DNA of 33,441 bases. Origin: a bacterium (GTDB lineage Bacteria > SZUA-182 > JBHHXV01). How positions within the stretch are numbered: the first letter of the stretch is position 1; each line of letters starts with the position of its first letter. Positions 1 through 33,441 of this stretch are shown piece after piece. Location: the NCBI GenBank assembly GCA_046757225.1, contig JBHHXV010000002.1, forward strand, positions 1 through 33,441, given 5' to 3'. The notes under the pieces were generated by a model. That model searched no databases, was not told the origin of the DNA, and was given only the letters and a program-made list of their open reading frames with translations. Made by a program: the position numbers and the translations under genes.

Positions 1-711
1 GAGCTGGGAGACCGCAATGACTTCAATCTGGCATGTGAGTATGGCCAAAAGGTGGCTGATGAACTGTCGGCTGCCGGTTTTAATCTTAATTTCGCGCCGG
101 TGCTGGATCTGGACACCAATCCCCGAAATCCGATAATCGGCGACCGCTCCCTGGGAGCCGACCCGGAAAGGGTGGGGGAACTGGGAGCCGCTTTCGCTCT
201 GGGAATGCAGAGCAGGGGCGTCATTGCGGTGGGAAAGCATTTTCCCGGACACGGGGATACTGACCATGATTCCCATTTCCGGTTGCCTGAGGTGAGCGCT
301 TCCGCTGAAACCTTGACCGGCCGGGAGTTGGTTCCCTTTAAGCGGGCGGTTTCCCGCGGTATAGCAGGGATCATGATTTCTCATGTGCTTTACCCGGCCT
401 GGGATCGGGAAAACCCGGCCACCACTTCTCCCCGGATTATCAATATTCTAAAAGGTGATTTAAATTTCTCCGGGGTGATTTTCAGCGATGATTTCGAGAT
501 GGAAGCCCTGGATCAGAATAATTTAGGGGAAAAAGCGGTGCAGGCGGTGCAGGCGGGCATAGATCAAATCTTGGTGTGTAAGACCGCTGAAAAACAGGTG
601 GAAGTATTTGAAGCTTTGGTAAAAGCGGTTGAGAAAGGTGTTATCTCTCAGGCGCGCCTGGAAAGCGCCGGCCGGAACATTACCGCCTTGAAACGGCAGT
701 ACATAGTATAA
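1..711 (+). CDS. nagZ: beta-N-acetylhexosaminidase (GH3, NagZ-like), 5'-truncated by the window edge
   Basis: Frame 1 is open from nt 1 (ELGDRNDFNLACEYGQK precedes the tracked ORF). It carries FAPVLDL..NP.IGDRS and KHFPGHGDTDHDSH motifs typical of GH3 NagZ. Stop TAA at 709-711. Confidence 0.85.
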   Translation, partial: ELGDRNDFNLACEYGQKVADELSAAGFNLNFAPVLDLDTNPRNPIIGDRSLGADPERVGELGAAFALGMQSRGVIAVGKHFPGHGDTDHDSHFRLPEVSASAETLTGRELVPFKRAVSRGIAGIMISHVLYPAWDRENPATTSPRIINILKGDLNFSGVIFSDDFEMEALDQNNLGEKAVQAVQAGIDQILVCKTAEKQVEVFEALVKAVEKGVISQARLESAGRNITALKRQYIV

Positions 712-715
712 ATAA

Positions 716-1447
716 ATGGGTGAAGATAAGCAGTCTCCCGCGGTCGAGATTAAGAATCTATCCAAGCATTACGGTCATCAAAAGGCGGTAAACGGCATAG
801 ACCTGACTTTAAATGCCGGCGAGTTTGTCAGCCTGTTCGGCCCTAATGGAGCGGGCAAGACCACCCTTATAAAAATAATCGCCACGATCTTAAAACCGAG
901 TTCCGGTTCTTTACGGATCATGGGGAAAGAGCCTCGGAACGCTCCGGAAGAGCTGCGCTCCCACCTGGGGGTGATCTCTCATCACAGCTACCTCTATAAT
1001 AATCTCTCGGCTCTGGAAAACCTGATGCTGTACGGGAAGCTGTACGGTGTTTCCCGGGTGGAGGAGCGGGCGAACGAATTGTTGGGGCGGGTGGGAATGG
1101 AGTACCGCCGGCACGAGCTGGCCCGGAATTTTTCCCGGGGGATGCAGCAGCGGGTTTCCATTGCCCGGGCTCTGATTCATGACCCGGACATCATCCTGCT
1201 GGACGAGCCCTATTCCGGCCTGGATCAGCACGCGTCACAAATGCTCCGGGAAACGCTGGACCAGCTGCATGACGGCAACCACACCATCCTCATGATTACG
1301 CATAATTTATCGCTGGGCCTCTCCCAGTGCGACCGGATCGCCATCCAGGTCAGGGGAAAACTGGTGTTCGATCAGAAATCGGAGTCAGTTACCAAAAACG
1401 AATTTGAAGACCTCTATTTCAAATACGTGGAGGAAGGGAACTGCTAG
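716..1447 (+). CDS. ccmA: ABC transporter ATP-binding protein, probable heme exporter CcmA
   Basis: Walker A GPNGAGKTT, signature-like FSRGMQQRVSIARAL and Walker B ILLDEP. It lies directly upstream of ccmB/ccmC-like genes, and its stop overlaps the next start (TAGTG). Confidence 0.7.
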   Translation: MGEDKQSPAVEIKNLSKHYGHQKAVNGIDLTLNAGEFVSLFGPNGAGKTTLIKIIATILKPSSGSLRIMGKEPRNAPEELRSHLGVISHHSYLYNNLSALENLMLYGKLYGVSRVEERANELLGRVGMEYRRHELARNFSRGMQQRVSIARALIHDPDIILLDEPYSGLDQHASQMLRETLDQLHDGNHTILMITHNLSLGLSQCDRIAIQVRGKLVFDQKSESVTKNEFEDLYFKYVEEGNC

Positions 1448-2127
1448 TGTCTACCTTCGGCCAACTCAAAGCCTTAATCTGGAAAGACGTCTTAGCGGAA
1501 CTCCGCACCAAGGAGATGGTTGTCTCCATGCTGGTGTTCGCTCTGCTGGTGATCGTTATCTTTGTGTTCGCCTTTGATCCCGGTTCAGGAGCGATGGCCG
1601 AAGCCGCTCCCGGAATCCTGTGGGTAGCCTATACCTTCGCCGCCATCCTGGGACTGAACCGCTCTTTTGTGCTTGAACAGGAAAACCAGTGTCTGCAGGG
1701 GCTGCTTCTTACACCGGTAGACCGGAGCGTCATCTATCTGGGAAAATTTATGGGAAACCTGATCTTTGTGGGGGTGATTGAGCTTATCATCCTGCCGGTA
1801 TTTGTGGTATTATTTGATCTTTCTCTGACTTTCGGGGGGCTGGGCTGGCTGTTGCTGATTATTGTGCTCAGCACGGCCGGGTTCGTGGCGGTGGGCACCT
1901 TGTTTTCCGCTATTTCGGCCAATACCAAAGCCCGGGAGATCCTGCTGCCGATTTTACTGTTTCCGGTAACCGTGCCGGTGTTGATCAGCGCGGTCAAAAT
2001 CACCGGTCTGGTTCTGCAAGCGGAACCGGCCAGCGAAATCTGGCCCTGGCTCAAGCTCTTGATCGCTTTTGATCTTATCTTTATTACGGTGGCCTTTTTA
2101 ACCTTTGAGTATGTGGTGGAAGACTAA
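1447..2127 (+). CDS. ccmB: heme exporter membrane protein CcmB-like
   Basis: 226-aa polytopic membrane protein with about six hydrophobic helices, of CcmB-like size, between the ABC ATPase and ccmC. GTG start overlaps the ccmA stop. Confidence 0.7.
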   Translation: MSTFGQLKALIWKDVLAELRTKEMVVSMLVFALLVIVIFVFAFDPGSGAMAEAAPGILWVAYTFAAILGLNRSFVLEQENQCLQGLLLTPVDRSVIYLGKFMGNLIFVGVIELIILPVFVVLFDLSLTFGGLGWLLLIIVLSTAGFVAVGTLFSAISANTKAREILLPILLFPVTVPVLISAVKITGLVLQAEPASEIWPWLKLLIAFDLIFITVAFLTFEYVVED

Positions 2128-2827
2128 CATTTATATGAATAAATCTCTTTTCAGGATAATTTTTGAAGCCGCTACCTTTCTGCTGGTGCTGCTTTCCTTA
2201 TATATGATTTTTGTGTATGTCCCTACGGAAAAGGTGATGGGAATCGTGCAGCGGATCTTCTATTTTCATGTTTCCATTGCCACCATAACCTTGACCGCTT
2301 TTTTCCTGGTTTTTGTTTACAGTGTTCTGTTTCTGGTTAAAAGGGACTTGAAATGGGATATCTGGGCGCAGTCGGCCGCTGAGGTGGGAATCGTTTTCTG
2401 TTCGCTGGTGCTGATTACCGGGCCGATCTGGGCCAAACCGATCTGGGGGGTCTGGTGGACCTGGGACGCCCGCTTGACCACCACCCTTATCTTATGGTTT
2501 ATTTATGTGGCTTACCTGATGCTCCGCTCTTCGGCCGGGACCAGCGATCTTAAAAGAGCGCGTTTTGCCGCCGTGTTCGGGATTGTGGGGTTTATTGACG
2601 TGCCGGTCGTCTATTTCTCCATTCACTGGTGGCGCACCATCCACCCGGTGGTAATCACCGCTCATAAGGTACGGCTGGCGACCCCGATGGTGTATACGAT
2701 GCTGGTTTCCCTGACGGCTCTCGGTTTCCTGTTTACCTGGCTGCTGCTGGAACGGGCGGCCCTGGGCAAAGCCCGTCACTTGCTGGATGATTTGAAACAG
2801 TTATCCAATGGCGTTTCTTTTAAATGA
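2105..2827 (+). CDS. ccmC: heme exporter protein CcmC (WWD-domain heme handling protein)
   Basis: Tryptophan-rich WWD motif WGVWWTWDARLTTT in a polytopic membrane protein. An alternative ATG at 2135 (MNKSLF...) would avoid the overlap with ccmB. Stop TGA at 2825-2827. Confidence 0.9.
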   Translation: MSMWWKTNIYMNKSLFRIIFEAATFLLVLLSLYMIFVYVPTEKVMGIVQRIFYFHVSIATITLTAFFLVFVYSVLFLVKRDLKWDIWAQSAAEVGIVFCSLVLITGPIWAKPIWGVWWTWDARLTTTLILWFIYVAYLMLRSSAGTSDLKRARFAAVFGIVGFIDVPVVYFSIHWWRTIHPVVITAHKVRLATPMVYTMLVSLTALGFLFTWLLLERAALGKARHLLDDLKQLSNGVSFK

Positions 2828-2840
2828 GAGGATAAAGACC

Positions 2841-3047
2841 ATGAACGAAATTATTTTCCTGGTTGAAGATGCCCCCGAAGGCGGGTATGTCGCTCGTGCT
2901 CTTGGTGCTTCAATCTTTACTGAAGCTGATGATTTGCCCGATCTCCGAAAACAGATACTTGAGGCGGTACATTGCCATTTCGATGAAGATCAGATGCCAC
3001 AAATTATACGGTTACATTTAGTTCGTGAAGAAGTGCTTGCCGCATGA
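2841..3047 (+). CDS. hicB: HicB-like antitoxin (small, no obvious DNA-binding extension)
   Basis: MNEIIFLVEDAPEGGYVARALGASIFTEADDL...VHCHFDE...IIRLHLVREEV resembles the short HicB-like partner proteins of HicA toxins. GAGAGGA lies upstream of the ATG at 2841. ATGA overlap with the next gene. Confidence 0.6.
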   Translation: MNEIIFLVEDAPEGGYVARALGASIFTEADDLPDLRKQILEAVHCHFDEDQMPQIIRLHLVREEVLAA

Positions 3048-3286
3048 AGATCCCCAGGGATATTTCCGGCGATGAGCTTGCCAAGAAACTCAAGCGGTTT
3101 GGGTACGATGTTACCCGTAAGACCGGCAGTCATATGCGTTTAACTACCTGTGAATGTGGCGAACACCATATCACGATTCCCCAACACAAAGCGTTGAGAA
3201 TCGGAACTCTTGCGGAAATACTGGTTGATATTGCCTCACATTTCAAAATAGATCGTGAAACATTACAAAAGCAGTTATTTAAATAA
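3044..3286 (+). CDS. hicA: HicA family mRNA-interferase toxin
   Basis: 80 aa; ELAKKLKRFGYDVTRKTGSHMRL...ITIPQHKALRIGTLAEIL matches the HicA/YcfA pattern (G.H...., P.H..L..GTL..IL). Confidence 0.7.
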   Translation: MKIPRDISGDELAKKLKRFGYDVTRKTGSHMRLTTCECGEHHITIPQHKALRIGTLAEILVDIASHFKIDRETLQKQLFK

Positions 3287-3295
3287 GGAAAATAT

Positions 3296-3448
3296 ATGAA
3301 ACACCTGTCCTACCTTTTTTGGGCCTACGCAGTGGTCTGGATCACCTTGTTCGGCTATATGGCAAGCCTTCAGAAACGGCGGAAAGATCTGTCCCGGGAA
3401 CTGGAGGATTTGAAGGACTCAATTCCTGTGAGTTCGACAGACCCCTAG
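3296..3448 (+). CDS. ccmD: CcmD family small membrane protein (alternative short CcmD type); not in the supplied ORF track because it is under 60 aa
   Basis: ATG at 3296 is preceded by AAGGAAA. The product is MKHLSYLFWAYAVVWITLFGYMASLQKRRKDLSRELEDLKDSIPVSSTDP, one TM helix followed by a basic stretch and an acidic tail, as in short CcmD proteins. It sits where ccmD is expected after ccmABC. Confidence 0.75.
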   Translation: MKHLSYLFWAYAVVWITLFGYMASLQKRRKDLSRELEDLKDSIPVSSTDP

Positions 3449-5675
3449 ACATCAAACCGGCCGCTCCCAGATATAAGCCGGCCGCCAGAAAAACCGCCTT
3501 GTCCAGCCCCCAGGTCATGCCGATGATTATCGTGGCGGTGGAGCCGGCTACCGAGGCCAGGCCGTTGATTCCGTAAAACCAGGGAATGGAATTCCGGTTT
3601 TTCTGTTCCCGACCCAGGCGTTTTATGGCCAGGGGAAAGGGCATCCCCATCAGGAAAGCCCCGGGAAACAGGTAAAGAACCGCCATAAGCATCCGAATAT
3701 TAAGCGGGTTGTCGATAGTCAGGTTTATATAGGGAGCTATGGTAAGATTTACTATAATTCCCCAGGCCGCTGTCAGAGCGCAGATTATCGGAATTCTTTG
3801 TTTTTCCCACCCCCTCTTTTGAGCGTAAAAAGCGCCTGCTCCCGAACCGACCAGGATGGAAAACAGGATGACCGCCAGGTTCAGGTGAGGAAACCCCAGA
3901 TAAAAGCTGAACCGTTTGGTGAAAAACAGTTCCAAACTCATGAACCCCCAGCCCAGGGCGAAAAAATAGCCGAGATAGGATAATCTTTCTTTCTTTTCTG
4001 GGCTGGTGTAAAAAAAATATCCGAGGCTGTTTAACAGGATCAATAAGAGAATTCCCCCCAACAGGTAATATAATTTGAGCCGGTGATTGATCACCACTTC
4101 CAGGAAATAGGGGCTGTTGTCAGTGGAAGGGTGGAGGTTCAGTTGGCGGGCCTTGATGTACTGACTGGGCGTGATTTTGCCGAAGGCGATCTGGTAAATC
4201 CTGGTATCGGATTGGTAATGGGGCACGAAAACCACTTCTGTGCCGAACTCCTTGGTTTTGGCTACCATCCGGTCGGCTTCCTCCAGGGTAAACGGGGTCT
4301 TTCTGACCATCAGGGCGTAGGAATAGGCCGACCAGCCGGAACTGCTGACCGCCGCCAGGTGACGCATGGCCTGAGGGGGAGTCAGCCCCTGGTCCTCAAA
4401 GCAGTCAACAGCGGTAAGGATAAATTTTTCCAGCACTTGCGAGAAGTTGACAAAAATGGTTAAAGTGCCGTCCGGTTTCAGCCGCCGGAAATAATGGCCG
4501 AAGGCCTCTCTGGTATACAGATAGTTCTCCATCTGGGAAATACCGCTCAAGTCGGCGAAGGCGTTGGTGCTGGACAGGGTCAGGACGATCCGGTCGTAGA
4601 GTTTGTTTCCCTTCATCACGAAGCTGCGGCCGTCCTCCACCACCCGCCTTACCCTGGGACGGTGATATATGTTGCCGTTATAGGCCGCTTCCTCTTCGGT
4701 CATTTTCACCACCCCCTCATTGATTTCCACCGCGTCCACGGAATCCGCCCCGGCCAGCAGAGACATCAGAATGTCCCGCCCTCCTCCCGATCCGATAATA
4801 GCTATATCCTGATTATTGCCGAAGAGATAGGGAAAATAGATAATGTTGTGTCTGAGTGCACCCAGGTTTTCCGGGCTGTAACGAACCATGGTGGCCTGGG
4901 TACCGGCGTTGATGAAGATATCCCGCAGGGAATCGTCCTTGCTGCCGCTTGTCAGATCGCAGCGGGAATAAATGTCCCAGGAGGAGCGAAACCATTTTGC
5001 CTTGAACCTTTTATAATTCAACATTTGTCCCAGGGGAGTGTCCGTATGTCTGATCTGTTCCGGGCCGATCGTGATCGGATAAAAGAGCAAGGAACAGACG
5101 ACGAACAAGAAGGAAAAACTGGGAATGATAGCTTTCTTCAGGGAAGGGCGATCTATCAGAAAGATTAACAGTGAAGAGACGAGCGCTAGAGACAGTAAGG
5201 CGTAAATCACTCCCAGGTACTGGGTTAAAACGATTGACAGCAGGCATCCGGCCGCTCCCCCGGACAGGTCGTAAAAATAGAGCTGGCCGCTCCGGGAGGA
5301 GTTGAGCCGAAAGATGTCGGCAATAACCAGTCCGGAAAGAAAAAAGGGAATCAGACAGATCAGTATATTGACAGGGAGTCCCAGCCGGTAAAACCAGCGG
5401 GATATGTAAACAACACACAGCAGGTAAGCGAGCGGCAGAATCGTTACAGCTTTCCGGGAAAGCGGGCTTTGTTCCGGGGATTTTTTCTTTAACCGCCAGT
5501 GCAGAAAAATCCCCCCCAGGCCTCCCCCCAGGATACTCAGGGAGATGATGATAAACAGGGTGTCGAACAGATAAAGGACGGCAAACAGCCGGATAATCAG
5601 GATTTCATAGATAAAGACGCAGAGGCTGACACCGAAAACGGTTAAGAAACTTTGTCGTTGGGCGGAAAGGGGCAT
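3342..5675 (-). CDS. polytopic membrane protein with a central spermidine-synthase-like (SpeE-type aminopropyl/methyltransferase fold) domain
   Basis: 777 aa with hydrophobic helices at both ends. The central segment DIAIIGSGGGRDILMSLLAG..VDAVEINEGV...YDRIVLTL...LYTREAF..LKPDGTL resembles the SpeE SAM/dcSAM-binding fold. Confidence 0.6.
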   Translation of the reverse strand: MPLSAQRQSFLTVFGVSLCVFIYEILIIRLFAVLYLFDTLFIIISLSILGGGLGGIFLHWRLKKKSPEQSPLSRKAVTILPLAYLLCVVYISRWFYRLGLPVNILICLIPFFLSGLVIADIFRLNSSRSGQLYFYDLSGGAAGCLLSIVLTQYLGVIYALLSLALVSSLLIFLIDRPSLKKAIIPSFSFLFVVCSLLFYPITIGPEQIRHTDTPLGQMLNYKRFKAKWFRSSWDIYSRCDLTSGSKDDSLRDIFINAGTQATMVRYSPENLGALRHNIIYFPYLFGNNQDIAIIGSGGGRDILMSLLAGADSVDAVEINEGVVKMTEEEAAYNGNIYHRPRVRRVVEDGRSFVMKGNKLYDRIVLTLSSTNAFADLSGISQMENYLYTREAFGHYFRRLKPDGTLTIFVNFSQVLEKFILTAVDCFEDQGLTPPQAMRHLAAVSSSGWSAYSYALMVRKTPFTLEEADRMVAKTKEFGTEVVFVPHYQSDTRIYQIAFGKITPSQYIKARQLNLHPSTDNSPYFLEVVINHRLKLYYLLGGILLLILLNSLGYFFYTSPEKKERLSYLGYFFALGWGFMSLELFFTKRFSFYLGFPHLNLAVILFSILVGSGAGAFYAQKRGWEKQRIPIICALTAAWGIIVNLTIAPYINLTIDNPLNIRMLMAVLYLFPGAFLMGMPFPLAIKRLGREQKNRNSIPWFYGINGLASVAGSTATIIIGMTWGLDKAVFLAAGLYLGAAGLMSRGLSNSQELSPSNPPVPGTDLSAVSEGLPYSRTR

Positions 5676-5692
5676 GTATCAGCTACATTATG

Positions 5693-6280
5693 TCAGCTTC
5701 TAAATCGATTGGTATAGGTAATGCTTTCGATCTTTCGCTTGGGAACCTGCAACTGCTCTTTGTCATCTTTCCAGTATTTTATGGAATCGGCGGCTTCTAC
5801 GGTTGTTGGGGATTCCCCAGGGATTCCCAGGGCGATAACCGAAGCGATATACCGGTCCTCGGGGATCTCCAGAATCTCCGAAAGTCTGGGCCGGTCCACC
5901 GAGCTGATCCAGCAGCTTCCCACCCCGTCCGCCAGAGCGGCCAGGATAATGTTTTCAATAGCCGCTCCCGCGTCGTACTCAAAACCGGTTTCCCGGATAT
6001 TTTTATTTACCAGCACCACGATATAGGCGGCCGGCCTTTCCCCTTCCGGGGGGGTGCCGCGGGGCTTGATATAACCGGCCCAGCTCAGGCAGGTAAAGGT
6101 TTCCGCTGTCAGAGCGTCTTCATCTACAATCAGATACTCCAAGGGCTGGCGGTTGGCGGCCGAGGGAGCCAGCCGGCCGGCGTTGATCCACTTCAACAGC
6201 GCCGGCCGCTCCAGGATGGTCTGTTTGAATCTTCTTATTGTCCGGCGCCGGGTAATCAGGTCATAAAAAGCATCGTTCAT
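5693..6280 (-). CDS. nitroreductase family protein
   Basis: MNDAFYDLITRRRTIRRFK...PSAANRQP is the typical nitroreductase N-terminus. I prefer the ATG at 6280, which forms an ATGA overlap with the upstream gene's stop, over the tracked start at 6328. Confidence 0.8.
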   Translation of the reverse strand: MNDAFYDLITRRRTIRRFKQTILERPALLKWINAGRLAPSAANRQPLEYLIVDEDALTAETFTCLSWAGYIKPRGTPPEGERPAAYIVVLVNKNIRETGFEYDAGAAIENIILAALADGVGSCWISSVDRPRLSEILEIPEDRYIASVIALGIPGESPTTVEAADSIKYWKDDKEQLQVPKRKIESITYTNRFRS

Positions 6281-7020
6281 TTTTTTATTATCCCCCATGA
6301 TATGAGTCTCAGTCTGACAACCATCCAAAGGGCTTCCTTGATTATTCCCTTGGACATCTTGGATTTTCCATCCAGGCGCTCTTGAAAAACTATCGGGATC
6401 TCCTTTATATTGAAACCCAGGGTTTGAGTCCAGAAGTTCATTTCCACCTGGAATGAGTAGCCGTCCGATTTAATCAGATCCAGGTCCATATTTTCCAGAA
6501 CCTTTCGTTTGAAACATTTAAACCCGCCGGTGCAGTCCTCGAACGGCAGGCCGGTCATCAGTTTTACGTAAAGGTTGGCCATGGTGCTCAGTAATAAACG
6601 TTTGATGGGCCAGTCCAGCACCCTGATTCCGTTAATATAACGGCTGCCGATGACCAGATCGCAATCCTTAACCTCCTCAAGCATTTTCGGCAGGAATTGG
6701 GGATCGTGAGAGAAATCGGCGTCCATCTCCAGGATATAATCAGCCTTTTCCTTCAAGGCGTATTTAAAGCCTTCGATATAGGCGGTTCCCAACCCTAATT
6801 TCCCGGGGCGGTGAATAACGCTCAGCCGGTCATGCTTTTTGGTCAGCCGGTCAACCAGGTCTCCGGTTCCGTCAGGGGAATTGTCATCCACCACGGTAAG
6901 GTAAAACCGCTCCGGCAGCGCCAGCACCTGCTTAATTATTTTCTCGATATTCTCCCGCTCGTTATAAGTAGGGATAATAATCATCGCTTTTTTTCCGGAA
7001 GATTCAGTCATTGCTCTCAA
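6277..7020 (-). CDS. GT2 polyprenol/dolichol-phosphate mannosyltransferase-like glycosyltransferase
   Basis: IIIPTYNERENI, VVDDNSPDGTGDLV, GKLGLGTAYIEGF and DADFSHDP are classic Dpm1/Ppm1-type GT2 motifs. The tracked start at 7020 is TTG; an ATG at 7011 (MTESS...) is an alternative. Confidence 0.8.
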   Translation of the reverse strand: MRAMTESSGKKAMIIIPTYNERENIEKIIKQVLALPERFYLTVVDDNSPDGTGDLVDRLTKKHDRLSVIHRPGKLGLGTAYIEGFKYALKEKADYILEMDADFSHDPQFLPKMLEEVKDCDLVIGSRYINGIRVLDWPIKRLLLSTMANLYVKLMTGLPFEDCTGGFKCFKRKVLENMDLDLIKSDGYSFQVEMNFWTQTLGFNIKEIPIVFQERLDGKSKMSKGIIKEALWMVVRLRLISWGIIKK

Positions 7021-7023
7021 ACG

Positions 7024-8409
7024 TTACCCGATGGTCAACCGGCCTTCGGAATATTTTATCTTGACATGCGTTACATTGCTGGAAAGAGCCAGGGCCATGG
7101 TCAAGGGGCCGACCCGGCCCAGAAACATTACCGCAATCAGGATTATTCGGGAAAAGGATCCCAGAAAAGGAGTGACTCCGGCGGAAAGCCCTACGGTGCC
7201 CATAGCGGAAATCACCTCAAACCAGATATGTAAAAAAAAATCGTGATGGGCGATAAGTGAGTTGTTTCTTTCGGCTATAGTCAGGATCAAGGTAACCGAA
7301 CTGACAATAAACAAAGCGGTTCCGGCAATGGTAATCGCTTTGTTGACGCTTTTTCGGGAAATGGTCTTTTTGTTCATGACCACATGTTCCTTGTCATAGG
7401 TCATCGCTTTTAAGCTGGATATGATGATAGCGAAGGTGGTGGTTTTGATTCCGCCGCCGGTGGACCCGGGAGAGGCTCCGATAAACATCAGGATAGTGCA
7501 GATAAACAGGGTGGCCGGCAGCAGGGCTCCGGTGGGAACCGTATTGAATCCGGCGGTCCGGCAGGAGGCGGAAAGGAAAAAGGCATTGTAAATCTTTTCA
7601 AAGACGGTCATGTCCGTTAACGTGTGGTTGCCTTCCAGCAGAAAAATCATGACCGTTCCGGTCAACAGGAGCCAGGCGGTTACTTTTAAAACGATTTTAC
7701 TATGATATTTCAGCCTGATGGCCGGGTTGGCTTTGAGTTTTTCCCTGAGATATTGTCTTAAATCGAGCAATACGATAAAACCGATGCCTCCGATGATGAC
7801 CAGAAGAGCGTTGGTGACGGTAAAAAGAGCGTCGTGTTTGTATCCCTGGTAATTATTGGAAAAAAGCGAAAATCCGGCGTTGCAGAAAGCGGAAACCGCA
7901 TGAAAGGCCGAGTTGAACAAACCTGTTTCCAGGCCGTATTTCGGATAAAAGCGGGAGAACATTACCGCCGCTCCGATAAACTCGATAATAAAAGTATACA
8001 TGAGAATATGTTTAACTAGGGTTCCCAGCCGGTTGGCGTCGAAATCGTCCATGGCGTCTCTGGTGATCATCCGGTTTTTCATGGACATTCGTTCAGCGAA
8101 CATCAGGGTGAACAGGGTGGAAAAGGTAATGATTCCCAAACCGCCGACTTCGATCAAACCCATGATAATGAATTGACCGAATCGGCTGAAATGGGCGCCG
8201 GTATCCACTACCGTAAGCCCGGTAACACAGACAGCTGAGGTGGAAGTGAACAGGGCGGTCAGAAAAGGGACCGCGTGACCCGGCCGGGAGGAAACCGGCA
8301 GGAAGAGCAGAACCGCTCCTGCCAGGATGGTCAAGGAAAAACTGAGCGAAATGATTAAGGCCGGGTTAACGCTTTTTCTGATTTTCTTTTCAGGAAATAA
8401 TGAAGGCAC
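7024..8409 (-). CDS. trkH: TrkH/KtrB family K+ uptake membrane subunit
   Basis: FTSTSAVCVTGLTVVDT, GGLGIITF, CRTAGFNTV and SPGSTGGGIKTTTF are selectivity-filter-like repeats typical of TrkH/KtrB. Confidence 0.85.
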   Translation of the reverse strand: MPSLFPEKKIRKSVNPALIISLSFSLTILAGAVLLFLPVSSRPGHAVPFLTALFTSTSAVCVTGLTVVDTGAHFSRFGQFIIMGLIEVGGLGIITFSTLFTLMFAERMSMKNRMITRDAMDDFDANRLGTLVKHILMYTFIIEFIGAAVMFSRFYPKYGLETGLFNSAFHAVSAFCNAGFSLFSNNYQGYKHDALFTVTNALLVIIGGIGFIVLLDLRQYLREKLKANPAIRLKYHSKIVLKVTAWLLLTGTVMIFLLEGNHTLTDMTVFEKIYNAFFLSASCRTAGFNTVPTGALLPATLFICTILMFIGASPGSTGGGIKTTTFAIIISSLKAMTYDKEHVVMNKKTISRKSVNKAITIAGTALFIVSSVTLILTIAERNNSLIAHHDFFLHIWFEVISAMGTVGLSAGVTPFLGSFSRIILIAVMFLGRVGPLTMALALSSNVTHVKIKYSEGRLTIG

Positions 8410-8414
8410 ACCAA

Positions 8415-8882
8415 CTAATTTTCATCTACTATGATTAATTCTTGAGCAATGTTCATTTCCAACTGCTTGACCACCGAGCCGAAGAAAAAACGGGACAGAT
8501 TGGAGCGCTTACGCCGGATAACGATTATCTCATCCACTTCTTCCGCCTGAATAACCTTCATGGTTTCCTCCAGAAATTCGCCTTTTTTGACTATGGTTCG
8601 GCAGGGAACACCTTGACGTTCGGCTTCAGCTTTGATTTTGTTTACCTGTTCGCCGCCCAGAGAAGAGTATTCGCCGGCGATCGCCTGGTGAAGCTGATGG
8701 GAGGCGGAGCTTCCCAGCCACCCTCCCTCGATCATGCTGTCGCTGACATCTTCCAGGAATTTACTGTCCAGGATAAACAGGATAATAAGTTCCGCCTTCT
8801 TGGCCGCCGCAGAGGCCAGGGCCAGGGAAATGCTCTTTTCCGATCGCCTGGTCGAGGATAAGATTAAAAGGACTTTTTTCAT
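8415..8882 (-). CDS. universal stress protein (UspA family)-like
   Basis: 155 aa with an alpha/beta pattern: MKKVLLIL...LIILFILD...EVDEIIVI.R.RS.LSRFFFGSVVKQL. It lies 5 nt upstream of trkH. Confidence 0.55.
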   Translation of the reverse strand: MKKVLLILSSTRRSEKSISLALASAAAKKAELIILFILDSKFLEDVSDSMIEGGWLGSSASHQLHQAIAGEYSSLGGEQVNKIKAEAERQGVPCRTIVKKGEFLEETMKVIQAEEVDEIIVIRRKRSNLSRFFFGSVVKQLEMNIAQELIIVDEN

Positions 8883-8903
8883 ACTTTTTTATGATAACAT
8901 AAA

Positions 8904-8921
8904 CTTAACCCGGTCTATTCA
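8904..8921 (-). repeat. 18-nt motif TGAATAGACCGGGTTAAG (read on the minus strand), 5' of usp; exact inverted partner at 13212-13229
   Basis: Plus-strand CTTAACCCGGTCTATTCA is the exact reverse complement of 13212-13229. It lies 22 nt upstream of the usp ATG, in sense orientation to that gene. Confidence 0.8.
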
Positions 8922-9024
8922 CAAATTTAATGTATAGGAATTTCAAAGTTGCCCATCATATTGCTCAATTACCAGCCTGCGCTTGTGAACGAAGTGAGCC
9001 AGCAGGCGCCAATTGCAAGAGTGC

Positions 9025-9813
9025 TTATGTCAGGTTTTGCCTGAACATGCTATGTTCAAGTTGATCATAATCTTGCGTGATCGGCCCTTCGGCCCGGCCG
9101 TGGATAAACTGTTGGATGATCGGGTTCTCCGATTCCTGAATTTCATGAGGGGTTCCTACTTCCAGGATTTCCCCTTTATAAAGCATGGCGATCCGGTCGG
9201 CGGTTTTATAGGCGCTGGCCATATCATGGGTAATGCTCAGGGAGGTAACTTTAAGCCCTTTATTCAGACTGACGATCAGCTCATTGATCATGTCAGCCAT
9301 GATCGGGTCCAGGCCGGTAGTCGGTTCATCGTAGAGCATGATCTCCGGTTCCGAGGCGATCGCCCGGGCCAAACCCACCCGTTTCTTCATGCCGCCGCTC
9401 AGCTCCGCCGGTTTCAGGTGGGCTATTCCCGGCAGACCGACCATCCGGAGTTTCGCTTCCGCCACTTCTTCCCGTTGCTTTTTGGGCATCTTGGTATGAT
9501 TGGCCAGGAAGAAGCCCACATTCTCTCCCACGGTCAAGGAGTCAAACAGGGCGGCGCCCTGAAACAACATGCCGAATTTACACCTGATTTCCACTAATTC
9601 CTTTTCTCTGGCCCGGGTAATGTCCTTTCCGGCTACTTCTACGGTTCCTTCGTCAGCCTGCAGCAGCCCGATGGTATGTTTCATCAGAACGCTTTTGCCG
9701 CTGCCGCTTCCCCCGATTACCACCATTGATTCGCCCTTGCGGACATGAAGGTCCACTCCCCGCAGAACCTGCTTATTGTTGAACCCTTTTTTCAAGCCGC
9801 GAAGTTTAATCAT
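9025..9813 (-). CDS. MlaF/Ttg2A-like ABC transporter ATP-binding protein
   Basis: GGSGSGKSVL, LSGGMKKRVGLARA and MLYDEPTTGLDP, plus the C-terminal ...NPIIQQFI.GRAEGPI tail typical of MlaF-type ATPases. No MlaE-type permease gene lies next to it. Confidence 0.75.
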   Translation of the reverse strand: MIKLRGLKKGFNNKQVLRGVDLHVRKGESMVVIGGSGSGKSVLMKHTIGLLQADEGTVEVAGKDITRAREKELVEIRCKFGMLFQGAALFDSLTVGENVGFFLANHTKMPKKQREEVAEAKLRMVGLPGIAHLKPAELSGGMKKRVGLARAIASEPEIMLYDEPTTGLDPIMADMINELIVSLNKGLKVTSLSITHDMASAYKTADRIAMLYKGEILEVGTPHEIQESENPIIQQFIHGRAEGPITQDYDQLEHSMFRQNLT

Positions 9814-10372
9814 AGATAAATTCTTCCAAAATCCGCTTCGACCGGTCGGCCACTTCCCGGTGAAGATTACCCCCTTGAGAGTCCATGGTGACCACCAGCG
9901 GAAAATCTTTTACCTCTATTACCCACAGAGCCTCGGGAATTCCGAACTCTTCCAGTTGGTAGACCTTTTTTATGCTTTGCATCTTTTGGGCTGCATAGGC
10001 GGCGGCTCCCCCGATGGCGTGCAGGTACACCGCCTGGCCCTCGATGAGGGCTTGAGCGGTCTCTTCCCCCATTCCCCCTTTGCCGATGATTCCCCGAAGC
10101 CGGTAATCTTTTATTACCCGGGCCTGATACATCTCCTGGCGGATACTGGTGGTGGGGCCGGCGGCGATGAATCGATCTTGTTCTTTCCTGACTATCGGCC
10201 CGCAATGATAAATGACACCGGAACAAAGTTCAGGAATGTCGGGAACCTTTTCCACCAAATACCGATGGGCGATATCCCTGGCCGTTACGACCGTACCGGA
10301 AAGCGATACCCGGTCGCCGATTCTCAAGGAAGCCCACTTTTTCCGCGGATCTGAGAGAGAGAGATTTATCAT
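9806..10372 (-). CDS. class I (Fe-S) fumarate hydratase / tartrate dehydratase family, beta subunit
   Basis: GDRVSLSGTVVTARDIAHRYL, IYHCGPIV and GIIGKGGMG motifs. I prefer the ATG at 10372 (MINLSLS...), which gives an ATGA overlap with the alpha-subunit stop. Confidence 0.85.
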   Translation of the reverse strand: MINLSLSDPRKKWASLRIGDRVSLSGTVVTARDIAHRYLVEKVPDIPELCSGVIYHCGPIVRKEQDRFIAAGPTTSIRQEMYQARVIKDYRLRGIIGKGGMGEETAQALIEGQAVYLHAIGGAAAYAAQKMQSIKKVYQLEEFGIPEALWVIEVKDFPLVVTMDSQGGNLHREVADRSKRILEEFIYD

Positions 10373-11226
10373 AGAGCAATAGTTTTTATTCCTGCCCGGT
10401 AAGCCCAGCACATATAAGAGATGGAAACAAAATAGCTGGCCGGAATCCGGGCGATCGCTCCGATCTTAACCCCTGAGACAGTGGTTTTCCCTCCCAGCCC
10501 CATCGGTCCGATCCCCAGTTGATTGATCTCTTTTTTTAATCGTTTTTCCAGAGCGGCCAGTTCGGGAACGGGGCTGGTGTCATCGAATGGGCGAAAGAAT
10601 TGTTCTTTGGCCAGGCTGTAAGAAGAAGCCCGGTCTCCCCCTATTCCAATTCCCAGTACCCCGGGAGCGCACCCTTTTCCCTGGGCCTTGTTCACCATAT
10701 CCAGCACGCACCGCCGCACTCCCTCCAAATCCCGGCCGGCTTTCAAGCCGACATCCGGCAATTTATACTGTGATCCTATGTTTTCGCAGCCTCCCCCCTT
10801 CAGGAGGAGGCTGAATCGGATTTCCTTACTGTCGGTCTGCCGAAAATGGATATCGGGGTGTTTTAAGCCGATGCCGGTGCCGCTGTTCTTGCCGCTCACC
10901 GGGTCTACCGCGTTCGGGCGCAGAAAAAACCGTTCCACCGCTTCCCGCTCGGCAGAAAGTAAGGCTTCCTCTATTTCCCTGTGTTTGATTTCGGACGGAA
11001 GGTGAACATAACAGGTGATATAACCGGTATCCTGGCAGAGGGGCACCGATTTTTCCCTGGCTATGGTGATATTCTCCAGGATGGTTTGCAGGGCGTAAGA
11101 AGCCAGGGAACCAGGCTCCTCCTCTTGAATAGCGGCTTTTAATGAAGATTCAATTGGGAAGGGAAGATCAGTGGCGGTCTTGCGGAACAGCTCTACCAGT
11201 GTTTCTTTTAATGACTCTAAAGGCAC
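10369..11226 (-). CDS. class I (Fe-S) fumarate hydratase / tartrate dehydratase family, alpha subunit
   Basis: The PLCQDTG motif and overall size (285 aa) match the alpha subunit of two-subunit Fe-S hydro-lyases. GTG start. Confidence 0.85.
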   Translation of the reverse strand: MPLESLKETLVELFRKTATDLPFPIESSLKAAIQEEEPGSLASYALQTILENITIAREKSVPLCQDTGYITCYVHLPSEIKHREIEEALLSAEREAVERFFLRPNAVDPVSGKNSGTGIGLKHPDIHFRQTDSKEIRFSLLLKGGGCENIGSQYKLPDVGLKAGRDLEGVRRCVLDMVNKAQGKGCAPGVLGIGIGGDRASSYSLAKEQFFRPFDDTSPVPELAALEKRLKKEINQLGIGPMGLGGKTTVSGVKIGAIARIPASYFVSISYMCWAYRAGIKTIAL

Positions 11227-11261
11227 AGAGGTTGACAGCCATGAAGAGAATGAAAGAATTT

Positions 11262-11663
11262 TTAGCGTTTTGAAAACTGGAAGCGGGCTCTTGCGCCTTT
11301 TTGTCCGGGTTTTTTCCGTTCTTTAATTCGGGAATCCCTGGTGAGCAGTCCGGCTTTTTTCAGGACAGCCCGGTTTTCCCGGTCGATTTCCACCAACGCC
11401 TTGGATATTCCATGGCGGATCGCCCCGGCTTGGCCGGTCTTGCCGCCTCCTGCAACGGTCGCAATGACATCGAAAGCGATCTTTTCCTCTTCGTTAACCA
11501 GTTGCAGTGGTTGATTAACCAGAGCCAGGTTGCTTTCTCTGTTGAAATAATCCGCTCCCTTTTGTTTATTAACGGTGACCTTTCCCGTTCCCGCACTCAG
11601 CCAGATCCTGGCAGAGGAACATTTTCTCCGGCCGGTGGCATAAGTTTTTTCCGAGTTACCCAT
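11262..11663 (-). CDS. rpsI: 30S ribosomal protein S9
   Basis: [19 protein letters not shown]...[27 protein letters not shown] is the hallmark S9 C-terminus. Confidence 0.95.
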
Positions 11664-11679
11664 ATTTGATCCTTAAATT

Positions 11680-11779
11680 GTTTTTACCGTGAAATATCGA
11701 AGTGGAATGGCCCCTTTCTCGGGGGATAACCACCTTTTTTCATCATGCGGGGGTGACGTCCGGCCCATCATGAAAGTTT
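11680..11779 (-). repeat. Copy A of a ~105-nt intergenic element (sense to the rplM-rpsI operon), filling the rplM-rpsI spacer
   Basis: The reverse complement reads AAACTTTCATGATGGGCCGGACGTCACCCCCGCATGATGAAAAAAGGTGGTTATCCCCCGAGAAAGGGGCCATTCCACTTCGATATTTCACGGTAAAAAC. With copy D it shares the blocks AAACTTT, TTCATGA, GGGCC, ACGTCACCCCC, ATGATGAAAA, GGTTATC, TTCCAC and TTTCACGGTAAAA in the same order. Confidence 0.8.
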
Positions 11780-12215
11780 ATAAATTCAAACTCAGCGGCT
11801 GAAGATTCTGGGCTTCATGAGGATGATCAGCGCCCTGGTAAACCTTTAACTTTTTTATCATTTTACGGCCGAGGCTGTTTTTAGGCAGCATACCTTTAAT
11901 AGCGTGCCTCAGAATATCTTCCGGCTTTTTTTCCAATAAATCCTGATAGGTTCTGGTTTTCAGTCCACCGAAATAACCGGTATAATTATGATAGACTTTC
12001 TGATCGGCTTTGTTGCCGGTAATCTTAACTTTTTCAGCGTTAATAATCACCACGTGGTCACCCGTGTCGATACTCGGGGAATAAAAGGGACGATGCTTGC
12101 CTTTTAATAATTGAGCGACATTGGTGGCCAACCTGCCGAGAACGACATCTGAGGCGTCCACCAGGAACCAGTTTTTTCCGCTGGTATCTTTTTGGGTCGT
12201 TGAATATGTCTTCAT
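11778..12215 (-). CDS. rplM: 50S ribosomal protein L13
   Basis: WFLVDA...VLGRLA..VA..L.GKH.P.Y.P..D.GD.V..INA.K...TG.K......Y is the canonical L13 pattern, and the gene is upstream of rpsI as in most bacteria. Confidence 0.95.
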   Translation of the reverse strand: MKTYSTTQKDTSGKNWFLVDASDVVLGRLATNVAQLLKGKHRPFYSPSIDTGDHVVIINAEKVKITGNKADQKVYHNYTGYFGGLKTRTYQDLLEKKPEDILRHAIKGMLPKNSLGRKMIKKLKVYQGADHPHEAQNLQPLSLNL

Positions 12216-12255
12216 TGATTTAGTTGATATCCTTCATTTAGAAATAATTTGAGCT

Positions 12256-12284
12256 ATGATATACATTTGGCTTTTGTTTGTCAA
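12256..12284 (-). promoter_or_regulatory. candidate sigma70-type promoter for rplM-rpsI
   Basis: On the minus strand: TTGACA (12284-12279), a 17-nt spacer, then TATCAT (12261-12256), about 40 nt upstream of the rplM ATG. Confidence 0.45.
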
Positions 12285-12310
12285 TCCTTAATATGCCATT
12301 CCGGTAAGCT

Positions 12311-12372
12311 TCCTGTTGAATAGTCCAGGAGAGAAGGGGAACACCGCTCCGTTATGTTCACGGTAAAAGAAT
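12311..12372 (+). repeat. Copy B (5'-shortened/degenerate) of the intergenic element, upstream of the ankyrin gene
   Basis: CTGTTGAATAGTCCAGGAGAGAAGGGGAACACCGCTCCGTTATGTTCACGGTAAAAGAAT aligns with the 3' half of copies C and D (GTTCACGGTAAAAGA is identical to D). A possible further remnant follows at 12380-12420 (TGACGGGGG..., AAGGTGGTT; compare TGACGGGCC in C and AAGGTGGTTAT in A). Confidence 0.6.
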
Positions 12373-12445
12373 AAAAAAATGACGGGGGATTGCCGGTTTT
12401 TCGGAAGGTGGTTGAATTAGTTGGTGTTTGTTTACAAATCTCGCT

Positions 12446-12474
12446 TTGACTTATTCCCATTAATAGGCTAGACT
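12446..12474 (+). promoter_or_regulatory. candidate sigma70-type promoter for the ankyrin gene, possibly giving a leaderless or near-leaderless mRNA
   Basis: TTGACT (12446-12451), a 17-nt spacer, then TAGACT (12469-12474). The ATG at 12482 is only 7 nt after the -10 box, and no Shine-Dalgarno sequence is visible. Confidence 0.35.
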
Positions 12475-12481
12475 TTTAAGC

Positions 12482-13039
12482 ATGAAACAGTTTCTCTGTA
12501 CAGTATTTTCTCTGTTGTTTTTTATGGCGATTAATCTAATCGCCGTCCGTCCGGTTCTGGCGACAGATCAGAATAAGCTGTTATTGAGAGCTGTCGCTTT
12601 CGGTAATGCGGCGAAAACCAAGGCCGCCCTCCGGAAAGGCGCTGATCCGGATACAAGAGATGGGAATGGCAACACGGTTTTGATGAAAATGACGAAGAAA
12701 GGGTATACCCGTATTGCGAAGATCTTAATTTTCTACGATGCTGACGTAAACGCTCAGAACAAGCTGGGCGAGACCGCCTTAATTCTGGCGGCGGAAGGAC
12801 ATATCAAGATAATGCGCGTTTTGCTCAGTAAAGGCGCTGACCCAAATGCCAGAAGCAAGGATGGAACGACCCCCTTGATGCGGGCGGCGGACAAGGGGAG
12901 TCTCTACATCGTGAAACTTTTGCTGGAACATGGGGCGGATGTAAATACCCGGGATCATAAAGGTCGGACTCCGTTGTGGTTCGCCCAGAAGAAGCAAAAG
13001 AAGGAAATAATTAAATTGCTTGAGCAGTATCAGAAATAA
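12482..13039 (+). CDS. secreted ankyrin-repeat protein
   Basis: N-terminal signal-like MKQFLCTVFSLLFFMAINLIAVRPVLA, followed by about four ANK repeats (G.T.LM.A...G....V..LL..GADVN/PN). Confidence 0.85.
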   Translation: MKQFLCTVFSLLFFMAINLIAVRPVLATDQNKLLLRAVAFGNAAKTKAALRKGADPDTRDGNGNTVLMKMTKKGYTRIAKILIFYDADVNAQNKLGETALILAAEGHIKIMRVLLSKGADPNARSKDGTTPLMRAADKGSLYIVKLLLEHGADVNTRDHKGRTPLWFAQKKQKKEIIKLLEQYQK

Positions 13040-13052
13040 GCGACTGATTTAA

Positions 13053-13067
13053 CCCGAATAATTCGGG
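13053..13067 (+). terminator. weak hairpin downstream of the ankyrin gene (possible terminator)
   Basis: CCCGAATAATTCGGG starts 14 nt after the stop codon and can form a 5-7 bp stem. No U-tract follows, so the support is weak. Confidence 0.25.
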
Positions 13068-13211
13068 AATCATAGCAAAGCAGATGATATGTTGTTGAAA
13101 ATAGTTACTTTTTATCAGTTTCCCTTCAACTTTTTTGGGCTAACAAATTTTGTATGGACGTTGGCCTAATTCATTTTCTGGTAAGGGGTCTGGCAAATGT
13201 CAGCCAAGTTA

Positions 13212-13229
13212 TGAATAGACCGGGTTAAG
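13212..13229 (+). repeat. 18-nt motif TGAATAGACCGGGTTAAG, 5' of the HIT gene; exact inverted partner at 8904-8921
   Basis: It ends 8 nt before the ATG at 13238, and its 3' end overlaps the AAGGAG Shine-Dalgarno sequence. It is in sense orientation to the downstream gene, like its partner. Confidence 0.8.
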
Positions 13230-13237
13230 GAGAAAGA

Positions 13238-13669
13238 ATGAAGGAGTGCATCTTTTGTAATATCGTAAAAGGACGGATTCCCGGAGAGATTGTCTACGAA
13301 GATATCGATACAATTGCCATTCTGGATATCTATCCGGCCAACAAGGGGCATGTTCTGGTGATTCCCCGCCATCACTCCGCCACCATTTTAGACACTTCCA
13401 ATGAGAGCCTGGCCGGTATGATGTCTGCCGCCAAACTGATTTCCCGGGTGTTAATGGATGAGCTGGAAGCGGAAGGAATAAATATTCTGCAGAATAACTT
13501 CAAGAGTGCCGGTCAAGTCATTGAGCATGCTCATCTTCACTTGATTCCCCGGTTTCAGGACGATAAGGTAAAATTCTCCCTGGGCCCGGAAAAGTATGAG
13601 GAGGGAGAGATCAAACAATACGCCAAAGATTTCCGGTTGGCTTTGCAGCAATGTCTGGCGGGAAAGTAA
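13238..13669 (+). CDS. HIT (histidine triad) family nucleotide hydrolase/transferase
   Basis: CIFC.I..G.IP...VYED, GHVLVIP and the histidine triad HAHLHLIPR. Confidence 0.9.
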   Translation: MKECIFCNIVKGRIPGEIVYEDIDTIAILDIYPANKGHVLVIPRHHSATILDTSNESLAGMMSAAKLISRVLMDELEAEGINILQNNFKSAGQVIEHAHLHLIPRFQDDKVKFSLGPEKYEEGEIKQYAKDFRLALQQCLAGK

Positions 13670-13670
13670 A

Positions 13671-15179
13671 ATGAAACTGGAAATAAAAACAGGAAGTTTG
13701 AAAGAAGGCTCGTCTGAGGTTGCGGTAATCGGTTTTTTTGAGGATAAGGACAGGTCGGCTTTGTTTTCCCCTGAGGCGGTCTCCCTGGCTCGCCGGTTGA
13801 TAAAAGAGGTTCGCGATTCCGGGGATTTCAAGGGGAAAGAGGGGGAAATAACGGTCTTGTTCCTGGGGGAAGGCCGGCCGGCTAAGCGGCTGCTGCTCTT
13901 GGGTCTTGGCAAGCGGGAGAACTTTTCCCCGGATACCATTCGGAAAGGAATCGCTTCCGCTTTAAATAAAATCTCCTCCCTGAAGCTTCCGGAATTATCC
14001 CTTTCCTTTGTCCCGGTCAGGTTCAGGAAATCATTAACGCCCCGTAAGCAGGCTCAAGCATTGGCTGAAGGGCTTCTCCTGGGGAATTACCGGTTTGACC
14101 GCTATATTACCGATCAGGAGAAACTGAAGGGCCGGCAGCTGGCCAAAGCCGGAATTTTTCTGGGCGGCGCTGACCTGAAAGAGATAAAAAAGGGGTTGAA
14201 AATCGGAGAAAAGGTTGCCGGAGCGGTCTGCTGTACCAGGGATCTGGTTTCCGCCCCTCCCAAGGATCTTTCCCCGTCACTGTTGGCTGAGAAGGCCAGA
14301 GAACTGGCGAATAAAAAGGGATTCAGCTGCCGGGTACTGGATAAAAACCGGCTGAAAAAGCTGAAGATGGGCGGAATCCTGGGGGTGGGGCAGGGGAGCG
14401 CGGAACCTTCCCTGATGATCGTGCTGGAATACAGCGGAGGAAAAAGGAAAACACCTAAGATCGGCCTGGTGGGTAAAGGGATCACCTTTGACAGCGGAGG
14501 GCTTTCCCTTAAACCTTCCAAGAACATGGATCATATGAAAGCCGACATGTCCGGAGCGGCGGTGGTGGTAGGAGTGTTCCAGGCGGTGGCGGACTTGAAG
14601 CTGCCGGTAAATCTGGTCGGTCTTATTCCGGCGGCGGAAAATCTGCCTTCGGGAAATTCCTATAAACCGAGCGACATCCTTACCATGCGCTCGGGAAAGA
14701 CCGTGGAAGTCTTGAACACGGACGCCGAGGGCCGGTTGCTGCTGGCGGACGCCCTGAGTTATATCGGTGAGTTCAAGCCGGATAAAATCATTGATCTGGC
14801 CACCCTGACCGGCGCCTGTGTCGTGGCTCTGGGGGATGATATCGCCGGTATCATGGGAAATGATGATCCCCTCAAAGATGCTTTATTAAAGGCTTCCCGG
14901 GAAAGCGCCGAGGAGATCTGGCCGCTGCCGCTTAATCCGAAACATACGGAGCTTATGAAAAGCAAGATAGCCGATATCGCCAATATCAGTTCCAGTCCTT
15001 ACGGGGGAACCATGACCGCCGCCGCCTTTCTGAAAGAATTTGTGGGGGACCGCCCCTGGGCGCACATCGATATCGCCGGGCCGGCCATGAACAGCAAGGG
15101 GCCCTCTTATCAGCCTGAAGGAGCGGCCTCCGGTTTCGGGGTAAGATTGCTGACGCAGTATCTGACTGATCTCAAATAG
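13671..15179 (+). CDS. pepA: leucyl aminopeptidase (M17 family)
   Basis: VGKGITFDSGGLSLKP, NTDAEGRLLLADAL and LATLTGA motifs. I prefer the ATG at 13671 (MKLEIK...), 1 nt after the HIT stop, over the tracked start at 13596 inside the HIT gene. Confidence 0.9.
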   Translation: MKLEIKTGSLKEGSSEVAVIGFFEDKDRSALFSPEAVSLARRLIKEVRDSGDFKGKEGEITVLFLGEGRPAKRLLLLGLGKRENFSPDTIRKGIASALNKISSLKLPELSLSFVPVRFRKSLTPRKQAQALAEGLLLGNYRFDRYITDQEKLKGRQLAKAGIFLGGADLKEIKKGLKIGEKVAGAVCCTRDLVSAPPKDLSPSLLAEKARELANKKGFSCRVLDKNRLKKLKMGGILGVGQGSAEPSLMIVLEYSGGKRKTPKIGLVGKGITFDSGGLSLKPSKNMDHMKADMSGAAVVVGVFQAVADLKLPVNLVGLIPAAENLPSGNSYKPSDILTMRSGKTVEVLNTDAEGRLLLADALSYIGEFKPDKIIDLATLTGACVVALGDDIAGIMGNDDPLKDALLKASRESAEEIWPLPLNPKHTELMKSKIADIANISSSPYGGTMTAAAFLKEFVGDRPWAHIDIAGPAMNSKGPSYQPEGAASGFGVRLLTQYLTDLK

Positions 15180-15180
15180 G

Positions 15181-15618
15181 GTGAGGGCATTACAGCTTGG
15201 CTTGATCTGGGCGCTTGTTTTTTCCGCTTCAGCCGGAGCGGCGGAACTGGTGAAACTGCGCTTGAACAAGGCGGTTATCTATGCTGAGGTGGCCAACGAC
15301 CGGAAATCTCGAACCAAAGGACTGGGATACCGGGACCGGTTGAAAGAGGGGAGGGGAATGCTGTTTATCTTCGAGCGCCCCGGAAAATATCCTTTTTATA
15401 TGAAGGGGATGCGGTTTGCCATCGATATTATCTGGATTTTCCGGAATAAAGTGGTGGAGGTAACCGCTTCTATTCCTCCCCCCCGAAATCCGTCTGACAG
15501 GTTACCTTTGTATTATCCCCCGGCGCCGGTGGATATGGTGCTGGAACTGAATTCAGGGGTGGCCGGGAAAATCGGCCTGAAAAAGGGAAATGACGTTAAC
15601 CTGGAAGGGGAAAGATGA
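15181..15618 (+). CDS. DUF192 family protein with N-terminal signal-like sequence
   Basis: The pattern ...AEVA....R.KGL..R..L....GMLF.F......F.MKGM.F.IDIIWI....VVE...LEL..G matches the DUF192 consensus. GTG start 1 nt after the pepA stop. Confidence 0.7.
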   Translation: MRALQLGLIWALVFSASAGAAELVKLRLNKAVIYAEVANDRKSRTKGLGYRDRLKEGRGMLFIFERPGKYPFYMKGMRFAIDIIWIFRNKVVEVTASIPPPRNPSDRLPLYYPPAPVDMVLELNSGVAGKIGLKKGNDVNLEGER

Positions 15619-16208
15619 AAGACTCTATTATCGGTTATTTCGAGGAAAGCGCCAATGTAAAGCTGGGGTGGGTCAACCGCTATCATGAAAAGATCGCCGC
15701 TGTTATCTGTCTGATGATAGACTGCCTGCGTTCGGGCAATAAAATCCTGTTCTTCGGCAATGGCGGCAGCGCGGCCGATGCCCAGCATCTGGCGGCCGAG
15801 CTGGTGAACCGCCTGCAGTTCGACCGTCCGGCTTTGCCGGCGATTTCAGTGGCGACCGATACATCGATACTTACCTGTATTGCCAATGACAGCGACTTTT
15901 CCCAGATCTTTTCCCGGCAGATCGAATCCCTGGGAAAAAGCGGTGATCTTGCGGTGGGAATCAGCGCCAGCGGCAACTCGGCCAATGTGGTGAACGGAAT
16001 CAGGACGGCCAGTGAAAAGGGCTTGCATACGGTTGCCTTTACCGGAAATGATGGGGGCGAACTTCTTTCGCTGGCAGACCATGCGCTGGTGGTAAATTCC
16101 GATATAACTTCCATCATCCAGGAGGTTCATATTACCATGGGGCACGTGATCTGCAAAATAGTGGAAGAGGCTCTTTTTCCGGAAAACGACCCGGACCGGA
16201 TCGCTTAA
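15615..16208 (+). CDS. gmhA: SIS-domain phosphoheptose isomerase-like protein (GmhA/DiaA family)
   Basis: FFGNGGSAADAQHLAAELV.R...R.ALPAI...TD.S..T.I.ND..F..IF..Q...LG..GD...GIS.SGNS.N and IQE.H...GH..C are typical of GmhA. ATGA overlap with the DUF192 gene. Confidence 0.7.
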   Translation: MKDSIIGYFEESANVKLGWVNRYHEKIAAVICLMIDCLRSGNKILFFGNGGSAADAQHLAAELVNRLQFDRPALPAISVATDTSILTCIANDSDFSQIFSRQIESLGKSGDLAVGISASGNSANVVNGIRTASEKGLHTVAFTGNDGGELLSLADHALVVNSDITSIIQEVHITMGHVICKIVEEALFPENDPDRIA

Positions 16209-16213
16209 ATCCG

Positions 16214-17155
16214 ATGAAAAAAGCCCCTCTTAATTTATCCGACCTTAAAACCTATTCTCTGGCCGAAAGAAAATCCAAGGTTTCTGTCGATGATTTCGCT
16301 TCCCCTTTCAAAGCGGGCGGAACCTTCCGGGCCTTTTTAGAGTCCTTTCCCCATATCCTGGCGTCCGGAGACATCAGTAAAGTGGCGGAAGCGGTGGTCT
16401 CCGCCCACAAACAGGGAAAACCGGTTATCTGGGGGATGGGAGCCCATTCGATCAAATGCGGCCTGAACCCGGTCATTATCGATTTGATGAAGCGGGGGGT
16501 AATCAGCCTGCTGGCGCTCAACGGGGCGGGAATCGTTCATGATTTCGAGCTGGCTTTGATCGGCCGGACTTCCGAAGACGTGGCCGCGGAACTTGGTTCC
16601 GGCAGCTTCGGGATGGCCCGGGAAACCGGCGAGCTGGTCAATCAGGCCGTTAATTGCCGGGATAAGGAAGGTTTGGGAGAATCGATCGGTGCTTTTCTGG
16701 TCGAGCAAAACCCTCCCTATCTGGAATACAGCCTGTTCGCCGAGGCGTATAAAAGGGAGATTCCGGTTACTGTGCATGTAGCGGTGGGAACGGATATCGT
16801 TCATCTTTCGCCCAGGGCTGACGGAGCTTGTATCGGCCGGAAAAGCCTCCTGGATTTCCAGCTGTTTTCCGCTTATGTGGCGGAGTTGGGCGGCGGCGGG
16901 GTCTACCTGAATATCGGTTCAGCGGTCATTCTGCCGGAAATTTTTCTGAAAGCCGTTACCCTGGCCCGTAATCTGGGGCACCCGGTTACGGATTTCACCA
17001 CCGCCAACTTCGACTTTATCCAGCATTACCGCCCTCTCCAGAACGTGGTTACCAGACCGACAGCCGGCGGAGGAAAAGGGTATCGCCTGACCGGGCATCA
17101 TGAAATCATGATACCCCTCATGGCGGCCATGATTGTGGAGCTGTTGGAGGGATAG
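16214..17155 (+). CDS. deoxyhypusine-synthase-like (DHS-fold) protein, function unknown
   Basis: GMGAHSIKCGLNPVIIDLMKRGVISLLALNGAGIVHDFELALIG resembles the DHS core pattern (..GA....G....I.DLI..G.VD..V.TGAN..HD..EA.G). I could not recognise the rest of the protein. Confidence 0.4.
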   Translation: MKKAPLNLSDLKTYSLAERKSKVSVDDFASPFKAGGTFRAFLESFPHILASGDISKVAEAVVSAHKQGKPVIWGMGAHSIKCGLNPVIIDLMKRGVISLLALNGAGIVHDFELALIGRTSEDVAAELGSGSFGMARETGELVNQAVNCRDKEGLGESIGAFLVEQNPPYLEYSLFAEAYKREIPVTVHVAVGTDIVHLSPRADGACIGRKSLLDFQLFSAYVAELGGGGVYLNIGSAVILPEIFLKAVTLARNLGHPVTDFTTANFDFIQHYRPLQNVVTRPTAGGGKGYRLTGHHEIMIPLMAAMIVELLEG

Positions 17156-17159
17156 AAGC

Positions 17160-17438
17160 ATGTTTTTAGCCAGGGTTACCGGCAATATCGTTTCCACGGT
17201 CAAGCATTCCGCCTATAAAGGCAAAAAGATCATGGTTGTCCATAAAGTGAACTTGAAGGGAAAAATGGAAAAAGAGGCCTACCTGGCCATTGACGAGGCC
17301 CAGGCCGGTGATGGTGACCTGGTTCTGCTTTTATTGGAAGGCAGTTCCGCCCGCACGGTTCTGCATAATGATACCGCTCCGGTCAGGGGAATCATTATGG
17401 GGATAGTGGATCAGGTCGATATCCCTTCCTCCTGCTGA
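17160..17438 (+). CDS. EutN/CcmL family (BMC-P, microcompartment vertex pentamer fold) protein
   Basis: MFLARVTGNIVSTVKHSAYKGKKIMVV...AIDEAQAGDGDLVLLL.GSSAR......PV...I.GIVDQV parallels EutN (MKLAVVTGQIVCTVRH...AIDNIGAGTGEWVLLVSGSSAR..PVD..VIGIVDEV). I prefer the ATG at 17160, 4 nt after the upstream stop. Confidence 0.75.
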   Translation: MFLARVTGNIVSTVKHSAYKGKKIMVVHKVNLKGKMEKEAYLAIDEAQAGDGDLVLLLLEGSSARTVLHNDTAPVRGIIMGIVDQVDIPSSC

Positions 17439-19942
17439 GGCGGAACCACCTGAGCGCAGATATAGGAATCGCTCTGAAGAAACTGCCTGGCCACCCTCTG
17501 GATATCCGAAGCGGAAATCTCTTTTATTCTGTTTTCGTATTCCTGATATCTTAGATAACCCAGACCGTACAGTTCGTCCAGGGCGATTTCCAGAGCGATC
17601 GCCTGATTCTTCTGCCGGGAGACCTTCTTATGGCCTGAGAGATTGTTTCTGGCCCGGGAGAGTTCCTCGTCATCCACCGGCTCGTCGATCAGGCGCTGGA
17701 TCTCGTGGAGCATGCTCTTCTTGGCGGCTTCCAGCATTTCCTGAACCGTCCCCACATAGCAGATAAATCCCCCCGGGTCTACGCCGATCCAGTTCATGGC
17801 TCCCACAAAATAAGCCAGGCCCTGTTTTTCCCGGACATTGTCGAACAGCCTTCCCCCCATTCCGGAAAGGATCTCGCAAAGGAGTTCAAATACCGGAGCG
17901 TCCGGGTCTGAGACCGCCATGCCCCGATATCCCAGCATCAAGACCGCCTGCCGCTTGTCCAGGATTTTTTCCGCCATCGTCACCTGGGTAATCGGGGCTT
18001 CCTCTGGGTATTCGAGAAGCGGGTACTTCTTACCGGGCAGGTTGCCGAACTTGTCTTTTATGCTTTCCCGGGCTGCCGGAAAACCGATATCCCCGGAAAG
18101 AACCATTACCATGTTTTCCGGAACCGCCTGTCGCTGATAATAGGTGAGCAGCTCTTCCCGTTTCAGTCCGGTTACCGATTCGATGGTTCCGTTGTCGGGC
18201 AGGCCGTAAGGGTGGTTGGGAAACAGTTTGGCGCGCAGGAGGTTTCTGCTTACGCTGACCGGCTGGTCTTCGTCATCCTTGATATCGGCTATGATTTGCT
18301 CCTTAACGACCGATAAGGCTTTTTCCGGAAAACTGGCATTGCAGACCACATCCGCCAGGATATCCAGGCCGTACTCGAAATCATCCTTCATAACGGACAG
18401 GGAAACCTCCATGGAGTTGCCGCCGCTGGACGCGCCCAGCCTTCCCCCCACCGATTCGATCTGGGAGGCGATCATCTCCGAAGTCCGGCTGGCGGTTCCC
18501 TTGGTAAGCATTTCCGCTACCAGGTTGGAAATGCCGTTGTTGACCCTGTTTTCCGTGCGCAGCCCCCCGGCCATTAACAGCTTGACTCCGATGACCGGAA
18601 CCGCCGGGTTTTCCCGGACAATCAGCCTGAGGCCGTTTTCCAGGACAGTGCGGGTGATCTTTTCGGTTAACTTGTCGGCGCTCTGAGCCTGGCTGTCTTG
18701 CCCGGCAGCGCCTTTCGGTTTTAAAACCAGCCTGGTCATCCGCTCCGGAGAAAAATAAGCGGAAATTATTCTCTGTAAATCATCGGATGTGATCTTGGCC
18801 ACTTTCTTGACGTATTTTTCCGAGAAGAGGCAATCTCCTATGCCGACTTCATTGGCTCCCAGCAGGTGAGCCATCCCCTCCACTTTCTCCTGCTGAAAGA
18901 GATAGTGACTCTGAATCTGTTTTTTGGCTTTCTCCAGCTCTGCTTCCGGCACCTTTTTATTCTTTATCGAGTCGATCTCTTCCCGGATTACCCGGTTGAT
19001 TCGGTCCAGCTTTTCATAATCGAATTCTGCTTCCAGCAGGAATACCCCGGTTTCGGTGGAGGTGTAGGAACAGCAGCTGAAATTGAAAGCCAAACCTTCC
19101 TTTTCCACCAGGCGCTGATACAACCTTGAGCTATGCCCGCCGCCCAGAATCAGCTGCAGGATATCCAGGGCGAAAATATCCGGATGACCGGTGGGAACCG
19201 TGTGAAAACCGGTAACCAGCCGGCTGATCTGGGTTTCGTATTCCAGCTCTCCTGTCCGGGCGGATAGTTGAACCGGTTCCGGGGGAAGAAGGGGGGCTAT
19301 CGGAGTTACCCGGGGGATTTTTTCAAAGAACTCTTTAGCCAGTTGGATCATCTCAGCGCAGGAATCACCGCCGACAGCCACCACGGTCATCCGGTCCGGG
19401 ATGTACATTTTCCGGTAATATTTCAAGAGATCGTCCCGGGTGATCCGGGTGAAGAGCCCTTCATAACCGATGATCGGATGCCTGATCGGATGCCTGATGA
19501 ACGAGGTTCTGGTGAAATTATCGAACAGGTAGCGGTCCGGGTCGTCCATTCCCATGTTGATCTCTTTGAGGATCACCTCCCTTTCCTTTTCCATCTCTTC
19601 GGAGTCAAAGGTGGAAGAGGTAATGGCGTCGGCGAACACATCCATGCCTGTTCTTAAATTTTCTTTGGGCAGAGTAACATGATAGACCGTGTTCTCATAA
19701 GAGGTGAAGGCGTTCAACACGCCGCCCGCCCTTTCGATTTCCCGGGAGATCGCCCCTACCGGCCGTCTGTCCGTTCCCTTGAACAGCATATGCTCCACAA
19801 AATGGGAGATCCCGCTGCCCATGTATTCCCCTTCCAGCACGCTGCCGGCCTTAAACCAGATCTGCAGGGCCGCCACCTCCGCTCCCGGCACCTGCCTGGC
19901 GATTACCACCGCCCCGTTGGCTAATTCCACCCGTTTTGTCAT
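17411..19942 (-). CDS. M16 (pitrilysin/insulinase) family zinc peptidase, two fused M16 modules
   Basis: Inverted zinc motif HFVEHMLFKGT near the N-terminus. At 843 aa it has a second, inactive-type M16 half (LRLIVRENPAVPVIGV...). Confidence 0.85.
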   Translation of the reverse strand: MTKRVELANGAVVIARQVPGAEVAALQIWFKAGSVLEGEYMGSGISHFVEHMLFKGTDRRPVGAISREIERAGGVLNAFTSYENTVYHVTLPKENLRTGMDVFADAITSSTFDSEEMEKEREVILKEINMGMDDPDRYLFDNFTRTSFIRHPIRHPIIGYEGLFTRITRDDLLKYYRKMYIPDRMTVVAVGGDSCAEMIQLAKEFFEKIPRVTPIAPLLPPEPVQLSARTGELEYETQISRLVTGFHTVPTGHPDIFALDILQLILGGGHSSRLYQRLVEKEGLAFNFSCCSYTSTETGVFLLEAEFDYEKLDRINRVIREEIDSIKNKKVPEAELEKAKKQIQSHYLFQQEKVEGMAHLLGANEVGIGDCLFSEKYVKKVAKITSDDLQRIISAYFSPERMTRLVLKPKGAAGQDSQAQSADKLTEKITRTVLENGLRLIVRENPAVPVIGVKLLMAGGLRTENRVNNGISNLVAEMLTKGTASRTSEMIASQIESVGGRLGASSGGNSMEVSLSVMKDDFEYGLDILADVVCNASFPEKALSVVKEQIIADIKDDEDQPVSVSRNLLRAKLFPNHPYGLPDNGTIESVTGLKREELLTYYQRQAVPENMVMVLSGDIGFPAARESIKDKFGNLPGKKYPLLEYPEEAPITQVTMAEKILDKRQAVLMLGYRGMAVSDPDAPVFELLCEILSGMGGRLFDNVREKQGLAYFVGAMNWIGVDPGGFICYVGTVQEMLEAAKKSMLHEIQRLIDEPVDDEELSRARNNLSGHKKVSRQKNQAIALEIALDELYGLGYLRYQEYENRIKEISASDIQRVARQFLQSDSYICAQVVPPQQEEGIST

Positions 19943-19995
19943 TATTTCACCTTAATCAAGTTATTAGAATTCAACCAAAGATAGCCATTTTATCA

Positions 19996-20101
19996 CAAAA
20001 CTTTTCCTGACGGGCCGCTCTTCTTCCCTCTGTGATGAAAAAGTGTGATTATTACCCATGAAGAGGGAAACCCCACTCCGGTATTTTCACGATAAAAGAA
20101 G
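19996..20101 (+). repeat. Copy C (full length) of the intergenic element, upstream of the MBL-fold gene
   Basis: CAAAACTTTTCCTGACGGGCCGCTCTTCTTCCCTCTGTGATGAAAAAGTGTGATTATTACCCATGAAGAGGGAAACCCCACTCCGGTATTTTCACGATAAAAGAAG is collinear with copy D (CAAAACTTTTC, GGGCC, TGATGAAAA, TTTTCACG.TAAAAGA). Confidence 0.8.
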
Positions 20102-20171
20102 AATCGCTTAATTTGACAATCCAGGAGCGCAATCCTATAATTAAGTTCAAGAGACTGGAAATAAATTCACT

Positions 20172-20957
20172 TTGTTTAAAATAAGTAAATATATAACGGT
20201 CTGTCTGGCGGTATTATTTCTGGGGCCGTCCTTTGCTGACGCCGCCGATACCATCCGGATTATCTATGACAGCGAAACCAGAACCCCCGGTTTAAGAACC
20301 GGCTGGGGTTTCTCGGCGGTGGTTACGGTGGGGAAACGCAAGCTGCTGGTCGATACCGGATGGGACCCGGAGATATTCGGTCATAATATGAAGGCTGCCG
20401 GTTATTCTCCCGCCGATTTCGACCTGGTTATTATCTCCCACTGGCATCCGGACCACGCGGGAGGGCTTCGTTATCTTCTGGGGCTTAACCCCGAAATCGA
20501 GACCTATGTGCCCTCGGACATTCCTGGCGATTACGCTGGGTTCTATCCTTTTAACACGGTAAAAAAACAGCTGAAAGTCGCTCCCAACGTATATATATTC
20601 CAGACCAATCCCGACAATCCCCGTTTTCGGATAAAAGAGGAGCTGAGTCTGGTGGTGAAAACCTCTCAGGGGCCGGTGATCGTTTCCGGTTGTTTTCACA
20701 CCGGCTGGCCCCGGTTGCTCAAGGCGGTGGGGGAGGTTTTTCCCGAAAAGCCGTACCTGATGGTGGGGGGCGGCCGGTTCATCGATCTCGATCAGGCGCA
20801 GTTAACGAAACTGGCCGGGGAAATTAAGGGGCTTGGTTTGCAGAAGGTGGGGCTTTCCCATTGCGCGGCCGGCCCCCTCCCGGAATCGGTGTTTGAAAAA
20901 TTTTACCCGGGGCGGTCTGTCTATGCCCGTCTGGGGGCGGTAATCAATCTTCCTTAA
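20172..20957 (+). CDS. secreted MBL-fold metallo-hydrolase (COG1237-like)
   Basis: HWHPDHAGG (HxHxDH) motif, an N-terminal signal peptide ending FADA, and TTG as the only in-frame start. Confidence 0.7.
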   Translation: MFKISKYITVCLAVLFLGPSFADAADTIRIIYDSETRTPGLRTGWGFSAVVTVGKRKLLVDTGWDPEIFGHNMKAAGYSPADFDLVIISHWHPDHAGGLRYLLGLNPEIETYVPSDIPGDYAGFYPFNTVKKQLKVAPNVYIFQTNPDNPRFRIKEELSLVVKTSQGPVIVSGCFHTGWPRLLKAVGEVFPEKPYLMVGGGRFIDLDQAQLTKLAGEIKGLGLQKVGLSHCAAGPLPESVFEKFYPGRSVYARLGAVINLP

Positions 20958-20965
20958 TTTTTAGT

Positions 20966-21949
20966 ATGAAAAAACTTTCCCCTTTAGAGATTCCCGGATT
21001 GGTTGCTTCCGAACTCGGGGAGGTGGAAAAAATCCTGGCCGAGCGGCTGAAGGTGGAAAACCCTTTAATCAGCGAGATCGGAAGTTACGTATGTAACAGC
21101 GGCGGAAAACGGCTTCGTCCGGTCATGCTGCTGCTGGCCGCCAGGATCTGCGGCGATTCGGACGGCCAGGCCCCTTTGTTCGCCAGTGTTATGGAATTGA
21201 TCCATGTGGCCACGCTGCTCCATGATGACGTGCTGGACCGGGCTGAGGTAAGAAGGGGAAAACCATCCGCCAATACCCGCTGGAGTAATAACGTTTCGGT
21301 GTTAACCGGCGATTATCTTTATTCCTGGTCCCTTTTCGCTCTTGAAGAGGCTCAGAAGCCGGCCATCCTGAAACTGGTGATTCAGGCGGTCATGACCATG
21401 ACCGACGGAGAAATTCTGGAATCGGTTAAAAAGGGGGATCTGGGGATCACCGAAGGGGAGTACCTGGAGATTATCGAGAAAAAGACCGCGCATCTTTTTT
21501 CCTGCAGTTGCCGCGCCGGGGCCATCATCGAAGGGGACAACCACGGGTGGAGCAACGCTATGGCCGAGTATGGAATCAATACCGGCATGGCGTTCCAGAT
21601 TATGGATGATATCCTGGATTACACGGCGGATCAGGCCAGATTGGGCAAGGTGATCGGAGGGGATGTCCGGGAAAAAAACTTTACCCTGCCGATCATTCAT
21701 GCCATGGCCTGCGCCAACCGGCCGGAAAAAGAAAGAATAAGGGAAATTTTCGCTGGTGAAGAGCTGGCTGAGGGAGATTTTGCTTATTGTCTCGATTTGA
21801 TTCATAAATATAAATCTTTTGACTACGCTTTAGCCAAAGCCGGGCAATATGTGGAGAAAGCCCGGAATTGTCTTACTGTTTTCGAGGACTCAATCTATCG
21901 GGATGCCTTTTTCGCCATCTCGGAATACAGCATAAACCGGGATCATTAA
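20966..21949 (+). CDS. trans-polyprenyl diphosphate synthase (IspB/HepT-like, long chain)
   Basis: First DDxxD motif LLHDDVLD with the following RRG, second motif FQIMDDILD, and GKR.RP near the N-terminus. Confidence 0.9.
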   Translation: MKKLSPLEIPGLVASELGEVEKILAERLKVENPLISEIGSYVCNSGGKRLRPVMLLLAARICGDSDGQAPLFASVMELIHVATLLHDDVLDRAEVRRGKPSANTRWSNNVSVLTGDYLYSWSLFALEEAQKPAILKLVIQAVMTMTDGEILESVKKGDLGITEGEYLEIIEKKTAHLFSCSCRAGAIIEGDNHGWSNAMAEYGINTGMAFQIMDDILDYTADQARLGKVIGGDVREKNFTLPIIHAMACANRPEKERIREIFAGEELAEGDFAYCLDLIHKYKSFDYALAKAGQYVEKARNCLTVFEDSIYRDAFFAISEYSINRDH

Positions 21950-21953
21950 CCCT

Positions 21954-22060
21954 CAAAACTTTTCATGAAGGGCCTCACGTCACCCCCTAATGATGAAAAC
22001 AGGTTATCACACCCACGAAAAACGGGTTTCCACATTTTGTGTTTTCACGGTAAAAGATAA
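21954..22060 (+). repeat. Copy D (full length) of the intergenic element, filling the spacer between the polyprenyl synthase and radical SAM genes
   Basis: CAAAACTTTTCATGAAGGGCCTCACGTCACCCCCTAATGATGAAAACAGGTTATCACACCCACGAAAAACGGGTTTCCACATTTTGTGTTTTCACGGTAAAAGATAA. It begins 5 nt after the upstream stop and ends 3 nt before the GTG start at 22064. Confidence 0.8.
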
Positions 22061-22063
22061 CAG

Positions 22064-22927
22064 GTGACAACCAGCCTCTATTTTGAAAAACTGGAAAACC
22101 AGCGGGTAAGGTGCACACTTTGCCCCCATGAGTGTGTTATCGCCCAGGGAAAAGCGGGTATATGCCGGGGCAGGGTGAACCGGCAGGGCAGGCTTTACGC
22201 GGAAAATTACGGCCAGGTGTCTTCCCTGGCCCTCGATCCGGTTGAGAAGAAGCCGCTTTATCATTTTTTTCCCGGCTCGTCCATCTTGTCGATAGGAGTA
22301 AGCGGCTGCAATCTCAGGTGTCAATTCTGCCAGAACTGGCAGCTTTCCCAAACCCCCAATCCCAGCCGCTATATCAGTCCTGAGAAACTGGCCGCTCTGG
22401 CCGGGGAGCATAACTCCATTGGAGTGGCTTTCACTTACTCCGAACCCCTGATCTGGTACGAGTATATCCGGGACTGCGCCCCGCTGCTTCGCCGGGCCGG
22501 CCTCAAAACCGTGCTGGTAAGCAACGGGTTTCTTAATGAGGAACCGTTCAAAAAAATACTCCCCCATATCGACGCCTTTAACATCGACCTCAAGTCCATC
22601 GAAGGCGATTTTTACAAGGGTTGGTGCGGCGGCCGCCTGGAGCCGGTGCTGGAGAACATAAGGTCGGTGGATCGGTCGGACTGCCATCTGGAGCTTACCA
22701 ATTTAATAATTCCCGGCCTTAACGACTCGGATGAACAGATATGCGCTCTGGTAGACTGGGTGGCCGGGCTTAACCCTGACATTCCGGTTCATTTTTCCCG
22801 CTATCATCCTGACTACCAGTGCACCCAACCTCCCACTCCTGCCGCTACTATGCGGAGAGCCCTGTCAATCGCCCAGGGGAAATTGAAATACGTTTATCTG
22901 GGAAATATGAGTGAAGAAGATTCATAA
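22064..22927 (+). CDS. AmmeMemoRadiSam-system-type radical SAM enzyme (PflA-like activase fold)
   Basis: YFEKLEN..VRCTLCPHECVIAQGKAGICRGR N-terminal Cys cluster, DPVEKKPLYHF and the CNLRCQFCQNW radical SAM CxxxCxxC motif. Confidence 0.85.
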   Translation: MTTSLYFEKLENQRVRCTLCPHECVIAQGKAGICRGRVNRQGRLYAENYGQVSSLALDPVEKKPLYHFFPGSSILSIGVSGCNLRCQFCQNWQLSQTPNPSRYISPEKLAALAGEHNSIGVAFTYSEPLIWYEYIRDCAPLLRRAGLKTVLVSNGFLNEEPFKKILPHIDAFNIDLKSIEGDFYKGWCGGRLEPVLENIRSVDRSDCHLELTNLIIPGLNDSDEQICALVDWVAGLNPDIPVHFSRYHPDYQCTQPPTPAATMRRALSIAQGKLKYVYLGNMSEEDS

Positions 22928-23930
22928 AAATAACCTGGTTTATATAGGGCTGGCTATCCTGCTTTATTATCTACAGTCGATCGCCGGCTGTGGGGGAAAG
23001 CAGATCTTTTCCCGCACCCGGATGCAGATGGGAACCGTGGTAAATATAAAGTTGGTCGCCCGAAATCAGTCCCGGGCGGATCAGGGCTTTCAAGCCGCTT
23101 TCGAGGAGATCGACCGGGTTGAGCGGAAGATGTCCCGCCTGATAAAAAAGAGCGAGATTTATAAACTCAATCATCTTTCTTTAAAAGGCAACTCCGGGTA
23201 TCCGGTTTCTGATGAGCTGTACCATCTGCTGGAGCGCTCCCAAGAGTACAGCCGGCAGACCGGTTTTCTGTTCGATTTCACCATGGGCCGGCTGACCGCT
23301 TTGTGGGGTTTTGAAGAAGGCCGGGAATCGGTTCCTCCGGCAGATGTGATATCATCATTTTTAACCAGGTCGCGGCAGGTTGAATTAACCGGCGGCCAGG
23401 TTTATTTTTCTCCGGCTGACACTGGATTCGATCTGGGAGCGGTAGCCAAGGGGTACGGGGTGGACCGGGCCTTCTCCAAACTGAAAGAGGCGGGAATAGA
23501 AAATTTCATTATAAACGCCGGAGGAGATATCCGGGCGGCGGGAACAAAGGGTCAGGGGCGGCCCTGGACCATAGGGATTCAAAACCCTAGAAATAATAAT
23601 GGCTTGATCGGGAGTGTCCAGATAACCGGTAAAGCGGTGGTGACGTCCGGTGATTATGAGCGTTTCTTCATGGAAAAAAAGGTTCGTTATCACCATATTC
23701 TCGACCCCCGGACAGGCTATCCGGCCAGGGGCTGCCGCTCGGTCACCGTAGTCGCCGCCACTGCCGAGCAGGCCGACGCCATCGCTACCGGTATCTTCGT
23801 TATGGGCGGGAAAAAGGGAAAAATCTTTCTGGAAAACAGGGCCGACCTGGAAGGAATCATCATAGACAGCCAGGGAAAAAGGTTTATCTCCAAGGGGCTG
23901 ATCCCTCTTTTTCATCCGGTGAGACAATGA
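22911..23930 (+). CDS. apbE: FAD:protein FMN transferase ApbE, lipoprotein
   Basis: Lipobox IAGC, then MGT.V.I, AVAKGYGVDRA, INAGGDI, TSGDYERFF and HHILDPRTGYP motifs. GTG start overlaps the radical SAM gene by 17 nt. Confidence 0.85.
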   Translation: MKKIHKNNLVYIGLAILLYYLQSIAGCGGKQIFSRTRMQMGTVVNIKLVARNQSRADQGFQAAFEEIDRVERKMSRLIKKSEIYKLNHLSLKGNSGYPVSDELYHLLERSQEYSRQTGFLFDFTMGRLTALWGFEEGRESVPPADVISSFLTRSRQVELTGGQVYFSPADTGFDLGAVAKGYGVDRAFSKLKEAGIENFIINAGGDIRAAGTKGQGRPWTIGIQNPRNNNGLIGSVQITGKAVVTSGDYERFFMEKKVRYHHILDPRTGYPARGCRSVTVVAATAEQADAIATGIFVMGGKKGKIFLENRADLEGIIIDSQGKRFISKGLIPLFHPVRQ

Positions 23931-25306
23931 CTTACGATGTAATTATTATCGGGGCGGGAATGTCGGGAATCGCCGCCGGGATCCGGCTGGCCCATTACCA
24001 AAAAAAGGTCTGTATCCTGGAGAAGCATTACCGGCCCGGGGGGTTGAACTCCTTCTATTCTTTAGAGGGCCGGAAGTTCGACGTCGGATTGCATGCCATG
24101 ACCAACTACGTCCCCAGGGGAGCCGGAAACAAGCCGCTTACCAAACTCCTCAGGCAGCTCAGGCTCAAGCATGAGGATTTCGGACTCTGTGAACAGGTGG
24201 GGTCGGCGGTCAGTTTTCCGGGAACCGTGCTTCACTTCAGCAATGATTTCTCTCTGCTGGAGCGGGAGATCAGGGAAAAATTTCCCCGGCAGACCGGAAA
24301 CTTTCGGAAATTATGTAAGCATCTGGCTGATTTCAACGAACTGGATCTGAACTATCATCCCGTTTCCGCCAGAAGGGTGGTCGGTTCGTATATTACCGAT
24401 CCCCTGCTGGTGGAGATGCTGTTCTGCCCGCTTTCCTATTACGGCAGCGCCAGGGAAAACGACATGGACTTCGACCAGTTCGCCATCATGTTCAAGTCGA
24501 TCTTCCAGGAGGGTTTTGCCCGGCCGGAAGCGGGAGTCCGGCGGATCATCAACGTGCTGCTGAAAAAATACAAGCGGTGCGGGGGAGAGATGCGGCTTCG
24601 CACCGGGGTCAAGCGGATTAGCCTGGACAGCGGCAGCCGGGTACAGTCGGTTACTCTGGAGAATGGTGATCTGCTGGAGACCAGGAAGATTCTTTCCTGC
24701 GCCGGATATCTGGAGACCATGAACCTGGCCGGAATACCGGTTCCAAAAATAAAGCGCAAGCTGGGGAAATTATCCTTTGTGGAGATGATCTATGTTCTGG
24801 ACACCCCCCCCTCTGATCTCGGTCTGGACAAGACCATCATTTTTTATAATGATTCGGACAGGTTTGCTTACCAACGGCCTCTCGGTCTGGTGGATATCGC
24901 TTCCGGAGTAATCTGCTGCCCCAGCAATTTCCAGTTTGAAACCCCCTTGCCAGACAATATGGTAAGAGTGACTCATCAGGCGAATTACGATCTCTGGGAC
25001 TCGCTTTCGCCGGAAGAATACCTTTACCACAAGCAGGCCTGGCGGAAGGAATCCCTGGAGAAAATTTCCACGGTGATACCGGATTTCTCGGACTCGATTA
25101 TCTTTACCGACATGTTCACCCCCCTGACCATCCATAAGTACACCGGGCATTTAAAGGGAGCGGTTTACGGAAGCCCGGAAAAGATCAAGAACGGGGTAAC
25201 CCCGGTGGAGAACCTGTTTATCTGCGGAACCGATCAGGGGTTCCTGGGAATTGTGGGCGCCATGCTGAGCGGTATCTCAATGGCCAACCTGCACGCCCTG
25301 CGATAA
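23927..25306 (+). CDS. NAD(P)/FAD-dependent oxidoreductase, phytoene-desaturase (CrtI/CrtD)-like family
   Basis: N-terminal dinucleotide fold YDVIIIGAGMSGIAAGIRLA...V.ILEK...PGG; 459 aa; ATGA overlap with apbE. Confidence 0.65.
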   Translation: MTYDVIIIGAGMSGIAAGIRLAHYQKKVCILEKHYRPGGLNSFYSLEGRKFDVGLHAMTNYVPRGAGNKPLTKLLRQLRLKHEDFGLCEQVGSAVSFPGTVLHFSNDFSLLEREIREKFPRQTGNFRKLCKHLADFNELDLNYHPVSARRVVGSYITDPLLVEMLFCPLSYYGSARENDMDFDQFAIMFKSIFQEGFARPEAGVRRIINVLLKKYKRCGGEMRLRTGVKRISLDSGSRVQSVTLENGDLLETRKILSCAGYLETMNLAGIPVPKIKRKLGKLSFVEMIYVLDTPPSDLGLDKTIIFYNDSDRFAYQRPLGLVDIASGVICCPSNFQFETPLPDNMVRVTHQANYDLWDSLSPEEYLYHKQAWRKESLEKISTVIPDFSDSIIFTDMFTPLTIHKYTGHLKGAVYGSPEKIKNGVTPVENLFICGTDQGFLGIVGAMLSGISMANLHALR

Positions 25307-26269
25307 AAAATGATCGAACCCGGCCGGCAGGGGGGAATTATTTCCCTGGCCGTCCACCAGGATAAGCCGTTTATCAGAGGTTATCTCTCCGATAACGGCC
25401 GGTTCCGGGGTAATCAACCGCTCAATTTCAGGGGAGGCGGTAGGAGGGGCGGTCCATAACAGCTCATAATCCTCTCCTCCGCAGAGCGCCAGGTCGTAAG
25501 GGGATTTGTTCAGGCTGGCAGCGGCCCGGATCAGACAATCGGAGAGGGGAAGCCTGTCCCGGTAAATCCTGGCCCCCAGGCCGTAGTTTGTCGTCAAGCG
25601 GGGCAGGTCGCTGCCGAGGCCGTCGCTCAAGTCCATCATGGCTGAGGCCAGCCCTTGCCCGGCCAGAATCTTTCCCGCTTCAAGCCTGGGGATAGGCATT
25701 AGTTGCTTGTTAATTAATGCCTTCCACTTTTTCTGACTGCCCCGGCCCGCCTGTAGAAGCGCCAGTCCGGCGGCGGCTTCCCCTAAATTTCCGCTAACCC
25801 GGATCAGGTCTCCCGGAGAGGCGCCCCGGCGGCTTATAAAAGAATCAGCCTGCCCGACCACCGTAACATTGATAAAAATCGGTCCCGGAGAATGAGAGAT
25901 ATCCCCGCCGATCAGCGTGACGTCATACTTGCCGGCCAGATGCCGCAGACCCTGATAAAACGGCTGCCAGAACCTCTCTGCTTTCTCCGGAGGTATGGCC
26001 AGGCTGGTCAAGAGGTAAAGGGGATCGCCCCCCATGGCGGCGATATCGCTGAGATTGACGGCCGCTGCTTTCTGCCCGACCTGAAAGGGAGCGGCATAAC
26101 TCAGGTCGAAATGCACCCCTTCCACCAGCAGGTCGGTGGAGAGCAGTTCCAGGCCGCTCGTTTTTACTACGGCCGCGTCATCCCCGATTCCCAGGATCAG
26201 GTTAGGATCTTCTACGCTATGACGGTTCTTTAACCGGCCAATCAAGCTCTCCTCACTGAAGCCGGCCAT
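25277..26269 (-). CDS. thiL: thiamine-monophosphate kinase
   Basis: GIGDDAAVV...STDLLVEGVHF and the AIR-synthase-like (PurM fold) architecture, 330 aa. Confidence 0.85.
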   Translation of the reverse strand: MAGFSEESLIGRLKNRHSVEDPNLILGIGDDAAVVKTSGLELLSTDLLVEGVHFDLSYAAPFQVGQKAAAVNLSDIAAMGGDPLYLLTSLAIPPEKAERFWQPFYQGLRHLAGKYDVTLIGGDISHSPGPIFINVTVVGQADSFISRRGASPGDLIRVSGNLGEAAAGLALLQAGRGSQKKWKALINKQLMPIPRLEAGKILAGQGLASAMMDLSDGLGSDLPRLTTNYGLGARIYRDRLPLSDCLIRAAASLNKSPYDLALCGGEDYELLWTAPPTASPEIERLITPEPAVIGEITSDKRLILVDGQGNNSPLPAGFDHFLSQGVQVGH

Positions 26270-26275
26270 TGCCGC

Positions 26276-27733
26276 CTATCTGGCGGGGGGCTTTATGACC
26301 ACAAACAGCGAGCTCTTATCCCGCTTGCGGAGTACCATAATGGAATCCTCCGGCTTAACCTTTTCCATAGCTTTGTTTAAGCTTTCGACATCGGAAAGAG
26401 GATTACGGTTCAGCTGGATGATTAAGTCACCGGGTATAAGGCCGGCCTCTTCCGCTGGTGAGCCGGTTTCCACGCTGGTTACCAGCATTCCCTCCCCTTC
26501 CTTGACTTCAAACTTCTTGGCCAGTTCAGGGGTGATTTCCTGCAGAGAGAAACCGAAACGGTTGGTCTTTTCCTGAGCCGCTTCCCGGCTTTCTTTCTGC
26601 TGCCCCATGGTGATGGTGATGGTTTTTGGCTTACCGTCCCGGAGAATTTCCACCTTTACCACGGTTTCCGGTTTGGTTCCGGCCGCCAATCTGGATAACT
26701 CGGCCGGGGTATGAACCTTTTGACCGCCGAACTCCAGGATGATATCCCCCGCTTTCATGCCCGCCTTGTCCGCCGGGTCTCCCTTAAAAACCTGGCCGAC
26801 CAGAACCCCGGATTCCTCCGGAACATTGAACTGCTTGGCCAGGGACTCGGTAACCTTCTGGATGGCGATTCCCATCCACCCGCGAACCACTTTGCCGGTG
26901 GTAAGCAGCTGCTCCATGATGTTTCTGGCCATGTTAACCGGAATGGCGAAGCCGATCCCCTGAGCCCCGGAAGTAATGGCCGTATTAATGCCTACTACTT
27001 CCCCTTTGAGATTTATCAGGGGCCCGCCGCTGTTTCCCGGATTAATGGAGGCGTCGGTCTGAATGAAATTTTCATAATTGGCGATGTGAAGCTCGTTACG
27101 GCCAAGAGCGCTGATTACCCCGACGGTGACCGAGTTCTCAAAACCGTAGGGATTACCGATCGCCATCGCCCATTGTCCGATCCGGCATTTATCGGAATCC
27201 CCCAGTTTGGCGGCGGTTAATTTGTACTTTTTAGGTTCTATTTTTATGATCGCCAGATCGGTTTTGGGGTCCTTGCCTATTATCTTGCCGGGGAACTTGG
27301 TGCCGTCCGCCAGTTTTATGGTAATCTTGTCCGCCTTTTCGATCACATGATAATTGGTAAGAACAGTGCCGTTGTCATTGACGATTACTCCCGATCCCAG
27401 GCTGGTCTGGGGAATCCGGCCCTGAGGTATTCTTTTCCGGAAAGGCTCCAGAAAGTTTTTGAAGAAATCCTTCAAATCATCGCCCGGCATACGGTCGAAA
27501 TCATGAGGCGATTTAAAGCCGTGAGGTGATTTACCGGAATCGAATGACGGGTGTTTCACCATATGCTCGGAACTGATATTCACCACCGCATCCCGGTTAT
27601 GCTGAGCCACCTCCACAAAGCCCTCTTCCAGGGCTTTCAAGACCTCCTGCTTATCCAGAGCAAATGAGTTTCCCCAGCAAATCCCCAGCAGAAGCAGGAT
27701 GGAAAAAACAACGAATCGTTTGTTGCGAAGCAT
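26276..27733 (-). CDS. htrA: periplasmic serine endoprotease, HtrA/DegP/DegQ family with two PDZ domains
   Basis: Signal peptide, the catalytic triad context (TNYHV, D.A..KI, GNSGGPL) and two PDZ-like segments (G.LV..V..G.PA..AG...GD.I). Confidence 0.9.
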   Translation of the reverse strand: MLRNKRFVVFSILLLLGICWGNSFALDKQEVLKALEEGFVEVAQHNRDAVVNISSEHMVKHPSFDSGKSPHGFKSPHDFDRMPGDDLKDFFKNFLEPFRKRIPQGRIPQTSLGSGVIVNDNGTVLTNYHVIEKADKITIKLADGTKFPGKIIGKDPKTDLAIIKIEPKKYKLTAAKLGDSDKCRIGQWAMAIGNPYGFENSVTVGVISALGRNELHIANYENFIQTDASINPGNSGGPLINLKGEVVGINTAITSGAQGIGFAIPVNMARNIMEQLLTTGKVVRGWMGIAIQKVTESLAKQFNVPEESGVLVGQVFKGDPADKAGMKAGDIILEFGGQKVHTPAELSRLAAGTKPETVVKVEILRDGKPKTITITMGQQKESREAAQEKTNRFGFSLQEITPELAKKFEVKEGEGMLVTSVETGSPAEEAGLIPGDLIIQLNRNPLSDVESLNKAMEKVKPEDSIMVLRKRDKSSLFVVIKPPAR

Positions 27734-27779
27734 AGATATGTTCCTCTTGTTTGTTCAGTTTTTATTAAAAGAGATTTAC

Positions 27780-27807
27780 ATTTTACAAATATAGGGGATT
27801 TTGTCAA
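27780..27807 (-). promoter_or_regulatory. candidate sigma70-type promoter for htrA-thiL
   Basis: On the minus strand: TTGACA (27807-27802), a 16-nt spacer ending in TG, then TAAAAT (27785-27780). AGAGGA lies upstream of the htrA ATG. Confidence 0.5.
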
Positions 27808-27825
27808 CCCGGCTTTTGTGGGGGA

Positions 27826-30800
27826 TTAGTTGGTGACCGCTGTTGAATAGGAGGGAGAATAGATACGCTTGATTAATTTCCGGTATTCCGCGGGAATCTC
27901 CTGTTGAAAGACACTGCCGTCTTCTTCTTGCTTTCCCAGGGCGATTACCCCCTTTACCTTGTATCTTTTCATATTTTCCGATTCCATCTCTTTGAGTTTG
28001 CTCTTATCCTTCACCTTGATCGGAACATTAAGAAAAAGCTTTTTATCGGCATCTTCCATAAAAGAAAGGTTGGGGGTGTTTTTCTGCTTTATTTTGGTGT
28101 TGGCGAACGTATGCTGGAGAATTTCAGAAGGAGCCCCTCCCTGGTTCATGTAAAAGTCAGCGTTTTTTATCTCGGGTTGCTGGTGCGATGTCTGCCGGCG
28201 AACGCTCCGGTCTTTGGAAAGCGGTAATTTCCTGGTGGAAAGAGTTTTATTCTCTGTCCCGAGTTTGGCTATCCGCTTACGCTGCTTTTTCAACCTGTTC
28301 ATTATCTGGCTAAAGACATCCCCGCTGGCCAGGTTCTCCTGCATGGGAGAGGTGTTGTTTATCATATCGTTCTGGGGGGTCATGCTGACCTGCTGGGCTA
28401 CCTTGGCGTTATAGAAGGCCTGTCGCTTAGTGGCTGAAGGGGAAGGCTTCGCGTTGTTCGTCTTGGTCTCATCATCACCCTCCTGATTACTTCCGTTGTC
28501 ATCGTCGGAATTATTGCGCGAATTCTGCCGGCTCTTCTGCAGTTGCTTTACCATCTGGTCGATTTGATTGATCGCTCCCTGTTTTAAAATGTCTTCCGGA
28601 TTCATGGAGTCGCTGAACCCCTGTTGATTGGTTCTCTTTTGAAAGAACCGGGAGAAGAGAGGCATGGTTTCCATAGAATTCTTCAGCTGGTCGAAAAAGC
28701 TTCCCTTACTGTTGCTTATGGGAAGCTTCCCGGTTTGCATTTTGTCTTGAATCATATCCAGATCCTTGGATGAAAGCTTGTTCATTTGCCGGGAGATCTG
28801 TTTAATCATTCTATCGTCCAGCTGCTGCGACAGCTTATCGCTCATTTCCATGTATTTCCGCCAGTTACTCTTCATCTGTTTTATCCGCATATCACCGAGC
28901 GTTTGCTTTGAAGCGGAATTCTTCAGGTTCTTGGTAAGCTTGTTCAGCTTATGCGAAACCTTTGATAAATCAGAGGTAATCTCTCTGAGCTTTTCCCGCC
29001 GTTTATTTTGGTCTTTCTCCTTAAGCAGCTTTTTTAATTCCGACCGCTTTTTTCCGATAGTTCTTCTTTCGGGGCTGGAACCGCCCAGTTTGTTTTCAAT
29101 CCCTTTCATCTGGGTATCGATTTTATCGAAATTCTGGGCTAACTCGCCTATGGCGTTCGGTTGAGAAAGAATATATGAGATATTATCCAATTCATTGGCG
29201 GAAGTCACCATCCTGGATATTTCGTTCATTGATAAGCTGTTAAGCAAATTGGCCGGTTTCACCTTACCCATCCGGATAAATTCCTGGATGCCGCCGTTGA
29301 ACTGGGCAATATGTTTTCTCACATCCGGGGAGATCTTCTCCGGGTCGATCCGTTTAAGAAAATCCTTGTTTTGTCTCGCTTGACTGATAAGCTTGTTAGC
29401 GGTCTGATCTTTGGGGTTTTTCTTCAGGCGTTCGGCCAGATTCTGTACCAGAGAATCATTTACATCTTTCATCTTGTTCATCATGTTAACAACCTGCCCG
29501 GAATTCTGGGCTTTTTTTATGCCGATGGAGAGCCGGGAAAGCTTGACCAGCTGTTTGTTTACATTGGTCTCGGATTTGCCCGGCTTATTAATCGGGGCCA
29601 TATTCTGTATGTTTTTATCCAGTTTAAGCATCTGTTTCCTGAAATCGCCGGAAAGCTTGCTGGGATCAATTTTGCTTAACAGTTTTTTGTTTTTTCTGAC
29701 CCTGGACAACAGTCTTTTTCCCAGGTCATCACCGGGATTATTCCTCAAATGCCGGCTGAATTTCTTAATCATGGAATCATTAAGCTTGTTCATCTTGTCG
29801 ACGGTCGCTTTCAATTGATTGGAATTTTTAACACTCATTAAATCAACGTTCAACTGGGAGAGTTTTCTTATCTTATCATCGGACATACTGCCGCCGCTTG
29901 GAACGGTCTTACTCGCCAGGCTGTGGATGCCGGTCTTCAACCGCAGCGCCTGCTTCTTGAAATCATGGGAAACCGCGTTCGGATTGATTTTATTCATTAA
30001 GTTTTTATTGGCTTTGGCCTGTTGCAACAATTTACCGGTTTGCCGGTCATCGGGGTTCTTTTTCAAACGCCGGTTGAGTTTATCCAGCATCGCCTGATTC
30101 AAACTCTTCATTCTATTCATGATTACTTTTCGGCGGCGGGAGTTCTTGTCTTTTAACAGCCCGTTGCTCAACCGGGTAAGTTCGCTTATTTGAGCGAGCG
30201 GGAGGCTGCCTGCGGTCTGGGGATTGAGCCTCCGGTCCAGGTTGTTGATGCCGGTATCCAGTTTCAAGACCTGCTTTCTGAAATCTCCGGAAAGCTTACC
30301 CGGATTAATCTTATCCATCAATTTCCGGCTGTTTTTGGCCTGTTCCAGCAAGGCCTTGCTTTTAAGGTCGTTGGGGGTTCGGCTTAAACGGCGCGCCAGG
30401 GTGTCGATAACCGACTTGTTGAGGGATTTCATTCTGGCCATCATCGCCTTTCTGCGGGCGGCGTTCTTTTCGTTCAGCAAATCCTGGTTGAGCTTGGAAA
30501 GCTCCCGCAGCTGGGTGGGAGTGGCGTCGAAAGCTTTCAGGGAATCATCCCGGGCCAGGTTCTGCAGGCCGTTGTTCAATTGTAATATCCGCTTTCTGAA
30601 ATCCTGAGAAACCTTATTGGGGTCGATACTTTTCATCAGGTTCTGATTGGTTTTCACCTGCTCCAGCAACTTCTGGCTTTGCCCGTCCCCGGGATTATTC
30701 CGCAAGCGCTCAGACAGCTTGTTGATCATGGACCGGTTGAGGGTCTTAATCCTCTTTATGACCGATTTCCGGCGGCCGGCGTTCTTTTCGCTCAGTAAAT

Positions 30801-33441
30801 TCCTGTTCAGTTCCGCCAGCTCGCTTATTTGGCCCTGGGTCATATCAGCCCCGAATCGGTCATTAAAGCCTCGGACCGTATCATTTATACCGGTATCCAA
30901 TTGCAATGTTTGCTTTCTGAAGGTGTGGGAAACCTTACTGGGATTGATTTTGTCCATTAGCTTCTGGTTTGTCTTAGCCTGAGCCAGCAGGCCCCTGATT
31001 TTAGGGTCACCAGGGTTCCGGTCCAAACTCCGGCTCAGGTTATCCATCATCGCCCGGTTCAGGGTCTTCATTCTCTTTACCATCGCCTGTCTCAGCCCGG
31101 CGTTCTTTTCGTTCGCAAGCTGCCCGCTTAATTGGGAAAGTTCGCTCAACTGACTGCCAACGGACTGGGACCCGGCCGGGGATTCGTTATTATCCTTAAA
31201 CCGGCTTCCCAGGCGGTTGCTTAACTGCTGAAGCGAGTCGGCCAGGACTTTTTGCCTGTCCGGGTCTTTCTCCTTCATCAATCTTTGGGAAAGATCCTTT
31301 ATCCGTTTCAGGTCCCCGGCAGCCGGGTTCGATTGGCTGGAGTCCGTTCTGGTAAGTGTTTTCTGGCTTAATTGTTGCAGCTTGGACGCTTGAGAGGGAT
31401 CTTTACCGGACATCTTCCGTGATAACTGATCCAGTTTTAAACCGATTGAGTCCATATCCTTGATTGAACCGGCCTGGACCTGCTCGGCCAGTTTGGCCAG
31501 TTCCAATGTCTGTCGCACAGCCTTTCTCTCTTCCGATTTTCTCGCCAGATCCTGCTGAATCTTTTTCTGTGACTGGGTAAGTTGCTGGGCGAGCTGCTTG
31601 ATCCGCCGCGGATCAGTGGTTTTCTGCAGCTTCTGCAGCAACCCTTGAGCCGTTTTTTGTTTTTTTAATAAGGCCGGGTCGATTGAGGGTGAAGCTACGT
31701 TACTGTTGTTTAAGCTCTGCTGAAGTTGATTCATCCGGTTCAATCCCGCAGCGGTGGCCGCCAGCTGGTCCCGCATTTTCAAAACATTTTGCTTGTCCAT
31801 CTTTGAGGAGCGTATTTTCCGGTTTATCCTGGTCAGTTTCCGGTACTTTTCCTTCCTCTGACGGCTGACGGTTTCATCCAGTTTGTCCAGATCCACCTCG
31901 TCTTTTTCCCTGTTTGCCGCCTGTTTCCGCAGATTGAAGGCGGTTCGCTTAACCTCAGTGGCTATCTCACTCAGTTCCCTGGCCAGTTGAGCGTTCTCCG
32001 GGTTCTGAGCGGAGATCTTTTTAAGGTTGCTTGTCAGAGCCTGAGCGGTCTGACCGATCTGGTTCAAACTGTTCGCGTCTTGAGGCCGCTTGAGCATATC
32101 GCTGAGTTCTTTCAACCGGGAGGCGCTCTTTTTCAGCTGGGATATTTGTCGGTCGGGGATTTGCCGGTTGTTTCGGGAGGGAGGCTGATTGCCGTGAATA
32201 CCGGTTGCCGCCCCGGGCATCCCCGTCTGGCCCAAAAAGCTGTTGGGATCTATTCCGGCCGGGATTTGATCAAACGACATTCCCTGAGACATAAAGTCGC
32301 TCGGATTTATTCCAGTGGGAATTTGATTTATCTGGCCATCGATTTGCGGTATGGAACTCGGGGTAAGAGGAACCGCCCCCCCCTTAGCCAGCATGTACTT
32401 GCTGCCGAACTGCATGTTGCGCTCCCTGAGGCTGACGTCCGCCTCGCCGGCCAGCTTGTCCAAGTCCATATTGGCCAGATCATCGGAAGCCATCATCATT
32501 TTGGACATTACTTTTTTCAGTTTGTCCGGGCTATCTTGATTTTTCTTTACCTGCTGATTGAGGTCCTTCAACTGGTTTCCCAATGACTCGATCTTTTCCG
32601 CCTCTTTCTTGCTCAACCTTTTACCGCCGGTTCTCGGTTGTAAACCGAATTGATTGAGCGCCAGTTTGTTCAATCTGGCGCTCGTGTCAATCAACTGCTG
32701 ATTGAGGCCTTTTATTTTAAAAGGATTTTCTTCCTTTTTGATCGCCGCTTCCAGGGCCTGGATGCTCCGGTTCAACTCCTTCAGGTTATCCAGGCCGCCG
32801 CTGGGAACGCCTTTTCTCATTCCCGCCCACTCCGTAAGCAGTTGATCGCTCTCCCGGGCCAGCCTGGAAGCCATTCCCTTGACGTTTTGAGGCGCCCGGT
32901 TCTTTTTCAGGTGCTCGCTTATCTTCTGAATCCGGTCCAATCTGTCCTTAAAATCAGCGGGAAGCGCCTGTCCCTGAGCTTGAGAGGGATCAAGCCCGTC
33001 ACTCAACCGGCTGATACTGTCCGAGTACGCTCTGATTTGCTTGGTTAAATTCCGGTTTCCGACGCTGTCGATCTTTTCCAGTTGATTGGCCATCTCTTCC
33101 AGCCGTTTGTTGTCGCCCTTCAACGCTTCTCTGGTAATTACGCTTTGTCCCGGCGGCGGGGAAGCATTGTGATTCATGATCCCTCCGGCGATACCGGCCA
33201 CGTTCTGGGCTATCTGAGACATTTCCCGGGAAAATTTCTTCCGGGTTTCCGGAGAAACGTTTTTAGACATCTGCTGGGCAAGCGAGAGCCGGGTTTGGGT
33301 ATCTACATTATCAGCCATGCTGTCCGAAAGATCGGCTTTATGTTCGGGAGAAATGTTTTTGGCCATTATATTGTAAGACTGTTCCCGGGTCTGTTGGTCA
33401 ACCTGACCTTGCATTTTCCCGGAAACCTTTGTTCTCATCTT
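27826..33441 (-). CDS. giant low-complexity repeat protein of unknown function (at least 1870 aa, N-terminus beyond the window edge)
   Basis: One uninterrupted minus-strand frame runs from the window edge (33439-33441 continues the frame as AAG) to TAA at 27828-27826. Internal amino-acid repeats are conserved while the DNA has diverged, which argues for a real coding sequence. Confidence 0.8.
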   Translation of the reverse strand, partial: KMRTKVSGKMQGQVDQQTREQSYNIMAKNISPEHKADLSDSMADNVDTQTRLSLAQQMSKNVSPETRKKFSREMSQIAQNVAGIAGGIMNHNASPPPGQSVITREALKGDNKRLEEMANQLEKIDSVGNRNLTKQIRAYSDSISRLSDGLDPSQAQGQALPADFKDRLDRIQKISEHLKKNRAPQNVKGMASRLARESDQLLTEWAGMRKGVPSGGLDNLKELNRSIQALEAAIKKEENPFKIKGLNQQLIDTSARLNKLALNQFGLQPRTGGKRLSKKEAEKIESLGNQLKDLNQQVKKNQDSPDKLKKVMSKMMMASDDLANMDLDKLAGEADVSLRERNMQFGSKYMLAKGGAVPLTPSSIPQIDGQINQIPTGINPSDFMSQGMSFDQIPAGIDPNSFLGQTGMPGAATGIHGNQPPSRNNRQIPDRQISQLKKSASRLKELSDMLKRPQDANSLNQIGQTAQALTSNLKKISAQNPENAQLARELSEIATEVKRTAFNLRKQAANREKDEVDLDKLDETVSRQRKEKYRKLTRINRKIRSSKMDKQNVLKMRDQLAATAAGLNRMNQLQQSLNNSNVASPSIDPALLKKQKTAQGLLQKLQKTTDPRRIKQLAQQLTQSQKKIQQDLARKSEERKAVRQTLELAKLAEQVQAGSIKDMDSIGLKLDQLSRKMSGKDPSQASKLQQLSQKTLTRTDSSQSNPAAGDLKRIKDLSQRLMKEKDPDRQKVLADSLQQLSNRLGSRFKDNNESPAGSQSVGSQLSELSQLSGQLANEKNAGLRQAMVKRMKTLNRAMMDNLSRSLDRNPGDPKIRGLLAQAKTNQKLMDKINPSKVSHTFRKQTLQLDTGINDTVRGFNDRFGADMTQGQISELAELNRNLLSEKNAGRRKSVIKRIKTLNRSMINKLSERLRNNPGDGQSQKLLEQVKTNQNLMKSIDPNKVSQDFRKRILQLNNGLQNLARDDSLKAFDATPTQLRELSKLNQDLLNEKNAARRKAMMARMKSLNKSVIDTLARRLSRTPNDLKSKALLEQAKNSRKLMDKINPGKLSGDFRKQVLKLDTGINNLDRRLNPQTAGSLPLAQISELTRLSNGLLKDKNSRRRKVIMNRMKSLNQAMLDKLNRRLKKNPDDRQTGKLLQQAKANKNLMNKINPNAVSHDFKKQALRLKTGIHSLASKTVPSGGSMSDDKIRKLSQLNVDLMSVKNSNQLKATVDKMNKLNDSMIKKFSRHLRNNPGDDLGKRLLSRVRKNKKLLSKIDPSKLSGDFRKQMLKLDKNIQNMAPINKPGKSETNVNKQLVKLSRLSIGIKKAQNSGQVVNMMNKMKDVNDSLVQNLAERLKKNPKDQTANKLISQARQNKDFLKRIDPEKISPDVRKHIAQFNGGIQEFIRMGKVKPANLLNSLSMNEISRMVTSANELDNISYILSQPNAIGELAQNFDKIDTQMKGIENKLGGSSPERRTIGKKRSELKKLLKEKDQNKRREKLREITSDLSKVSHKLNKLTKNLKNSASKQTLGDMRIKQMKSNWRKYMEMSDKLSQQLDDRMIKQISRQMNKLSSKDLDMIQDKMQTGKLPISNSKGSFFDQLKNSMETMPLFSRFFQKRTNQQGFSDSMNPEDILKQGAINQIDQMVKQLQKSRQNSRNNSDDDNGSNQEGDDETKTNNAKPSPSATKRQAFYNAKVAQQVSMTPQNDMINNTSPMQENLASGDVFSQIMNRLKKQRKRIAKLGTENKTLSTRKLPLSKDRSVRRQTSHQQPEIKNADFYMNQGGAPSEILQHTFANTKIKQKNTPNLSFMEDADKKLFLNVPIKVKDKSKLKEMESENMKRYKVKGVIALGKQEEDGSVFQQEIPAEYRKLIKRIYSPSYSTAVTN
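29230..31149 (-). repeat. six tandem in-frame repeats of 106-107 codons inside the giant ORF
   Basis: Units start at 31149, 30828, 30510, 30189, 29871 and 29550 (aa 764, 871, 977, 1084, 1190, 1297). Approximate unit consensus: [IL].EL..L...LL.EKNA.RRK....RMK.LN..M...L..RL..NP.D.....LL.QAK.N..LM.KI.P.K.S.DFRKQ.L.L.TGI..L. Confidence 0.85.

Follow-up and report, generated by a model that had tools for sequence, protein, structure and literature searches.

Does the sequence of about 105 nt that recurs in four intergenic regions of this stretch of DNA, each time reading in the direction of the gene behind it, represent a structured RNA or a miniature mobile repeat? The original prediction had offered both readings. 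The window, as the whole analysed stretch of 33,441 nucleotides is called here, contains housekeeping genes and one HicA toxin gene. The copies (A to D) and the genes next to them, all of the latter Pfam-confirmed, are located as follows.

11262-11663, minus strand: rpsI
11680-11780, minus strand: copy A, a complete unit between rplM and rpsI, whose 5' AAA shares bases with the rplM stop codon TAA (11778-11780)
11778-12215, minus strand: rplM
12316-12373, plus strand: copy B, reduced to a 3' remnant, with the rplM and ankyrin promoters diverging on either side of it
12482-13039, plus strand: ankyrin-repeat gene
17411-19942, minus strand: M16 peptidase gene
19997-20101, plus strand: copy C, complete but diverged, between the M16 peptidase gene (minus) and the MBL-fold gene (plus), which are transcribed divergently
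20172-20957, plus strand: MBL-fold gene
20966-21949, plus strand: polyprenyl synthase gene
21955-22056, plus strand: copy D, full unit between the polyprenyl synthase stop codon (21947-21949) and the GTG start codon of the radical SAM gene (22064)
22064-22927, plus strand: radical SAM gene

Copies D and C and the reverse complement of copy A were collinear over about 101 nt (the unit measures 101-102 bp), with pairwise identities of 0.69-0.74. A MAFFT alignment of all four copies had a mean column identity of 66% and contained the blocks named in the original prediction in the same order, and a repeat finder independently paired A with D (44 nt, 86%) and C with D (46 nt, 76%). An nhmmer profile was built from six full copies, namely D, A, C and three relatives from other sources, L027, L044 and L076, which are introduced below. 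With this profile and a covariance model (R1), copy D was recovered with an E-value of 1e-23 and 106.9 bits, copy A with 1e-23 and 97 bits, and copy C with 4e-21 and 88 bits. Copy B aligned over the 3' ~40-58 nt only and gave a weak nhmmer match at 12332-12370 (E 0.015; covariance model E 0.31). The covariance model, run with filters off, found no further copy in the window. The alignment scores of the other intergenic regions of the window against D were unremarkable (the best was matched by 22-25 of 300 shuffles), and the profile searches were empty there. The four copies are thus as originally described, three of them full and B a 3' remnant, with all listed blocks present, and A and D do fill the rplM-rpsI and polyprenyl synthase/radical SAM spacers.

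The number of copies was assessed in the source samples, three hydrothermal-vent metagenome runs, by aligning their contigs on copy D at a likeness of at least 80%. In the three runs, summed contig depth was 100-267 over 21955-22056 and 6-7.5 in the flanks, a ratio of about 15-40. Each run contributed 23-30 contig pieces over D, which continued on both sides into unrelated sequence; most of them had a depth of their own of 3-16, similar to that of the window, and the window's own contigs stop inside the element. Since contigs pile up on exactly this stretch, each with different flanks, the element is a dispersed repeat. The matches to D began at 21954-21956 and ended at 22055-22056, and these starts and stops fix the limits of the unit. 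The element is real, but at copy D it extends from 21955/6 to 22055/6 and not, as had been proposed, from 21954 to 22060. An A-rich consensus of the loose contig ends was set aside, being an artefact of averaging 2-5 unrelated flanks (agreement 0.5-0.7).

Among the variants listed for the D-like metagenome copies, none exceeded 2% of the depth outside 21987-22023, and positions 22006 and 22022 were G in nearly all other contigs covering them. The 5' domain of copy A was common to about 19x of summed metagenome depth. Copy C had relatives at the 80% level for its 3' 45 nt only, at about 8x, and copy B had no relative and no extra depth. We estimate roughly 15-40 copies, in subfamilies and with truncated remnants, a figure that derives from summed assembler word depth in a metagenome and may include copies of other organisms. 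The near-identity of tens of copies points to a probably recent spread. Neither empty sites nor joints that bypass the element were seen in the contigs of the three runs, no transposase gene lies in the window, and no autonomous parent element was found, a blastn search of a plasmid collection being without match. Mobility is suggested by copy number and distribution only.

Copy A allowed a comparison of the same site with and without the element. The window's L13 protein had no homolog above 64% identity, and its own contig was the sole carrier. In five relatives (six loci, L088, L089, L097, L098, L099 and L100, on the contigs of four among the closest L13 homologs) the rplM-rpsI spacer measured 18-22 nt, and neither the covariance model nor the nhmmer profile detected a copy in the contigs around the closest L13 homologs. 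In another lineage (L091), likewise without a match to the covariance model, this spacer is 153 nt long and of unrelated sequence. Because the relatives have rplM-rpsI spacers of 18-22 nt, copy A is, by this sequence comparison, an insertion. For the same reason, and as the element is absent there, we discarded a conserved ribosomal-protein leader or autoregulatory RNA of rplM-rpsI.

The reading that we prefer, at a probability of roughly 0.6, is that the element is a non-coding, non-autonomous dispersed repeat, mobile or once mobile, of the broad REP/BIME/MITE class. It is an ordinary kind of element and a new family, belonging to none that has been named, with about 20-40 copies in the vent bacterium. 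The mobile repeat of the original prediction is supported by the roughly 15-40 copies with unrelated flanks, by contigs that break inside the element, by the lack of copy A in the same spacer of relatives and by the massive repetition of related modules in Desulfobaccales sediment metagenomes. Its classical MITE version fails; the element is small, non-coding and multi-copy, but its terminal inverted repeats are no better than chance, as is evident from the anatomy of the unit. The parts named S1, S2 and S3 below are occurrences of one motif.

21960-21966, plus strand: S1 motif TTTTCAT in copy D, within the conserved 5' terminus AAAACTTTTCATGA
21990-21999, plus strand: S2 block ATGATGAAAA, invariant in all six full copies and complementary to S1 and S3
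21994-22047, plus strand: 3'-domain hairpin of D, with the base helix TGAAAACA/TGTTTTCA (S2:S3) around a central hairpin ACCC (22011-22014)/GGGT (22024-22027)
22041-22056, plus strand: 3' terminal block GTTTTCACGGTAAAAG, the most conserved part of the family

The two ends of the unit are unlike, with AAAACTTTTCATGA at the 5' and TTTTCACGGTAAAAG at the 3' side. The motif TTTTCA/TGAAAA occurs three times per unit in alternating orientation (S1 forward, S2 inverted, at 21993-21999 in D, and S3 forward, at 22042-22048 in D), at fixed spacing in each full copy, and two variable hairpin modules are present besides. At least 13 bases of the 3' terminal block are invariant across the window copies, L027, L044 and L076. 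When the 5' 30 nt of D were compared with its reverse-complemented 3' 30 nt, the score of 11 was equalled in 196 of 1000 shuffles, the other copies were worse, and the inverted sequence common to both ends is CTTTT/AAAAG, 5 bp only. Runs of AAA(A) flank the CTTTT...CACGGT core on both sides in five of six loci, and the same A-runs occur in all metagenome copies; they could be a fixed (duplicated) target or the element's own ends. Direct flanking repeats that vary between copies were not found in the six loci and the metagenome contigs, which have only these shared A-runs.

Bacterial MITEs such as Correia, ERIC, RUP and Chunjie are non-coding, multi-copy sequences of about 100-230 bp at A+T-rich intergenic sites; Chunjie is tolerated in operons without breaking them, and ERIC and Correia can be co-transcribed and can affect mRNA (PMC3184786, PMC10969869). 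The window element is like them in size (less than about 400 bp), in being non-coding and devoid of a transposase gene, in its many copies at A+T-rich intergenic sites, also inside operons, and in having truncated ones. However, MITEs are defined by inverted repeats at their termini, which measure 21 bp in Chunjie and 26 bp in Correia, and by direct repeats in the flanks (PMC3184786, PMC10969869), whereas the window element lacks the former and the latter were not found. Moreover, the whole unit cannot be folded into one long stable stem, and no sequence similarity to Correia, ERIC, RUP or Chunjie was detected with Rfam and the plasmid collection.

The scanned collections yielded only three real relatives, L027 and L044 from one Desulfobaccales MAG and L076 from a lake-water contig. 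A pattern scan of species-representative genomes gave 58 chance matches and two real ones, the scan of JGI metagenome contigs 26 chance matches and one real one, and that of viral contigs three matches which were apparently due to chance. A protein search with the gene next to L027 revealed no close relative, and a string search of the literature for the 3' block returned chance matches only, in insect and fungal papers. The three relatives keep, at unchanged spacing, TTCATG, the first hairpin, CCC..ATGATGAAAA, GGTTGT or a variant of it, the second hairpin and ATTTTCACGGTAAAA, and they share 0.55-0.63 identity with the window copies. The second hairpin is an 11-12-pair, GTAG-tagged palindrome, GTAGGGGCGACG...CGCCCTTAC, in L027 and L044 only, and AUCC/GGAU in L076. 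Positions 1164-1435 of L044 form a mosaic whose modules reach 30-150x the flank depth in sediment metagenome runs, and module boundaries fall at 1282-85, 1319-34, 1368 and 1427-28. The commonest L027/L044 module is about 55 nt long and has 9-bp inverted termini, AACTTTTCA...TGAAAAGTT; the AACTTTTCA motif is also the 5' end of the window element. Two observations on the relatives speak against a repeat: L076 is single-copy in the lake runs, and a 13-15-nt 3' block and S2 are invariant across very distant lineages, which goes beyond the needs of a decaying selfish repeat.

The Desulfobaccales relatives look like mosaics of the REP/BIME kind. REP sequences are palindromes of 20-40 bp that are G+C-rich, carry a GTAG or CGTC tag at one end and lie mostly between unidirectional and convergent genes (PMC3733652). 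The likeness to REPs and BIMEs lies in small non-coding repeats that number tens to hundreds and occupy intergenic regions, in hairpin modules joined with alternating orientation, in a position often less than 20 nt from the upstream stop codon with co-transcription (PMC3733652), and, for the L027/L044 versions, in a GTAG-tagged palindrome within mosaic clusters. Such clusters are found in L027/L044; the window has the S1/S2/S3 alternation inside a single unit only. In contrast to REPs, the window copies lack both the GC-rich palindrome of 20-40 bp and the GTAG tag, their stems comprise 3-4 pairs and they read GTTATC or GTTGTC. The unit of about 101 nt with its unlike ends also differs, four or five of the seven known loci are divergent regions (PMC3733652 for the REP side of this comparison), and neither the window nor the loci contained a recognisable RAYT gene.

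Orientation and gene context were then considered for all four copies. Within their transcription units, copies A and D have the sense orientation, beginning 0 and 6 nt past the stop codon of the upstream gene and ending 16 and 7 nt short of the downstream start codon, respectively. Copies B and C occupy the window's two divergent intergenic regions, and their orientation is uninformative because in a divergent region any orientation is sense to one neighbour. The claim that the element is always sense is literally true, but it carries information for A and D only. The following promoter-like sites are located near the copies.

12256-12284, minus strand: promoter-like site for rplM, TTGACA-17-TATCAT, with copy B upstream
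12446-12474, plus strand: promoter-like site for the ankyrin-repeat gene, TTGACT-17-TAGACT; copy B ends 73 nt upstream
20113-20141, plus strand: sigma-70-type consensus promoter TTGACA-17-TATAAT (12/12 matches) between copy C and the MBL-fold gene

Copy C ends 12 nt before the consensus -35 hexamer. As they are upstream of predicted promoters, B and C are probably outside the downstream mRNA. Neither a promoter consensus nor a terminator-like site was present inside any copy on either strand, and a role as outward promoter or terminator, in either orientation, was rejected on this ground. Among the other metagenome copies, one (a loose end behind 20097) is followed by GAGAGGA-N10-ATG, a ribosome-binding site plus start codon; the Shine-Dalgarno sequence of rpsI is downstream of copy A and outside it. 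[quoted passage not shown] A sense-oriented repeat directly 5' of a start codon is likewise seen in A, D and the one metagenome copy, but here the element has no internal promoter consensus, the rpsI ribosome-binding site is external, and 70-110 nt, including a promoter, separate B and C from the start codon. Copy A has one orientation and C and D have the opposite one, and cumulative GC skew rises across most of the window without a clear reversal between them.

The hairpin that joins UGAUGAAAA to UUUUCACGG proved to be kept and covarying. In its base helix S2:S3 (UGAAAAnn/nnUUUUCA), 92% of cells are paired across six sequences, and two pairs are changed on both sides, being C-G/A-U in D, U-A/C-G in L027 and L044 and U-A in L076. 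Over S2:S3 and the inner hairpins the covariation score was 0.213 (shuffle mean 0.073, none of 500 shuffles reaching 0.213, slid controls 0.05-0.10), for six sequences from three lineages and a structure derived from these same sequences. In the S1:S2 stem (TTTTCAT/ATGAAAA) 81% of cells are paired; this stem shows no covariation, and its outer pairs are broken in three of the six sequences. S2 can pair alternatively with S1 or S3. The window copies did not fold better than dinucleotide shuffles (z +0.83, +0.27 and -0.92). G-U and A-C cells numbered 4 and 3, and there is no asymmetry that would separate RNA from DNA. Hence of the two hairpins that were said to persist, the central one does so only with the outside relatives included, but the 5' stem never covaries, and S2:S3 is the better supported helix. 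The palindrome is demonstrably kept, and it may act at the level of either RNA or DNA.

The pairing of GTTATC with GATAAC in D, which had also been pointed out, is not a property of the family: part of GATAAC extends beyond the unit, and position 22006 is G (GTTGTC) in 9-10 of the other contigs that include it. An integron attC reading of GTTATC...GATAAC was dismissed in view of the wrong order and of a pairing that is confined to D and extends partly beyond the unit. Readings of UGAUGA as part of a K-turn, a C/D box or a hammerhead were likewise dropped; their registers misfit some copies and the related Rfam signal was a chance snoRNA match (E 5.3). The statement that the element matches no known RNA family held, with 0 matches in the window at the gathering thresholds of Rfam release 15 and matches at chance level only below these thresholds, around the copies and in L027, L044 and L076.

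Could the element nevertheless be a cis-acting structured RNA that acts in processing, stability or translation on the downstream or the upstream gene and was copied because it is useful? The sense orientation of A and D inside operons is in favour, as are the S2:S3 helix and inner hairpin with compensatory changes in three lineages, the S2 and 3' blocks that are invariant in distant ones, the alternative pairing of S2, which would allow a conformational switch, and the metagenome copy ahead of a ribosome-binding site. Against it stand the probable position of B and C outside the downstream mRNA, window folds with z between +0.83 and -0.92, the 5' stem without covariation, the nearly even G-U and A-C counts, downstream genes that have no common function, and the near-identity of tens of copies, which would result from recent spread. 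The RNA reading of the original prediction is left with one hairpin that covaries across three lineages, but with window sequences that fold no better than shuffles, and we consider it unlikely.

A bolder reading, which is also unlikely, is a so far undescribed mobile module with unlike ends, in which the invariant 3' block UUUUCACGGUAAAA and S2 would persist in very distant bacteria through being functional, as a recombinase site or as an RNA switch with S1/S3. It would survive in operons by means of a bridging reading frame (see below) that relays terminating ribosomes to the downstream start codon and so preserves translational coupling.

An explanation at the DNA level, which we regard as improbable, is a protein-binding module, that is, three alternating RTGAAAA motifs for a nucleoid protein or a regulator which the repeat would spread upstream of promoters. 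It agrees with the threefold motif at fixed spacing in every full copy, with the location of B, C, L044 and L076 in divergent, promoter-bearing regions and with the end of C just short of the consensus -35 hexamer. However, A and D are situated in intercistronic spacers without promoter consensus, neither a regulator nor a known operator that matches was identified, the A/T-rich motif is short, and the downstream genes are unrelated.

Elements of the IS200/IS605 type have unlike ends and subterminal hairpins but neither inverted termini nor target duplications, and their insertion sites lie 3' of a short motif that is fixed. The window element presumably resembles miniature (palindrome-associated) elements derived from them in its unlike ends, its subterminal hairpins and a possible fixed motif in the left flank. 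A descent from such a single-strand (HUH) transposon is just as improbable as the protein-binding module. It would account for unlike ends without terminal inverted repeats, for a hairpin near each end and for the left-flank AAA(A) in five of six loci and all metagenome copies, and the GTAG-tagged central palindrome of L027/L044 is of the kind linked to HUH (RAYT) transposases (PMC3733652). The hairpins of the window copies are weak, however, with 3-4 pairs only, tnpA, tnpB and RAYT genes were not seen in the window or any locus, and Rfam gave no match of the IS605 or omega-RNA type. In addition, the orientation of A versus C and D does not follow the replication strand, in what is a small sample.

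Copies A and D contain open reading frames that bridge the distance from the upstream stop to the downstream start codon.

11673-11771, minus strand: bridging frame in A, 32 codons; ATG at 11771, 6 nt past the rplM stop; ends 9 nt before the rpsI ATG
21965-22060, plus strand: bridging frame in D, 31 codons; ATG 15 nt past the upstream stop; stops 3 nt ahead of the GTG, whose frame it shares

The stop codon of the frame in A overlaps the rpsI Shine-Dalgarno sequence. An ATG open reading frame of such length arose in 11 of 2000 dinucleotide shuffles of D and in 19 of 2000 of A. The two peptides are similar over the first ~15 residues only, their 3' halves being homologous DNA in different frames. 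Elsewhere the frame is closed early: C reads CTG in place of the ATG and soon meets a stop codon, and the frame is 14 codons long in L027 and L044 and 8 in L076. No ribosome-binding site precedes the bridging ATG codons. The encoded peptides had no homologs, as the four matches obtained, in two repeat proteins (one of the ankyrin type), were due to chance, and a 909-residue chimeric query of all stop-free six-frame peptides of the copies, designed to reveal annotated genes that read through the element, had no match. That the conserved ATG of CATGA opens a small protein of 31-32 residues, as the rarity of such frames in shuffles and the alike N-terminal 15 residues of A and D would favour, is close to refuted by the frame change in the 3' halves, the early closure in C, L027, L044 and L076, the ATG without ribosome-binding site and the lack of any but chance matches. 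We read the frames as openness and not as protein; they are compatible with selection for translational coupling, a post hoc view of two related copies.

Under the preferred reading of a dispersed repeat, the element would recently have reached some tens of intergenic sites in the genome of an uncultured bacterium from hydrothermal vents, where it would have landed at A-rich sites. Being without a terminator-like site, it may be tolerated inside operons, and in A and D the bridging frame from the upstream stop to the downstream start would enable ribosomes to maintain translational coupling over the inserted sequence. The S2:S3 hairpin could be kept as the structure that a mobilising enzyme recognises on single-stranded DNA; alternatively, it could be the RNA stem of a co-transcribed copy.

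For the source organism, the element explains why the rplM-rpsI and polyprenyl synthase/radical SAM spacers are about 100 nt longer than those of relatives, and it accounts for assembly breaks at many intergenic sites. Annotators are cautioned not to list it, on present evidence, as a riboswitch-like RNA. Inverted termini, the defining mark of MITEs, are absent from the family, which shares the terminal motif AACTTTTCA and the 3' block with hugely repeated Desulfobaccales mosaics. The bridging reading frame offers a testable way in which an insert may be tolerated inside tightly coupled operons. If the conserved blocks were a recombinase site or an RNA switch, the family would provide a handle on a mobilisation system in anaerobic sediment and vent bacteria.

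A second repeat, (A)TGAATAGACCGGGTTAAG, unrelated to the dispersed family whose full unit is copy D (21955..22056, + strand), was observed in the window at two places:

13185-13230, directly 5' of the start codon (13238) of the HIT gene and sense to that gene
8904-8927, reverse complement, directly 5' of the start codon (8882) of the universal-stress-protein gene and sense to that gene

In X1, one of the three hydrothermal-vent metagenome runs containing the window, depth reached about 1450 at position 13208 versus about 6.5 in the flanks, and the 567-nt bin 13042-13608, which includes the HIT-gene copy, had a mean depth of 756. These values lie far above those of the copy-D repeat family. No similarity between the second repeat and copy D was found, Rfam gave no match, and neither viral contigs nor any comparison locus contained a matching sequence.

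More moderate rises, with depths of 13-27 as compared to about 7, were seen at 26883-27431, 568-1701, 2269-2835 and 9073-9639. They fall inside the gene for an HtrA-like protease and those for ABC-transporter and cytochrome c maturation proteins (CcmB, cytochrome c assembly). Such rises probably reflect matches, at a likeness of 85% or more, to coding stretches conserved in other members of the community, rather than repeats.

In a Desulfobaccales MAG carrying relatives of the copy-D family, two intergenic stretches (L044 1164-1435 and L027 3900-4439) proved to be mosaics of several repeat modules, which in metagenomes from sediment attain 30-150 times the depth of the flanks:

a CTTGAAAAGTTTCGAGTTT unit
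a G+C-rich palindrome
a unit of about 55 nt with 9-bp inverted termini, AACTTTTCA
GTAG-tagged palindromes

The window also contains a HicA toxin gene (3044-3286, + strand; Pfam E 1.6e-10), and the adjoining 85-codon reading frame (3319-3576) could encode its HicB partner. The - strand is open at 27826-33438, over at least 1870 residues and up to three bases from the contig end; this reading frame comprises at least four tandem repeats of 321 nt (107 residues) at 29930-30989 and is without a Pfam match.

For the ankyrin gene (region 12446-12484), 7 nt separate the end of the promoter-like site TTGACT-17-TAGACT from the ATG (12482). Hence, the mRNA may be leaderless, or else the true start or promoter may lie at another place.

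In another lineage the rplM-rpsI spacer (L091 1436-1588, L090 10430-10583) is 153 nt long and of unrelated sequence; that of the window is filled by copy A of the copy-D family. The S9 gene call of L090 runs on through this spacer and thus comprises 173 residues. The 153-nt stretch may represent an independent insertion into the spacer that copy A occupies in the window.

Follow-up and report, generated by a model that had tools for sequence, protein, structure and literature searches.

What is the very large, cysteine-free protein whose gene runs off the end of a bacterial contig, and what could such a protein do? The window analyzed here is the whole contig (33441 nt), so the N-terminus of the protein lies beyond the readable sequence. 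The gene occupies the last part of the window:

27826..33441, minus strand: giant protein gene, partial (1871 codons and a stop), with the 5' end beyond the contig edge

The original prediction described a single minus-strand frame of 5.6 kb that is still open at nt 33441. Translation of nt 27826-33441 bears this out, giving 1871 sense codons and one terminal stop at 27826-27828. The database entry for the protein (P0001) takes Met26 as the start, and no Shine-Dalgarno sequence was found before it. The low-complexity composition of the protein, and its source in only one metagenome-derived contig (protein source NCBI) that is cut at the contig edge, could be taken to mean that the gene is non-functional and that a compositional or assembly artefact keeps the frame open. 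Against this, each of the remaining five frames of the same interval contains 40-139 stops, which excludes an open frame of 1871 codons arising by chance. The GC3 of the gene (0.63) is close to the neighbor mean of 0.61, and its synonymous codon preferences are those of the neighboring genes. Among the copies of a 107-aa repeat within the protein, described below, pS is 0.64-0.86 vs a pN of 0.29-0.51, with conservation lowest at third codon positions. A Logan contig (L028, run SRR29324610) is 100 % identical to the window over 1908 nt (window 27734-29641) and is an independent reproduction of 1.9 kb of it. Since codon usage matches, the repeats are conserved as protein and not as DNA, and the Logan contig is exact, the frame is a genuine native bacterial gene. 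The artefact that the original prediction had itself named as one way it could fail is contradicted by these observations and by the existence of conserved relatives; it is effectively refuted, and we give it next to no probability.

The composition of the protein is as unusual as its length. The 1871 visible residues, which amount to more than 200 kDa, contain 0 Cys and 2 Trp, have a pI of 10.25, and are dominated by K (11.8 %), L (10.7 %), S (9.2 %), Q (8.4 %), N (8.2 %), R (6.9 %), and D (6.5 %), in agreement with the earlier description of a polar, basic, Cys-free protein with two Trp. With the 26 other genes of the window as reference, 18.6 Cys would be expected vs 0 seen (Poisson P 8e-9), along with 15.8 Trp vs 2 seen, 55 Tyr vs 12, and 87 Phe vs 36. 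Net charge is +4 to +17 per 100 aa almost everywhere, for a total of ~150 net positive charges. A TM segment is absent from the visible protein, as had been noted before, because the top 19-residue Kyte-Doolittle mean is 0.51, and neither an enzymatic nor a membrane-spanning domain was found in this part.

Seven regions can be distinguished along the visible protein, all on the minus strand:

33157..33441, minus strand: aa 1-95, a periodic repeat of 16/32 aa with at least 2.5 copies, truncated at the window edge
32425..33156, minus strand: aa 96-339, short amphipathic helices with (D/N/E)P-type turns, predicted from hydrophobic periodicity
32152..32424, minus strand: aa 340-430, a Pro/Gly/Gln-rich linker, probably flexible (P+G fraction 0.16)
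31150..32151, minus strand: aa 431-764, predicted helical, with further DP-turn hairpins (periodicity 3.45, z = 7.3)
29230..31149, minus strand: aa 765-1404, six tandem 107-aa repeats, R1-R6 (joint profile, AlphaFold)
28600..29229, minus strand: aa 1405-1614, predicted helical, with weak alignment to the relatives P0002 and P0004
27829..28599, minus strand: aa 1615-1871, the family-defining C-terminal tail (alignments A1 and A2)

The first region follows the pattern M.KN[IV]SPE..K..S.. / M...VD.QTR......, with Met at aa 10, 26, 42, 58, and 74 and segments that align; its DNA repeats at a spacing of 96 nt, with an additional copy at 33415-33434. The short motifs quoted in the original prediction could be placed exactly, with MAKNISPE at nt 33343-33366 and MSKNVSPE at nt 33247-33270 in this region, and QIPTGINPSDF (nt 32293-32325) and QIPAGIDPNSF (nt 32236-32268) forming a duplication in the linker, which is the sole block of negative net charge. 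A regular expression for the L..L...LKK..DP theme, likewise quoted there, has matches and corresponds to the DP-turn helices of aa 96-339. Hydrophobic periodicity in this second region is 3.45-3.9 residues, above that of shuffled controls, and searches of it against Pfam and NCBIfam returned nothing beyond sub-threshold coiled-coil noise. Designed antiparallel coiled coils match aa 431-764 weakly (E 0.02), and aa 1405-1614 have a periodicity of 3.35-3.6. The giant protein is composed of short amphipathic helices in hairpins or small bundles, together with flexible Pro/Gly/Gln/Asn-rich linkers; helicity is assigned by AlphaFold in the first two repeats (R1R2) and the tail and from periodicity and composition elsewhere.

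The most regular part of the protein is the array of 107-aa repeats, and profile scores confirm the repeat suspected earlier as six tandem copies spanning aa 765-1404. The copies have pairwise identities of 29-52 %, each scores E 1e-42 to 1e-49 vs the joint profile, and their consensus reads eLs.L...L..eKN...rk....rMK.LN.sm...L.rrL..NP.D.....LL.Qak.N..Lm.kI.P.K.S.DFRKq.L.L..GI. No tandem repeat was found at the DNA level across R1-R6. AlphaFold, run on R1R2 with a 3-row alignment, predicted four helices per 107-aa unit (pLDDT 78, pTM 0.48), each ~10-28 aa long, with a 3-residue break from the last helix of one unit to the first helix of the next. The top Foldseek match of this model was the alpha-catenin M fragment 1l7c (E 0.014, TM 0.46, nearly full-length), followed by the vinculin head and talin R7R8, so that all top matches are tandem four-helix-bundle proteins, at 8-14 % sequence identity in the structural alignments. 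No Foldseek match reached E <= 0.001, none was found in the viral structure library BFVD at E <= 0.1, and HMMER found no relative of the repeats among 1.84 billion representative proteins. The expectation that the repeat unit would lack a confident profile match to a characterized family therefore held in the searches run, the best fold match being the one at E 0.014.

A long helical protein could also be a filament-forming cytoskeletal coiled coil of the crescentin, FilP, or Scy type, polymerizing through long heptad or hendecad stretches. The helical periodicity of 3.35-3.6 in some segments is in line with this, as are the lack of an enzymatic domain and the sub-threshold matches to SMC, Rad50, the crescentin N-terminal segment, and designed coiled coils. 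These family matches, however, fall far under their cut-offs (14 bits vs a cut-off of 27 for the crescentin N-terminal segment), and the distribution of helix breakers is hard to reconcile with a continuous coiled coil. All runs free of Pro and Gly are shorter than 100 aa, the longest being aa 482-565 (84 aa, inside aa 431-764); runs of at least 60 aa hold only 4.5 % of residues; and Pro residues have a median spacing of 24 aa. AlphaFold moreover gives four short helices per repeat unit. A continuous coiled coil is rejected on these grounds, and we consider a cytoskeletal filament quite improbable. The original prediction had proposed an extended helical or coiled-coil fiber, tether, ruler, or matrix protein. 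The helical, modular, structural class stands, and the continuous coiled coil falls away. The helical, modular build of the protein makes a structural class (tether, scaffold, or matrix) the most reasonable choice, and its role is most likely structural and non-enzymatic.

Which part of the protein is conserved can be judged from its relatives. Three partial relatives, P0002, P0003, and P0004, from three other metagenomes, emerged when the 1.84 billion representative proteins were searched exhaustively with HMMER; the E values of the three are 7e-16, 1e-13, and 3e-6. P0003 comes from metagenome 3300009506 of the MaiPo-8 site, for which PMC6461988 lists the metatranscriptome SRR7284896. Confident matching is confined to the C-terminal ~250-420 aa, with the HMMER matches of P0002 and P0004 starting at ~aa 1446 and ~1470. 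All three have 0 Cys, a pI of 9.7-9.9, and 15-16 % Lys, and the 90 % clusters of all four family proteins are singletons. The relatives' contigs are 1.1-3.3 kb long; on the two longer ones the frame stays open up to the 5' edge, and the gene call of P0003 begins at base 2 of its contig. Like the giant protein, all three lack the N-terminus, and a signal peptide or membrane anchor may precede the visible part.

Two JGI metagenome scans for the N-terminus or longer relatives and a scan of IMG/VR for relatives returned nothing. Word-indexed homology searches with the whole protein, the A2 profile, and aa 1-671 recovered only the giant protein itself; such searches are insensitive for this composition, because the A2 search missed its own member sequences, and it took the exhaustive HMMER search to bring up the three relatives. 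Across all fetched loci, the regular expression [IVL]P.[EN]Y..[LIVM][IVL]..[LIVMY][FY] matched in family members only. In library scans with the whole protein, 8 chunks, the relatives, and the profiles (Pfam chunk matches considered at E <= 1), the giant protein matched no entry of Pfam, NCBIfam, PHROGs, PADLOC, or the PDB sequences apart from coiled-coil noise under the thresholds, in keeping with the earlier impression that it belongs to no described family. Three candidate assignments found no support. IMG names P0002 as an MlaD/MCE protein, a name that is spurious, as P0002 has no Pfam MlaD match and scores 16 bits vs a cut-off of 140 with TIGR00996, on a helical stretch. DUF4175 / TIGR02302, which covers long low-complexity proteins, is unlisted at E <= 1 for the relatives, the giant protein, and the chunks from its C-terminus. 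As to anti-phage defense, neither the giant protein nor its relatives have a PADLOC match.

The tail alignments A1 and A2 contain 29 columns that are invariant across 4 sequences of 26-30 % identity. The conserved elements are A[IV]N.I[DE]..[IV]..L, M[EQ].[ND]L....VF..I..RL, LPL...D...R....QP, S[FY]M[ED], and, ~10 aa before the stop, Q..DS[VM]...[QD].[IV]P..Y..[IL][IL][KR].[LI][YF]. By sequence comparison, the tail defines a very small, undescribed family and is the sole part conserved outside the source genome. FLNVPIKVKD, YKVKGVIALG, and EIPAEYRKLIKRIY, which had been singled out before, all lie within the final 70 residues. The view that the last ~120 residues look more globular was not borne out, as AlphaFold on the 257-aa tail (four sequences) predicted a mostly disordered chain (pLDDT 52); the predicted helices occupy module residues 2-30, 93-112, and 237-256, and everything else falls below pLDDT 50. 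Pfam and PDB searches with the tail gave no match, and Foldseek gave a single meaningless match at E 9.6, as a model with pLDDT 52 would lead one to expect; the C-terminal domain accordingly has no known-family match, as anticipated.

Length, helicity, and one conserved end are also what would be expected of a tape-measure or ruler protein of a phage or contractile injection system, or of another mobile-element gene, and some structural matches of the model are to tape-measure proteins. Those matches, in BFVD, have E > 1, and there is no match in PHROGs and no locus in IMG/VR. The gene also has native codon usage and lies among chromosomal housekeeping genes. A tape measure is rejected, and a mobile-element origin in general appears extremely unlikely.

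The closest neighbor of the giant gene is a protease gene on the same strand, and a near-consensus promoter site lies between the two:

26276..27733, minus strand: htrA, Do/DegP-family serine protease with signal peptide (TIGR02037)
27780..27807, minus strand: sigma-70-like promoter site TTGACA-16-TAAAAT (11/12 matches), in the spacer between the giant gene and htrA

HtrA scores 487 bits vs TIGR02037 (cut-off 416), and its gene starts 92 nt downstream of the giant gene. The arrangement proposed originally, with the giant gene directly upstream of an htrA that appears to have its own promoter, is therefore correct. Since the 92-nt spacer yielded no call of a terminator-like site, transcription may read through from the giant gene into htrA. 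Together with the shared orientation and short spacer, this would be compatible with a coupling in which the giant protein is a substrate, regulator, or envelope quality-control partner of HtrA. The near-consensus promoter, however, belongs to htrA itself, and htrA lies downstream in 0/3 relatives, which are followed instead by a convergent ankyrin-repeat gene (beside P0004), a convergent gene for a product with a DnaJ (J-domain)-like ending, as read by eye, or nothing within 100 nt. In GTDB representative genomes, where the best HtrA identities are 41-44 % and spread over several phyla, 24 htrA loci from other phyla contained neither a giant-protein relative nor thiL synteny. Because the relatives have different downstream genes, the suggested link to envelope quality control through HtrA is unsupported, and we judge such a coupling very unlikely. 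No partner gene is conserved beside the giant gene and its relatives. Elsewhere in the window, one gene codes for a secreted ankyrin-repeat protein, tRNA and Rfam searches gave no match, and the ABC genes are CcmA and an unrelated ABC ATPase, at least 18 kb from the giant gene.

Large non-enzymatic scaffolds organize cell poles, division sites, nucleoids, or surfaces in model bacteria. The best explanation for the giant protein, to which we give about an even chance, is that it serves as a polycationic scaffold or tether, has no enzymatic function, and docks through the conserved tail. It would be a long, flexible molecule resembling beads on a string, in which the conserved C-terminal helices would dock onto a conserved partner and so hold one end in place. 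Length would come from the fast-evolving array of basic helical bundles, which, judging from charge alone, would also offer numerous weak sites for binding to a polyanionic surface. The nucleoid or an acidic membrane face would be the likeliest such surface, since cytoplasmic polyanion binders more typically have a pI above 10 than secreted Gram-negative proteins do; the cell compartment is a guess. The fold underlying this proposal is tentative, with a best match of E 0.014 and TM 0.46 and models built from 3-4 sequences.

The same architecture could instead belong to a secreted or cell-surface fiber or adhesin like staphylococcal Ebh/Embp, in which basic bundles would bind an anionic matrix, a prey or host surface, or sediment mineral, and the tail would be an export or anchoring signal. 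All four family members have zero Cys and few aromatics, which is also typical of fibrous exported proteins, and a fast-evolving repeat array is joined to a conserved terminus. Ankyrin-repeat genes in the window and beside P0004 hint at an organism that interacts with other cells. Embp, too, is reported to consist of tandem helical bundles (PMC7587433). On the other hand, a pI of 10.2 is unusual among exported proteins of diderm bacteria; no FIVAR, GA, RTX, Ig-like, autotransporter, or T9SS C-terminal domain match was obtained; the C-terminus carries neither a hydrophobic anchor nor a sorting motif; and the scanned genes of the 33-kb window include no secretion-system genes. We regard a surface fiber as possible but doubtful. 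An RTX, type I-secreted giant adhesin in particular is rejected, as the pI is 10.25 where such proteins are acidic, there is no RTX or Ig-like match, and the window's ABC genes, at least 18 kb away, are CcmA and an unrelated ABC ATPase.

How does the proposed polycationic scaffold compare with systems that are already known? Embp consists of tandem repeats of ~110-170 aa that form small alpha-helical bundles in an elongated molecule (PMC7587433), and with Ebh/Embp the giant protein shares very large size, a bacterial host, a non-enzymatic nature, and, as predicted, tandem helical-bundle repeats. It differs from them in lacking a FIVAR or GA Pfam match (whole protein and 8 chunks, E <= 1), in being strongly basic, in having no more than six regular repeats, with irregular helical hairpins on either side, and in lacking a C-terminal membrane or cell-wall anchor (hydropathy 0.51, no sorting motif). 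The host lineage is also different, and the signal peptide of the neighboring HtrA is consistent with a diderm.

Talin, vinculin, and alpha-catenin, eukaryotic force-bearing adaptors made of tandem four- and five-helix bundles, provide the best structural matches to the R1R2 model and would share four helices per unit with it. There is, however, no similarity in sequence (10-14 % identity) and no Pfam vinculin-family or talin rod match at E <= 1, the structural matches are under conventional significance, and no actin-type partner is known. Since the giant protein is bacterial, analogy is far likelier than homology. By this analogy, R1-R6 and their degenerate neighbors might be an independently evolved bacterial counterpart of the talin/alpha-catenin rod that unfolds stepwise under load or exposes cryptic helices, making the protein, from a bacterial lineage that is poorly sampled, an extensible polycationic tether from a tail-bound partner to the nucleoid or membrane; we consider this improbable.

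Among bacterial cytoplasmic scaffolds, EzrA, a spectrin-like regulator of cytokinesis, has linear helical-bundle repeats of ~100 aa (PMC4243239), a length close to the 107 aa found here. EzrA, however, has five triple-helix repeats, a mass of ~60 kDa, and an N-terminal TM anchor, whereas the units of the giant protein are predicted to be four-helix, the protein is more than three times larger, and it has no EzrA Pfam match. Spectrin-like repeats (triple-helix, ~106 aa) are similar in length, but four helices are predicted here, and there is no Pfam Spectrin match.

In the polar hub proteins FimV/HubP, a long, fast-evolving, repetitive charged region leads to a short conserved C-terminal module that recruits partners, and the giant protein resembles them in ending a charged, repetitive region of low conservation with a conserved C-terminal module. 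FimV/HubP are acidic, with a LysM domain at the N-terminus and a TM segment; the giant protein is basic and has no NCBIfam or Pfam FimV match. At present it is one further piece of metagenomic dark matter, in a family of 4 sequences among 1.84 billion representative clusters; three of these 4 sequences come from environmental metagenomes, one of them mangrove sediment. We know of no basic giant bacterial scaffold built from tandem four-helix bundles, and if the scaffold reading is true, the protein would found a family, so far undescribed, of giant polycationic all-alpha repeat proteins in uncultivated bacteria.

The minus-strand frame from nt 33441 to nt 27826 was translated as 1871 sense codons followed by one stop, and each of the remaining five frames is interrupted by 40-139 stops over this 5.6-kb stretch, consistent with the long frame open to the window edge that had been predicted from sequence. 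Since the window is a complete contig, the 5' end of this giant gene lies beyond the readable DNA. As also predicted, the visible product has no Cys and only two Trp (K 11.8 %, L 10.7 %, S 9.2 %, Q 8.4 %, N 8.2 %; pI 10.25). With the 26 other genes in the window as reference, 18.6 Cys would be expected (P 8e-9), and Trp, Tyr, His and Phe are likewise strongly depleted. Net charge is positive in nearly all 100-residue blocks, with a maximum of +17. No membrane-spanning segment was found, the highest Kyte-Doolittle mean over 19-residue windows being 0.51, which bears out the reported lack of hydrophobic stretches of that length. The protein can be divided as follows (residues counted from the window edge), and all motifs quoted in the original prediction were located at or close to where it had placed them.

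aa 1-95, minus strand: 16/32-aa periodic repeat, M.KN[IV]SPE... / M...VD.QTR..., from sequence alignment
aa 96-339 and 431-764, minus strand: short amphipathic helices linked by (D/N/E)P turns, the 'L..L...LKK..DP' theme
aa 340-430, minus strand: Pro/Gly/Gln-rich linker with a QIPTGINPSDF / QIPAGIDPNSF duplication
aa 765-1404, minus strand: six tandem 107-aa repeats (R1-R6), 29-52 % identical
aa 1405-1614, minus strand: further helical sequence
aa 1615-1871, minus strand: C-terminal tail, an Asn/Ser/Asp-rich low-complexity stretch with five short conserved elements

DNA copies of the first array are spaced 96 nt apart, with an additional partial copy touching the window edge. There is no ribosome-binding site upstream of Met26, the start used by the database entry P0001, so the protein extends further upstream. 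R1-R6 share the turn motifs EKN, NP.D and I.P.K.S.DFRKQ together with conserved hydrophobic stripes, and the terminal element of the tail, ..Q.IP.EY..LIKR.Y, lies about 10 residues ahead of the stop.

Four independent lines of evidence indicate that this is a real, native gene, with a product of >200 kDa, and disfavor the reading of the frame as an artefact. Its GC3 of 0.63 is close to the mean of 0.61 in neighboring housekeeping genes and its synonymous codon choice also matches, with Lys, Asn and Gln codons accounting for the lower overall GC. R1-R6 are clearly related as protein, though Tandem Repeats Finder detected no DNA-level repeat across them; differences between copies have reached saturation at synonymous sites (pS 0.64-0.86) but not at nonsynonymous ones (pN 0.29-0.51), and conservation is lowest at third codon positions, which is the signature of selection acting on this frame. 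Over 1908 nt, spanning the final 604 codons and the beginning of the downstream htrA, the window is matched at 100 % identity by a Logan contig (run SRR29324610), and distant relatives occur in three other metagenomes. The Logan contig ends at window nt 29641, within R5, and the window contig ends within the 32-aa array. Both assemblies appear to be broken inside repetitive parts of the gene, which may account for the absence of a full-length family member on record.

Pfam, NCBIfam, PHROGs and PADLOC gave no match for the protein, whole or in chunks, or for the relatives, and neither did single-sequence and profile searches of PDB sequences. Word-indexed homology searches found no relatives; such a search with an alignment profile of the tail missed even its own four members, so these negatives are weak for sequences of this composition. 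When aa 672-1871 were searched exhaustively with HMMER against 1.84 billion cluster representatives, three relatives were recovered, P0002 (E 7e-16), P0003 (1e-13) and P0004 (3e-6), all aligning solely over the C-terminal 250-420 residues, and no counterpart of R1-R6. Each relative is a singleton carried on a JGI contig of 1.1-3.3 kb, and one comes from sediment of the Mai Po mangrove wetland (PMC6461988). In P0002 and P0004 the frame stays open through the 5' contig edge, and the P0003 gene call begins at contig base 2, so no complete N-terminus is on record for any of them. All lack Cys and have a pI of 9.7-9.9 and 15-16 % Lys; a Cys-free, basic, Lys-rich composition is a family trait. Their helical arrays N-terminal to the tail are similar in composition and barely alignable, and only the tail is conserved. 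The giant gene has ~49 % GC, its neighbors 50-55 % and the relatives' contigs 40-43 %, which indicates that the family, despite its rarity, occurs in organisms that differ clearly in base composition. The IMG name 'ABC-type transporter Mla subunit MlaD' for P0002 is an annotation artefact, its sole possible source being a match to the MCE model over a helical stretch at 16 bits versus a 140-bit cut-off.

An AlphaFold model of the R1R2 pair, with R3R4 and R5R6 as alignment rows (pLDDT 78, pTM 0.48), has four helices per unit of about 10-16, 28, 19 and 25 residues, and 3 residues between the final helix and the first helix of the next unit. The best Foldseek match in the PDB was the alpha-catenin M fragment 1l7c (E 0.014, TM 0.46, near full-length). 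The top of the list was mostly tandem four-helix-bundle proteins, including vinculin head and talin R7R8, with helical membrane receptors and designed helical proteins interspersed. No PDB match reached E <= 0.001, so this is an architectural resemblance and not evidence of homology. Pro or Gly breaks the chain about every 24 residues, with no Pro/Gly-free run of 100 aa, and together with the short predicted helices this argues against the continuous coiled-coil fibre originally proposed. The C-terminal 257 aa, described there as more globular, are predicted to be mostly disordered (pLDDT 52, model built on four sequences), with helices solely at module residues 2-30, 93-112 and 237-256 and no structural match in Foldseek. 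A phage-type tape measure is disfavored by the lack of PHROGs matches, the lack of any R1R2 match at E <= 0.1 in a viral structure library and the housekeeping neighbors.

The htrA gene (Do/DegP family) has its own near-consensus promoter, as predicted. Downstream of the relatives there is instead a convergent ankyrin-repeat gene (P0004), a convergent gene with a J-domain (DnaJ)-like end, read by eye, or no gene within 100 nt, so adjacency to htrA is not conserved. Relatives were also absent from htrA loci of 24 genomes of other phyla, a collection without a close representative of the source organism (HtrA identity <= 44 %). An HtrA partnership, and with it the suggested role in envelope quality control, is therefore disfavored.

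Elsewhere the window carries the genes of an ordinary bacterial chromosome (rpsI/rplM, ccmABC, class I fumarase, thiL, apbE, polyprenyl synthase, M16/M17 peptidases). The small ankyrin-repeat protein encoded at 12482-13039 (plus strand) is basic (pI 10.1) and has a clear signal peptide at its N-terminus, MKQFLCTVFSLLFFMAINLIAVRPVLA, and a larger ankyrin-repeat protein is convergent to P0004 (contig L027, 1859-2992, minus strand). Secretion of ankyrin proteins is typical of bacteria interacting with other cells; the two genes may co-occur by coincidence. A 777-aa polytopic membrane protein (3342-5675, minus strand; hydrophobic clusters near residues 8-180 and 530-670) had no match in Pfam at E <= 1e-4 or PHROGs at E <= 0.01. 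YfmF and YfmH are usually separate genes; 17411-19942 (minus strand) encodes an 843-aa fusion of two M16 halves, YfmF-YfmH-like in NCBIfam. Long ORFs overlap on opposite strands at 22007-22687 (minus) and 22064-22927 (plus); the latter, with a radical-SAM-like CNLRCQFC motif, is probably the real gene, and the former had no family match.

The giant protein is non-enzymatic, predicted all-alpha, modular, polycationic and Cys-free, and we infer that it serves as a scaffold or tether. The original view of a helical, structural protein of no recognized family is supported, whereas its coiled-coil, globular-end and htrA components are not. The short helices conserved within the disordered tail resemble a module for docking onto a conserved partner. 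The array of highly basic, rapidly evolving bundles would give the molecule its length and let it bind a polyanionic surface at many points. In the main rival reading the protein would be exported and act as a surface fibre or adhesin similar to Ebh and Embp, consistent with its lack of Cys and with how fast the array evolves; a pI above 10 is, however, unusual among exported proteins of diderm bacteria. For this reason we lean toward a cytoplasmic scaffold, at the nucleoid or inner membrane face, though only as a preference.

Metagenomes commonly contain large low-complexity orphans, and this is a true orphan with unusual charge and tidy repeat architecture. FimV/HubP-type hubs combine a variable charged region with a conserved C-terminal module, a layout that the giant protein resembles. 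The likeness of R1R2 to talin, vinculin and alpha-catenin bundles is by fold resemblance only. The closest kinds also include Ebh/Embp, rods of helical bundles (PMC7587433), and EzrA, a spectrin-like scaffold (PMC4243239). Wherever membership in the compared systems was testable, the giant protein fell outside them. It is a new sequence family of a general kind, giant helical-repeat structural proteins, that is already known.
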